The notes under the pieces were generated by a model that saw only the letters and a program-made list of their open reading frames with translations, made no database searches and was not told the origin of the DNA. Shown here piece after piece: positions 1 through 64,000 of a stretch of 64,000 nucleotides of DNA; within the stretch, counting starts at the first letter, position 1, and every line of letters begins with the position of its first letter. Both the position numbers and the translations under genes were made by a program. This stretch comes from Peribolospora baueri. Its lineage: Eukaryota. The stretch spans positions 62,001-126,000 of the forward strand of contig JAMDHS010000040.1 in NCBI GenBank assembly GCA_029717555.1, in the 5' to 3' direction.

Positions 1-1807
1 CATGGGGCTTTCTCCCGCCGATATGTGTCAGTCGTTGTGCCAGCTCGCTCGCATGGCACGCGAGATCGGAGCAACCGTAGAGGTGCGCCGCGTCATTCAG
101 GTCAGGAGGGAGACCATAGACGAGGTGGCCAAGGCGCCTGCTAGTAACATCAAAGCCCCCACGGACATGGCGGCGCCTACCGTTGCGGCCAGGTCGAAGG
201 ATGAACGCGACCCTGACGCAGGAATTATGCGGGTAACAGCTAGTTCCAGGGTGCTCGGGCCGGTCCACATTTCTCCGGACACGACTACCGAGCTCATCTC
301 GTTGTCGGATGCAGAGGCGAGGTCGTTGCTTTTCGACGCGAGTACATCCCCCGCGTCTGCCGCTCCGTTCAGCATACATCTCGGCCTGCCGACTCCTTGC
401 GAAGCAGACCGAAGCGACCCTCTAATACAACAAACGGATGGTGAAGACGTTTCGATCTTTTCGCGCTACCTTGCCAGTCGCGAGTCGACGCACACGGATG
501 ACGGCTTGTCAGACAGCCAACCCCATCCTTCTTCTGACGACGAACTGGGCAATTTCGGCATGGACATAAGTATGGATGTGGGCATATATTCTCCACCAGA
601 CACGGCAGCCTCAGCAGGTGATACACCCGTGTCCGTATCTCTCTCGATGTCGACGGCCTTCGATCCTTCTCGTTCCGGTGTCACCACCCGGGTATCGCAT
701 GGCTTTACCTCTCCCAGCGCCCCGACGCCCGACCTCGGCCTCTCTCCAGTCCTCACTCCCACTCCCACTCCTTCTCCAACCCCGGACGCTCGGCTATCAT
801 CCGTATACGTACCCGCACACGTGCTTGCATCCGACGTCGCCGCTTTGACCGTCTCCGCCAGTACGCGGAAGAGTGTCCCTATCCCCGACGGTGATCTGGG
901 CGACGAGTGGTCGGAGGAAGCCAGCGGCAGTGTTTTCGGAGAGTACTTTGACGGTTTTGATTGGGAGGGGTACATGGCTTTTACTTTGGGCTCCAGCGGT
1001 AGAGACGGCGTTGAGGGCAAGATGGGGCGTAGGAGCAGGAGGAAAGGCAAGGGGGCTAACAGAAAGTCCACATCCGGTCTGGGAACGGCCATGGGAGCGA
1101 CGTTTGCTCCTGGACTACCGAGCGGCGAACAAGGCAATCGCGAGGAGAGCTCGTTCACCGGCTTCCAGCGACGTTCCCTTGATGGGGATGACGCCAAGGA
1201 CGACGGCCATGGCCGTCTTGCACCTGGACGCCGCCAGGGTAGTGACTCGGATTCTGTCAGACTCTCCCGCCGTGCCGCCTCTCGTCGACGACGCAGGGAC
1301 GCTCAGCGAGGACTTCGGGAGCAGATGGAGGCGCAAGAGCGGGAGAAGGCACATTTGGCTTTGCACGCCTATTTCCGACACCCCACTTCCCTCGATGCTG
1401 GTACACGCGCTCCCGCGGCGGACGAGGCTGACCGGTTCCCAAGGACGGTTGCTCATACCTCTGACAAATTGTCAGCATCGACGTTGTCGGATGAGGTGGC
1501 GGAGGCGGCGAGAAGAGCATTGGAGGATGCGAAGGAGGCCAAAGAGAGGAAAAAGAGAGAGAAGGAGGTGAGGAAGAGGTTGAAGTTAGCCATGGAGTTG
1601 GACGGCTATCTCGGCAGACAAGTTCGAGGGACGACTGGCAGGGAGTCTCAGGCCGTGGAAGCCGGCACGGACACTGGCAGCGACGGTCAAATCCCTTTCC
1701 CAAGCAGGCAGCCCGTCCGGTTGATCGTCGAGGCCTTCGTGATGCGCGATCTAGCGGGAGAGGAGACGTTTCTCGATTTTGGCAGGTTGGATGAGGGCTC
1801 AAGGTGA
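1..1807 (+). CDS. 5'-truncated protein with a GTPBP1/2-type N-terminal domain, a long low-complexity insert and no GTPase domain
   Basis: GLSPADMCQSLCQLARMAREIGATV resembles the GTPBP2 N-terminal segment (GL..EL..SL.TL..MA..LGA). C-terminal LIVEAFVMR resembles the strand that follows it. The stop at 1807 comes with no P-loop. The gene probably starts upstream of the window. Confidence 0.5.
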   Translation, partial: MGLSPADMCQSLCQLARMAREIGATVEVRRVIQVRRETIDEVAKAPASNIKAPTDMAAPTVAARSKDERDPDAGIMRVTASSRVLGPVHISPDTTTELISLSDAEARSLLFDASTSPASAAPFSIHLGLPTPCEADRSDPLIQQTDGEDVSIFSRYLASRESTHTDDGLSDSQPHPSSDDELGNFGMDISMDVGIYSPPDTAASAGDTPVSVSLSMSTAFDPSRSGVTTRVSHGFTSPSAPTPDLGLSPVLTPTPTPSPTPDARLSSVYVPAHVLASDVAALTVSASTRKSVPIPDGDLGDEWSEEASGSVFGEYFDGFDWEGYMAFTLGSSGRDGVEGKMGRRSRRKGKGANRKSTSGLGTAMGATFAPGLPSGEQGNREESSFTGFQRRSLDGDDAKDDGHGRLAPGRRQGSDSDSVRLSRRAASRRRRRDAQRGLREQMEAQEREKAHLALHAYFRHPTSLDAGTRAPAADEADRFPRTVAHTSDKLSASTLSDEVAEAARRALEDAKEAKERKKREKEVRKRLKLAMELDGYLGRQVRGTTGRESQAVEAGTDTGSDGQIPFPSRQPVRLIVEAFVMRDLAGEETFLDFGRLDEGSR

Positions 1808-2510
1808 ATGATCGAAGAGATGAGCGGGTGCGGTGGAAAGGCGTCCCGAGACGGAGGCGGAGATGGAGTTGAGCGTACGAGGGGTTCATTGACCTTTCGA
1901 AGTCCTCGAGCACTTGTGACCCATTCCGTCATCACTTGCTGACTGCAGCCCATAAGCGGCAAGAACCCGAGAGTTCTGAGAGTTCACTGAAGCATCCGTC
2001 CTCGTTGCATTGTCTGTATGTACACGTACTCTCCGTTATCGTTTCTCCTTTTGCATGCATCATGTTCAGAGACTCTGGAGCAAACAGGAATGTTTTTTCT
2101 GCCGTTTCTCGAGCCTGCAGCGTTCTGTTCAGTGTCGCTGTGGGAAGATGGTGGGACAGTAGGTGGCCATGCAGAAAGCGCTCGGGATATACCGTCAAGG
2201 ATGCACATAATGAGTGCGCGCCCTCCACAACCCGCCGTCCTGACCGTCTCAAGGTTCCAAAGCACTGACGTCAGGCCCGCGGCTGGCTCAGAACGTCCTT
2301 TTCCTCTCTCCTCTTTCTCCTCCTCGCAGAGAGCTAGACATCTTTGCTGCCCAGCTCACTTTTCCGCTATTCCTGCCAGGTATCTCATTCGAACGCCGAC
2401 CCCCGATCTCGCGCTCGTACGTACTAAACGTTTAGGACGTCGGATTCCGGAACCGCCACAGAAAGTAAGCCGATCGATTCGCACAGACAGATCAGACCCG
2501 GCTGGGGAGA

Positions 2511-5500
2511 TCAATTCTTGGCAAAACCCGGGCCTCCGGCCCCGGTCCCGGCGGCACTCCTGCTGACGGGCGAGACCAAGCTCTTCATGAACGTCCTCAA
2601 CACGCGTCCCGCCTCGATGCCCCACTCGCCGCAGCTGACCTCGTCGCAGCACCGTTCGAACTCTGCCGTAGCGGCTACTGCGGGCCAGTTATCGTCTATA
2701 CACGGAAAAGAGGGGGGGGGGTTCGTAAAGGGAAGAAGGGAAGAGGCATGATGAGCGTGGGAGGCAGAGAAGCATCAGTATGTCATCAGTCGACGAACGA
2801 GCCCCGCCCAGCTCCCTGGCCTGGTTACGGGACCCGGCCGCGGCCTGACACACACCCCCTTCTTCCTTCCCGGCCGTTCTCCACACTCACAGACATAACC
2901 CTTAACAGCCGTATGGAGCTCCTCCCAAAGCCATGTGCTAAGCATAAGCGGGAAAGCGGTGCTGGGCGTCAAGTTCTCCACGAGGTGAGCGAGCGCCAGC
3001 CCGGCCAGGTCGGGAAGCTCATATCTGTGCGCGAGGCGGTAGATGGAGAGCGCGCTCGCTGACCGTGGGAGCGGAGCTGGGTGCGGATGAGGGTCCGGGG
3101 GGGAAGTGGGCGAGGAGGTGGGCCGGTCTTGTTGCTGCGCTTGTTGCGGCGGAGTCGGATGCTGGTGCTGGTGTTGGTACGGATGTTGATGCTGCTGCGA
3201 AGAGTGTTGGAGATGCTCGTGGTAACCCACTCCGTAAGGAGGATGACGGGGGTAAGGCGGCGCCGTCGCGGCGGTAGGGCTGTGCAACGATTGCTGGTGG
3301 GCCGAGGCAGCGTCGCTGGACGTAGACGCGTCACGAGGGTGGCTGGAACGCTGCCGCTCAGACAGAGAGAGAGAAGACGTGGACGTGGAGAGGCGAGGGT
3401 CGTAACTCGCTTCGAGACTGTGCTGTTTATGGCGTTGTTGGTGACCTTCCTCCTCCTCTTGGCCGACCACCTTCCAATCCCAGGACTGAGGGTCGCCTCG
3501 AGCGTCCGCACGTGTCTCCGAAGCGGCGGCCGAAGACGTCCATGAGTCGTCCAACATCGTCGACCTAACGTCCTCGTAGTCGGCGAACGTGATCCGGTCC
3601 GTGTACAACCACCGGCAGAGCTGCAAAGGTCGTCCGCACGGGTAAGCCCGTGCCGATCGGACAGGGGAAGACGGCAGACGACGGACGGGCAACCGACCGA
3701 CTCAACTCACCCAGTACACGTTGGCATAATCAAAGTCGCCGACGTCAATCTTGTGCACCAGACGACCGCACATCGGCTCTGCCCTGCCTTCATCGAACGC
3801 CAGAGAACCGAGCATGGTGGCAAAGTACTCGCTCCGTTGACGAAGCAAGCCAGAGTGAGCCCAGATGAAACGCGGCCGGACGACGGTCGCGGGCTCGAGG
3901 ACCGACGCGTCCTGCGTCGCGGCGTCTCCGCCGCCTTCCTGAGTCGGGCGTTCTTGCTCCACGTCCGACGGCTTGTCCACCGCCGCCCGCCCGTCGGAAC
4001 CTAGCTGCTGGGGCAGGGTGCCTCGTTCGCGCACGAGAATCCGAACATCGCCCGTGTTCGCGTCGTCCAACAGGCTCTCGATCCCTTTCGCCAAACTCGG
4101 CGGCACCATGGACACGCCGGGCAGCTGGAAGGGTGCCTTGCTTGGCGGTGGGTGAGAAGTGCCGGCTTGAAGCGACGACGTCGACCCGGGCAAGGGAGGG
4201 ATGGAGGGAAGATTGGAGCCGGTGATCACTTGCACCGTCAAGGCGAGGCCGTCATGCGCGGCGATGACCGGATGAAGCAGGAGGGACGACAAAGTGGGTA
4301 GCTGACGGCATTCTACAAAGGATGGAGAGCGAGAAAGAAGAAGAAGAAAAAAAAATCCTCAGCTGACCAGGTACGTGGTGAGGCGAAGCGAGGTGATCCA
4401 TGCGCCTACCGTAGAGCTCCCTCTCCCGTTTGAAGCACCACGCGTCCCACGTCCGCCACACACAGCCATCCTCGCCGGTGTCGAGGGCCTTGCTCCGACC
4501 TGGCTGCTCCCGCAGCGGCTTGATCCCGACCATGATGATGGCCGGCAGCTCAAAGTCCGCAGGAGCGTAATCGAGCACGATGGAGGTAAGAAAGACGGAG
4601 AGGACGGTGGTGTGCGTCGCCGTCGTTGGAGGAGGAGAAGTTTGTTCAGCGCCCGTAGTGGACGGCGTCGGGGACATTGGAGGAGAGCCCGATGCCGAGG
4701 GCGTGGAAGGCGCTGCCATCGGCGTGTTAACCGTGGACGGACCTGAAGTGCGGACTGTATGCGTGACATGCGACAGACGAGCAGACGACGTTTCAGCATG
4801 AGCATTCATTCGTATGACTGAGAGAGTTGCGCTCCATGTTCAGAGCCAAGGACGAGGCGAGTCGATCGGCCCGGGCCGACTCACCGAGCTCGAGCCTCCA
4901 CTTCCCATCTCCGAACGTGAACGGCTGGCGGTTCCAGATCTCGTTCGTTCCAGCACCGGTAGACACGCTACGCCCGCCCTCGGACGGAAGGGGCGAATCT
5001 TCCACCTCTTCCCGGAGGCACATGAGCGATCTGACGGGCCAGGTGAAAGACTGCGAGATGGATATGATATGAACGACGGCCGGCGTATCCCATGAGCGAC
5101 ACGGCGTTATCGGCGAACAAGACGCACGATGATGATCGAAGAGAACGTGATATGGTTTGTTCACTCACGACGACGCTCGTTTCTTCGCAGACGTCCACGC
5201 CAGGCCGGCCGTTGGCCATGCTCAGCCCTGCGGCCTGCCCGGAGAGGAGGCCAGAGTCCCACACGCTGCTCGCGCTTCCGTGGGACCAAGCGCCCGTACC
5301 CGGGTTCCACTGAGGCGCCGGGGAGGAGGTCGAAGAGACGGGGCCTCGGTGCCAGCCTGCGGAAGAGAGAGAGGAGGGGATGGTGCCCGAGGCGGACACG
5401 GTGGAGGGGGTTGGGGTGGATAGGTGGCGCGCGGCGGAAGGCAGGAAACCTTGTGGAAGAGAGGAGCGATGAGACGACGACGACGAAGGCAGCTGTGCGG

Positions 5501-6257
5501 GCGATGCGGTGCTCGACTGGGTCGTGGCGCTTCCTGCTGCTCCGCCCCCGGGAAAGGTGCCTCTCCAGGAGCTAGAGCTGGCCAAGGTGGCCTGGCTCGA
5601 CCCGGCGGCACTAGATCCGCTGGCGCCAGGCAAGCTGGGGATGGCGCTGGGGATGTGAGAATAGTAGCTTGCATAAGCCGCGCTAGGAGACGTGCTCGTC
5701 GTGGGTTGGGCGAGCGAGGCGGCGAATGTGTTGGGCACGGGCGTGTAGGTCGACCTGCGAGAGACGGCACCAGAGCTGGCGCTGTTGGTGCTGCTTGGAG
5801 GAGGCGTGCCGAGGGAGCGACGCTGGGGAGCGGTGGTGGTGCCACTGGTGGTGCTGCTGCCGAGAGAGGTCACAGGGCGTGGGTAAGGAGCGGAGGCGCT
5901 GGAAGGCAAAGAGGTAGCCGAGGAGGCACCGCGAGAGGAGAGAGAGGCGCCGGCAGACGTCGAAGGAGGCGGCGGGTCTCGCGACGTGGACGTGCCGGCC
6001 GGCTCTGACGACGACGAAGATGCAGAGGGGTTAGCCATGTCGGTCGAGGAGGGCAGAGGAGCTGGTCGTCCGAGGGGCGTGCGCGAGTAGGCGGCCGTGC
6101 CGGGTGATTGGGAGTTGGGGGCAGAGGTGGACTGGGAATTGGACATGGACGCCGGGCGTGCTGTGGACGAGCGCGGAGAGCCCAAGACGGGCGCCGCCGC
6201 CGTCGAGGGCTGGTTGTTGAGAGCGCTGGATGAGATGGAGGCGTTGGACCTAGCCAT
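2511..6257 (-). CDS. BTB/POZ-domain protein with Ser/Pro-rich N-terminus (multi-exon)
   Basis: Exons encode SLLDDANTGDVRILV...FIWAHSGLLRQRSEYFATML (BTB), a MATH-like FTWPVRSL...FGDGKWRLEL segment, and SALSIYRLAHRYELPDLAGLALAHL. The last exon reads YDNWPAVAATAEFERCCDEVSCGEWG...FAKN* with TGA at 2511-2513. Confidence 0.8.
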
Positions 6258-6798
6258 GAAGACGGAGGAGTGATAAGTGCGTGCTGGGCCACGCTCTGCC
6301 CTTCTCTTTCTGCGCGCGGTGAGCTGAGCTGGGAGGTGGAGGAGGCCAAGTTGCGACGGCCGAGGAGAGGCGTGCAAGATAACTGCAATCAGTCCAGTCG
6401 GACTCGGTCGTGGTCGCATTAAGTTGGGAGGCGGGCGGATTAGATAAGCAGGATAATGGATCCAACTCGCCAGTAGCAAGCTCTAATAATAATCAGGTCT
6501 AATCAGGTCTAATCGAGGCCAACGCGGTCCGGGAAGCCGTCGTCGCCCGTCGGTTGACGTTTGTTCTACGTCGCAAGGGGACATGACATGTATGCTTACG
6601 CTTGCAATTACTTTACTTTTACGTCTGCATTAGCATTTGCATTTCCCATTTACACCCCCCTCAGCGAAAGGGGCTCCTGCTGCGGCACGCCTCGAGACGC
6701 GACGCGGGCTCCGCTCGATCGGCCTCCTATTCCTATTCTATCCCGCCGACCCGACCGAGCTCCGGCGGCCGCTCTTTGCCCCTCCCTACCATCCCGTG

Positions 6799-9700
6799 AT
6801 GGACCCACCTCCGACGCCTTCTCGAATCCGCGATTGGCCGCCGCCATCGCCTTCGTCGCCCGCGTCGCCCGCCTCTGCACGAACATCCTCCCAGTTCGGC
6901 TACCAGACCAAGCTCCTCGAGCGCTCCTCCTCCCGCGCCTCCACCCTTTCCCTCCACAAGCCGACCCACTCCGTGCCCAATGGCCCCGCCAGCGCTGGAG
7001 CGCTAGGCTCTGTCAGCGGCTCGGTTCGCCGCGCATATCCTCGTCCCCTCTCTCATCGGCCTACGTCCAGTATCGACGCCAGCAAGTACTCCTTCGCTAC
7101 CGGCGGCATTGGCGCCGGCGACAGGTCGAATGGGGCCGCTCCAGGCATTCGGAGTCCCGGCAGCGCAGGAATCTACACCGGCGGTCACTCCAACGGCGCT
7201 CGCAGCGGTCCCTCGAGTCCCAGCTTCAGCCTCTCCAGTTCGCCACCTCGAGACTGGGGCGCTCGTGCGGGAGCCGAAGTTAGGCACGATGCTGGCCCCG
7301 CTCACACGCCCGGTACGCCCGCCTTCACGCCTGTCACGCCCGTCACGCCCATCACTCCCACTCGGACTCGTCGTTCTCGGACCTTTGGACAGCCGAGCGA
7401 TGCTTTCAACGCAGCCGTCCTTGGTCCGGCGGGCGACGCTCTTAGCGCCGCCATACCCGACGGCACTCCCTCGTCCGTGCAGGGCATGCATGGCCGGGTC
7501 CGGCTTTCTCGCCAGGGAGCTCCGACGGCAGCCACGTCGTCCGTCACCTCCTCCCTGCCCTTCTCCTCATCCTCACGATGGATGGACAAGCAGCGCCATC
7601 TCCTCCAGGCGTACGAATACCTTTGTCACGTCGGGGAGGCCAAGCAATGGATGGAGCTCTGTCTCAAGGAGGAGATTGGTGCCGGCGTCGTCGAGATGGA
7701 GGAGAGCATGCGCGACGGCGTCGCGCTCGCCAAGCTGGCTAGGGAGTTTGAGCCGGATTGCGTGCCGAGGATCTTTGTGGTAAGTCAGACATTCGTTCAC
7801 GCTCTGTCCCTCATTACTTGTGGATATCGTCCGACACGTATCGCATATTTCACCGGCCTTTTGGTAGCACCCGAAACTCCAATTTCGGCACTCCGACAAC
7901 ATCAACTACTTTTTCATCTTCATCGTCAAGGTCGGCCTCCCCGAATTCTTCCGCTTCGAGCTGACAGACCTTTACGAGAAGAAAAACTTCCCCAAAGTCA
8001 TCTACTGCATCCACGCGCTTAGCCATCTGATGGCCCGGAGAGGCCTCACAGAGAGGATCGGCAACCTGCTCGGCAAGCTCGAGTTCTCTGGTACGTATAG
8101 GAAGGCTTCTCTGATGATCTGCGGGTGCTCTCGTCGATGCTGATCGTCCTTTTCAAAATGTTCCCTTTTATGTTCATTTTATATTCGTTTTCGGTTTCGT
8201 TTCTGATTTTCCTGATCACAAGACGATCAGCTGCAGGCAACCCAGCGAGGCCTCGATGCATCGGGCGTGGCCATGCCCAACTTTGGTGGCGTCGGCCGAG
8301 CTCTGGCAAAGGAGATAAACGAGGAACCTGAGCCCGAGCCAGAACCGGAAGAGTCGGAAGAGGAGCGTAGAGCGATGATGGAGGAATGGGCCACGACGCT
8401 GCAGGCGGCTGCGCGAGGTTCCTTACAGCGTAGGACTTGGAGGGAGCTCGCTCGAGGAGTGCGGGAGTCGGCTTCGGTGGCCACAAAAATCCAAGCGCAG
8501 GCGCGAGGCTGCCTGGCTCGCCGGCGTTATGAGCGACTCCACGCCCACCTCGGAGCGTGCGAGCGCAGCGTTGTGTCCGTCCAGTCTCTCGCGCGTGCGG
8601 TCCTCGCTAGGCGTGCTCATCACGGAGCGCTCAAGCAGCTCGAGGAGGTGTCTTCGAACGACGGTCTCCTGGAGTTGCAGTCGCGGATACGAGGCGCGCT
8701 CCAGCGACGACGCTTCTTCGCCCCTATCAACGCCCTGGACGAGCACGAGTCCAGCGTTGCCGTCTTCCAAGCCCACGTCCGAGGCTACCTCGCCCGAATG
8801 GCATACCAGGATCTCCTGTTCGAGCTTGCGGACTGCACCGAGTCGGTCATCAGGACGCAGGCGGTGTTGCGCACCGCGCTCGTCAAGAGGCGGCTCCTCA
8901 GCCGTATCCGTGGCTTGCAGAGCTCCGCCCCGTCGATCGCCGCTCTCCAGGCGCACATGCGCGGCGCCCTTGTGCGGAGAAGATTCATGGCGTTGCGGGG
9001 AAGCTTGGTCAAGGCCGAGGTCAGCAGGTCCGTCGGCGGTCTGCAGGCGTTCGCCAAGGCCGCTTTGACGAGGAGGAGGCACATGGAGCAGAAGAAGCAG
9101 CTTGACTTTGTCGTTCCCGACGTCGTAGGCCTCCAGACTGCTTGCCGGGCGTACCTGGCGCGAAGAGACTTTGACCGATGGCGACAGCACCTTGAGAACA
9201 GTCAGTCGGAAGCGACCTTTTTCCAGGCTCTGGTGCGTGGCTTCCTGGGCAGGCGTCGATTCCGTCAGAAGATGGCCCATTACCGACACAACCTCGACAA
9301 GGTCGTCAAGGTGCAGAGCATCTTCCGAGCACGTCAGCAAGGAGAGCAGTACCGCCGGCTGGCGATGGGCAAGAACGTGCCCGTGTCGACGATCAAAAAC
9401 TTTGGCCACCTGCTCAACGATTCGGACCACGATTTTGAGGACGAGATCAAGGTGGAGCGCCTGCGCAAACTTGTCGTTCAAAGTATCCGCCAGAACCAGG
9501 TTCTGGACTCGGAGCGAGAGGATCTGGACGTGAAGATTGCGCTGCTGGTCAAGAACAAGATTGGTATCGAGGAGCTCGTCAAGGCCAAGAAGGCCAAGGG
9601 GCTCATCGGCAGCATCGGAGACACAGGTGCCCAGTTCCAGCGACGGAACAGCGTCCTGGCCGCCGCCGGCGACCCATTCAGCGACCAAACACTGGACCGG

Positions 9701-12451
9701 GCGACGAAACGCAAACTCGAACTGTACCAGGAGCTCTTCTATGTCCTGCAAACACGACCCGACTACCTGGCCCGTCTCTTCAGCCGGATCGCCCGCATTG
9801 ATATGTCCGAGAAGCAGACAAAGACGGTGGAGCGGATCACGCTCACCCTCTTTGGCTACGCTCAAAAGGCACGCGAGGAGTTCCTCCTTCTCAAAGTCTT
9901 CCAGCGCTCCATCCAGGAGGAGTTGTCGCACGTGCATACGATCCAAGAGTTTGTCAAGGGGAACGCTCAGTACATCAAACTCGTCGTCCAGTACAACCGC
10001 GGGGCCAAGGAGCGCAAGTATCTCCGCGAGCTCTTGGGCCCGCTCGTGAAGGAGGTGATGGAGGATGACAAGCTAGACCTCGAGACCGATCCTTGCACAG
10101 TGAGTTCGGACTGAGTCTGTCGGTCTCCGTCGGCCGCGTATGCGTTCCCGCCATCTCACTCCTCGCCTCGCCCGGCTGGCCGTTTCCACGTGACCGAATC
10201 CCTTGCAGATCTATCGCAGCACGATCAACGACGAGGAGAGGAGTACGGGCCGACCGAGTCGGAGGCCGCTGCAGGTCAACTTTACCGAGGCGCTGGCGGA
10301 TCCGCAAGCTCGCACTTTGTTCATCCGGCGTGAGTGGCCGCCTCCCAGCCTCCCAGAGTGCCGGAAATCGCAGGTGTCCTCTGACCTTCGCCTTTGTTCC
10401 ATATTTCGCAGACCTGCAACACCTTCGGGCGGCGACAGAGATGTTCTTGAACGCGATCCTGGCGTCGACGAAAAAGATGCCGTACGGAATCCGGTACATC
10501 GCCAGGGAGGTGTTCCGCGCTCTTCAAGTGAAATTCCCAAACGAGCCGGAGGATGCGCTGTTCAAAGTGGTGGGCCATTTGGTCTACTACCGTTACCTCA
10601 ACCCGGCCATTGTCGCACCGGAAGGGTTCGACGTGATCGAGAACATTGTCGGTCCGATGCAGAGGAAGAACTTGGCCGAGGTGTCCAAGATGCTCACTCA
10701 GATCTCCGTAGGCAAGCTGTTCAACGACGAGAATCCCTATTTGCAGCCGCTCAACGAGTACGTCGGTCAGGCGTCCCAGAAGTTTTCGAATTGGCTAAGA
10801 ATGGGTATGTGGCCGGCTCTCGGCGTAGGCTGGCATCGCGTTGGCGACGTAACATGCTGACTGACCGCCGAGGTTCGGTGCGCTTTCGCCCTTGGCTCTC
10901 TGCCACATGACAGTGATCGACGTCGTGGAGGCCGAGCAGCAGTTTGCGGTGGACGAGTTCATCGACCACAACGTGGTCGAGAAGCCCGTCATCTACATCT
11001 CGCCCAACGAGATCTACTCGCTGCACTCGCTTCTGCTCGAGCAACTCGGTCATCTTGTGAGTTGAGCCGTCGGAAAGTCGGCGATAACTGAGACGGGGTG
11101 CTCACGATCTCGGGTAAACCTCGCGCAGGCTCCGAACAAGGACGACCCGCTGCGCGTGATCCTGCTCGAACTGGGTGGCGCTCCGGTCGGCGGATCGAGC
11201 GAGCTGAACAACGCTCGGTCTGGCGAGATCACTCTAGAGCTGGCCAACAGGCTCACGAACCTGAACGGCCCAGAGGCGGAGATCAAGGCGCTTTGGGTGG
11301 AGACGAAGCGACTGATCCTGTCTGTGCTCAAGGTGCAGACAGGTCCTAGCCTCATGGACGTGCTCATTCAGCCTGTGACGGAGGAGGAGGAGGTGATTTG
11401 GGAGGAGGTCATGAGCGTCGAGCTGGCCGCGGACCAAGAGCAGAGGAAACGGACGAAGAGCGAGCTTCCGCCGTTGCCCGTGGCTGGCGAACCGGTGCAT
11501 CTGGAGGACGTGAGAAGGTGAGTGGAGCGGGGCGAAACGAGGGGTAACGTGGGACCGGAAGTAGGGACTGACGGGGGTTCGTCATTGCGTGACGGGGGAC
11601 AGACTGCCATTCGTGCGAATCAAGGAGCACCTGCTGGAGAACATGTTGCAGCTGGAGCGACTTGGCAAGGTGTCGCGGGAGAACCACTTCCAAGACGTGT
11701 TGGACGCGATCGCGGTGGACATCCGGAACAAACACCGGAAGCGGATCCAACGGCAGACGGAGAAGGCTTCGATGAACGCGACGCTGGCGAACCTGGCGGA
11801 GAAGAAGGCTTATCTTGATGAGCAGATCTCGACATATCATGGGTATATTGATCAGGCAATGCTGACGATGCAGAAGAAGGGGTGAGTAGGAGGGGAAGGA
11901 GGTGGACGTGGGGAGATGGATGGAGGTGACGCTGACCGCGCGCGCTGGCGTTCGTTCACGGTTGGGTGGGTGGTCAGGAGCAAGAAACGGTTCGTGCTCC
12001 CGTTCACTCAGCAGTACTTCCACCTGCGCGAACTCAAGGCGTCGGGCAAGGTGCCCCAGTTTGGGTCGTACAAGTACACGGCGGAGCGACTGTACAAGGA
12101 AGGAGTGTTGCTGTCGATCGACCAAGTATCGCCACGGCAGTTTGATAAGCTCTCGCTGACCATCTCTTCCGACGAAGCGGGGCTGTTCACGATCGAGACG
12201 TCGTTCGCGGGCCTTGCGGGGGAGATGATGGATCTGAGGATTGAGGATTTGTTGGAGGCGCAGTTCAACAACGTCCAGAGCATGAGTCTGTTCGACGGGG
12301 CTGCCAAGGTCAATCTGAATCTGCTCATCCATCTGATCAACCGCAAGTGAGTGAGGCCGATGATGATGGATTTCCAGCGTGGTGACCGCACCGGCTGACG
12401 TTTCGCTCCCTCCCCTCCCTTAATTCACTCACTGCCAGGTTCTACGCATGA
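6799..12451 (+). CDS. IQG1: IQGAP-related Ras GTPase-activating-like protein (Iqg1/Rng2 family)
   Basis: CH domain (YEYLCHVGEAKQWME...DGVALAKL), about 10 IQ repeats (IQAQARGCLARRRY, LQSRIRGALQRRRF), RasGAP-related domain (YYRYLNPAIVAPE) and RasGAP_C (YKYTAERLYKEGVL...VNLNLLIHLINRKFYA*). Confidence 0.95.
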
Positions 12452-13375
12452 ATAGACTGATTTCCCCCGCGTCGTTGCGACGACGCGGCGTCTCGTCTCA
12501 TCTATCTCATCTTATCTGATCTCATCCCACCGGCACCATCTCATCCCGTCTACTTTCTTCCTTCCTTCCTTCCTTCCGTCCGTCTTTGCGTCCCTCCGTC
12601 CGTCCGTCTTCGTCGTCGCTCGTGTACTTTGTTGAGACTGCCGCTGGTCGATGACGCGTCGCCATCCATATCCGCCCATATCCTCCTCCCATCCATATCA
12701 TCCCCCGGTTCCTCATCCATCCGTCCATCCCTCTCTCTATTCGAGTCGTATTCGTCGTCCGGCCGACTGACTGTATCTCCTCGCACGTTTTCCTTCTTTC
12801 CTTTCTGTTCCTTTTTTCCCTTGCCCGTCGCATCTGCCTCTCCTTCGCTTCGCTTTCGTGCTGTCCCGCTGTCTGTCTCGCTTTCCTTTTTCGTCGATCT
12901 GGAGTGGGGCCAGGAAGATATAGTAGGGTTATCTGCCGCAGCGTGATCTGATCCGATCGATCGGAGGAACGTTGCACAGCCACGGCGGAGTGATTGGAGC
13001 GGCGTGTGAATGAGGCGAGGCAACAGACAATCGAGCGGCTACAGCCGACGACGAACAAGGCGGATGCGGAGATGGGCGGAGTGGCTGTTGATTGGGTGGT
13101 TGTGTGGTTAAGGCAAGGGTTAAATTGTTGGGAGCTTGGCATCGCTTCTCTCTCTCCTCTTCTCGTCGCTTCTCTCTCTGCCGATCGCATCTCACCTCAT
13201 CCGTCTCAAATATATTATATTAAGTACCGCCACCGAGTCGACGTCGCTCCTTCGCTTCCGACCACTCGCTCCCATCCACTCCACCTCACTCCTCCCTCCA
13301 TCGCTCGCCTCGTCGTCGACGCCCCCTCTTCTCCCAACCAGACAAGCAAAGAAAGCGAAGGCCAACACCAACACA

Positions 13376-14021
13376 ATGTCCGTCTTTGCTGACTCGGATT
13401 CGGTGAGCACCACCGGCGAACCCCTTTCTTTCTCCTTCACGCTCACCCCCTTCCCCTTCACGTGCTCGCCAGACCCATGACCCCCTCCAGGTCATGCACG
13501 ACTACAACCTCCAGGTGAGCGAGCCCTTGTCCATCTCTCCTCCCTGTCCACATCGCCCTCGCCCTCGCCCTCGAACGCTAACCCCCACCCCGTCTCTCCT
13601 TTTGCCCTCGCCGCCACGCGCAGAACGACCCGGACCTGGATGTCTCCGTTTCCACCGACGATGATCTCCTCCAGTTTCTCAAGCGCGAGAGAAATACAAA
13701 GTGGGGCGTCCAGCTGCGCACCAAGATCGAGGCCGATGGTCGTGAGTATTGCATGCGTTTTGGATGTCCTCTCGTCATCCGTCCGTCCCTCTCGCCACTC
13801 CCACTCACACCGCCACCGCAAACCCGCTTCTTCTTCTGGTAGACTCCATCGCTTCCTCCGGATGTTCCTCCTGCTCATGGAACAACTCCCCGACCGACAC
13901 GTTCGCCTCGGACGCCTCCAATAACTCTTCCTTCACCAGCCCCACAAGTACCACTGGATCGTACACGCATCACAACGCCGCCAACGAAGTCGAGTACGGC
14001 CATGAGGGCAAGGGCAAGTGA
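13376..14021 (+). CDS. Small 4-exon hypothetical protein (~115 aa)
   Basis: Three GTGAG..AG introns splice in phase (0,0,1): MSVFADSDS|VMHDYNLQ|NDPDLDVSVSTDDDLLQFLKRERNTKWGVQLRTKIEADG|HSIASSGC...GHEGKGK*. No family recognised. Confidence 0.65.
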
Positions 14022-14459
14022 ATCGGGACCCGACGTGGGGGACGCGGCACACGACGACGAGGATTAGACGTTTCGTGACCATGCCTCCCTCGCTCCCGGC
14101 GTAGCTTCTCGCCCCGGTGTTGTGGTCCGGCCCACCCACGCTCCAGTCATCCGTCGCAGCTGTGTCGGGTACGCTTCCGTTCCCCGCCTCACTTTCCGTC
14201 ACCACCATGTTCAACCCCCTTCCCCTCTCTCGGTCCGGTTCGCTCTTTCTGGGACAGCTCGCTTCCGTCCATGGTGCTCCATCCATGTATCTCTTCCTCG
14301 TGATGTACTTGCCGTGTACCACCTATGTATACCCCCCCTCAGCCATAATAATTCCATCCATTCCATTCCGTTTCCAGGCTCCATTCCATGCTCAGAGTGA
14401 GTTCTTTCCTTCGTTTCCAGCCTCCCACCGACCGGCCCATCCATCCGACGCCATCCAAA

Positions 14460-17257
14460 CTAAAGCTCGTCCCTCAGCCTCTGCGCCTCCCGGTCCAGAT
14501 CGACGGCGGCACGACGAGGGAAGCAGACGGCCGGCGTGGACACCTTCATATTGTAGATGCACTTTTCTGCCTCGAAGACGTTTAGCAGTGCGTTTTCTGT
14601 TCCGCACACCAGGTCGACCTGTTTTTTTTTGAAGGAAGAAGGGCACGAATAAGCGAATGGGCCACGTCCCCCTTTCTTCCTCTTCTTCTTGCTCTTCCTC
14701 CCCTCCAGCTCACCTCCACACTCCGTTCCGGGCCGTTCCAGCACTTTGTGCCACGATCGTAGCGCGCATGGGTGTAGTAGTCGTCCGAGTCGGGCGTCGC
14801 GTTTGTGTTCCAGCTCGAAAAGGTTCTTAGGAATGCAACCAAAGAGTGAGTGCACGAAGGGGATCAGCGCGATTCGAAAAGAAGAAAAAAAAAGAAAGAA
14901 AGAAAGAAAGAAAGACGCACCCAAGAGAGGTGGGAGCCCCGCGCCGGGGCTTCTGCAACGCCTTGCCAAACCAGCACAGCTCGTACACGTACTCCCCCGC
15001 CTCCTTGCTCACGCACTCGCCCTCTAACGCCTTGAACTCGGCCTCGAAGCCGTACATCTCCGCCATGCTCGCTAGCTCGTCGCGCTTGGATGAGAGGGAG
15101 TGCGAGACATCCGAAAGCGCCTTCGATGCCGTCGCGTGCGCCGCTCGCGCTTCGCTTACGTCTAAGCGGGCGCGGGCGCGGGCGTGGGGCGAACGGAAGA
15201 AAGGGACGCAGGGAAAGATGGGGATGAGTTGGCTCCCTCGATCCAGTTCCAGTTTACGTACGACGGCCGTCGCCGACGCAGACAAGAAAAGACAAAAAAA
15301 ACTCACGAGGCGACTCCTCCGCACTCGCGCCCCCCGCACCAGCCCTCCGGATCCTCGTCACACCCTGCACGACGTGCGCCTTGACGAGCCACTCGAGCAA
15401 CATGTCCACGAGCTTGTCAAAGACCGGTAGCACAAACTCCGGGAGGTATTCGTGAATCCGATACACTGACCGATCCGATCACAGGCAGATTTGTGATCAA
15501 GTTCCCAGCGAGGAGGTGGGGACGGGAAAAACGATGAGCGAGCGCTGAACGAGGGCGTAGTGAAAGCGACCGAGAAATTCGGACTGCGTATACTCACGCG
15601 TATTCTCCGCCTCGGCCTTGCCCCTCGCCGCCCCATCGTCGTGCATGCCCATCAGGACCTCCAGCGGGTCCCTATCGACGAGTGTCTTCACTGCCTCCTC
15701 GTTCCACTCCTCCGGCTCGTCCTGTGGCAACAAGTACTCCACCTCGTCCCCCGCCAACGCGTCCTCGCCACCTCCCTCAACGCCACTTCCACCCTTCTTC
15801 CACCCCTTAAATCCGACCACGGCGGCCTTGACGGCCATATCCTGGTAGTTGGGGTTGTATCCGCGCGCCAAGTCATCCAGGATGGACGTCAGCATGCGAA
15901 GCTCCGCCTTGAGCTGCGCGTTGCGCCCCGACAGGAAACGGAGAGCGGACTGATGGGTTTGGAGCGTGGCATAGACCGCTGAAATGAGAGAGGAAGCGGA
16001 GGGCGAACCAGCATCACGCGCGTCAGTGTCACGCCCGGACGTCGGGCCATGGCCGGGCACCGCGATCCCACTCACGAGAAGCCTTCTTCCTTTCCATCTC
16101 CTCCTTGCCAACGCTCTCCGCCTCTTCCAAAACAGCTGGTAGTGGTGGGGCGGAAAATTTTCGACGCGCAATGAGCGTTCATGCTCGTCCGTGCCTCCCT
16201 TCACACACAACGCGCGGACTCACCTTGAAGCCTGGCCTCCTCCGCCCACTTCACCCCTTCCTCCACCTCCAACGTAGCGATCTCCGCCTTAAGCCTCTCC
16301 CTCTCCTTCTCCGCCTTGGCGATGTAGCTCGCCCGGATCTTCGCACCCGCCCTGCGCGTGTTCTCCTCCTGCGCCAGGCGCTTCCGGTGCTCCGCTCCGA
16401 CCTTCTTGCACACGTTCGGACACGCCCCCGTCAGGTATTCGTCCGAGCCGTCGCAGCATTCCGGGTCTGGGCGAGTAAACAGGCGCGGGAAAGCCAGCGG
16501 TGGTGCCAACGTCAATCAAGACATCTCCTCGGTAAGCTCCATGGCGAACGGACACAGCGGGTCACAGTGGTCCTCCGGTCCCGTCCAAGTGCAGCTTGAC
16601 TCACCGCAAACGCCATCGTTGACGCGAGAAGACAGGACGTAGCCTGGAATGTGGCCCTCATTGTCGCAGTAGAAGCGGGAGTTGGGGCATGCGGACGTTC
16701 CTGTTGGAAGGGGGCGAGAAGAACCAGAGAATGCATAATTCCGGAAGTACATTAAGTCAGTGACTGGCCCGCTACACGGGCCATGGAAGACGTCGAATGT
16801 CGAGACATGTGCGAGGAAGAAGAGGATATCGGCACGCCGAGTTCCAATTAAATCAGAGATGACCCTCACCAGGCTCATCCGACCCATCCTCACAATCGCA
16901 ATAGTCATCGTTCACGGCAGCAAAGGGTATCTCTTTCGATCCGTCCAGACAGCGAAAGGTGTTTTGAGCAGAGGGAGCGTAGAATTGGGCCCCTGTCCGT
17001 GGGTCGGCCGCGCGAGGAGAACGGGCAACAGAATCGCAAGGAAAATGTCTAGGTCAGCCCGTAAATACGTCCACCATCATCCTCGTCTCACACTCACTCG
17101 CCGAACCGACGCCACGAGGCCGCTGCTGAGCGAGAGCGATGCCCACACCCAGACCGGACGGGCCGAGGCCGAGGAGGAGGGCGAGGGGCAGGGCGAGGAG
17201 GGAAGTGGTGAGGAGCAGATGCTTTCCCGTCCGGGGCTCGATCCCTGCGAGCCGCAT
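14460..17257 (-). CDS. GTB1: Glucosidase II beta subunit (PRKCSH/Gtb1)
   Basis: Signal peptide, LDLa-like Cys region ([37 protein letters not shown]), [14 protein letters not shown] domain ([22 protein letters not shown]) and C-terminal ER-retention RDEL*. Confidence 0.95.
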
Positions 17258-17582
17258 CTTGGACGATGGCGCTGTCTGTCAAGTCGTTTTGTTCAGCCTG
17301 AGGTGAGAGGGAGTGGGGGGATGGAGTGGGCCGTTGGCGGCCACGTAGCGCATGTAGGCGTGAGTGATCGAAGGCGTGCTGCGGCTGAAGCGGCGAAAAG
17401 AAAGCGTTGCTTGTCGTCGTCGTTCAATCCTTCGCGACGACGACGACGACGTCGTGACAACACCCACAAGTGAGCCATTCGTCTCTCTTGTAGCACACCT
17501 CTCGGTCTGAGCAAGACAGATGGACGGCGTACTGAACCCCTGCACCTTTCCGCGACTAAATCCCTCCATTTGATTTTGTAGC

Positions 17583-18077
17583 ATGCTCGCGCGAACAGCA
17601 CCCGTCGGCCTTCGCTGCTGCACCTGCCTCGCTCGCCCTCCGTCGACAGTGGCCTCGTCCCGTCTCGCCTCGACGAGCTCGCGGCGCCCATCCGCTGCGC
17701 TCCCACGAGCGGTGCCGACCTTCCCGGCTACCTACCTCCTCTCCGACGGCTCCTCCATCACCCTCAACTCCACCTCTCCCAAGACGTTCGTGAAGCTCAC
17801 CAGGGACACCACCAACCACCCGCTGTGGAACCCGTCGATGGCGCGCTCGAGGGGAGAGAGCGACGACGAATCAGGGAGGTTGGGAAGGTTTGCAAGGAGA
17901 TTCGGCGCTGGCGGCGACGGATCTCGCTCGCCTGCTTCTGCGCCTGCGCCTGGCACAGGCGCCGAGGAGGCCGTGCAGGACGGTGGGTTCACGGAGGACG
18001 ACTTCGCGTGGATGACTGGCGGTACGGAAGTCACTGCTAGCAAACAGCCGGTGGGAGCTAAGAAGGGCAAGAAATAG
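17583..18077 (+). CDS. MRPL36: Mitochondrial ribosomal protein bL31m (MRPL36-like)
   Basis: Arg/Ser-rich presequence followed by TYLLSDGSSITLNSTSPKTFVKLTRDTTNHPLWNP...GRLGRFARRF. Confidence 0.85.
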   Translation: MLARTAPVGLRCCTCLARPPSTVASSRLASTSSRRPSAALPRAVPTFPATYLLSDGSSITLNSTSPKTFVKLTRDTTNHPLWNPSMARSRGESDDESGRLGRFARRFGAGGDGSRSPASAPAPGTGAEEAVQDGGFTEDDFAWMTGGTEVTASKQPVGAKKGKK

Positions 18078-18525
18078 GTTGTCGGCATGTGGGGTGGGGA
18101 TGGCCGGTCTTCTATCGTGCACATGCAGGAATTAGATCTTACGCACTCTTCGGCTGTTCCTCATTCCCTAACCCGAGCCATGGACGCACGTGCCAAGTTC
18201 GAAACGCTCGTTTTCAGCTCTCGCTTCAATCTCAGCTACTCTTAGAACGTACCAGCTGGTGGGACTCTTCGTGTAAGGCCGGCTAACAAGCGCACCACCT
18301 TAGTCGAGACGGGCGCCGCGCTGGCTGAAAGCTCGGGCGTCGTGAGCCACTAGAGATGCCACTGTATTCCTGGCCGTCTTTGTCGAGATGGATAAAGATG
18401 CACAATCTCCGAGCAGGCGAGCATAGACTCGAAGATGGGTGAAGGGTAACGGGGTCTGAAATTGACCTGCGTATATACAAATCCAGCCAATGCATCTCAA
18501 CGCGACATCGATCGTCCATATCTCC

Positions 18526-19714
18526 CTAGAGGGCGCCCTGCAATATCCTGACAAGTGCAAAAGGACGGGGCGAGACAATCGAAGACGACGGTTAGTCTGG
18601 TAATCAGCGCCCGTCGCCGGCGTTGTCGAAGGACGGACAAGGCTACCGCCTGCCCCCATCCATCCAACCAAAATACCAGCTTTTGGTAAAATGATCGATG
18701 CCAAGGACTTGTCGCATTACTCACCTCTGGGTCATCCTTTCCTTGAACGTCGTGTAGGCGTTCATGATCATCTGCTCGTTGATCTGAAGCTCGGTCGCGT
18801 CTGGCTTGGGTCGAGACACGCGGGATGCGATCGTAGTCGAGTCGGTTTCGAGGATGACACTGGAGAAAATGGAAAGTGAAACGTAAAAGCATCGATCAGA
18901 ATGGAAAGGCATCTACTTGACTGGCTCGTGACGAGGAAGAGACGCTAGAGGCCGACCCGCTCAGGCGATCACAATACACAACCACGCTCACCCGTCATCG
19001 ATCGTCTCATCCAGGCACAGTGTCACCAGATCCAAGTTCTCCAAGATCGCCCTCTTTTCCACCGAATGCCGAAGGAGCATGCTTGTAGCGTCGTAGAAGC
19101 TCTGCAACGCGCCCGACAGCATCAGCTCATTCTCGCCCTGCGGGCCGATCACGTAGAAGATGACATCGAGGGAGGACTTGTAGAGTACTAGGTGCCCGTC
19201 CAGAAGAAGGATGTCGCCTGCGGAGAGGGAGAGTGGAAGACGAAGGTGCACAAACGTCGAAGCGCGCCATCTATGAGCCATGCGATGATCCGAGTCGCAC
19301 CTGGAACCCTCCACCGCCCCTCTCTCTCTAGGTTTTACTCGACTCCGAGAGCACGACTCACCACTCGCCCTCCTCGTCTTCTCCCAAACGTTCTTCTCGA
19401 AAGCGCGTTGCTCCTTGTGAGTCTGAAAAGGGTTCTTGGCGCTCAACTGCGCCGGTCCGCCGGCGACGTTCGACCGCTTTCCAGGAGCGACTGAAGACGG
19501 TCCATTTCCGATATCGGCGTGGTGAGGTTGGTAGTATTTTGCAAGTATACGATTGCCATCCGAGTCGAGGATCAGGACGCACGTCGTTGTATAAAGAGTG
19601 AGGTTGGACTGGAGCACCAAGATCACGGAGCGGCCGGTCAGCCGTCCAACGTCAGCACGAGCTGCCATAGAAGACGACCACGGCAGAGAGCTCGGCGGCG
19701 CCCCTACTCACCAT
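18526..19714 (-). CDS. RET3: Coatomer subunit zeta
   Basis: LILDSDGNRILAKYY, KEQRAFEK, ENELML, VEKRAILENLDLVTLCLDETIDDG|VILETD. The first coding exon is ATG only and the last exon reads RILQGAL*. Confidence 0.93.
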
Positions 19715-19983
19715 TGTGGCGAGATGAACCGCGCCGGAGACGCGAACGGTGAGACGTGTCTAAGGACGTGAAGGTGCGAAGCTGGACGAACGACATCCCA
19801 GCTTGGGCTACAGCACGAAGCAGCCAGCCAACGCAACCACGGCCCGAGCCGTATCTGCCGCAGCACGAGGGAGAAGCTAGGGTTACTGGAAGGGCGACGT
19901 CGGAGCGACACGGGAGCTGCGATCGAACGGCACACTTCGCACTTCCCTCCCATCACCACGACCTCGCCTCGTCTCGCCTCGCC

Positions 19984-20853
19984 ATGGCTCCCCCTTCGCC
20001 CTTCACGGCGGCCCACCGCGCCTATGTGAGCTCTCTCTACCGCCGCTACCTCAAGAACAGCCTCGACTGGGCCGTCCGGCGCGACCTCTGGCGCGACGAG
20101 GCCATCGAGATCCGGGCCGAGTTCGAGCGCAACCGCAACATTACCAACCCGAGAGAGCTTGCGAGCGTGCTCGAGGCAGCTGAGAAGAGGTTGCAGGCTG
20201 TTGCCCATCCTGACCCGTACAGACGTGAGTCCTCGGAAACGTATAGGCGTTTAAGCATGAACGTAGCATACCAAGTGCGAGCAAGAGCCGTGCTCAAGGC
20301 TCTCTGCTCTCTGTCCCGGCCTACTTCGTTTAAACCTCGGTGTTCACACCTATTGGACATGCTCCTATTTATTTCCTTGCCCCAACAGCCCCCCTATTCC
20401 CCGACGGCACGAAATGGTACGTTTCAAAGGCTTGTCATCATACCATAGCTGCGACTGCGGGTTGCCGAAGTTGTTCGAAGACTGGGCGTGCGGATAGTCC
20501 ATCGACTGGGACGCACGTGAAGAAAAGGCATAGATACGAGACATGTTCTACGGTCCCATTCATGGTCTTCACCTTCGTCAACGCCGGAGGCGGAAGGGCC
20601 ACGGGCTGCTGGTTTCGCTGACCTGTCGTGATTGCTTGCTTGTTTTGTGCTCGCCTCTTCTTTCTCTGCCTTCAGGGAACGCAACCGGCCAGTGAGTGTC
20701 TTCCCTCTTCCCATCCGACGGCGTGGCCTTCATATGTTGTATCCTCTCTTTGCACTGAGGACTGAATGCCTTCTCTTTCTTTACCAACCATGCTTGCAGC
20801 CCCGTATGTTCTCCGAGGAGGAGAAGCGCGCCGCCCTGTCCGCTCATCACTGA
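19984..20853 (+). CDS. NDUFB9: Complex I subunit NDUFB9/B22 (LYR motif)
   Basis: SLYRRYLKNSLDWAVRRDLWRDEAIEIRAEFERNR...HPDPYR|PPLFPDGTKW|ERNRP. Confidence 0.93.
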
Positions 20854-21107
20854 GGCGTCATGGACAAATCTCGCTCTCTCCGCCCGACTTTCTTCTGTTG
20901 CTTCCGTCTTGAGCATAGGTGTGGACCTGTCTTCTACACGTCAATCCGCGTTGGAAAGAACTAGAACGCACGCTTGCTAGAACAGCCAACGAACTGGTAG
21001 CGGAAGGCGCAGATAGACGACGATTGCATTCTTCGTCCATGGGCGAGGAGGGGCAGAGCAGAAAGCAACGGTGGGCGAGAAAGGTGGAAAAGGACAATTG
21101 GACGAGG

Positions 21108-24100
21108 TTACGTCGGCCTACTGCTCGACCTATGCACAGCGTAATGGTCGTTGTAGGTCAATCGAATGTAAAGGAACTTTACGTCCGCGTCAGGATGACG
21201 CTGCAGCGCAGCCAACAGTCCCAGGACGCTTTCGCGAAAAGAGCCCGCAAAGGACTGAATGCGGCCCCTAATCGCTTCCAATCGATCCGGCCCTCCGCCA
21301 CCGAAGCGGGGTTGGTTACGCGACGACGGTGGATTTTCAAGGCCTTGTCGCTCCAGGTCATGTTGCATGTCTCGATCTGCCATCTCTTTGAGCATCCAAT
21401 CGTAGAGATCGTCCTGAGGGAGCGAAAAGAAGGATATTTTAGTAAGCTCATTTAAAGAAAATGGACTGCACCTGAAGGCCCACGGCTACTCACGAGGGAT
21501 TCTCGGTAATCTAGGATGATCTGCAAGACTGTTCGGAGTTGGTCGAGGAGGACATACTGAGACGATTGAAAGAGCTTATCAGCCAACCTCTGTCGAAGAT
21601 TCTTCCCGAACGTTTCGCGGCGAATTCGAATTAACGACCTAAGTGGGGGTTTCAAGCTCACCTCCTCCCCTTTCTTCCTCCCAAGCAGAAGCGCCTTGCT
21701 GACCAGCCTCCGAACATACGCCTTGTGCTGCTTGATCAAAGCGTCGAGGTCGAAACCTGCTGACCGCTGCGTAATGGACTGTACGAGATCTTGCCAGGAG
21801 CACTCAATCACTTCCAGTTGACAGTACGCTTGCACTTGGCGCACGAAGTGGATCATCTCCGACAGTACTAGGCGAGGTTGGCGCCATTCTGCCTCAAGAC
21901 TTTGCACCCAGTCCTTTTCGAAGCCTGATAACAATGAGAAGCCAGGAGGAAACGCCTGTCTGCATGGAGATCTCACCACAGCCATTGACGCTGCTGGAGG
22001 AGTACGTCAACTGCAGGCGAACTCACGAGCAACGACTTGAATCGCATTCCTCACGCCATTGATGGCCCTTTTCCAAGCCTCTCCAAGGGCAATTTCAACG
22101 CGTTTGAGCCTCCAAAGATGCGTGAACATCTTCTGGTAGTCGGCCATGTTATCCTCATCTAGGATGGTATTGATCGGAGAATCCACCTTGTACTCGAGCG
22201 TGAAAACCCCCCAGCCAATTTCGCCTTGCTGGTACTCGAGCATACGTGCGTCCAAACGGCGCAACACGTCCGGGCTGTCATGCTGTGCGTTGGAGCCTCG
22301 GATCGCCTCGGTGAGAGTGGCCGTCAGGTTATGCCGGTAAAGCGAATTGGCGGGCCGAGACAGGCTTGGTCTAAAAGAAGGAGGTCAGAGAGAGAAAGAG
22401 AGCAATCGTAAGCGCGTGTGTGCATATGCCAGAAGCACTGACCGCCAAACCAAACGACTGACAGACTCACGCTAGCGAGGACATTAGGATATCGACGAAA
22501 TCGCCCATTCCCAGCATGAAATACTGCTTGAGCGCGCGCAAATGGTCCAGGAGTTTGAATTTGTCAAGGAAAATGTCGAGCAACCGCTGGCTGGCGATCG
22601 AATAGGCCGCGTCAATCGTTCGTTCCAAACCGGCTATGTCGCTGTACTTCAGGACTGCAGCGAGGAAATACTCGGGATGCCTTAGCATGTGAATCCCTCG
22701 AACGCGACTGCCGACCCGGCAAGCACTCACCTTTGCCAGCGCTATCCAACGTCGTCCGCGTAGCCACCCAGTCGCTATCCCCGCAGCTATATCGAATGAA
22801 GTTCAAGCTCTTTCCGGTGGAAAAGATCTGAGTGAGACACAACACGCGAAGGAAAAAAGAACGGTTCAAACAAAGTCTTTCGTCCGTTGAGATAACGTCA
22901 AGGCCGTTTACCTTTCGTCCGAATTCCTCTCCCACGAACGCCGGTAGCATGTCTTTGTTGAATTGGTACTTGCTCTGCCAAAGTAAGGCTGCGTCCTCAT
23001 CCTCCTTGTTGTTCCACGCCTCAAATCCGAGCGCGTCGTCGTCTCCGCCTCCGTGCCCGGGACCAGCCACAGCCGGCCCCACGAAAGGACGCGAGGAAAG
23101 CTGGTCCGCGAGCTCGGGATTGACCTGGACAAAAAACTCCTTGAACGGGTCGTGCAATTCGCCCTCGTAGATCCATTGGGACAGGGAGTGGAAGAAAGGC
23201 TTGGACACCTCCTCTAGCAGTTGATCCGTAAAACGACGAATGAACGGGTCGCCGTGGTCCGTGTAAGAGTGTATCAAGGAAACTAGGGCGCCCCCGTGTG
23301 AGTCTACCGATGACAAGACCCTTGGTCAGCAGCCGAGCAGAGAAACACATTTGACACGCTCACATAGGTCGAGTGTTGGTACACAGAGATCAACTCACCC
23401 GCACAACCCTCGGCAAGTGCACTCATCATCCTCATCCTCAACCTGCACTCCTCTGTCCATACTACCAACCTCTTCAGCGTCAAACCCGTTCTCGAGTCAA
23501 AATCCAACTCCTGCACCGTGTTGAGCCCCGCTGAAGGCGTCCCTGCACGGTCTTGTTCGTCGCGCTCGCTTCCTTTTGGGTCGATCTGTTGGTTGCTAAC
23601 GGCGCTCACGCGGGCCATTTGTGATTCGAGAATGGCGATGAGACGATAGTAGTCGGTGAGCTCGTTGGTGAGGAAATGACAAAGACTCTATAGACAGTAG
23701 CGATGGTAGAAAAAATTCACTTGAATTACCGTTCCAAGGAAAGCGTATTTAAGAGACGTATAAACGGACGAACGTACCTGCTCAATCATTCCCGTCTGCT
23801 CCTTCGCCTTATGCTTGGAGAACGTCTCTACTTTTCGATACAGCCAGCCAAGCTCCGCCAGTCGATGTATTAGGTCTCGTCTCGGACGAGGAATACAACA
23901 CTGAGGTGTAGGAAAGCAAGGATAAATACGGCATCCGAGCAATGGACCAAAGCAAACAGAGCAGAAAGCCGTTCGACCCTTACCTCGTCCTCCTCTACGA
24001 AAATCAGCCGGCCCAACCCTTCGTCAATAGCAGGCCCATCTGCTACATTCGCCGCGGGCACCCGCACTGTACGTCGGTCGTCGAATCGAATGTAGCGGCC

Positions 24101-24418
24101 GTTGATGCCTTGCAAGATGAAAATTATGTCGCGCAACAGGTCTGCCTCTGCAACCTCTGGTCGCCCTGGAAGAAGAGCAACATCATCAACGGTAGTAAGC
24201 ATGGGCACATATACGTGTCCTTTACAAAACCAACCAGGGGCACACATACCGATCGACTGCCTCCAGCGCTGCAGCAATGCCCTCTTGGACACCTTCCTCG
24301 TCGTCGGCGCCCTTTGCGCATGCGCAACCAAGCGCTCGTCCTCCGGCGTCTCCCTCGCCTTTCCCTTAAACGAGGAGCTGGACGGTCTGGAGCGCATAGA
24401 CTGGCGACTCGCGGACAT
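21108..24418 (-). CDS. SPC98: Gamma-tubulin complex component 3 (Spc98/Alp6/GCP3)
   Basis: EADLLRDIIFILQGING, HGDPFIRRF, IFSTGKSLNFIRYSC, LLMGDF-type LGMGDFVDILM, RRLDARMLEYQQGEIGWGVFTLEYKVDSP, QLEVIECSW and RLTYNDHY. The start codon is uncertain. Confidence 0.92.
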
Positions 24419-24670
24419 GGCTTGACGACACAGGTAGGGACGTCTGCAGGTGACGGTCGACGAGTTTGCCAGGTGGTTTCGAGATCCGACTCGTCGCGCT
24501 CCGACGGCGTAGATGACCGTCGTGACGCGCTGCGCGTCCACCTCGTGACGGACGTTTGCCGCTTCTCGCCGCCCATCTCCGCCCACTTGTCCGATCACAT
24601 TTTGTTTCTAGGTCTTCGGGACTCGACCCGGTCTTCGTCTTGTCCAAGCCCCACCTGCCCCGGTATCGAC

Positions 24671-26205
24671 ATGGCAGTCATCACATCATGGGAGGACGCC
24701 CCCAAGCGGGTGCAGGGTCCCGCTCCCAGGAAGACGTTTGAGGAGACGTTGTCCGAGTTCGACGACGTGCCGCTCTTTATGAGGTCTCTTCCTAACGAGG
24801 TTGAGAAGAACGAGGCACTGAGCGCTTTGCAGACCTTGGCTCATGATGGAACGCCTGACGGTTAGTGGTGCTGGCTCCGTGAGCCATAGGACGTCTGAGG
24901 TGTTGTCCAAGGACCGCACACCGTACTGAGTTTTCCCACTCTCCGCTCCCCGTGCGCCTACTGTCCTTCAGAGGTTGCAGCCAATTTTAAGTCTCAGGGC
25001 AACGACTACTTCATGGGCAAGCGATATCGGGAGGCCGCCGACTTCTTCACGCAGGCACTGGACGCGAAACCGGAGGACAAGGTGTTAAAGGAGTCAATCC
25101 TGAACAACAGGGCGGCGTGCAACCTAGAGCTAAGTGCGCTGGTTCCTTGATGTACTACTGGCAACGATGAGCATTATGCCGGACGGTGAGCTCGCTCATG
25201 CTGTCTTCTTATTCAACGATTGTCTATAGCAGAAAATTACGGACGGGTCCTGGCCGATTGTAAAGCGGCGCTCCTGCTCAACCCGTCCTCTCAAAAAGCA
25301 TTTTACCGTTCCGCACGAGCTCTACTCCTCTTGGACAAAGTTGACGAGGCTTTAGACTGCTGCGGGCGAGCATTAAAAAATGACCCCGGCAACGGTCCGA
25401 TGAAGGTCGTGCAGCAGAAGGCGAGGGAGCGAAGGGAGGGGAAGTGGCGGGGTGATGCGGAGAAGACGGAGCGCGAACGACGAGATCGAGAGACAAAAAA
25501 GGCTCTAAGCCAGGCTTTCCTCGTGAGTTGTGTTCACGTCGAGAAGCAGGAGTGTGCCCCATTTTCTCGTGCACCTTATCAATCGAAATCTTGACAATGC
25601 ACCTCTTTCAGGCTCGTGGCCTAATCGTCGAAAACTCGCCTCGGCCGCCGGACAACCCTCATCCGCCGGTCTTCGACCCAGCCTCCCTCCCGCCCTCCTC
25701 CTCAGCCTCTCTGCCTCTCGTCCCCGCACACCTTAACTCAACATCACTACCAGAGCCTCCAACATGGACCGCTCCGGATCCGATCCGAACGCCGGTGGCC
25801 TTCCCGGTCTTCCTCCTCTATCCACAACACTCTCAGTCCGACTTTGTAAGCGAGTTCCACGAAGACACGAGACTCGGCGATCAACTCGACGTCATGTTCC
25901 CACCAGAGTCGAGGGGTAGCTTGCCCTGGGATGCCAAGGGAGAGTACGTAAGCTCCAATTTGGTACTTTACGCAACGACAAAGGGCAAGAAGATCTTCAA
26001 GGCGGGGAAGAAGCTCACGCTGCGCGAGCTGATGGACAAGGCCGCCGATCTGGGCGGTGCGGATCCAAACCAGAGGGATGGCATGGTCATCAAGGACGGG
26101 TGTCTTAGTATCGTCATTGTTCCCAAGGGAGAAGCGGAGAAGGATTGGGTGGAGGCGTTTAAGAAGGATCGCGAGAAGGGTGGGGATGGCAAACTGACGT
26201 GGTGA
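24671..26205 (+). CDS. CNS1: Hsp70/Hsp90 co-chaperone Cns1/TTC4 (TPR + wheel domain)
   Basis: PLFMRSLP, VAANFKSQGNDYF, NNRAACNLEL, NYGRVLADC, KAFYRSARAL, FPVFLLYPQHSQSDFVSEFHED. Confidence 0.92.
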
Positions 26206-26415
26206 AGAACTTTGTAGCATTGACATTAGCCCCTTTTTTTTGGCACGTTCTGGGTGAGATTTGAGTGAATATGGAGATGTCAGGACGTGCGCGTCTCTCG
26301 TCGATGTCACCCAGCCATTCTCTCGACCTCGGTAATCCTAGTGATGCAACTTAATAGAACTAAAAGTCCGGAAGGAAAATACAAGATGTACCTTGCAATT
26401 AAGCATGCTGTACCG

Positions 26416-29207
26416 CTAGGATGTATGTGATGACGTATCTATGCCTTCATTTTCTCGGGAAGAAATGATGTCCACGGTCTGAAGCTGTTCAGACCATTCC
26501 ACGACTCGCGGATCCACAGTCACTTTGCTGTGCGCATGAGGATAAGTCCGCAAGTGATACATATTTAGCGAATGAGGCGATGAGAGTGGCGGTGATGCCG
26601 AACAATGATTTCGTGCTCACCTAGGATCAAAGTTGTCAACTTGTAGACCCTGCAAAGACGTTGCCCTGCTGAGAGCAACGTACGCTTGACCTGTACAGAA
26701 AGAAATTTGGCGGTGAATACGACACGGGAAGCCAGGGCGTTTCAAACAAACGCGTCGGTTCACGCACCCGTCGCGAATGCCTTTCCAAGGTCGATCTTCA
26801 CTCTGTCCAATGTCTGCCCTTGGCTCTGTTCATGCGAAAGGAGACGGTCAGAAAAATCTGAACTGAGCCGCACAGGCTCAACAATCAACGACAGTCTTAC
26901 CTTATGAATGCTGATAGACCAGGCCAAGATCAATGGAATCTGGAAAAGGTGCACAGAATCCACGCACCCTTCAGCACCTTCCTTTCCTGTGAAAGCTCCG
27001 CAATCTAACCCACCTGCGTTCTCTTCGCCTGTGTTTTACCCTTCGCGTCCTGCACCTCGAACGTGACTGGCGGGATGATGAGCATCTGACCAGTCGTAAA
27101 TCGAACGATGGGCCATGTCGCCTCGGCCTTCTCCACCTCGGCTCCTCCGCTCGTCTCTTGCTTTCCCACCGGCCAAGCAACCCTAGCGACTCTCAAGATG
27201 TCCTCGTTCACCCGGCCCTCCACCACTCGTTCCGTCTCAAAGTCCCAAAAACCGACCACGATCCCCAGACTCCCGTTGACGAGCCGTTCCAGTTCCATAT
27301 TCTGTATGAGCATGACGCTGGCTCCCAACTTGAGCTCGAGAGAGGTTTGGGCGAGTGTGCAGAGTTCCAGGTACCGTCTGGCGTTCCTCAGGTACTCTTG
27401 TCGCCGTTTCTCCGACTTTTCGCGGTGGAAGGGATAGCGCTGGCTGTAATCAACCGCCGGGTAGATATGAGGCGGTGACGGTAGAGAGGCCAACCTCGCC
27501 CTGTTGGCGGCAGAGACCTGAGCACGCAATGGATAGCTGAGCGACAAGTAGACGCGTCAACGCCCACGTACGCGCCCCGCTAACGCAGCATTCAGAGCTC
27601 GGCCTAGAAGGTCAGAACACGTACAGTTCCACTGCCGGGATGTCGTCGTCGTATTCCACGTTTCGAGACAGTGACTCAAAAACGCTTATCGTCTTTGGAG
27701 TGAGCTTTCCATGACGAACCTCATTCAACATCTTGACAAACTCTGGCCGAGGGAAGGACAACAGAACGTGCGAGTTAGTCACGGATGAAAGAGAGTCACG
27801 CCTAGGTTAAGGCTCACCCGGGTCCTCCTGACGGAAGACCGTCTGGAGCATTAGCACATCCTGTACGCAATCCGTCCAAGTCTTGGCGTCGAACACAAAG
27901 CGCGAACGATATCCCGCCGCCTGATCTTCGGGCGCAAGACCCATGGACTCAAGCATGTATCCCTCTATGAGCTCTTCGTAGCTCAGTAAGGGCTCCTCGT
28001 TCGTCCTCAAAACCGGAGGGAGCTGGTAGAAGTCGCCTGATAGGATGAGTTGAATGCCACCGAAGGGCCGAGGGTCCCCGCGAAGTTTGCGGGCAAGGTA
28101 TTCCAACTTGTCGAACAGGACGGCGTCCAGCATGGAGACTAGAGAGCAGAAGCACGCGCCAGCAAAGCCCAACGTCAGCCATGCACCTTGTTACAACCAC
28201 TGCAAAAATTGAAGCCTGCCCTTACCTTCATCGATGATCAGCACTCGAACTTCCCTCCACTTCTTTATCCGTCTCTTCTTTTTCAGCAAAACCTCAAGCT
28301 CCTCTTTGGATCCCTTTCCAATGCCAATACCTTCGAGCATGAACGCAGACGTAGCAGTACGGATTCGTGAGCTCTCGACAGCCCTCGCTTCCTCACTGAC
28401 GGGGATAGAGACGAACCAGCCCAGGTATGAAGCGTTCCACCTCCGATCATATTTGCGGCGATTCCCGTGGTGGCAGTAACGGCCACGGCCGCTTTGCCGT
28501 GAATGCGACGTAGATCCTCGATGATCTTGCGGAGCAAGACCGATTTTCCCGCGCCTGACAAAAAAAGAGGAGGAGAAACGGAGACGCTGCTATGGGTAAG
28601 CACGAAGATGTTCTGAATGAAAGGTGAATGAACTTACCGGCACATCCCGTGAAGAAGATGCTCCTGCCGTCCTGAACAACCTTTTGTCGCACCGCCTCCT
28701 GCTCCTTGGAAAGGCTGATATTTGGAGGCGATAATTTAGCGGCAGCCTTTCCCTTCCATATCAATCCCCCCTTGGACTTGGGGGCCAGAAATGCGGCAAG
28801 CGTCGATGGTTGATCTGGATCTAGGGAAAAACATGCACATTTTGAACCGAAGTGGCGAAGCCGGGTTGGTGAGTTTCTCGCTTCGAGGATCGGACATGCG
28901 CAACGGAATGCTCACCTGGCGCACCCAGTAAATTAAGACGAATGTACTTCTCCGCCTCCTCCGTTGATATAAACCCCCTGGCTCTGCAACCTTTATATCC
29001 CCGAGTGTGCTCTTTCACATCGGCCCTGTGATTAAAACAGCGCCGTCGTATTCAGTCCTCGGCCTGGTGCGCGCTCGGTGCGACATCGGATATGCAAGGC
29101 ACAAGGCGCACACACCATGTTTCATAGACCCTGGCGCCATGTCTTCCGTTGAGAGTAGCGTAGCAAGAGAAGCGCTGCCGGGCGAGGGCGATCAGCGACC
29201 GTTGCAT
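26416..29207 (-). CDS. PIF1: Pif1-family 5'-3' DNA helicase (paralog A) with N-terminal RNase H1-type hybrid-binding domain
   Basis: [26 protein letters not shown], Pif1 signature [70 protein letters not shown]. The 5' exons splice in frame to [44 protein letters not shown]. Confidence 0.9.
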
Positions 29208-29540
29208 TGGTTGGCGAGATGGGCGGCAAAGGTGCTAGGACCTCCTACAACCGGGGCCCGTTCCTTGGCAAAAGATTGTAAGCTGGTGTCTAGCACTCTT
29301 TGGTTTCGCCTTCTCCTTCACGAAAAAGCGCCTCCTCACGACAAACGTGGTCGTCGTGGGCGCTTAGCAGAGCATTGGATGAAAGGAAGATCGAAGGAGA
29401 GCTGAACGGGCGCCGGCAACTATTTAGAGCTGCGGCGTCGGCTGCGGTGCCGATCATCACGCTTGCCTCCCCACCCGACGTCTTCTTGCGGTGGGACGAT
29501 CACCAACCTCAAAACCGTCGAGCCGCCTGGGCAGCCCGGA

Positions 29541-30118
29541 ATGTCGGCGCAACCGTCAGAGCAGCCCACAGGGCAGGAGCAAACGTACTACGCCGAGAAC
29601 GTACTACACAACGCGAAGCAGACGTACTAGTGAGTGCGACACGGATCCTCACCGCACCGGCTGCTTGCTGGCTGGTGCTGGCGAAACGAACATCAGCTCA
29701 CCTCCTCGCCTCGTGTGCTCTTCTCCGTCCGTCCTCCTCAGCGTCCGATCCACCGTCGCCTCCGTTTCCGGCTCGGTAGCGGGCATTTTGGGGCTTACAA
29801 ACTTGAAGGGCTTTTATTTCTATCTTGTCTCCTCCTTTCTCTCCACCCTCGCCATCCTCCTCGTCAATTGCAAGGGCCGTCCGAGCCGGTACATCCCCTC
29901 CTCGTCGGGACTGTCCTCTTCTCTCCCCGTGACAATCTTCAAGCTCATGACCGAGGGACTTCAGGACAACCTGTTCAGCTTCGTTCTATGGTGGACGTTC
30001 TGGTTTGGCATTATTCACGGTAAGTGTTCAAATCGCTATGCTCATGTTGCTGCCAGCGTGTCCGGAGCGTGTTGGAGCGTTACCTGACTTGCCACATCAC
30101 TTCTCAGTCTACGATTGA
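29541..30118 (+). CDS. EMC6: ER membrane protein complex subunit 6 (Rab5ip family)
   Basis: YYAENVLHN...VSGSVAGILGLTNLKGFYFY...FSFVLWWTFWFGIIH|VYD*. Confidence 0.9.
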
Positions 30119-30308
30119 TCAGAAGGCCCCCCCTTCGCTTTGCACCATGAGAGAGGATATACTCGGCAGACATTCATTACACGTGCTTGTACTCTATTGC
30201 CCATAGAATACCAATCCCCCACCTACAGTAACTTACAGACGATGGGCAAGTACCGAATCGCTTCATTCAAAAAAAAATGGCAGGAACATGGTATGGGTAC
30301 TACAGAGA

Positions 30309-32083
30309 TCATCGCAAACGTTGCGCACGGCGGTTGCGGCTGCGCAGCAAAGGGAGGGGAAGCGGGCGCGTGAGTGACTCTGTCCGATTAAAAATCACCG
30401 AGCGCGAAAAAGGCGGGGTACTCACCGGCCGTCACGATCTCTGTCCCTCTCGCGTTTGATCAGCTCCTCCTCGCTGAGAACCTCGAGGCTCGGACCAAAC
30501 TCCGTCTGCCTCGTCCACTCCCTCCACACGCCCCGGAGCCTCTCCGCTCCTTTTCCTTCCTGCCCTCCCCACCCTGTTCCGGCGGAAGCTCCCGTGCCGT
30601 CTTGTCCGAGGACACCGATTTCGAGCGCCGTGCGCTTGTGTCGCAGGAGCTCGTCGTGCAGGGCGTGTGCGATCAAGGGTAGCGACTCGCCTGAAAGACC
30701 GAGGTCTCGGCAGAGCAGGGCTGCGAACGCCTCGGGTGTGAGTGGGGACGTCAAGTCCCATTCGATACGGTCCCTAAGATGGTAGTTTTGGATTTGAAGA
30801 TCGAGCTGTCGCGAATGGGTCGGTCGAGACAGCACATGAGAGGGGCGCGCGAAAGACGGGAAAGGAACGATGACGACACGCAGCAGCGAAGACGCGTCGA
30901 GGAAGCACAACTCACGTCGACGTAGACTCTCAAATCATCCTCCTCGTGGCCGCCATTGGCCTCTTCGATCCTCACATCCACCCTCTCAACATCCAAAGCC
31001 TGATTTCCGCTCTGGCCCACCTTCGTCTTCCACTCTTCGTCCGCCCAGATCTCCTCCCAAGTCCGCTGTAGCCCGTGGTCCCACCCCTCATCCTCCCTCG
31101 CGCCGCCCGCCGTGGTCAGTTGCATCTCCGCTACGCTGGAATACCGTTGCAGCTGATCCCGGATGGATGCTTCGATCTGCTCCGCGTACGGCGTCTGCGG
31201 GATGTCCAGGTCGGCGCAGAAGATTCGCGCAAAGGCCGATGGAGATATGAGTTTTTCTAGATCAAGTCGAAAGATCCGTCAGTACGCTGCTGTACACGCT
31301 ACATCGCGGGGGGGAATAGCGGGCTCACCGTTGACGTTCCACATGAAGACGTCTCGTATGCGAAGCGAGTCCGTGTTGAACTCTATGCGAATGGGAACGA
31401 GGACCTCTCGATTTCCCGCGTACCGGGTGAGGTCGTAATCGGGGCTGCTCCGCATGAGGAAATGCGTAAGACGAGTCAAGAGAAGAGCAGAAAAGACGAT
31501 GGAACGCAATCCAAGGCTCTACTCACAAATACACGTGTCTTGTCTTCTGAGCCTCCTTTAGGAACACCTGATTTCCAGGCGCAGGTAGGCCAAGATAGCA
31601 TCGTTCCTCCTCCTCCTCCGGCGCCGGAGTCTCGTCCACGTTCGGCGTGCCCTTGCCTCCCCGACCGGTACCCCCATCGTCGCTGCTCTCGAACAGCCAG
31701 TCGTCGTCCGAATTCCCCTCCCCATAGTTGACAATGCCCGCCGCCGCTCTACGTCTCGTATCCCCTCTCCGTGGTCGACCACCCGGTGTCGCGCCATCCG
31801 CGAAACCCGGTTCGCCGCGCTGGTCGGGGGGAAGCGGCTGGACAAGCGCGGTCGTACCGGCGCGTAGCCGCGAAGGATAGGTGGTGCACTTTGCCTGCGC
31901 GCGCGAAAGCGGAGTGAAAGGCGGTATAGGTGCCGAGGTGCTCCCCAGTGGCTGTGGTGCCGGGGCGACAGGCTGAACGAGGCCGGGATAGGCATTCAGG
32001 GCTCCTGGCTGTGGGTAAGCTGGCGCAGGCGAGGCGCCCAGCGAGGACGAGCCGCGCGGGTTACGCCGTGGTCTACCGGCCAT
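30309..32083 (-). CDS. SFH1: RSC chromatin remodeller subunit Sfh1 (SNF5 domain)
   Basis: TTYPSRLRAGTTALVQP, EVLVPIRIEF...IRDVFMWNVN, LRDRIEWDLTSPLTPEAFAALLCRDLGLSGE, FGPSLEVLSEEEL. Confidence 0.9.
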
Positions 32084-32423
32084 AATGAGAGGTCAGCGAT
32101 GGTAAGCCAGAGAGGAGAGCGACGCTTGTAAAAGGCTGAGAAGGGAGAGGTAAGCCAGTGGTCGTATTGACGACCAAGTCGGACGGCGAAGGAAGAAAGA
32201 AAGCAAAGCAAGTGGCATCGGCCGCGTCGCGTTGCATTGCATCGACGATGCCGCAGCTCGATCAGATCAGATCCGCCCCTGTTGTTGTCTGCAAGCGTGG
32301 ATGCGATCATGAGACTTCGCCGTCTGCTTGAATGAGCTCGCGCGGTTCCCGTATCGCTCTTTCGGAGCAAAGAGAGCAAGCGGTCAGCCCAGTACGGCTG
32401 CGGAGAGCCTTTGTCCTTGAACG

Positions 32424-35400
32424 ATGGTGCGCTATCCGGCCGCCACGTGCGAAGATTCGTGCGGCCTGTCGTGCCGACGCTCACGAGTGAATCCTGATAT
32501 TGTATTCCAGCCAAAGGACTACGACCGGAGTGTCAATGCCAAGCCCGCTCGAGGCGGCCCTCCCATCGTCACCACTGGCAGCTCAAAGTCGGTCGCTCTC
32601 AGTTCGTTGCCGCTGTCATCCTTCTCTTCGCCTCCTCGCACCGCCCGATCCGCAGAGTCCCGCTCGCCGGGCTCTCCGACAAGGCTAAGTTCTTCGCCAC
32701 CTCCCTCACCTTCCGATCGTGTTGGCGGACGACCCGGGTCTTCGAGCCTAAGATGCCTTTCGTCGCCCACGAGCAAAGGCAAAAAGACTGGCCGGTACTC
32801 CCAGCATCAGTTGTCGTCACCACACGCATTCCACATACAGGAACCCCGTCCCGTTCCTGAGCCGACGACGTCCGGTAAGATCCCGCCTGAAGGCCACGGA
32901 TCAGGTCTCTTCCGGCATGAACCTTCTTTCAGCGCAACACAATACTCCGATCGGATGGAGTCGTCATCGTCACCATCGCAAGCTTCGATGGGCCAGCGCT
33001 GCTTCGTCGACATGAACGAATCCAGCTCACCCATGGCGGTGACGGAGGACCTAGACGACGCCGCGCAGCTGCAAGATCTCGGGATTGGATCTCTAATCGA
33101 AACCACGTTCGCTTCACCTTCAACCGTATCTCCACCAGGCTTGCCGGCAGAGTCACGAACTCTGAATGAGCATGGAGTGCAGATCCAGCTGTCGGATGAG
33201 CAGGAGCGGCTGAGACGCAAGATTGTAGACGAGGGAAAGTCCATCTTCTTCACGGGATCTGCGGGTGAGCGTACGATCCATTTCTCTATCGATTTGCCCT
33301 CGTCCTTGTGTGCACAGGTACTCGGCGAGGCGACGTCATGGCGTTCTTACCATCTCGCATGCATTTTGTAGGGACGGGCAAGTCAGTCCTTCTTCGACGG
33401 ATTATAGCTGACCTCTGGGACAAGTATGGCAAAGAGGCCGTAGCGGTGTGAGCCCCGTTTAACTTTACGCGGTAGAGACGTCGACGCTCAGATTTTGTCG
33501 GACTGCATCCTTGATAGAACCGCTACGACGGGCATCGCTGCAGTGAACATTGGCGGCACAACTTTGCACTCTTGGGCGGGTGAGCCTTGAAAATCACGAG
33601 GCCTCGCTTTCGCATGCTGTCGAACTCGCACTGATCTGTATGCGTTACAGGTATTGGGCTCGGCAGAACTCCCGTTCTTGAACTCCGCCGCCAAGTTTAC
33701 TTCACTCCTCACAAGGGGGTTCGACAACGTTGGCTCGGCACGAAGGTGCTGGTCGTGGACGAGAGTGTGTGTCTGATCGTCTCCGATTCATCTCGTGCTC
33801 AATATCTGGCCTGCTCACCGTACCGGCCGTTCATCCTCCAGTTTCCATGCTTGACGCCATTGTCTTCGATAAATTGGACCATATCGGCGGTTACGTGCGC
33901 GCCATGGACAATTTGGGGCATTTGCAGGACGTGGATGAAATCCCCCCAGAGAACTTTACTCCTTTCGGAGGAATTCAGCTCGTGCTGTGCGGTGAGTCTT
34001 ATGGTGCATCATAGCTTGAAAGGGACGCTCCTTCGTCAAGGTTTCGAGATCTTCACTCGATCCTTAAAGGTTGTTCTTCCATTAGGCGACTTCTTCCAGC
34101 TCCCACCTGTGATCAGCGATGGCGACTCTGTTCGACTTACTCTTGAAGAACAACGACTGAAGAAAACAGACGGAGTAAGGGCTTGGGAGGGCAAGCGAGC
34201 CTTTATGGACGAGCGAGATCGTTATCACCCCACCCGCTTCGTATTTGATGCTCACGGATGGAGAAGATGCGTTCAAGAGATACATGTGCTCAAGAAGGTA
34301 TGGAGGCAGAAAGATGAAAGTGGGTAACGGGTGTTCCTTTGATTAGCAAGCGCATACGATCCCCCCTCTCAGTGCTCCACGTGTTCCCGCTCTAGCCTTC
34401 GTAAAACTTCTTAATCAAGTCCGGTTCGCCAAAATGACCCAAGAAACGGTTGAAGTGTTCCGGACTTTGGAGAGGGAGATTCCGTCGTCGGCCGCGGGGG
34501 ATGTCACAGAACTGTGAGCTCGCAGCTTTCCACGTCCGCTCGCACTGGTACTCAACCTCCTTTTGGCTCGGTGAAACAGGTACCCGACACGAGAGGAAGT
34601 CGGCAGGGTCAACCAGAAGAGACTGGTCGTTCTACCGGGATCGACACGTACCTTCTTCTCCAGAGACCTTGCCCCCCCTTGGGTCGAGTTCCCGGGCAAC
34701 TGGGAGCCATCCAAGAAGGAAGGATACGTTAGGAGGAAGCTCGAGCACAACGTGATGGCGCCGCAAAAGCTCGATCTCAAGGTTGGCGCGACAGTGATGC
34801 TAATCAAGAATCTCGCGCAAGACGGGTTGGTCAACGGCAGCACAGGCAGGGTCATCGGGTTTCGGAGGCTAATGCACGTCGAATCTGCTCAGCAGCAAAA
34901 GTCTCAGGAGACGAGCATGACGAAATTATCAGACGGAGGAGAGGCGTCGGCAGAAGAGGCGACGTTGCAACACGTCGGTATTGCGCGCCCGGCTGACGAA
35001 AGGAAAGTCGACGGCGCGCTGGCGATGATCCAAGCGGAACGACAGCGGATCGATGCTCGACGAATGGAGGAGGCTTCCAGCGCCGGAAGACTAGTCAACG
35101 ACGCTGCGTTGCCGAAGAAATTGGCCTATCTTGGGACACAAACAAACTCTGCATCGCCGCCCATGTCCTCTTCCAGAAACGCCAAGAAAGTGAACATAGG
35201 CTCGGGCAGAACGGGCATGGGAAGCGAGTTCGATGCGATCCCCGACATCCCATGGCCGGTGGTGCAGTTCTCGTCGGGTCAAACGCTCATCATTCCGGAG
35301 ATGTCATTCGAGGTGCAGGATGCGGTGGGCAATGTCGAGGTGGTGCGGAAACAGGTTGGATCCCTATTTTTCCTTGTCCTCAAGCCCCACGCACCGGTTA

Positions 35401-36163
35401 TTGAAATAAGCTTTTACGATGTTTGCGGGGGTCTGTAGGTGCCTCTTCTGCATGGATGGGCGCTGAGGTGAGTTTGATGGAAATCTCGGAAGAAGTATTT
35501 GGTGTGAATTCCGATTCTAACTGCCCATCCGCGTTCTAGCATTCACAAGTCTCAGGGACAGACGCTCGACCGGGTGAAAATTGATCTTGGACGGACGTTC
35601 GCACCTGGTAGGTGGTAGACGTGCGTGGCCTTTGACGCATTCGACGACGGCTCGCTTCATGAACCGCTTGTTCCGGTACTTTCTACCACACTCCAGGTCA
35701 AGCCTACGTCGCCTTGAGCAGAGCCACGTCGCTGGCCGGCCTTCAAGTGCTCAATTTTCGGGCCGAGTGAGTAGACTTTGTGGCCTGATCTTTACGGTCA
35801 TTGACGTGCCGTGCCGTCTTTCCTCATCCACTCTTTTCTTCTTGCTGCCTTCGGAATGGCCGATCCAGAAAGGTGCGAGTAGACGCTCGCGTCCTCCAGT
35901 GGGTTCAGACGATCGAGGGAGCGCCGTGTGCACCACTCCCCCTTCCGCCTTTTGAGCGCCGCCGACAGCCACAACCCAGCGGTCGCGGCAGGTTTCACAA
36001 CGGGCGCGGGAAAGGAGCGGGCGGGAGGGGCGGCGGCAGAGGTCGGGGAGAGAGCGTGCGGATCCGTGGGCCTTTGGACGACGACGACGAGGAGTTGTTC
36101 GGAGACATGACGGCAGAGGACGAGCAGGCTATCATCGCCACGATGGAAGAGGCCGGCTTCTAA
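32424..36163 (+). CDS. PIF1: Pif1-family DNA helicase (paralog B)
   Basis: [68 protein letters not shown]...[36 protein letters not shown]. The start codon is uncertain because the N-terminus is Ser/Pro-rich. Confidence 0.9.
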
Positions 36164-36753
36164 TAATGACATCCATCTTCGCCTGATTCGAATTCGTGCG
36201 GCGGTGCCCTTTCGCTCGCCGTGAAAAAAAAATAAAAATAAAAATAAAAAGATGTCCGTCGACCGCGTCGCGCTTTATCTTGTCGGCGACCCCCCCACCC
36301 CCGGCCCGGGCAAAATCGTAAAATCGAGGGGGAAGCGAGAGGAGTGCGACGGGACCGACTTTTGATGTGCTACGCAGACCATGCCATGCATACCTCATTT
36401 CTACCTTACATCGAGATTCAAGAACAAACGAAAGGAGGACCGTGCCACACATCCACGCATCTGAGAGGCGGATCGTTAGACCGAACAAAAAAATAACAAA
36501 AACAAGAATAAAAACGAAAGAAGGAGGAGACGGATGGCCGATCCAAAGAGGTACTTAATCCGATTGTCCAATCCCACGCACGTAGACACTGCAAACTCCA
36601 TCACTGCCCCGCCCCGGCCACCGCCACCGCCACTGCTTCCGCCCGCTTCCGCTTCTCTGGACGCTAGCTCCTCTTCACGCTCTTAAGCCCTTCACAACAA
36701 CGACCAGCTGGCTGGCACAAAGGTCAACTGTTCAGCGATTCAGCGACGGCCTT

Positions 36754-38640
36754 CTAAGCGCCACCGACGGCCATACCACCGCCGATAGTGATGCCGATGA
36801 GGACAACAAGGAGGGCGACGGCGACGTTGGAGCTGGCGCGAGGCATCTCCGAGGACGCGGCGGCGTTCTTGTCGTGCGATGAGGCTTTGGGCCCGCTCGC
36901 TGAGCCACTCGAGGCGGGGCTCGTGACGGCCAGTTGGGCCCAGGGGTAGGTCACGCCGGAGCTGGGAGGAGAAAGCGGTACGAGGGTAAGAGGAGCGATT
37001 GCAATGCTATTGTCCGCATGCTCTTGGGAGCAGACGACTCACGGAGTGGGAGACGAAACCGTCTGGCAGTTGCTGCTCGCGGGAGGAGCGACGGGGAGAG
37101 GTGTGGGGGTCATGCCTTGGGTGAAAGTGTAGCTCTGACGACCGGTGGGCGTAAAGTGAGGACGGACGGACAGAACGACGGTGATGGTCAGTCGTCTCAT
37201 CGTATGAAAAAAAAAAGGTCAAAGAAAGGCAAGCAAGCTCACAGAGTTGTACACGCCCACGGGGAGGCCCTGATCAGCGTCGCAGTTGGTGAAACCGGGC
37301 GTGTCGTCTTGAAGGCGAGAGACGATGAGAAATAGGACGCTCTCAGGACGGCGTGCATTGGTCCAAGATGGCTATGCGGCGACGAAAGTGTACACTCACA
37401 GTCACCAGGCTGCACCCAGAGGCAGCCCATGAGGTCGAAGCGATTGTTGCCTACGATCGTTGGGATGAAACCGAACGGAAACGTGAGGCCAGCGCGTCAG
37501 CACCGGTCGAACCAAGACAAAGCCAAGCCGAACCGGAGAAGCGCCAAAAAAGGATTGTTGACGACTCACAGTAAGGCAGGCTCTGACCGCCAGTGCAGGT
37601 CCTGAGGCAGAAGGTGCCGTCGCCGGGAATGTCTTGGAAGGGCAAGCGACATTGAGGAAAGACAAAGAGAATGAAGCGCAAGCGACATTGAGCAAAGACA
37701 AAGAGAATGGACGGCCGCCCTTGACGCTCCTCTCACTCACCGCAACCTCCGATGAATTGGGTAAAGTTGGTACCCTGGGTGACCGCCGCTCCCACCGGGT
37801 TTCCGACGTTCTGGGCACCGTGAGAGTCTTGAGCACGAGAAGAAGAGGACGACGAAGGAAGGAAAGAGATGAGGAAGAAGCGAGGAAGGGGCACGATGAA
37901 GAAGAAAGACGTGGAAGGGGAAAAGGAAAGGAAAGGAAGGGCTCACCATACTCGCCGCCGCAATCGCTCGGATTGAAGTTCATCTTCGTCCAGTCGAACG
38001 TGCCGGAGACCTGGACTGGAGGCGGGAAACGGGCGGCGGGGTCAGTACGCTCGGCCCTTGTTCGAAGCGTCCGGGCCTCTCGACGTGGACGCACCATAGT
38101 TGGACGTCCTCCTAAAGTGTGCGGTCTTAATGAACCCGTCAGGCATAGGACGGGTATCATTGAAGGGGTGGACGCAGTAGGCCACCGCGTCCGCCTCGGC
38201 GTCCACGAGGTTTTCTTTCGTCGGGTCGGGAGGCATAAAGAGGCAGAAGCTGGGAGGGGCACGAAGGACGAAGGACAGCGAGTGAGCCATGAGCACCTAG
38301 CCGCCCGGCTCGTCGGCGGTTCTTTTGTTCTGGCCGTTCCTTTCCCCCTTCCACACACACCAACGACTCGCTGCCTCGTCCGACACGGCACTCACTCATT
38401 AGCGCTGTTGATATAAGCCTGCCTGCCCATGCCGGCCATGCTCGGCGGGGGAAGGCCGGCACCGGGGCCGGAGGCGGGGGCGACGGGGGTCCAGGTGCCG
38501 GCGTGGGCGGAGGCGGTGACGGTGGGGGGACGGGGGCCGTCGCCGGAGATGAGGGGAATGGTGGTTGTGGGCGCCTGTGCGGTGACGGGGGGGATGGAGA
38601 GGGAGAGGGAGGCGACGAGAAGGAAGGCGGGCGCCAACAT
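36754..38640 (-). CDS. Secreted, probably GPI-anchored mannoprotein (MP88 / macrophage-activating glycoprotein-like)
   Basis: Signal peptide MLAPAFLLVASLSLSIPPVTAQ, AVAYC...TRPMPDGFIKTAHF..T.NYVQVSG, DCGGEYDSHG, FCLRTC, and a Ser/Ala-rich then hydrophobic C-terminus. Confidence 0.7.
37642..37709. repeat. Intronic 36-bp tandem duplication
   Basis: gcaagcgacattgaggaaagacaaagagaatgaagc is followed by gcaagcgacattgagcaaagacaaagagaatg (one mismatch). Confidence 0.85.
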
Positions 38641-39469
38641 GATCTTTTGCTTTGGGGTGAAGGGAGCAAGGTGGGAAGGGAGTGGGACGGCGATGGGGAT
38701 GAGTTTGATGAAGTGATGTAACAACGAACTTGCTATCTTCTTCTCCTCTCCTTCTCCCCTTGCTTCTCTTCCCCTCGTACGACCCCGGATCGTCCGGGCC
38801 GGCGCAACCGCGCTCGTACGCCCGCCGGCTGTTGAACACGGCGACCATACACCGGCCAGAGCTGCCCGTGGACACTCAGTCAAGTCAAGTAAGTGCAAGT
38901 GGCGCTGATGGCCAACGACAACGAAGGCCCTTCTCGGTGGCTCAGGGAGTGGAGTAAGTGAAGTAGAGGACAGAAGGGGAAGATGAAAATGAAATGAAAT
39001 CGCTTCCGCGATCATCGGCAACCCAGCCGGCGTCCCCCTCCCCCTTTGCCGTCGACCGCCACGTCTTAGCAGCGAGCGTCAGAGTCGAGCGTCGACGCCG
39101 ACGAAATCCACTCCACACCGTTCAGCGGGACCGTCCTGTCCTTCTTCGACACTCGCTCGCCCACCCTCTTCCCTGCTCATCTCGCCGCACAGATCCTTAT
39201 CGTGGACGGCCGACAAAGGTCCCCAAATTAGGCACAGCAAGGCACAGCCTCCGTCCTGCCCCGCCCCCTCAGGTCGCTGACAATGACGAAGAGCTATGGA
39301 GCGATAGCAAGATGAGGTAGGTATATATGGATGGATCGCAAGGGGCACACAGAACTGGTCACGAAGACGGCAGCGGCCCAAATCCAACCTTTCCCGCTTC
39401 CACGACTTTTCTAACGAAATGTGAATGGAAAGAATCAAACCCGAACTTGGACTCGGACTCGGCCACCCC

Positions 39470-42400
39470 TCACTTGTCCTTCTTCGATTCTTCCTTCTCC
39501 TCTCCTTTCTCCCCCTCGCCCTCGCCTTCGATCGCCTTCTTCTCCTTCTCCACCGGCTCGGACACCTGTCCAAACTCGTTGACGCGCGTCTTGTCGATCC
39601 GGTAGATCCAACGTTGGTCTGTGTGGCGCCGGGACGACACGCCACCGGAGGGAACGAGGGGGGTCGTCGTCAGCATCGAGCCCCGTCTCGGAGAGGAGCC
39701 GTGGAGGGAAGGCACGCTGCGCTTCTCACAAAGGAAGATGAAGAAAACAATGTCGTCTCGGAAACAAGCCAGACGGTGCAGCGTCGGCATCTTGATACAA
39801 AACGCAAACAGATCCTGCACAGCCAGCCAACCAACGTCCAACAACCGACGGCGATGATACCTAGTCAATCCGACGGACGACCCGCAGGCGAGGAAGAACG
39901 AAAATCACTCACGTCGACAAAAGTGCCCAGGATCTTGTAGACCATGGCCTTGGTGTTGATGTGCGCCACGGACTGCGCGAACGAACGAACGGCGAACGAT
40001 CGTCTCAGCGGGCGGAACAGACACTTCGACTGACCATGACCAACAATTCTGCTTGGCCAACCAGCTCACGCACCTTGAGCTTGTAATTGACGATGAGCTG
40101 AGGTATGAGTGACACGAATCCGAAAGCGTAGACATAGCTCGTCAAGGTGGAGATGACAAACGAGTACCATCCGCTGCAAAGGAAATCACGGACGAGGTCT
40201 TCTTAAGCCTCCGTTCTCGAAACAAACGTCGTCTTCCCTTCCCTCCCCTCCCCGTCCACTCACCGATGCGTTTTGTACAGCGCCGAGTAGATCGAATACG
40301 CTCCCAGCAAAGGCACGGCCACCCAGGAGACGTACTTGAATGCCAGCCGGTCGTACTCCTGCGTCTTCTTCTCCTCCTCCGACAGCACGTGCTTGTCCTT
40401 AATCTCGACCCAGTACGGTAGCCGCGAGCCTGCTGGGGTGGGGATGACGCGGATCGTAACTGCTTTTGTGATCTTCCAAGCTATGGAGAGAAATGAAGTG
40501 GGGAGCGAAAAAATGTTCATCAACTATCAAACTGCTAAAGCCCAGGCGCATCGACGATGCCATCGAGACTACGCACCTTCGATGAGCAGGCCAATGCCTT
40601 GTCCGGCCAAGATCATCCAGCTCGTGTTATCGTTGTTGTCCAAGAGATCTGTGCGTGGATCCCATCATCCAGACAGAATCGCAACACAATTCCATCAGTT
40701 CCGCGGCTCTGCACAGTTTCAAACCCTACCTCGGCCGACCCCCGAGCAACCCTCGCAAACTTACAGAGCAGGATGATGAGTTGAACAAAGACGTTGGTGA
40801 CGATCGTCCACACGCTCACGCCCACCAGGTCCTCCTTCTTCCTCCAGTGGCTCACGTCGCTAGAGAAGGCGAGGAACTCGAACAATGAGTGGAGAATGGA
40901 GACGACGATGGTTAGGCCGAGGAACCATGGCTGTGAAAGGAGGTTCAGGCCAGATGAGGCGATGGAATGGTCCGTCAGCAACTGTGGCCACCTGAAGGCA
41001 ATAAAGGCCCAAAGAGAAAGAATTACGCCTATCGCTCACATTCGTGTTCGCCAACATGTCCTTCAGCATGTCCATTTCAGAGCCCGCCATGCCCGCGCTG
41101 GCACCGCCGTTGCCGGCCGCCTGCTTGTCGAACGCGTCGTTCATCGAGGCGAAAATCTGGAACTTGAAGAAAGAGATTGGGGCAAAGCTGACATGAAGCG
41201 GGAGCTCTCTGCGGATGAAGATGGAGGAAATGCATGTGGGACATGTAAACAAGATGAGCTCACAAGGCGGCAGCAAAAAATGGGTAGTTGACTGAAGAGA
41301 CTTACTTCAGCGTGTCATTCACCTGTGAAATCACCAATCGGAAAATTTCAACAATTCTGTCCAGTCAATACCATGGGCAGCGAGCACAGCCTTGAAAGCT
41401 GACAAGCCAACTCACAGGATACATGTCTCCACGGAGCTGCCAAAAGTCATTAGGAAAGACGACCGGGTAGTGGTACACGTGCTCGCCGGTGGGATCACGC
41501 TTCTCATTCTTTTCCAGCTGAACGACTGTAGGAACCAAGAAAGTCAGCCATTCATATTCCTCGCGCGGAGCATCGAGAGAGGAAGATGGCCCCATGACCC
41601 TTCGAGATTAACTCACAACGCCGGATCGGCGGTGGAAGTTTTCCGATAGGAAGAATGGCGCTAGTGTCGGAGACGACAGCCAAAGTGAGGTTGTTGTGCC
41701 AATGAGGGTAGCCGGCAGAGTAGTCGATCTCCTCGTCCGGCTCCTCGTTCGCCTTCTCCTTGTTGAAGAGGTTCTTCTCTGCCCGGATCTTCTTTCTGGG
41801 AAGAAACTTTGTGAGGACTAGAAGCGTAGTGAAGGGTATAGATCAACAAAGCATTCCGCCGTCGTGTCTTCATCGCGTCACATTCGGATAACGGAAGACT
41901 CACGTTTTCGAGAATGACCGACAACTTCCACGTCCGCACCCGACTGCCCTGCAGCCGGACTCATCTGACTAGGCGTCACAAAGACGTCTGCCCAGACGCT
42001 CGTGTTACCGTTCGCAATCTCGTCCGTGACCTTGAGAGTGACATCAATCTCGGCGCCCTGCTGCCAGTCGCCCCACTGGATGCCCTCGAAGCGCGCCCAA
42101 GGCAAGCCCTTCGAAGTGGCCGAGGCGGTGACGCCGCCCTTTCCATTCGAGACAACGTCGGCACTTGAGGTGGAGTACTTTTCAAAGGGGAAGGTGGAGT
42201 GCTCTACGTTTTCCTCGGTGTTGAGGAAGACCCAGAGGTCGAGCAACGAGCCTGGGGCGTACATGCAGGTCGCTGTCTGTGGACCTCCCAGCTGGGCTGC
42301 ATTGGCATCATTTCCCGAAGAAGCTGTGGAGCTGCCAGGCACTTGAGAAGACGATGGGACGGCCTGGTTGGAAGATTTGCTGGTCCCCATCCACTTAGCA

Positions 42401-42730
42401 ACAAGGCCACTCTCTGCAAGAACCAGACGACGTGTTGAACAGAGATGAGCATGAGTACGACAATGCACAGACGAGAACCGACTGATCATCTACTCACGGC
42501 CAAACACCATTTGGGACACCATATAGATCATGCTGTTTACCATTGAAAACAGTGTCCAATCAGCAGTCCGGCCCTCGACCAATATCATACGGCAGGGGTA
42601 CGCATTAGGACGGCATAACGCTCACTCACAAGCCTCTGGTAACGATATTGAAAATCTTTTTGAAGCCTCCTTCATCCTCCTGCTGCTGTCCGGCCCCAGC
42701 TGCCGCCGCGACAGCTTGGCGGGGTGGCAT
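39470..42730 (-). CDS. CLPTM1-family membrane protein (lipid scramblase-like)
   Basis: YPVVFPNDFW, LHSLFEFLAFSSDVSHW, WKITKA, TQEYDRLAFKY, PQLIVNYKLKSVAH, DDLFAFCIKMPTLHRLACFRDD, YRIDKTRVNEFGQ. Confidence 0.93.
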
Positions 42731-43056
42731 GGTTCTAGGGAACGAGCGTGGTGGTGTAGCTGAGGGAGCAGAAGTCCTTCGCCGTCATTCCGGCCCGAAG
42801 AAAGTCCCAATTACGACGGACCTTATCACTGCCTTGGAGCGACACGTGCGCATGCAATGGTATTCCACGTGATCGTGGGAAGCGATCGAGCTGACGCGGC
42901 CGAAGGCGAGGCTCGATCACGTCGAGAAGCCAGACAAGCCAAGAGAGGCCATCGTCCATCGTTCATCGTCCATCGTCCACCGCGGTGTTCTTCGCAGCAC
43001 ATCCTCCAACTCGCGCACCCTTCTCGCCTCTTTTTATACACTTTCAGTCTGCCAGC

Positions 43057-44382
43057 ATGAGCGCAGGAGCGAGCGAGGGCGCCTACAGGTGAGCTCGAGA
43101 CTGTCTTCTGCGTTCGTCTCTCAATGCTGAGCTCATTCCTGTTCTTTGCCGCCTCGCAGCTTCTCTCTTACCACCTTTTCCCCGTCAGGCAAGGTATGTT
43201 TCAGAAGAAGAGGAACTAGGGCCGCTTCCGAGCCTTACGCTTTGTGGTTGCTTCTTCCCCGCCTTTTGATCTCACCAGCTCGTGCAAATTGAGCATGCCT
43301 TGGCGGCGGTAGCGGGAGGGACTACGAGTTTGGGTATCAAGGGTGGGTTCAAATTCCTCACTAGGAGAAGATGATAAGGACTCAGTTGTGGATATGGCTT
43401 GCTCACGTTATTGCCTGCTCGCCCTTCATACACCAGCTTCCAACGCCATCGTGATCGCGACGGAGAAGAAGTCCCCCTCCCCTTTGGTAGATGACAGCAT
43501 GATCGAGAAAGTGTCCATCATTTGCCCCAACATTGGCATAGTTTATAGTGGCATGGGCCCAGACTTCCGCGTCCTTGTTGCCAAGGCTCGAAAATCCGCT
43601 CAAGCTTACTGGAAAACGTTCGGCGAGTATCCTAGCACAAGGGTGCTAGTTCAGGAGATCGCGACTGTGATGCAGGAGGCGACGCAGAGCGGGTGAGTGC
43701 TACGTCACGGGCAGATTGAGGCTAACGTCTCGATCGGAAAATGATTACCGTGCAACGTCTGCAGCCATGATGTCACCGTTCGCTGATATATTACTCCTTG
43801 TCCTCTCAGTGGTGTGCGACCTTTCGGCGTGTCCCTTCTTGTGGCCGGATACGACAAGCAACGAGGGCCGTCTCTGTACCAGGTCGACCCGTCCGGCTCG
43901 TATTGGGCGTGGAAGGCTAGCGCGATTGGAAAGAACATGGTCAACGCCAAGACGTTCTTGGAGAAGCGGTGCGTACCCATATCTAGCTGTCGGCCGACGC
44001 CATCGTTCCGCTTCTCGTTCTCCAACTCTCCCCTATCTCATGGTGCTAACTCGCTGGTCTCTCTTCTGTTCTTCTTGTGACGCAGGTATAATGATGACCT
44101 TTCCCTTGAAGATGCCATCCACACGGCGCTCCTGACGCTCAAGGAGGGATTCGAAGGGCAGATGACGGAGAAGACGCTCGAAATTGGCATCATTGGCACG
44201 TCGACTGCCACTGCCGTCGGCTCCGTAGAAGGTCAGACGATACCCGTGTTCCGGAAGCTGGCCCAAGCGGAGATCAAGGACTAGTGAGCTACCCGTTCCA
44301 TCATTGATCTTGTGATATGGACGAGCTAATGATCTGACCATTTCTTCTCCGACTACCGTCGACTTACAGCCTTGCCTTGTGA
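43057..44382 (+). CDS. PRE8: 20S proteasome subunit alpha-2
   Basis: [81 protein letters not shown]. Confidence 0.96.
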
Positions 44383-45290
44383 GCTGATTCAGAGCGTTGA
44401 TGTATGCATCTCGTGTCGGTATGTGGTAGTGCAACGAGTGCCCATCCTTGTACGATTTCGACAGCGTGAGAGGGAAAGGACAAGATCATATGACAGCATG
44501 AATCAAATGCGGGCCCGAAATGCGTTTCAGATGGCCACGTCGTAATCGTGTCCTCCATACAGAGTGGATATTGGGCGATGAGCTGGTCATGATGGGACAC
44601 AAAGGAACCCATGGCAAGGTGCTGTGCAGACTTGCCCTAACCTCACGACTGATGGGGTCGACTAGGCGACGAATAAAGTCTTCCGTCTCAGAGAGCCTCC
44701 ACTCTCTCTAGCGACGGCGATCACAGGCACAATCGTCTCCATATGAATGTCGACCTGGGCGTGCCCTCTCTCGTTTCCTCCGCTCTGGCCCCCAATAACC
44801 TCTCGACCTATCTTTATAACTTCTAGACTCCGAACCAGGCCTCATGAGCATCGCACCCCCCGTCCCTTCATACCACGTTCTCCAGCTGCGTCTACGTCTG
44901 TTCGCTCTCCGTTCCAACCTCCGTCTTTCTTTCTTCGTTCCACTCAGTGCCCTCCGGCGTGGGCTCGCGCCGAACATGGGTTTCCATCCCGCTGTTCACG
45001 TCGATCGCGATGATCCGGCTGGCCCTATACCACGCTCGCGCTGGAAATGACGGCCGACGTGAAGACCCCTTCTTCATGCCGTACCATGTACGAATGTTGT
45101 GTTAAGTGTGTAAGAAATGCCTTGATAAGAGAGAAGGGAGCCATATGGTTGTCCAGCTAGATCGGATTCTCTGGCTGCGGCAGGAGTATGGTTGCCCGGC
45201 GATCATGGACTCTCTCCAGCTCCCTCTCGTTCGCCGTCGCCTCCAGAAGTAAGCAGCCCAACGACCTTGTTGAGCACACACAGCGAACGC

Positions 45291-46531
45291 ATGCCCGGTA
45301 TCGACCTGCAAAGAGAGCTGCTCAAGCAGCAGCTGACGATCGAATAGTGAGTCTTCGCAGTGCTCCAGCGAGACGCTGATCTGATCGTTCCGCTGCCTTT
45401 TCGTGTGACCGGCACGGCACGGAAGGACGAACGAAGAGGGCTGACAGCTTTCCCCATCCGTTTCGTCAAACCGCGAATTCCAGTGCCGCTCTTCGCAGTC
45501 CTGGAACTGCTCCCTATGGAGTGTACGTCTTGCCGGACGAGCAAGACATTTTGAGTGAGTGGTGTGCCCCATTCGACGCGGTCAAGAGTCTAGGACGACA
45601 GGTCTGTGCTGAACTCGAGCCGTCTTCTTGTCGCCCACGACGTCGCCGTTTTGTTTCTTTGCGCAGCCTGGCATGGTGTCATATTTCTCCATCGCGGCCC
45701 CTACGCGGGCGGCATCTTCCGCTTCCGTCTCCGCTTCGTCCACTACCCCACCTCGACGCCAGAGCTCTACCTACCGCGAACGCTTCTCCACCCGCTCGTA
45801 GACCCGCACACCGGCAAATTTCACACCGAGCACCGGTTTCCAGACTGGAAACCGAGGAGGGATTACGTGTTCCATTTGCTCCACTACCTCAAGGCTTGCT
45901 TTAAGAGAGACGGGCTTGAGCAGATCGCGAACAGAGGGGAGCATGGGTCGGTCAACAAGGAGGTGTACATGATGTGAGTCAACCGGGACGCGCTCGTAGA
46001 GGTGGCCGGGGGCAGTTGATCCGGCATCGTGGCTGCCTGTGTTAGTGCTCATCCTGCCGGTTTTCTCTGATTCGCATGCTCCGTCCTCGTCGTCCTGCTC
46101 CGCTTTCGACCTCGCCCTTTTCTCAGGTATCGAGACAACGTGAGTGCCAGAGATCCTTACTTTGCATCGACTCGAGCCTCCATTTGCGAGGATTTGCGCG
46201 CTCATTCCTCCCTCTATAATTCCGTCGTCGTCGTCCTTTCTCATCTCTCTCCCATGCACAGCCGGCGCTCTTCGCCAAACTGGCGTCCCAGTCCGTCTCC
46301 CACTCCGCCTCCTCCACCGCCCTCTTCGACTCCGCCTCCCCGTCCCTCCCCGGCTCCTCATCTCCGGACTCGGATTCGCACATCCGGTTCTCGATGCTGG
46401 ATCCAGTACGGGAGAGCAAGCTGAGAGATATGATTTACGGCAGGGCGCTGAGGGAGAGGGAGGAAGCGGAGGAGAGTAGGGAGGAAGAGAGCGACGTGGA
46501 GAGGAAGCTCGAGCGCGAACGATCGGTATGA
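45291..46531 (+). CDS. UBC-variant protein of the AKTIP/FTS (crossbronx) family
   Basis: LTIEY...PYGVYVLP...WHGVIFLHRGPYAGGIFRF...YP...HPLVDP.TG..., with no catalytic Cys seen at the UBC position. Additional 5' exon(s) near 44845-45290 are possible. Confidence 0.8.
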
Positions 46532-47774
46532 AAGAAGGGCAGGCTGGTGTGCGATGGGTGGGTGGTGAAGTAGAGATGCAAGTCCCCCTCGGTGGGCGGA
46601 GGACTGATCGCCCCTTATACCGTACTTAGTAGCGGCACGACGTGTGCGACGGAATTGATACCCTTCTTCTCATGGCTCCAACCCCGGATCACAGCTGAGA
46701 TCAGCTCCTTCGCGTGGCAGCGAATATATCGTCCCGGCCAAAGAAGTGTTATGTGCGATTATGAGAGAAGGAAGGAAAGAACTATGACGGGGCAAACCCG
46801 CCGGAAGAAGAGGGAGTCAGAGCCAGGACCCTAAGGGCAGAAAGGGGAGTAGGAACGGGTGCTATGTTACACGGAGCCATCGACAAGGGGAGATGAGCGG
46901 ATGGATGGACGAAGTGCGCTCACTGACTGGCTCCCTCGCCTCAGGTGCCTGCAGAGGCCACGATATGACTTGTCATCATACCCTAGATGAGCCTAAGATG
47001 TTAGGAGAGATGTGAAGGACGGAAAAGCAGCGGAGGGGGAGGCAAGGTGGCGGGCGCGCGGAACGTAGGGACCGAGACGGGGGAGCATGCGGCGAGGAAA
47101 GAGAGGCATGGAAAGGGAACGGGAAGGGAAGAGATCGAATCTGCGGAGCGACGCAGGATCGGACAAGGAAAGCGAGGTGCGCACAGAGGAAGACCGGAAG
47201 GGAAGTGTGAAGAGGTAAAAGTTACGAACAGGTCATGGCTGCAGACCATCGCCGGCCGGTGCCCAAAGAGGCAGGGCGGTAGGTGATCGAGTCGCAGCTA
47301 CGAATAGGACAACGGGTGGAAAGACGAGAAACAGAGAGAGAAGAGTGTGGATGAGGAAAAGCGCACGATTGTGTCTCCGAATCCACCAAAAGGTGACAGT
47401 GAGACCGGATCCTTCATTCTACGCGACATTTGCTTGCTTTCTTGCTTGTTGATCACCTCCAACTTGCTACGTGCTTGTCTGACTGCGTCACTCCGTGCTA
47501 GGTGGCCATACCTGGCCAAGTTGAGAAGAGGTTGGGATGGGAAGAACCGAGCGAGCGTCCGGCGAGCTCCTCAAACACATGTCGAGTCGATCGTCGAGTA
47601 GAAGGCACGGCTGAGCCTAGGGTACCAGCGCCACCGCCATTCTCCCACTCGAATCTCTCCCCTTTCCCCTCCACCTTCTCTCCCCCGCGGCAGCGCATCC
47701 GTCCACCTACAACTGGCCCTCCCAACCTAGCCGCCAAACACCGCACGAGCCTTGCCGCAGGAACCATCAACGTC

Positions 47775-49070
47775 TCACATAACCTGGCACTTGCTCGGCT
47801 CCGGCTGACCATGTCCTGCTGCGTTCTTCTCGATTTCACCCAGAGTGAGCTCGAAGACCTTGGCTGCATGCGCACGACAGAAAACGACCAAAGTGCAGAC
47901 AACTTTGGTGAGCACTCGAGGACCGGACGACAAGACATCTTTGCACGAGCACTCCTCGACCCAACGCATGCACTCACCGATATTCTCGTTATGCCGAGCG
48001 CTCGTTTCCGTCCAAGCGGATTTGAGCTTTGCTGCCTGTGCCCTGCCTTCCTCTTCGGAGACTTGTCTACCAGACGTGTTCGTGTGATGTATTCGAAGAA
48101 GAGAAACGGAAATGCAATCCACGTCAGCGTTCCACAAGCCAACTTCTAGACGAGTAAAGCGATCGTGCAATGTGCCGCCGTTCTAATCGGGGAAAGGATC
48201 GGACGAGTCCTCACCTCTGGAGCTGCAGGTCGCACTTCTGTCCTACGATGACGCACGGCACTTCCTCCGTGCCGGTATAGCCGAGAATCTTGTCGTGGAT
48301 GATCTGCACCATCTCGAAGCTGGAACGGGAGGCGATGGAATAGACGAGGACAAAGGCGTGGATTCCGATCGCATGGCGGGAGTTAAGGATGCTGTACTCG
48401 TCCTGGCCGTGCAGGGGGGTCGAAATAGAGGGATGATGAGAGCGGTCGAGCGATGGCAGGAGATCGCAGGTAATGACAAAGGTGGAACAGATGGATCGGA
48501 GCACCACGTCCAAGAGAAGGGAAAAAAAAGAAAAAGTCGAAAGCACAGATACGAATGTGATGAGATAGTTGACCAAGGCGTTGGAGAGAACGGATGGATG
48601 CTCACCTGGCCAGCAGTGTCGATGATGTCGCATTCGTACGTCTGGCCCTTATACTTGACGGGCTTGTTGAAAACGTTCTCGATCGTGGGGTAGTACGAGT
48701 CGACGAAAGCGTCCTCGACAAAGCGGACGACGAGCGAGGACTTGCCTAAAAGAGTGGGGAGCGGAACCAATGGAGGCAGACAGGATGGGAAAGAAGACGA
48801 AGAGGCCGGTCAGTAGCCGTCATCCGTCGGCGGTCTCCCTGCCCATACAGCGCGTCAATCGGCTCATGAAGGCGAATAAGCTGCTCTCAGAGGCGACGAC
48901 GATGGGACTGGGCTTGGCTTTCGAAGGGAGAGAGACAGACAGGCATGGATAGAAAAAAGAGAGCGGGTGAAGGCGAAATGTGACGCACCGACGCTACGGC
49001 TTCCGAGCACGGCAATCTTCCGCTTCTTGGCATCCAATGGGGGTTTGGTAATGGCGGCGGAAGTAGCCAT
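47775..49070 (-). CDS. RHB1: Rheb small GTPase
   Basis: RKIAVLGSRSVGKSSL, FVDSYYPTIEN, DTAGQDEYS, VGQKCDL, ETSAR and CAAX box CQVM*. Confidence 0.96.
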
Positions 49071-49447
49071 TTCGGGAGGGGAGGACGATCAACGATCAGA
49101 TGAGGAAAAGGAAGGGAGGAGTGAAGCGAGGGTGCGATCGACGAGGCCGGGCCGCAAGGACCGGATGAGCCGTCCAATGTGTCAGACCGACGACGAATAG
49201 GGCGAGGGGCGCGAGAGAAGGCGAGAGAGGAAGAAACAGGGAGAGGGCGACGTGAGGAAAAGACGGAGGAGGGAAGGCAGGCGACGTGGTGGGGAGAGGA
49301 AAGGGGGTGAGGGAAGGCGGTGAAAAGAACGACGGCGACGAAACTGAAACTGACGGCTGACCGCGTCGGCGACTTGTTTGTACACTGGGGAGCTGCGGCA
49401 GGTCTCCCTAGGGCTTAGATGGTCATCCGCGCCGCAGATCTCATCGC

Positions 49448-49547
49448 GGGGTAATGGTCTAGAGGCATGATACCTCCTTCGGGTTGTTCCGAATCGATTC
49501 GATTCACAGATTGGAGGTGGTCCCGGGTTCGACTCCCGGTTACCCCC
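49448..49547 (+). tRNA. tRNA-Pro(CGG) with 28-nt intron (49484-49511)
   Basis: Acceptor stem GGGGTAA/TTACCCC, D arm TGGTCTAGAGGCATGAT, anticodon stem CCTCC/GGAGG with loop TT-CGG-G[intron]T, T arm CCGGG-TTCGACT-CCCGG, and a Pol III T6 terminator at ~49552. Confidence 0.93.
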
Positions 49548-50599
49548 CTCGTTTTTTGGCGGTTTTTTGCGCCACGGTAGCGTGCTTTTCATTTTACATC
49601 CCGCTGGCTCGATTGTTTTGTTGCTCGCATCAGTCCACTGGTTAGGGCTTTATTAGAAATCCTGCTCACAACTAATTTGCTCCACCGTACAATTTCCACG
49701 GGGCCCGGCAGCATTAGTACTGTGACGTCCCTCAAACCGCGCGCGCCTCCCGTCCGGTTGCCAACCCTTTGAGTATGGGTTCATTGGGTTGGCTTTCTGT
49801 TTTTCTGCCCCTTCCTGGCTCACAATCTGTCCTCGCAATTGCCTTGTCCTTGCGGGCGCTGAGCGTGCTTGCTCGGGCTCGCGATCCTTCGTTGCGGTCA
49901 GGTTTCCTGGCCACGGCGATGATCGTTCGCTTGACATCCAATAGGAACAGAATTAGACGAAGGAATGCACGACGGTCGACGAGCGAGCCTTGCTCTCCTC
50001 AACGCCATGCGTATGTGTGAAGGATAGTCGTGACGGAGCAAGTCACAAACCGTCGATCGCATCCCTAGGCCGTTCTGTAAAAAACGAGCGAACCGCTGCG
50101 AAGGGCGGATTGCCGGGGATGACCTTGCGCGTATTCCGTTCAGCCGTCTCAAAATCTCTTCATACCAGGCCCGTGCGCGGAACCAGGAACCGGCCCGCGG
50201 GTACTGCGGGGCGCTCCGATGCAGGGGTCAGGTGGTGCACAGCGGGGTATGGCGCAGAGGTGGCCATGACCGCATATTACCACCTATTGCCGCACCCATG
50301 CAATAACGTGAATGAGGCCAATCACTCGTTGCACTCTCACCGTCGTATCCGCGTCGCTCCCTCTACCTGCATATGCTTTATGCCGGCGCCTCTTTCCTAT
50401 TCTTACCGTGATTCATGTCTGCTTCTGGTTCTCTGGGCATTTCGTTTTATTCGATAGTGAGCACTTAGCAGGTCGAGATCCGCGGTTGGACACAAGCCCA
50501 AGCGCGACAGGGAGCGCTGGCTTCCCTGACACGTAACGGTGAAATGTTACATACGGAGTCCGGACCTCAACCTGGAGATCCGGAATGCCCGGCGGAAGT

Positions 50600-51200
50600 C
50601 GTTCGACGCCGTGAGTGGTGGATCAAGCCGATATCTGGGGTGAGATCCCTCTCATCCTGCTGCCCTGGTGAACGATCAATCATCGCTTAAAGCTGATTGA
50701 CCCATCCTTTCGCTATGTGAAGAGATATCCGAAATGCCCAGAGGCATTCTGGCAGCAGCTCAGTGATAAATTGAGCTCTAGTGATCGATCGTTGGGAATC
50801 CCCGGCCGACATTAGCTACCTCGTACCGCCCAGTTCACCAGTTCGTGACACTACGTGAAGAGGTCAAGGACAAGCTCGCTAAGCTCGATAACCCTGAAAC
50901 ACTAGATAACAGGCTCTTGGCCAGGAGGCCAGAGAGGAAGGAAGCGGTATGCATGATACCCGGAACAAGAATAAGTATGGCAGCAGTAAAGTCCTCGGAG
51001 CAGGCAGCCATGTCTAGGGCCCAGAACCAGAACTCGTCGAAGGTCGCGACTTTGACGAACATGAACACGGCACACAAGCCCCGCTCCAAGTTGATGGAAG
51101 CGCAAAGGGCCGAGTACAAGGCAAGGGCAAGTGCTTTTACTGCGCGGAGACGGGACACATGTTTAGCAAATGTCCCGAGAGAAATAAGAACCCGACGGCC
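50600..51200 (+). mobile_element. Decayed Ty3/Gypsy LTR-retrotransposon relic (pre-RT pol fragment + gag zinc knuckle)
   Basis: 50630-50780 reads DIWGEIPLILLPW*TINHRLKLIDPSFRYVKRYPKCPEAFWQQLSDKL, the fungal gypsy LPP.R.INH.I.LID...P.CP segment with an in-frame stop. 51090-51180 reads KLMEAQRAEYKA / frameshift / GKCFYCAETGHMFSKCP, a CX2CX4HX4C knuckle. Confidence 0.75.
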
Positions 51201-51539
51201 TCAGCGAACATGGTGTGTACAGTAACCCCTCTTCCATGGAATCCAACTCCGTTTCCCAAGGCGGAGCAGGCGAGTGGGGCAACGTGCCACTCTATGAAGA
51301 GGCGTGATCGGAGCATGTCTACACCTGGCAATGACCTTTTTTCCTTGTCTGTACTGTACCTGCCGTCCTCCGAGGCAGTTCCACATGCCCGACATGGCAC
51401 GCACGATCCCTGGCTCAGAGATTTCCCGGGGCAATTGCGTCTCACAATAGCGGCGAGACGGCGAGGAGGCGTGGCTCCTGGCCCGGCCTAAATTAACATG
51501 AGTACAGTGAAGCGGGGCCCGCCCAGAGTCAATATAGAG

Positions 51540-51680
51540 GAGCGTCAATATGGAGTCGACAGGAGACACGGAAACGAGAGTCGATATAGAATCGAGAGTC
51601 GATATGGAATCGAGAGTCGATATGAAAAAGAAAGTCAATATGGAATCGAGAGTCGATATGAAAAAAGAAAGTCAATATGC
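51540..51680. repeat. Imperfect ~18-bp tandem repeat (gagagtcgatatggaatc)
   Basis: About 6-7 degenerate units, including the variant gaaagtcaatatg, lie immediately 3' of the PKS stop codon. Confidence 0.85.
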
Positions 51681-51682
51681 AG

Positions 51683-54600
51683 TCAAAGAGCAAGGTAAGA
51701 GGCGATCTTGCCCATCAGCCCCTCGTCGACGACGGGGCACGTCTGCAGGGCTTGCGAGCATGCGGCCGTCTCCTCCACAGACAAAAGAGCCGCCCCGCCG
51801 ACAATTTCCTGCTCGTCCTCATTCTCGAGTTGCCTTTCGAACCAAGGAAGGAGGTTGGTCGCATCGTACTCAATGCTCGACGACGAAAGCTGCTTGAGGA
51901 GGGCGACATAGTCGCGAAAGTTGGTCGGTCTGACCTTGATGCCCCACGCCTTGGCGGCCGCGGTGCAAATGTCGGCCCATTCCGTCCGGTGCGGGTTGGC
52001 CACATGGTAGAACAGGTTCCCCGATCGCTGCTGTCCCACAATCTCCACCATGCTCCTGGCAGCGACGTCGACCGGGACCCAGTTCGTCGCGACCAGGTCG
52101 TAGGGGACGATGCCGTTCAGAGCGCGCATGGTCGTCAGGACCCGTGGAGCCCATTCGCCTCTGCGCCACCGGCCTCGCTCGAGGTCGCCGCAGACCTGGC
52201 CCAGGCGGACAATGTGCAAAGGATCGCAGCCGACGTCTGCGGAAAACGAGGAAGAGCACGATCGACACAGCGCCGACAAAATGTGTTCGGCCAAGAGCTT
52301 GGACATGCCGTAGCCCTTTCGATGCGCGATCAATCGCAAATGTCAGCACATCGAGTCGCGCCGAAACAAGCGCCGTCGTGCCCACCCAGCCTTCGCGCGG
52401 ACCATCAAATGCTCACCTGGTAGATTGCCATCGCCGGATCAAGCTGCACGGGCTCCTCGGGAACAGTCTCCTGCGGGGACCCGATGCACGACGCGATGGA
52501 CGAAATGAAAAAGAGGTCGATCGGCCTCTCTCGGTGGAAACACAGTTCGGCGAGATTGCGCAACCCTGTAGCGCACGGGAACAGACTTCCTGTTAGAAAC
52601 GCGCCTGCAGCCCTGGAAAGAAGTGTGCGGCTGCTCACCGCCAAGCGAGGGCTCGTAGTGTTTCAGACTCCGGTTGAAATCGACCTGCCAGCCGATGTGC
52701 ACCGCGCCCGTGACGTCGCCGAGGGAAGCGTAGTCGGCTTCGCTGAGGCCCATATGAGCAGCGGCGAGGTCCGTCGACGAAAGCGCCTGCAACTCGCCAG
52801 CTTGATGCTTTTGCAACAGGAGCACGTCGTCGAGACCCCATGCTTTGCATGCGCCAGAGATGCGCTCGAACCCGCCGTTACGGACGATAGCAGTGACTCG
52901 CGTGCGCGTCGTGGCCAGCAACTGAGAGAGAAAAAATGCGCCGACAAAGCCGGTAGCGCCCGTCAGTAAGAGGTGCGGGGGCACGGTTCCGCATGGTTCG
53001 TGAGGCCGGTCCCTGCGCAGGGTCGTCGCAGTGAACGGCGCTGCGTAACGGGACAGCATGTCGAGCATCTCCTCGCGATGCAATATATGGCCCGTCGGCG
53101 TCGAACAACTTCCTGACAGGTACCTCGCGAGCGCTCGTGCGTCGGGACAGTCGTAGATGGCGCGGGTCGACACATCCATGCCCAGACGGTTAAGCTCCCG
53201 TCTGAGATGGGTCGTCCCCAACGAGTCGAGGCCGAGCTCGACAAATGGCGTGCACGGCTCTATAGATTTCGTGTTCGCGTCCACGGGCAGGACGCGTCCG
53301 AGGGCCGATAAGACGGCCATCTCCAAGCTGTTGAGACTGTAGACGGAACGTTGGAACAGGTCCAATGTCAACCCTCGTGCCAGGAATCGCTCATACACAG
53401 ACCGGGTCTTCCCTTACCTTTGTCGATCTGGGGATAGCGGCGTCGGCGGGAAAACCTCGGACGTAGGCCGAAGGGGATATGGCGGTGACTTGATCAAGGG
53501 AAGCTCGGCACTGTGTCGGGCTTGCGACCTTCTTCGCAGTGGAGAGAATGTGGGAGACGGCCACAGGAACTGCCGGTCGAACGGATACGTGGGAGTTTTG
53601 TGCAACTTGCGGGCCACCGAAGCCGTGTCGCGGTGGAAAGCTGCCCAGTCGAGATCGGCGCCTCGGTTATACATCGTGCTCAACGCGAAAGTGACATCCT
53701 TGCTCGTGTTCGCTGGCTGCAGTGAGGGTACGACAGACAGACTCGTCGTTCTCAACAGGAGTTTGGTGAGCTCGGGCTCCGGGCCGATCTCCAAAGCGAG
53801 CGCCTCTTTGGGCAACGCGCTGCTGCAGATGGCTTGGAAGAACCGCACGGGCTGACAAGCCTGTCGCATCCAGTGTGCGGCATCTGTTCGGTCCACCACG
53901 TCGCCGGTGAGCGAAGACACCCATCGAATGGTGGGCCGCTTAAACGCGTAGGACGATTCGAGAGACGTGAGGAACGTCGCGAAACGGCCGCTGATGAGAG
54001 GCTCCTCCAGTTCCTGGACGTGGAACGGTTGCTTGCTGCGAAGACCACGAAGTGACAAGCGCTTCAGCGTGGCAAGTTGGGCGAATTTCTGTAGGGCCAC
54101 CTCGGAGCCGGACACCACTTGACGGTCCGCCGCATTGTACGCGGCGATGACGGCGCCGCTGTCTTCCGCTAGGGGGAGAACCTCCTCGGCGCTGGCGGCG
54201 ACCGAAATCATGCCTCCGGAAACACGACTCGAGGCCATTTGCATGGCCCTTCCGCGGTAGCACACGAGTTCCAGACCCTGCTCCAACGTCAGACTGCGCG
54301 ATACGATCGCAGCCGAGTATTCGCCGAGCGAATGCCCCACTACGACGCCGGGAGTGACGCCCCACGTTTCCCATGCGGCGGAGAGACAGAGTTGGAAGGC
54401 CACCAGCAGAGGCTGCAGGACGACGGTGTCGTCCGGCTCGTAGACGTCCGCGCCGTCCTCGAAAGTCGGATCGTCGGCGTCCACCAACGCTTGAAGATCG
54501 AGGCCGATAGCGCGTCGCACGACTTTGGCACACCTTTCCCACGTTTGCCGAAAGGCATAAGACTGCTCCAGTAGCGCTGGAATCTGGGATAGGACGGCCA

Positions 54601-57600
54601 CCGCGGACGATTGGCCGGTGAAGACAAAGACGATCGGTGCACGCCGCGTAGCCACGGAGGAGGACCCGGCCAAAAGCGAAGCAAACCCGTCGAGGTCCTG
54701 GAGCATTTGGCGTCGGCAGGAGACAGGTATAGCGATGCGATGTGAAAAATGCTCTCGCCCAATGTTGGAAGTATAGCAGAGGTCGGAAAGACCGGGGAGT
54801 GATCCGGCAATATAGTCCCGCCACTCGCGCACGCTGTTGAGTAGCGAAGTCGTCGTCTTTGCCGAGATGGTCAAAACAGGCAGTTTGACACAAGAGGAGG
54901 CACGCCTCGGCGGGGGAGGCTCTTTGAGGACCAGCTGGCCAATCGTTCCAGAGAAGCCGAGCGAGGTGAGCATGATCCTCCGTGGACGCGCCGTACGCTC
55001 GTAGGGAACGTGCTCCAGGGGCACGACCATCTCGCAGGGTTGCAATCGCAGGTCGGAGCGCACTCTTCGGATGTTCTGCCCAGGCAGCAGGTTGTTCTCA
55101 AACGAGGCCACGGCACGAGCGATGCCTACGGACGGTGATAGGCAACGCGGCAAGCAGGGACGTCAGGCACGGCCGGCCTTCAGACATAGGCGGCAGCGCT
55201 CACCTGCAAGGCCAGCAGCTTCTTCCAAATGGCCTACAACGGACTTGACCGACGACACGAACAGGGGGTCTTTGCGCTCCTGAGAAAAGGTCGCCTTGAG
55301 CGCTTCCATCTCTGTCGCAGAAAAGAGGAGCTGAGCATAAGGGGACCTGCTCGCTTGGCAGCGCCTCCTCGAGCGCGCCCTCAAACTCGGTCACCATTGT
55401 TGCTCACCGAGTGCATCCCCGAGCCTTGTCCCTGTGCCGTGAGCTTCGACGGCGTCAATGTCCTCCGGGCGCAATCTCGCCGATTTTAGGACGTTCTGCG
55501 CAAGCCTTATCTGCGCTGCCGCATTGGGCGCCATTAGACCGATGGACTTTCCATCGCTTCCGATGGACGTGCCTTCGATGATGCCGAGGACGGGATCTTG
55601 AGCGGACACGGCGTCATTTAGCCGCTTCAACACGCAGAAGAAGGCCCCTTCCGAGGGGAGGTACCCATCTGCCTCCTCGCTAAATGCCGCGCTGTGTCCG
55701 CACGCCGAACCGAGGCCTGCCCTCGACATAAACGCAAAGTTGCTGGGGTCGAGGTGCGTTGTGGTGGCGCCCACGAGGGCCAGCTGAGTGGTTCCAGCTC
55801 TCAAGTCCTGACATGCGAGGTGAATGGCGGTCAAACTGCTCGAGCAAGACGTTTCCACGGTCATTGCAGGCCCGTGCGTGTCAAGGAAATAGGCCAGCCG
55901 CCCGGAGACCATGGCGTTGGATTGGCCCGGTCCCCAGAACAGATCGTGCGCTGCTTAAACGGAAGGATCGGCGCCGGACAGATCTTAGTTGGAGACCGCG
56001 ACCAATGGAGAGCCGACTGTTCGATAGCAAAGTTGGGGGACTCACCGTCGTTGCCCTTCCCTTCCGTCACCTTCCGAAAGCCCTCGTCATCGACCGCGGC
56101 CACGTAGATGGACGTGTCTGTATCTTTCAAGGTCGACGGAGGGACACAAGCGCTCTCCAACGCTTGCCAGGCGAGCTCGAGCGTCAGCCGCGCGCTGGGC
56201 CGCATGGCTTCGCCTTCGGCCGCCGAGAGGCCGAAAAATGCCGCGTCCATCTCTTCGACGCCCTGCACGCCTAGCCAGCGGCCAGGAGGAAGCTCCAACC
56301 CCGTTTGGCGTTCATATTCTGCAAAGGCGGTACGGCGCGGTGGCGCCGGTGACGCTGGAGAAAGGCCGCCCTGAACGATGGCTTGCCAGAACTGGTCCAG
56401 CGTGTGAACGTCGTCTGGCAGGCGACACGACATGCCGATCACCGCGATGGCCCCGTCGGAAGAGGTAGGACGCTGGGGGAACCCGGCGGAGGAGTCGGGA
56501 TCGACCTCCGCTTTGATGGTTTGCGCTACGCGCGGTTTCTCTGCGCGGACGATGCCAGCAATGCTGCCTCTTGTAATGACTTGGGCAGCGGTAATGTCAA
56601 GGCCGACCTCGCGACGCAGGGCGGTGGCGATACGGCTGGCGTCGAGGGAGCTCATTCCGAGGTCCGTGAGGCTGTCCTCATCGCCGAAGGAGAACTCGCC
56701 CTTCGCGGGCCCGAGGAGCATGTTTTCCACGACCCGCCTGACGTTGGCCATGACCTCAGGATCAAGGCGCTGTAGGCTCGGGTCATCGCCGCCTTGGAGG
56801 CGACGATCAGGCTCATCGTCAGATAGACCGAGGACGCGGAGCACTTGCTCCGCGCGAGCGTCGATCAAGGAGCGATAAGCGCCCCACACCTCCTTGGTGC
56901 TGACGGTACCCTTTCGAGTGAGCGGGATGGCCTTTGACGGTGGGAGGACAATTAGTTGTCGAGGGCTGATGCGCGCAAACGGCGGCAAAACACGATTTGC
57001 ATGAAGGAGGCTGCCGTAAATGTAGTCGAGGCGGGCCTCGCCGGAAGCAGAGGGTGAAGTGTCCGGGTTCTCCACCACCGCCAACAAAAAGTCGCTCAGC
57101 CCGTGTTGACTTGGAACCCCCGCATAAAAAAGGAAGCGTCACGTCAAGAGACAGACACAGAGGTGCTCGATGCATAGCAAGGCACTGCCACGCACCTGTT
57201 CCCGATTACACAAGCTCTGCCAAAACCGCCCTTGTCTCGAAGCACCCTCTCCACCTCGAGCGAGTTGCATTTCTCGCCCGTCTTGAAAATGATGTAGTCA
57301 GCGATCCTATCTCCGCCTACAAACCCGGAGGTCGTCCTCTTGAAGACGCAGCCTGTGCGGAAGACGCCTTTGCCCTGGTCGTCCAAGCCCTGCAACGCCG
57401 GATCAGACCGTCCGATATATGCCGCCGGAATGCCCTTGGACTTGATGACAAGCTCGCCAACGTCGCGCTCGTCAAAGCCGGGCACGGTCTCGACAACATG
57501 CTCGAAAGTGGGGATCGGGAGAAGCGTCTCGGTCGAACTGCCGGGCGGACAGTCTGCGGCGGCGCGGCTGAACATGATGGCACCTGCGACCGAGAGGGCG

Positions 57601-58847
57601 GGGTGAACGTCCAACGGCGCCTGGGGACATGGGATTCTTGGCAACGTCGGCACTTACCGGCAGCCTCCGTACTTCCGAATCCGTTCACCATTCGAAGCCT
57701 CTGCGCGTCCGCCCAATCCCTCACTTCCGGCGGGATGGGCGCGCCTCCGACAAGGATGACGTCCAATGCGGATAGGCAGTCGTCGTCGTCCGCCGATCTG
57801 CACTGTTGCCACGCGGACACGACGACTGGCGTGCTGGTGAACGAGGTGACCCCATTTTCCTTGATCAGGCAGAGGAGATCCTTGGCTCCCTCCATTGTGG
57901 TGATCGGGGCGATTTTGGGCAAAAAGTTATAAGTGCCGCCGGTCGCGACGCAGATCGCCATCCACTCGGCGCAAAGGCTGCGAGCGTGCAACGGTCAAGT
58001 TGAGAAAAATGGGGAGAAATGGGGGAAGGATGGACAGAGCGTGGCCGACTTACGCAAGGATGTGGTTCAGCGGCATCACCGCTAGCAATTGCTGTGGCCT
58101 CTCCCTGACACGATCGTGCAAGAGCGCGTGGACACCGCGCACGCTTTGGAGCAGAGCATAGCCGGTCAAAGGGACGCCCTTGATGGAGGCGACCGACACC
58201 GCCGTCGTGGTGAACATGAGCAAGGCGGGCTTGCGAAAGTAGTGATCCTCGTCCAGAGCAGCCGCCCGGTCAGAAAGGCGTGAAGAAAAAGACGCGGAGG
58301 ATCGAGGCAGCTCGTTGTCGGATCGCTTGGTTGGTGCCGCAAGTGCAACTCGAACCACTTCGGCGAGGCACTGCCACTCTAAGCCGTCCTGCGAACACAC
58401 CTCCTTCACGATGCTTTCCACACTCTGGGAGCAGAAGCAGCAAACGCACTTGGAAAGGGACAGCATGCCGGCGAGAATATCGGAGCTGACGCCGTGGGGC
58501 ACAAGGGACACCGTGCATCCCAGGAGCCATCCAGCGAGCATGACCAGCAGGAATTCTGGCGAATTGTCCGCTACGATGGCGAAGGTGTCGCCCGGCCGTA
58601 GACAGTACCTCTTGGAGAGGTGGCGAGCGATGTCGTCGACATAGACCAGCGCCTCTCTGTAGCTAAAGGCGGCGGGGAGGTCTGCTCCAGACGCAGGCGA
58701 CGGGCTCCTGCTCGCACCGTTGTTCCCATCCGCGGCGCCCAGACGACGAAGAAAGACGGCATCCGGGTTGACGTGGGTAGCGGACGCATGAAAGAACAAG
58801 TAGGGGTCGCTTTCGCTCTCCGAGGGTATGAGGACGCTGTCGTGCAT
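51683..58847 (-). CDS. NRPS-like/type I PKS hybrid, domain order A-T-KS-AT-T-R (hispidin-synthase-like core plus terminal thioester reductase)
   Basis: A domain (FTTTAVSVASIKGVPLT, GFGSTEAAG, GELVI, PLTRKG). T1 DLGMSSL (~56650). KS IAVIGMSCRLP, ETSCSSSL (Cys ~55845), EAHGTGT, VGHLEEAAG. AT VFTGQ, GHSLG (~54330), conserved Arg. T2 ELGLDSL (~53225). R LLTGATGFVG, FISS, GYGMSK. Exons are joined by GT-AG introns. Confidence 0.92.
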
Positions 58848-60101
58848 CTTCGGCGGCGGCTCATTGCATCGTGGGATGACGGCTCTCAAAGACGTAGAAT
58901 GTCTTATAGTCCGTGCACAGACGCCCTCCCGCCCGGCCTGTGCAAGGGTGGAGCCGTCCGCCAGCACCGCCCCTACAAGCCAAGCGATAGCCGAGCCAGC
59001 CCATGGCTTTGAAGGGATGTGTCCTCGCCGACCTCATCACATAGTGAATCGGCCGTCCGACCGCTGGGCAAGCTTCTGTTTTGCACCCGCTCGCTCAGTC
59101 AGTCGTCCGGCTCCAGCCCCAGCAGGCTCAGCTTCATCCGGCCACACCGTTCGATCCGAAATGGGGCCGCTGTAGGCGTCTGCTGCGTGCCTGTTGCACG
59201 CCGCCAGCACGTTTCTTTGTCTTGATGTTGTCTCGGTACGTTGGCCTGGCGAACGCCGCGGAGATGCGGCTCTTTCTACGACTGGCATGTGTAGTGCGGC
59301 TGAAGCGATTGTTCGATCGCCAAGCTGCTTGCCGCCGGAGGTTGACAGAGGTCGCTTTCGCGCTGGAGTTACACCCGTCTAATGGTTAGGGCGCAGGCTA
59401 AAATAGTGTCGAGAGCCGCTCTGGATCCACGTAAGGTCGATCTTGGCTGCGGACGCCCCCTCCGCTCCACCCGTTCTCAACGTCGTCACACCACAAAACG
59501 TCGCGGATGAAGCCGACAGCCACGCTCGCACTGACGGACACACGCCACGTCGCAGGGACGAGGGAGCTGTCCGGCTCGTTTCAAGGCCAGCCGTGCGCGA
59601 TGGATTTAGGGCCGGTCTGGCTTGGGCGTAGCGACGAACTACTGCAATCGGTGTCGGCGGCCGTCGAGCCGAGTCTCATGCTGCGTCTTGGTTCAAAGCC
59701 GTCCTGGAGCTTCAAGGCAGTGCCGTTGGTGACGAGACGATAGAGAACTGTTGTCCTGTGCCGCTCAAGCTGCTCGCCGGCCGCCTCACGGGATGCGAGG
59801 TTGCGGAGGTCCGAATTCGCTCGCGCATTCCAAGGCGATGGCACCAGAACGTGAGGAGCTTCCGTCTCTCGCTCAGTCACCAGTTTCTGGCGCACAAGGC
59901 AAGGTCTTTTCCGCCGTGGTTGGTGACCCTCACATCGCTCTCTCGGGAGCTCATCTGCTTAGGGTCGTGCCCCCACGTCGGCGCTCGTTTGGATCGGCAC
60001 TCGAGGAACCTGGACGCTGGCAGCAGCAGCTCTCCGTTGCGTGGCCACGGCATCACAGACGTTTAACTTGCCCAGAGTGCGACAGGTCCCTATCTATTTA
60101 G
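58848..60101. promoter_or_regulatory. Putative bidirectional promoter shared by the PKS hybrid and PAL
   Basis: A ~1.25-kb interval between divergent start codons with no credible gene. Function is inferred from geometry only. Confidence 0.45.
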
Positions 60102-63100
60102 ATGCCATCTGCCATCTGCGCCGACAAGCATTCCTCCCCCGAAACGGCTGAGCCCTCTATCCGCTCCTTCTCAGTCAACATGAGCCCCGCTCGTCACTTT
60201 GCGTCTCATGCTGTGGCGCCTTCTGACCCCGTCGGTCCTCTGGCCGCCGAGTGCGTCGCCTCATGGCAGCGCCTTCAAGCTTTGAGGAGCCACAGCTCGC
60301 CATCGGCGACGACGCCAGCTCTTCTCCAGGTGGACGGGCAGACAATGAGCATCGCGGACGTGGTTGGCGTAGCGCGGTGAGTGATGCCGACCGAGTTGCC
60401 CATGCGACCAGGGTGCCGAGCGCAAAGGCAGGACCCGTTTCTTCGTCGTCTTCGTTCTTCGCGGCCCCGGAAAGAGGTTAGGAGCTCAGAAGGAAAAAAA
60501 GAACCGCGAGGACGTCATAACAAACAAAACAACATTAGTAGGCCACAGACGGAAACGGCTCATCCTGACTGATGCTCTTTCCCTTTCTCGCCGTCCAATC
60601 CCCCGGTCCCACTCGCTCGGCACCGTTGCGGCATTTCGACCCCCCAGCTACCATGTCGTCCCGCAACTGAGCGACTCGTCCGTGGTTCGCTCTAAGGTCG
60701 ACGCGGCTGTGACGTGTTTGGTCGCCAAGCTCGAGGCCGGCGAAAGCCTGTACGGTATCTCGACCGGGTTCGGAGGCAGCGCTGACAGCAGGACGGGCGC
60801 GCTGCACGCACTTCAGGTACGTGGCCTCGGAAATGTTTTGTCATGCCGCACAGGAGACAAGCAAAAGGGGTAATTCCGTCATGCCGTCGAGACGTGTGCG
60901 GCCGTTCGTCGCCATTGGCGAGTGAGATTTTGACAACGGCTTCCTGCCTTGCTGTCGCTCCCAATCGTTCCTTCCCCTGGCGTCGTTTCCTATCCCCCCA
61001 CCGCCAAATTCCCAGCTTGCCCTTCTCCAGCACCAACAAGCCGGCATCCTGCCAGTACCCGCAAAGCTTGATGGAAACATCGGTCTGCAGCACCGTTTGC
61101 CCGACGGAGATGCCCGCCAGAACGGGACCGGGCACCAGCAGGGAGCCCTGAAGAAGAAGCCGCTCGGCTTATCAGACGAATTGGCCAGTCTGTCCATGCC
61201 CGAGAGTTTCGTGCGTGGCGCCATCCTCGTTCGGATCAATTCGTTGCTCAGAGGCCATTCTGGTGTGAGGTGCGCAAGGGCATGACCCACGAGCGGCCGT
61301 TCTAACTCGGGCAATGCCACTCGCTGCTCACGCGTGCGAACACATGTTCATCCTTCTTCTGTCGCCACTTCGTTTCCGCCTTTTCATCGACGGCCTTCTT
61401 ATGGGCATCGTTTCCAATCGTCGCGTCGACGCTAGGTGGAAAGTCATAGAGGCGATGCAAACGTTCTTTTTCGCCTCCCCGCTGGGCCCCGTCACCCCGT
61501 TGGTGCCCTTGCGCTCATGTGAGTCGGCCTCGATGGCTTCCAGTGGGAGTGCTCATAAACTCGATCGTCGCTGACTGGCGATGTTATTTCTAATTGGATC
61601 CGTACCCTTACTGCAGCCATCAGCGCCTCTGGCGACCTCTCTCCCCTCTCCTATGTAGCTGGAGCACTCACAGGTCACCCTGGCTTGCGTGTCTGGCAGA
61701 ACCGGTGAGCATTGATTTTTTTTTTCCGCTAGAGTTGTCGAGGCCGAGATGCGCCGATGCCGCTTCGGACTGCCGGTCCCTTTTGTTGAAGTGGTCCGCA
61801 CTCCTTGCTGCGCTCGTAGGGCGGACGGAGCTCGGGAACTCGTTTCCTCCGACGACGCGCTCAAGGTCCACAGCATCGAGCCGATCACTTATGAACCCAA
61901 GGAGGCACTCGGCATGGTCAACGGTGAGCCGCGCGGCAGCCGGGACTGCTGATCGCCGTAACCGGGCCTCTTCTCATCGTGTTTCACCCGGTCTCACATC
62001 CCGTCTGTCTTCGGCTCCACAATGCGCCAATCCAAAGGCACGGCGTTCTCGACCTCGGTCGGCGCCCAAGCCGTCCATGACGCTAGCTTCCTGGCCCTGC
62101 TGACAGAGTTCACGACGGCCATGGCTGTGGAGGCGCTCTGTGGTACAGATGGATCTTTCATCCCGTGAGCCGCCTTTGCGCTTTGATGACATTTTGCTCA
62201 TTTGCCACAGGATCTGGGCCATGGTCTAGGGCGGTGCTGATGTGCATGCTCTCCTCAGCTTCATTCACGACGTCGCTCGGCCCCATCCTGGCCAAGTGGA
62301 GAGCGCAGCGACTCTTATGAGCCTCCTGGACGGCTCATCGCTTGCAACGCATGTCGCCGACGAAAAGGCGACGCTACTCGGAGAGGACGATGGACACCTC
62401 AGGCAGGACCGCTACTCTTTGCGTACGTTCTAGGCACGAGGTTGCCGAAGCCCGCTCATCGCTCATTGCAGGCATCTAAGCTGCTGTTGCCGCCACCGCT
62501 CCCACCCCGTCTCTGCGACAAACTTGTAGGCACCGCTGCTCAGTGGATTGGCCCACAGATAGAGGACATCAGGGCGGCGCGTCGGGCCCTGGAGATTGAG
62601 ATGAACAGCACGACGGACAATCCGCTCATTGATGCCGAGAGCAACCACTGCGCTCACGGCGGCAACTTTCAGGTAAGAGGAGCGAGGCCCCGGCGGAGGG
62701 CGACCAAACTACGAAGTGGGATAGCGGAAGGATGTCAAAGAAAAGGAATCTGAAAATTCGGACGATCCGCTCGGCCGTGGTCCTACGCAGGCCATGTCCG
62801 TGACCAACGCCATGGAAAAGGTCAGGTTGGCCCTAGTCCACCTAGGTAAGTCGCGACATAGAGGCGCTCCTTTCGATTCATCTAGCTAAGCCCCTCGCTC
62901 CACCGCCGATGACTCGATAGGCAAGCTTACCTTTGCTCAGCTCACGGAACTGATCAATCCGAGCATGAATCGCGGGCTCGCCCCCAACGTGAGCACATGT
63001 CGAGTGGGGCTGACCACGGTTGTCCGGCTGACTCTGCGATGCTCCTGATCGACGGAAACCATCCCTCCTGCTATAGCTGGCTGCCACCGATCCGTCGCTC

Positions 63101-64000
63101 AACTATCATGGCAAGGGCGTGGACATTGCCATCGCCGCCGTGACTGCCGAGCGTGAGTGGACCAGTTGTCCGTCTTGGCTAGGAAGGGGGAGACCGCGGG
63201 CTGAACCGGCGGTCGTGTCACTTCGATGCTTTCAGTCGGCTTCCTCGGATCGCCTGTGTCCACTCACGTCCAGAGTGCCGAGATGCATAATCAGGCCGTC
63301 AACTCTCTGGCCCTTATCTCAGCCCGCAAGACAGTCGAAGCCGTCGAGGCGCTTTCAATGGTACGTTTCGCACTTTGAGGATGGCCTGGGTGCGTCTATG
63401 GTCCGCTGACTATCTGCCGACTTTCTCGCACCGTAGATGCTTTCCTGGGCGCTTTACCTGCTTTGCCAAGCCGTTGACCTGCGTGCGCTACAAAAAAGGG
63501 TCTCGACCCAGTTGGAGAGGTACGTGGTCGACTCGGTCAAAGCCCGCTTCGGCGACCTATGGGGCCCGGCCGAAGCCGCCATTGCGGCCGCGAAGGTTTA
63601 CCATCGCCTCGCGAAGCGTCTCGCGGAGACGACCACAATGGACCTCAAGGAGAGAATGGCAGACTCGTGCGCATTCGCGAGCTACGAGCTCTTGGAGAGG
63701 TGAGTTTGGAGCTCTGTCTAGCTGCATTTTCCCCATCGCGCAATGTCCGCTGAAGGTTTGGTCGTCGTGACAGGTGTGAGCAGGGTGCCAAGGCGGGCGC
63801 CAGCGACGCATGGGACGCTGTGACGGCCGCCTTTGCTTGCCGCGACGAGTGGGCCGCGTACGGGGAGCGACTCTTCCTGTCCGAGACAGAGGCTTTGCTC
63901 TCCTCCCCGTGCTCTTGTCACGCTGCGCCGCTGCTCGGCCGCACGCGCACAGTGTACGAGTACGTGCGCAAGGAGCTTGGCGTGCCCGTGCACGGCATGG
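60102..64000 (+). CDS. PAL: Phenylalanine (tyrosine) ammonia-lyase, MIO-dependent; 3'-truncated by the window end
   Basis: [56 protein letters not shown] (ASG 61625-61633), [62 protein letters not shown]. Confidence 0.97.

Follow-up and report, generated by a model that had tools for sequence, protein, structure and literature searches.

A gene in Peribolospora baueri raises the question of whether a Pif1-family helicase can carry its own module for binding RNA:DNA hybrids, and of whether such a module would direct the motor to hybrids. The gene lies in a 64,000-nt stretch of contig JAMDHS010000040.1 that was analyzed as a whole and is referred to here as the window. A first-pass annotation, made from the sequence, had proposed that a Pif1 helicase is fused in this gene to an N-terminal RNase H1-type hybrid-binding domain (HBD) divided between two short 5' exons. 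The question matters because direct R-loop removal by yeast Pif1 helicases is still argued, the alternative being that these enzymes only clear nearby G4 DNA and proteins (PMC8998199). The same source describes Pif1 as favoring RNA:DNA substrates but unwinding just 15-20 bp per binding event, and describes S. cerevisiae Pif1 (ScPif1) at R-loops as possibly resolving G4 DNA on the displaced strand, as opposed to removing the hybrid directly (PMC8998199).

The spliced model is a minus-strand gene of 12 exons (29207..26416) with an open frame throughout, encoding a 622-residue Pif1-family helicase (Table 1). The 11 introns all have GT-AG ends and measure 74-95 nt, the splice junctions being predicted from homology and GT-AG signals only. 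The ATG at 29207-29205 chosen in the first-pass annotation is preceded by an in-frame stop 10 codons upstream on the minus strand, and the junctions originally placed at approximately 29115/29024 and 28915/28821 proved correct to within one or two bases. Exon 1 continues after the start codon with about 14 Arg-rich residues that include no acidic residue, and its HBD half corresponds to residues ~12-31. The Trp codon consists of the final two bases of exon 1 (TG) and the first G of exon 2. Retention of intron 1 or intron 2 would lead to a stop in frame (ORFs 29052..29234 and 28821..29051).

Table 1. Features of the HBD-Pif1 gene and of the neighboring Pif1 paralogue, in window coordinates; exon boundaries are predicted.
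Feature	Position	Strand	Description
Exon 1	29116..29207	-	Start codon, Arg-rich stretch and first HBD half, including the conserved Trp
Intron 1	29026..29115	-	90 nt, GTGTGT...CACAG, GT-AG, phase 2; splits the Trp codon
Exon 2	28916..29025	-	Second HBD half and start of the linker
Intron 2	28821..28915	-	95 nt, GTGAGC...CCCTAG, GT-AG, phase 1
Exon 3	28638..28820	-	Linker and beginning of the helicase, ending in the first half of Walker A
Intron 3	28555..28637	-	Walker A motif completed downstream of this intron
Exons 4-12 and introns 4-11	26416..28554	-	Remaining Pif1 helicase; stop codon 26418-26416
Second Pif1 paralogue	32424..36163	+	tblastn matches and gene model: 12 exons, 943 residues; 5' end provisional

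Exons 1 and 2 jointly encode a predicted RNase H1-type HBD (PF01693, Cauli_VI). Exon 2 alone matches positions 19-44 of the 44 positions of PF01693 (21.4 bits, E 3.1e-4; cut-off 21). Against an HBD profile built in this analysis from 10 Pfam-verified homologues, the spliced N-terminus scored 39.6 bits, as compared with 12.3 bits for exon 1 alone and 18.2 bits for exon 2 alone; the full-domain score of the spliced HBD comes from such home-made profiles. When all 2008 stop-to-stop pieces of the window were scanned in six frames with the HBD profile, the top two matches were the adjacent, collinear frames of exon 2 and exon 1 (E values 7e-4 and 9.5e-4), with the next match at 0.11. A profile of 67 HBD-Pif1 proteins also matched the model at HBD positions 5-56 (32.8 bits). 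Judged by these sequence scores, the HBD match exceeds chance. A search of solved structures with each HBD exon as a single sequence returned one chance match, to a ribosomal protein, for one exon and none for the other.

Exons 1 and 2 could conceivably form a separate small HBD gene, or go unused, with the helicase produced from another start and no fusion protein made. Small HBD-only genes exist in fungi, an example being a helitron-captured PF01693 gene in Pleurotus (PMC4289320), and exon 1 on its own has no Pfam match. However, this explanation is very improbable given the organization of the locus. Exon 3 has no Met and so cannot initiate a helicase-only protein; the 622-residue model has no Met between M1 and M164, which is already past the P-loop. 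Moreover, introns 1 and 2 are GT-AG introns that keep the frame, both HBD halves share the helicase's strand and lie collinear with it, and the same layout, with the HBD followed by the helicase, is found in dozens of independently annotated proteins.

The rest of the protein is, by sequence, a Pif1-family SF1B helicase with predicted ATP-dependent 5'-3' unwinding activity. Exon 6 alone scored 47 bits against PF05970 (cut-off 25.9), and exon 8 scored 35.8 bits against PF21530, the 2B, SH3-like domain (cut-off 23.9). The profile of the HBD-Pif1 family matched the helicase part with 595.9 bits over model residues 95-604 and profile positions 124-594, the region encoded by exon 3 aligning from residue 95 onward. 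The spliced translation includes a Walker A motif (GxGKS) with its lysine, a DE box and, between motifs II and III, the Pif1 signature motif, and these are joined by the 2B domain and by motifs IV-VI. The matches to PF01693 and PF05970, the profile scores and the collinearity of the two parts bear out the proposed fusion.

Characterized Pif1 proteins had been described in the first-pass annotation as lacking this domain, and the comparison agrees. The window protein shares the SF1B Pif1 core with S. cerevisiae Pif1 and Rrm3 and with S. pombe Pfh1, but canonical fungal Pif1 proteins have long, non-conserved N-terminal regions without an HBD. In a Pfam scan, PF01693 had no match in Pfh1 (P0363) or in the canonical copies of Cryptococcus neoformans, K. 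bestiolae and P. striiformis. In ScPif1, Rrm3, Pfh1 and human PIF1 (hPIF1), the N- and C-terminal regions are likewise stated not to be conserved (PMC8998199).

The annotation had also implied that the fusion is rare, an implication that found no support. BLASTP aligned model residues 16 to ~600 collinearly, HBD included, with the HBD-Pif1 proteins P0153, P0143 and P0024. Both PF01693 and PF05970 are present in 75 of the best 120 profile matches by our own count, and PF01693 is above cut-off in 12 of 54 long representative matches. Carriers of the fusion include the annotated PIF1 of C. neoformans and that of Coprinopsis cinerea, and direct Pfam matches to PF01693 reached 46.8-68.6 bits in proteins from C. 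neoformans, C. cinerea, K. bestiolae, P. striiformis and Physarum. In annotated members, from dozens of basidiomycete proteomes, an N-terminal HBD at residues ~2-60 is followed by the helicase. Seven basidiomycete species each have one canonical Pif1 and one HBD-Pif1. Because the same fusion recurs as a second Pif1 across mushroom-forming and related fungi, HBD-Pif1 is a family and not a one-off. Outside the Basidiomycota, the fusion is present in Physarum, and a giant-virus protein cluster bears its name. The first-pass annotation had allowed for the architecture being already widespread and characterized; the first half of this proviso applies, in that the fusion is widespread as an annotated architecture, while no sign of any characterization was found. 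A full-text literature search found no paper on the HBD-Pif1 fusion; those mentioning both components were R-loop reviews and a Pleurotus Helitron paper, where PF01693 belongs to a separate captured gene (PMC4289320). However, a 2016 study by Harman and Manna, reportedly on the accessory domains of amoebal Pif1 helicases, may already describe it in amoebae.

The basidiomycete HBD-Pif1 proteins, among them C. neoformans P0243, Coprinopsis cinerea okayama7 P0180, Phanerochaete sordida P0172 and those of Kwoniella spp., have the same architecture as the window protein: the HBD (~2-60) is followed by a disordered linker and then by a complete Pif1 core that includes the 2B domain, in a total of ~580-690 residues. 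They are collinear with the window protein from the HBD to the C-terminus and share its side of the tree, outside the canonical clade. Full-length identity, however, is only 36-44%, and the window protein differs in that its N-terminus is longer by ~8 residues and its HBD is more divergent. An exhaustive search of representative proteins gave 301 matches at E <= 1e-3 with a best identity of 40%, so that library contains no close orthologue of the window copy. A word-based protein search with exon 8 gave one match only. A metagenome locus (L001) found with exon 8 as the query, at 63% identity over 32 residues, was dropped, as tblastn aligned 59 residues and the N-terminus was absent.

Comparison with solved and predicted structures gave results consistent with both domain assignments. 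The family profile matched ScPif1 (5o6b, E 1e-171) as well as hPIF1 (6hph), and matched the HBDs of RNase H1 at E 5.8e-13 (1qhk) and E 1.3e-11 (3bsu). In the predicted structure of the orthologue P0024, the HBD is modeled with pLDDT 84-93 as strand-strand-helix-strand-helix (strands 9-14, 20-22 and 35-39; helices 25-29 and 42-49), the order of the solved hybrid-binding domain. Linker residues 52-94 of this model have pLDDT below 50, and the helicase is modeled confidently. The overall order also parallels that of eukaryotic RNase H1 (human 3bsu and 6vrd; yeast 1qhk), where a flexible linker connects an N-terminal HBD to a catalytic module acting on RNA:DNA hybrids, the difference being that this module is a nuclease in RNase H1 and, in the window protein, a helicase, which would remove the RNA by unwinding.

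RNase H1-type HBDs also bind double-stranded RNA (dsRNA). The fusion could be real without serving hybrids: the HBD may bind dsRNA or another nucleic acid, or may be a module for protein interaction or autoregulation, as has been proposed for other Pif1 N-terminal regions. Roles in protein interaction, modification and regulation are reported for these regions (PMC8998199). The residues of the window HBD can be read on both sides of this issue. In the human RNase H1 domain, the W43A and KK59/60AA substitutions compromise hybrid binding (PMC10639055). When positions were mapped through P0036, the counterpart of W43 was W31, which is kept, and the counterpart of K59 was R47, which is still basic, but the counterpart of K60 was G48 and F58 is replaced by Ala. 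Of the two key lysine positions, just one stays basic. Most of the HBD-Pif1 family has Ser and His beside the conserved basic residue, in contrast to Gly and Ala in the window protein. Since Ser occupies the K60 position in the family consensus, the affinity or specificity of the whole family may differ from that of RNase H1. The window HBD is also one of the weakest and more divergent of the family, with its 39.6 bits comparing to 41-87 bits for most others. On the other hand, the window protein retains the Trp and one of the basic positions whose human counterparts matter for hybrid binding (PMC10639055). In a 67-row family alignment, nine HBD columns show full conservation or conservation of 90% or more, and the window protein keeps eight of these; the family profile also recovers the hybrid-binding domains of known structure at E 1e-11 to 1e-13. 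A function of the HBD other than hybrid binding is unlikely, though it deserves real weight, and the HBD of the window protein is better read as a putative RNA:DNA-hybrid targeting module, with the R-loop- or primer-targeted helicase of the first-pass annotation as a putative function.

The relationship of the fusion to canonical Pif1 was addressed with an unrooted tree (IQ-TREE quick search, 61 rows, 466 helicase columns). A canonical Pif1/Pfh1 clade with SH-aLRT 98 holds all seven HBD-less partners from the seven species. The window HBD copy falls outside this clade with the HBD groups, beside the HBD group of Tremellomycetes, with node support of 84-88; the deeper branching order of the HBD groups is not settled in the 61-row tree. 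FastTree (72 rows) and a second IQ-TREE analysis (34 rows) left the window copies and one HBD-less clade without firm placement. The Diplocarpon rosae protein P0104 is on a very long branch, and its position is unsure. The Physarum polycephalum transcript P0281 has the same two domains in the same order (PF01693, 68.6 bits; PF05970, 150.9 bits) and groups with HBD-bearing proteins but apart from the basidiomycete groups (SH-aLRT 81), which suggests that the fusion may have arisen repeatedly or been transferred.

A further conceivable reading is that the gene is not a working host gene but a Pif1-like helicase derived from a transposon or virus, such as a Helitron RepHel remnant or a giant-virus insertion, or else a decaying duplicate. 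Helitron helicases abound in basidiomycete genomes (PMC4289320), and the window contains two closely spaced Pif1 copies. In addition, an ESM Atlas cluster of the same architecture, named "Ribonuclease H1 N-terminal/PIF1-like helicase" and known here from its Atlas entry, has 53 members that are 82% viral, mostly Nucleocytoviricota. A Helitron RepHel protein would be recognized by a Rep endonuclease or Helitron-like N domain lying upstream of its Pif1-like helicase, and would typically exceed 1000 residues. The window protein has 622 residues with the HBD and Pif1 domains only; the HBD-Pif1 profile covers it end to end, leaving no room for a Rep domain, and there is no extra domain. The flanking ORFs are EMC6 and Cns1/TTC4, and with SNF5 they make up a housekeeping neighborhood. 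The gene has 11 introns of host type, several at positions shared with the neighboring paralogue, all of its catalytic motifs are intact, and the window copy groups with cellular basidiomycete proteins in the tree. A mobile, viral or decaying origin is hardly credible.

The second Pif1 paralogue lies 3 kb from the HBD-Pif1 gene and is divergently oriented. Its N-terminus is rich in Ser and Pro, its 2B region contains a long insert, and its C-terminus is RGG-rich. The six-frame profile scan found neither HBD half in any frame at this gene, its exon 1 has no match to a Pfam family, and the family profile matches it at positions 115-594 only. Several introns are at the same protein positions in both genes by our own reading of the two models, and the two copies are sisters in the 61-row tree at SH-aLRT 88 only. 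These data suggest that, in the nearby duplicate, the HBD gave way to an extended low-complexity N-terminus plus an RGG tail, with a division of labor between the copies.

The explanation that we consider rather likely is that the locus encodes an intact protein of a second family of Pif1 paralogues, spread across Basidiomycota and having an HBD at the extreme N-terminus, a disordered linker of ~40-100 residues and a complete SF1B Pif1 motor, with the HBD presumably targeting the motor to hybrids. This model builds on the gene structure, the two domain identities, the collinearity of the family and the placement outside the canonical Pif1/Pfh1 clade set out above. The HBD would dock where an RNA:DNA hybrid is double-stranded, be it in an R-loop, in a primer of the Okazaki or mitochondrial kind, or in a hybrid at a telomere. 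By virtue of the flexible linker, the motor would be able to load onto neighboring single-stranded DNA, and it would then move 5' to 3' and strip the RNA. In this way the HBD would raise both the local concentration and the residence time of a helicase that prefers hybrids but is poorly processive. A bolder version of this model is possible but doubtful: Basidiomycota as a whole would have a dedicated hybrid-directed Pif1 beside the canonical one, this Pif1 would have duplicated again here, with one daughter trading the HBD for the low-complexity N-terminus and RGG tail to give three specialized Pif1 proteins, and the fusions in Physarum and giant viruses would reflect repeated invention or transfer of an architecture that works.

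If a hybrid-directed Pif1 does exist across Basidiomycota, it would be evidence from nature for a direct action of Pif1 motors on hybrids in vivo, and a phylum-wide paralogue with the hybrid-binding module of RNase H1 offers a clean, testable case for direct R-loop removal. The findings also bear on gene annotation, given that the label "PIF1" in basidiomycetes spans two different paralogues. The two short 5' exons are missing or truncated in several public gene models of the HBD-Pif1 clade, such that the HBD is under-counted.

The predicted gene for a Pif1 helicase with an N-terminal RNase H1-type RNA:DNA hybrid-binding domain (HBD; Pfam PF01693) was traced as 12 exons on the minus strand, from a start codon at 29207, with an in-frame stop 10 codons upstream, to a TAG at 26418-26416. 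All 11 introns (74-95 nt) are GT...AG, and the spliced frame is open over 622 residues. The first-pass annotation had read three peptide stretches and two introns at the 5′ end of this gene; these are present where it placed them, and its splice junctions were correct to within one or two bases. Retention of intron 1 or intron 2 runs the frame into a stop. The first methionine after M1 in the product (the window protein) is M164, past the P-loop, so a helicase made without exons 1 and 2 would have no start codon before the ATP-binding motif.

Features of the window, with single-exon Pfam matches where found
Feature	Coordinates	Strand	Details
HBD-Pif1 exon 1	29207-29116	-	
HBD-Pif1 exon 2	29025-28916	-	PF01693 (RNase H1 N-terminal domain), positions 19-44 of 44; 21.4 bits, E 3.1e-4, cut-off 21
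HBD-Pif1 exon 3	28820-28638	-	
HBD-Pif1 exon 4	28554-28417	-	
HBD-Pif1 exon 5	28330-28226	-	
HBD-Pif1 exon 6	28138-27818	-	PF05970 (PIF1); 47 bits, cut-off 25.9
HBD-Pif1 exon 7	27742-27625	-	
HBD-Pif1 exon 8	27536-27014	-	PF21530 (Pif1 2B domain); 35.8 bits, cut-off 23.9
HBD-Pif1 exon 9	26939-26901	-	
HBD-Pif1 exon 10	26825-26768	-	
HBD-Pif1 exon 11	26690-26621	-	
HBD-Pif1 exon 12	26527-26416	-	
Second Pif1 paralogue	32424-36163	+	12 exons, all introns GT-AG, 943 residues, 5′ end provisional
IQ/RasGAP (IQGAP-like) gene	8216-10111	+	ordinary neighbour
Cns1/TTC4 (Wheel domain)	25456-26202	+	ordinary neighbour
EMC6	29428-30084	+	ordinary neighbour
SNF5	30422-31275	-	ordinary neighbour
Large PKS/NRPS-like gene	52439-59030	-	ORF pieces: AMP-binding, PP-binding, ketoacyl-synthase, acyl-transferase, PP-binding, NAD_binding_4 (reductase)

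Evidence for the fusion came from Pfam and from profiles of related proteins. Single-exon Pfam scans gave no match for exons 1 and 3. An HBD profile made from 10 homologues whose domain Pfam had verified matched residues 12-60 of the spliced protein at 39.6 bits, whereas exons 1 and 2 taken singly scored 12.3 and 18.2 bits, which argues that they encode two halves of one HBD. As a control, the same profile was run across the whole 64-kb window, cut into 2008 pieces in six frames; the top two were the adjacent exon 1 and exon 2 frames (E 7e-4 and 9.5e-4), followed by a third at 0.11. A second profile, made from 67 HBD-Pif1 proteins at full length (HBD, linker and Pif1 core in one protein), matched both the HBD (positions 5-56, 32.8 bits) and the helicase (positions 124-594, 595.9 bits). 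The observation made in the first-pass annotation is confirmed, and the fusion is very probably real. In the features tested, the predicted protein is a Pif1-family member; partial evidence links it to the HBD family, and both its architecture and its tree position fit the basidiomycete HBD-Pif1 paralogue.

The rarity that had been implied for this fusion does not hold, since it is present and recognized by Pfam in many public proteomes, and this lowers the interest of the window example. An exhaustive protein search with exon 8 returned 301 proteins at E <= 1e-3, with a best identity of only 40%. Among the 54 listed matches of at least 400 residues, PF01693 was above cut-off in 12, always N-terminal to PF05970, and just below it in one more; carriers with a species name include Abortiporus, Phlebia, Puccinia striiformis, Cryptococcus, Schizophyllum, Tulosesus and one ascomycete, Diplocarpon rosae. 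BLASTP aligned the spliced window protein with HBD-Pif1 proteins from residue 16, within the HBD, to about 600 at 36-38% identity. A profile search with 10 HBD-Pif1 proteins gave 4660 matches, and the precomputed domain column lists both domains in 75 of the best 120, a count biased upward by the HBD in the profile itself. The 75 include Coprinopsis cinerea okayama7 “DNA repair and recombination protein pif1”, Cryptococcus neoformans and C. gattii “ATP-dependent DNA helicase PIF1”, and many proteins from Kwoniella, Mycena, Phanerochaete, Pleurotus and Paxillus. Direct Pfam scans scored PF01693 at 66.9 bits in C. neoformans (P0243), 64.5 in C. cinerea (P0180), 60.9 in K. bestiolae (P0231), 46.8 in P. 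striiformis (P0153) and 68.6 in Physarum polycephalum (P0281); among matches listed up to E 1e-8, the domain was not found in Schizosaccharomyces pombe Pfh1 (P0363), P0299, P0327 or P0333. Judged from sequence, the window gene is a rather divergent addition to this architecture.

A full-text literature search, which most subscription papers lie beyond, found no description or test of the HBD-Pif1 family, and the family seems to be without either in print. Harman and Manna in 2016 reportedly treated accessory domains of amoebal Pif1. The family offers a good and, it seems, so far unexploited way to ask whether Pif1 motors work on RNA:DNA hybrids directly, which is still debated.

Basidiomycete genomes can carry both Pif1 types. 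A search with the HBD-Pif1 protein P0128 brought further Pif1 proteins from species that already had one in the set, and a 61-row tree was built from the helicase core with the HBD excluded (466 columns; IQ-TREE quick search, LG+G4, no root inferred). A canonical clade (SH-aLRT 98) unites Mucoromycota proteins, ascomycete Pif1 proteins including Pfh1, and seven HBD-less basidiomycete proteins, one each from C. neoformans, Cryptococcus sp. DSM 104549, three Kwoniella species, P. striiformis and Austropuccinia psidii. Each of these species has its remaining copy outside this clade, in Tremellomycete or rust groups; a full HBD is present in six of the seven, the Austropuccinia model keeping only the C-terminal part of the domain (HBD-side/canonical pairs P0243/P0299, P0059/P0318, P0231/P0333, P0259/P0344, P0258/P0346, P0153/P0327 and P0027/P0361). 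Public annotation gives both paralogues in these species the same “PIF1” label. The window HBD-Pif1 also falls outside the canonical clade, adjoining the Tremellomycete HBD group. In the unrooted tree the HBD groups and the canonical clade branch in no clear order, and the HBD may have been gained once or more often. Two earlier trees agree with these placements and left the neighbourhood of the window copies unresolved.

Some public gene models within the HBD clade have no HBD or a truncated one. P0027 (Austropuccinia) keeps only PF01693 profile positions 26-44, at residues 154-172, and P0218 (Pleurotus djamor) was compared with P0225 (P. pulmonarius); in such models, it seems that short 5′ exons were overlooked and not that the domain was truly lost. 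Among ascomycetes a single HBD-Pif1 was seen, P0104 (Diplocarpon rosae). Its branch is very long, at 2.2-2.5 changes per column, and the protein may have been acquired by transfer or be evolving fast; P0354, the canonical Pif1 from a sister species, lacks the HBD. The HBD-then-Pif1 order also occurs in the Physarum slime mould transcript P0281, which groups with other HBD carriers, away from the basidiomycete groups (SH-aLRT 81), and in a 53-member ESM Atlas cluster retrieved with P0036, auto-named “Ribonuclease H1 N-terminal/PIF1-like helicase” and 82% viral, mostly Nucleocytoviricota. These occurrences hint at repeated origin or transfer.

Searching the window with its own protein (tblastn) located a second, divergently oriented Pif1 gene about 3.2 kb from the start codon at 29207. 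Its product starts with about 250 residues rich in Ser and Pro, followed by a complete core that is 44-58% identical to that of the window HBD-Pif1; the 2B region holds a long insert, and the tail is RGG-rich. No HBD half was found there in any frame by the HBD profile, and its match to the 67-protein profile is limited to positions 115-594. The two gene models share several intron positions, and the genes are sisters in the tree (SH-aLRT 88). Identity of the window protein as a Helitron RepHel was considered and rejected; the flanking genes are ordinary (Cns1/TTC4, EMC6 and SNF5), which disfavours a transposon setting. EMC6 apparently lies in divergent orientation, no more than a few hundred bases from where HBD-Pif1 begins.

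At the family level, both predicted modules are similar in sequence to solved structures: ScPif1 (5o6b, E 1e-171) and human PIF1 (6hph, 2e-142), and the yeast RNase H1 N-terminal domain (1qhk, 5.8e-13) and the human RNase H1 HBD (3bsu, 1.3e-11), the last a hybrid-bound structure. An AlphaFold2 model of the orthologue P0024 (67 aligned sequences, mean pLDDT 83.4) predicts the helicase with confidence and, at residues 9-49 (pLDDT 84-93), a compact domain of strand-strand-helix-strand-helix order; the linker between them (52-94) stays below pLDDT 50. This suggests a small head that binds the duplex, joined to the Pif1 motor by a flexible tether. According to PMC8998199, Pif1 favours RNA:DNA substrates but opens just 15-20 bp of hybrid each time it binds. 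A tethered HBD would keep the motor at the hybrid and allow repeated unwinding attempts. Hybrid targeting is plausible, and the statement as a whole is somewhat more likely than not.

Support for hybrid binding by the window copy's HBD, as read from its residues, is mixed. Mapped via P0036, human W43 is kept as W31 and K59 as a basic residue, R47; K60 (G48) and F58 (A46) are lost. In the human domain, W43A and KK59/60AA impair hybrid binding, according to PMC10639055. The family consensus at the K60 position is Ser, and the score of the window HBD is among the lowest in the family. The HBD occupies residues ~2-60 in nearly all members and begins within the first 8 residues in most, whereas the window protein has a 14-residue lead (29166-29207, minus strand) that is arginine-rich, has no acidic residues and resembles a mitochondrial presequence.

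Follow-up and report, generated by a model that had tools for sequence, protein, structure and literature searches.

A predicted HispS-like hybrid synthase with a terminal thioester reductase lies beside an aromatic ammonia-lyase gene in the fungus Peribolospora baueri

The stretch of DNA analysed here, called the window, comprises 64,000 nucleotides (contig C340:62001-126000 of a 22.7-Mb fungal assembly) and carries a hybrid synthase gene on the minus strand at 58847-51683. Three-frame reading and a listing of splice signals give a model of 10 exons with 6405 coding bases and 2134 amino acids, from an ATG at 58847 to a single terminal TGA stop at 51685-51683, with no internal stop or frameshift. 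The nine introns are all GT-AG and measure 73-101 nt. The Pfam matches across 10 of 10 exons are AMP-binding, AMP-binding_C_3, PP-binding, KS, Acyl_transf_1, PP-binding, and NAD_binding_4, and the domain order is A-T-KS-AT-T-R (Table 1). The KS residues Cys891, His1026, and His1064 and the AT residue Ser1338 are intact. KR, DH, and TE families were not matched in any of the 10 exons at E 0.1, SAT and product-template domains were not found by Pfam in any exon, and the linker following the AT had no Pfam match. An 18-bp tandem repeat (window 51527-51679, 6.7 copies, 73% matches) follows directly after the stop codon.

Table 1. Positions of the synthase, its predicted exons and domains, and the adjoining ammonia-lyase gene in the window
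Feature	Position	Strand	Remarks
Synthase exons 1-5	58847-58054, 57977-57658, 57583-57196, 57109-56046, 55950-55408	minus	predicted spliced model
Synthase exons 6-10	55311-55204, 55125-53418, 53336-52639, 52565-52417, 52315-51683	minus	predicted spliced model
Adenylation domain	56840..58847	minus	Pfam; A3 loop at 58214 glycine-free, HispS-type; A5 and A10 motifs present
Carrier domain T1, LGMSSL (Ser655)	56540..56690	minus	Pfam PP-binding 2.3e-7
Ketosynthase, Cys891, His1026, His1064	54918..56452	minus	Pfam; x-P-S-x-R-L-T-L-E replaces DPQQRLLLE
Acyltransferase, GHSLGE (Ser1338)	53689..54631	minus	Pfam Acyl_transf_1 8.1e-37
Intron 7	53337..53417	minus	81 nt, in frame, contains a stop; predicted removal joins T2-R to the PKS
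Carrier domain T2, LGLDSL (Ser1680)	53117..53314	minus	Pfam PP-binding 6.3e-11
Thioester reductase (extended SDR) domain	51683..52972	minus	Pfam NAD_binding_4 E 8.7e-12 and 9.2e-4
Divergent intergenic region, synthase start to PAL start	58848..60179		1.3 kb
Phenylalanine/tyrosine ammonia-lyase gene	60180..64000	+	Pfam Lyase_aromatic; ends about 220 bases past the window

The AT serine and the T2 serine lie 342 amino acids apart; for 379 such pairs from retrieved PKSs the median is 1036, and 40 of them are at 400 amino acids or less. Such a short distance indicates that no reductive loop is hidden in the synthase. Hidden KR or DH exons were ruled out, since about 240 nt separate the post-AT motif from T2 and 81 of these are intron. 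An earlier note on this DNA had described T2 followed by a thioester reductase without KR, DH, or TE, and this is borne out by Pfam and by the AT-T2 distance. The motifs it quoted are all found on the minus strand, namely LGLDSL at 53236, LLLTGATGFVG at 52972, HIGWQVDF at 52699, FISS at 52509, GYGMSK at 52315, and IVRLGQV at 52213. Its right border, 53400, falls within intron 7 (53417-53337), between the exons of the AT and T2.

The R region consists of three exons (53336-52639, 52565-52417, and 52315-51683), with GT-AG introns of 73 and 101 nt between them, and T2 shares one exon with the first half of R. If intron 7 is retained, the protein ends after 1642 amino acids and the extension carrier is lost. 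In a leave-one-out score, 8 of 9 donors, including that of intron 7, exceed 386 of 386 decoy GT sites. The intron 7 acceptor is matched or exceeded by 49 of 367 decoys (31-289 for the other introns), and the acceptor score does not separate real sites from decoys. A branch-like TTGAC is present in intron 7. The GC3 of the three R exons, 0.75-0.78, is in line with the 0.63-0.76 of the other seven synthase exons. By predicted splicing, T2-R is part of the same polypeptide as the AT. It is highly improbable that T2-R is a separate transcript or that the locus is a pseudogene undergoing decay in DNA rich in transposons. Such a state would fit the in-frame stop right behind the exon 7 donor, an in-frame methionine (Met1648) early in exon 8, the retroelement pieces on both flanks, and the A7 substitution described below; however, the two parts lie only 81 nt apart with a strong donor and the branch-like TTGAC, a PKS without T2 has no extension carrier, and the 6405 coding bases contain neither frameshift nor stop.

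The R domain contains TGATGFVG, Phe1862, Ser1897, Tyr1926, Lys1930, Gln1964/Val1965, and Glu1978, and the Rossmann glycine motif and Ser-Tyr-Lys triad of CAR/NRPS-type thioester reductases are present. In the PDB, the last exon matches best to the R domain of the Neurospora carboxylic acid reductase NcCAR (8AEP, E 3.3e-12), followed by that of MxaA (7e-6), and the T2-R exon has matches to carriers of PKSs and to PKS/NRPS R domains. In the available part of PMC10168641, the NcCAR R residues are given as Phe780, Ser815, Tyr844, Lys848, Gln873, Val874, and Glu888. The Phe-Ser, Ser-Tyr, and Tyr-Lys spacings of 35, 29, and 4 are equal in both domains, whereas the Lys-Gln spacing of the synthase is 9 longer and its Gln-Glu spacing 1 shorter than in NcCAR. 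The genome has four stand-alone A-T-R-like genes (on C427, C362, C11, and C10), each about 25% identical to the synthase R, and the T2, linker, and R of the synthase align with the T-R cassette of these reductases. The matches and residues support an R domain of the fungal carboxylic-acid-reductase type, intact-looking and, by its residues, catalytically complete. According to the accessible text of the respective papers, CAR R domains can over-reduce to alcohols (PMC10168641), and unreduced polyketides of fungi leave as aldehydes when released by an R domain (PMC5591372).

With the four stand-alone A-T-R genes (L005, L033, L034, and L035) and KS matches on at least eight contigs, the genome, at 22.7 Mb, is rich in secondary metabolism for its size. 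Bunt fungi are described in the available part of PMC9172201 as having larger genomes and one PKS cluster. A stand-alone NAD_binding_4 gene (L029:3300-5100, minus strand, C373) has a long Ser-rich N-terminus and is fatty-acyl-reductase-like by eye; it was not matched by the synthase R domain.

The A and KS domains were compared with HispS by eye against part of the alignment in the PMC9866795 supplement, a comparison of motifs and not a tree. The A3 loop has the same length as that of nnHispS in that supplement, has no glycine-rich turn, and is identical to it by eye in 9 of 17 residues, in agreement with the HispS likeness that the earlier note had proposed for it. The stand-alone A-T-R genes of the genome and the clustered ligase have canonical A3 loops, unlike the synthase. 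The KS motif of the synthase is R-P-S-A-R-L-T-L-E, and the HispS-family rows shown in the supplement have S-P-T-M-R-L-A-L-E and S-P-S-V-R-L-T-L-E. Among 595 KS sites from 353 retrieved, mostly bacterial proteins, D-P occurs in 576 and a non-Asp residue plus Pro-Ser/Thr in none. The likeness of this motif to the HispS rows shown holds, but the "RP" once put forward as its mark is not a common feature; what they have in common is x-P-S/T-x-R-L, in which D and QQ are missing. An 86-amino-acid KS segment is identical to nnHispS at 35 of 86 positions by eye, and the values for retrieved PKSs have a median of 34% and a best of 43.7% (n=221). As the value for nnHispS lies within the range of the retrieved PKSs, identity does not discriminate the HispS clade. 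Motifs support the A and KS domains of the synthase as HispS-like. A HispS-type paralogue was not found in the genome, the one weak match being to another AMP-binding gene, and the other KS loci examined (2 loci by Pfam) are a SAT-type PKS or fatty acid synthase.

The Asp of the A7 motif binds the ATP ribose. In the synthase this motif is FRTGC, with Cys450 where the conserved Asp (TGD) is expected; Asp is present at A7 (FRTGD or YRTGD) in 4 of 4 PDB alignments shown and in the genome's own CAR. The absence of this Asp, and the free CoA ligase in the same cluster, had been missed by the earlier note. The A domain is full length and retains the motifs with the A3 lysine, the A8 arginine, and the A10 lysine, as well as A5. 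The A7 Cys may leave it weak or dead. It is distinctly unlikely that the A domain no longer adenylates and that cinnamoyl- or coumaroyl-CoA for T1 or the KS comes from the clustered 4CL-like ligase, with R still releasing reductively. The Cys for Asp exchange and the canonical motifs of the ligase point in this direction, while the other A motifs and the full-length domain speak against it. The ligase is equally well explained as a donor for the clustered acyltransferase, and the PKS part of FnsA refuses coumaroyl-CoA (PMC9606254, accessible part).

The PAL/TAL gene stands head-to-head with the synthase, 1.3 kb apart, and the two may share a promoter. Its exons, read by eye, carry the MIO-forming Ala-Ser-Gly and a His-Gln switch, and His-Gln marks dual Phe/Tyr ammonia-lyases according to the available part of PMC3789393. 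A second, intron-rich PAL copy (C373:21070-24950, L006/L007) has a matching exon layout and is 59-93% identical by exon, which indicates that the clustered PAL arose by duplication. The second copy is also His-Gln, and the switch is therefore not special to the cluster.

Past the window on the PAL side are genes for a DUF6533 membrane protein, a GMC oxidoreductase, and a carboxylesterase (Pfam). Further out are the 4CL-like AMP-dependent ligase, a Tri3/PapA-type acyltransferase, a Ty3-type element, a flavin monooxygenase (FMO-like), and then a mitochondrial carrier. The genes from the GMC oxidoreductase through the FMO-like gene all lie within about 30 kb. The far end of the cluster is uncertain because the acyltransferase is separated from the monooxygenase by the retroelement. 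On the other side, downstream of the synthase, there are retroelement remnants, a tRNA, a Ras-family GTPase, a ubiquitin-conjugating enzyme, a proteasome subunit, and CLPTM1, and the gene cluster is flanked by housekeeping genes. This neighbour scan applied Pfam to long ORFs in window 40000-64000 and 40 kb beyond, with 150 of 152 listed ORFs in one scan. Neither a transcription-factor family nor, in the long ORFs, a chain-shortening enzyme family was matched among the cluster ORFs scanned. Because they are adjacent, the synthase, PAL, and tailoring genes may act together and be co-regulated.

The DUF6533 membrane-protein gene (L003:1600-3075, minus strand, C340), between the PAL and the GMC oxidoreductase, encodes a possible sensor or regulator. 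The tRNA is a tRNA-Pro(CGG) (window 49448-49548, plus strand) with a 28-nt anticodon-loop intron; it was found by an intron search with a relaxed score, and the default scan missed it. A 317-base stretch at window 50472-50780 is 96% identical to part of the Ty3-type element in the cluster about 35 kb away, and a gag-like zinc-knuckle remnant was seen by eye near 51140-51190, with no Pfam match. Related mobile DNA is thus present on both sides of the cluster. No Rfam family was matched at 44000-64000.

The synthase is most likely one intact iterative hybrid, in which a HispS-type A-T1-KS-AT unit is combined with a fungal CAR-type T-R cassette. We put a probability of roughly 0.55 on one spliced synthase taking a cinnamoyl or coumaroyl starter, extending it without reduction, and releasing it with NAD(P)H as an aldehyde or alcohol. 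A cinnamate-type starter is suggested because a dedicated PAL/TAL adjoins the synthase. The facing PAL/TAL would provide cinnamate or p-coumarate, and the aryl-acryloyl unit would be placed on T1. The KS and AT would then extend the chain on T2 with malonyl units, leaving its keto groups unreduced, and R would cut the thioester with NAD(P)H to an aldehyde, possibly further to an alcohol. As C1 would be released below the carboxyl level, the alpha-pyrone of hispidin could not form by the reductive route. After two extensions, the likeliest fate would be ring closure to a 2-styryl-4-pyranone; after three, aldol closure could give a dihydroxy-styrylbenzaldehyde. An alcohol product could be a substrate of the clustered acyltransferase, fed by the 4CL-like ligase. 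The product is probably an undescribed cinnamate-derived compound and not the usual pyrone. Reductive release, as first proposed in the earlier note, is favoured by the anatomy, the complete R domain, the HispS-like A and KS motifs (by eye), and the PAL beside the gene as a sign of a cinnamate-type starter, but the chain length, oxidation level, ring type, and identity of the products are what we infer.

The main product might still be a styrylpyrone formed by spontaneous lactonisation from T2, with R clearing stalled chains or reducing the unextended starter to cinnamaldehyde or cinnamyl alcohol. This is unlikely. HispS needs no release domain (PMC6294908 and PMC9866795, available parts). Just as there, a triketide on T2 can lactonise unaided, possibly faster than R acts. 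A product-template domain that could hold a reactive poly-keto chain is absent, and T2-linker-R resembles an ordinary CAR cassette. Against this, all the NcCAR catalytic and nicotinamide-contact residues that could be placed are kept despite about 25% identity to other R domains, and the clustered acyltransferase and GMC oxidase suit an alcohol or aldehyde product.

A starter other than a cinnamate, with the same reductive release, is very unlikely, be it benzoate or hydroxybenzoate derived from cinnamate or, as in AnATPKS and SwnK, an amino acid. FnsA takes p-hydroxybenzoate besides p-coumarate (PMC9606254, accessible part), and AnATPKS makes amino-acid-derived pyrones, as far as the available text on it goes. 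The A3 and KS motifs, however, follow the HispS rows shown in the supplement, the PAL is the nearest gene, and no chain-shortening family was matched among the long cluster ORFs scanned.

A more far-reaching version of the preferred cinnamate-derived reductive release is tentative and rather unlikely. It holds that the fused HispS-type unit and CAR-type T-R cassette founded an undescribed phenylpropanoid-polyketide pathway in which the A domain gave up adenylation and the synthase and acyltransferase both draw on the 4CL-like ligase. Reductive release would then lead to a styryl-4-pyranone, a stilbene aldehyde, or a cinnamate ester, mimicking plant phenylpropanoids without a type III PKS.

To our knowledge, few fungal NRPS-PKS hybrids have been assigned a product; where the starter is an aryl acid, the product is at the carboxyl level (pyrones, naringenin). 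If the synthase is aldehyde-releasing and non-reducing, it would represent a natural domain swap that alters the ring made from the same starter. A single protein would then lead to aldehydes or alcohols derived from cinnamate, and the HispS family would be seen to have been re-used outside mushrooms. With a dedicated PAL/TAL and tailoring genes at hand, the product can be tested directly.

No row with the order A-T-KS-AT-ACP-R occurs among the 502 fungal NRPS-PKS hybrids catalogued in Supplementary Data 1 of Zhang 2022 (PMC9606254), and every R-ending row in that table has a KR. Four agaricomycete rows (PAV20656.1, PPQ84953.1, SJL14749.1, and a Megacollybia contig) are labelled A-T-KS-AT-KR-ACP-R, and four smut-group rows (PWN40245.1, CEH14722.1, SPO35310.1, and EPQ31802.1) have no R as annotated. 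None of these is characterised, and they are compared here by table label only. The accessible part of a Psilocybe survey (PMC9400892) describes reductive hybrids with KR plus DH and no R, so the KR-ACP-R label could have been miscalled. If the label is right, the four agaricomycete rows may be an uncharacterised precedent for an R on a HispS relative. The A-T-KS-AT-T-R architecture is not named in the available parts of PMC11186289, PMC12634532, and PMC8582187. Neither a described A-T-KS-AT-T-R enzyme nor a smut hybrid cluster was found in the literature covered; subscription papers on AnATPKS, HppS, and SwnK and bioRxiv supplements lie outside that coverage and may bear on novelty.

Among the homologues listed, A and R families occur together in 0 of 120 and 0 of 82 proteins. 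When the AT exon, the A-C/T1/KS exon, and representatives served as queries, mainly bacterial PKSs were returned, and the best 150 homologue representatives are all multimodular PKSs. The R-exon search gave 1 match among 1814 candidates, an A-T-R-kinase protein at 24%. The metagenome scan for orthologues confirmed 0 of 133 candidates, and the Atlas search gave only generic AMP-binding and KS/carrier clusters. An orthologue did not turn up in these sequence searches, which are weak evidence that none exists.

HispS has the order A-T-KS-AT-ACP, with DH and KR additionally present in its non-glowing orthologues (PMC9866795, PMC6294908, and PMC10621269). SwnK is A-T-KS-AT-KR-ACP-R (PMC8403587), and FnsA is A-T-KS-AT-DH-KR-ACP-TE (PMC9606254). 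The endings assigned to them beforehand (carrier, R with KR, and TE, respectively) agree with these papers, as far as their available parts go.

The synthase resembles HispS of Neonothopanus nambi (QJQ48095.1), for which caffeic acid is the precursor of hispidin, in its domain order through the second carrier without KR or DH, its glycine-free A3 loop and Asp-less KS motif (by the part of the alignment compared), and its probable aryl-acryloyl starter. In contrast, it adds a C-terminal R after T2 and the A7 Cys, and its neighbours are a PAL, a ligase, and an acyltransferase and not luz/h3h/cph; no luz/h3h-type hydroxylase or FAA hydrolase was matched by Pfam in long ORFs of window 40000-64000 and 40 kb beyond. 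With SwnK (swainsonine) it shares the NRPS-PKS order, the terminal R, and the predicted reductive release, but there is no KR between AT and carrier, a pipecolate starter is unlikely beside a PAL, and no swn cluster families were matched near the synthase. With FnsA (naringenin) it shares a probable aryl acid starter on an A-T-KS-AT hybrid, whereas DH, KR, and TE are lacking and release would be reductive, not Claisen-type. Because it fails a tested defining feature of each, the synthase is not a member of HispS, SwnK, or FnsA.

Fungal carboxylic acid reductases (A-T-R) have the same R family, catalytic triad and spacing, and T-R linker, but the synthase has KS-AT-T between A-T and R, and its A domain is HispS-type, at about 25-30% identity. 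Group VII non-reducing PKSs with R (MOS and relatives) release, as proposed for the synthase, an unreduced polyketide as an aldehyde through a Ser-Tyr-Lys R domain (PMC5591372, accessible part), although the synthase has A-T loading instead of SAT and no product-template or methyltransferase domain. The hybrids of Zhang 2022 include R-labelled members in mushrooms and A-T-KS members in smut relatives; unlike the synthase, the four agaricomycete entries carry a KR and the smut-group entries have no R as annotated. The synthase most likely works like a HispS-type synthase with CAR-type reductive release.
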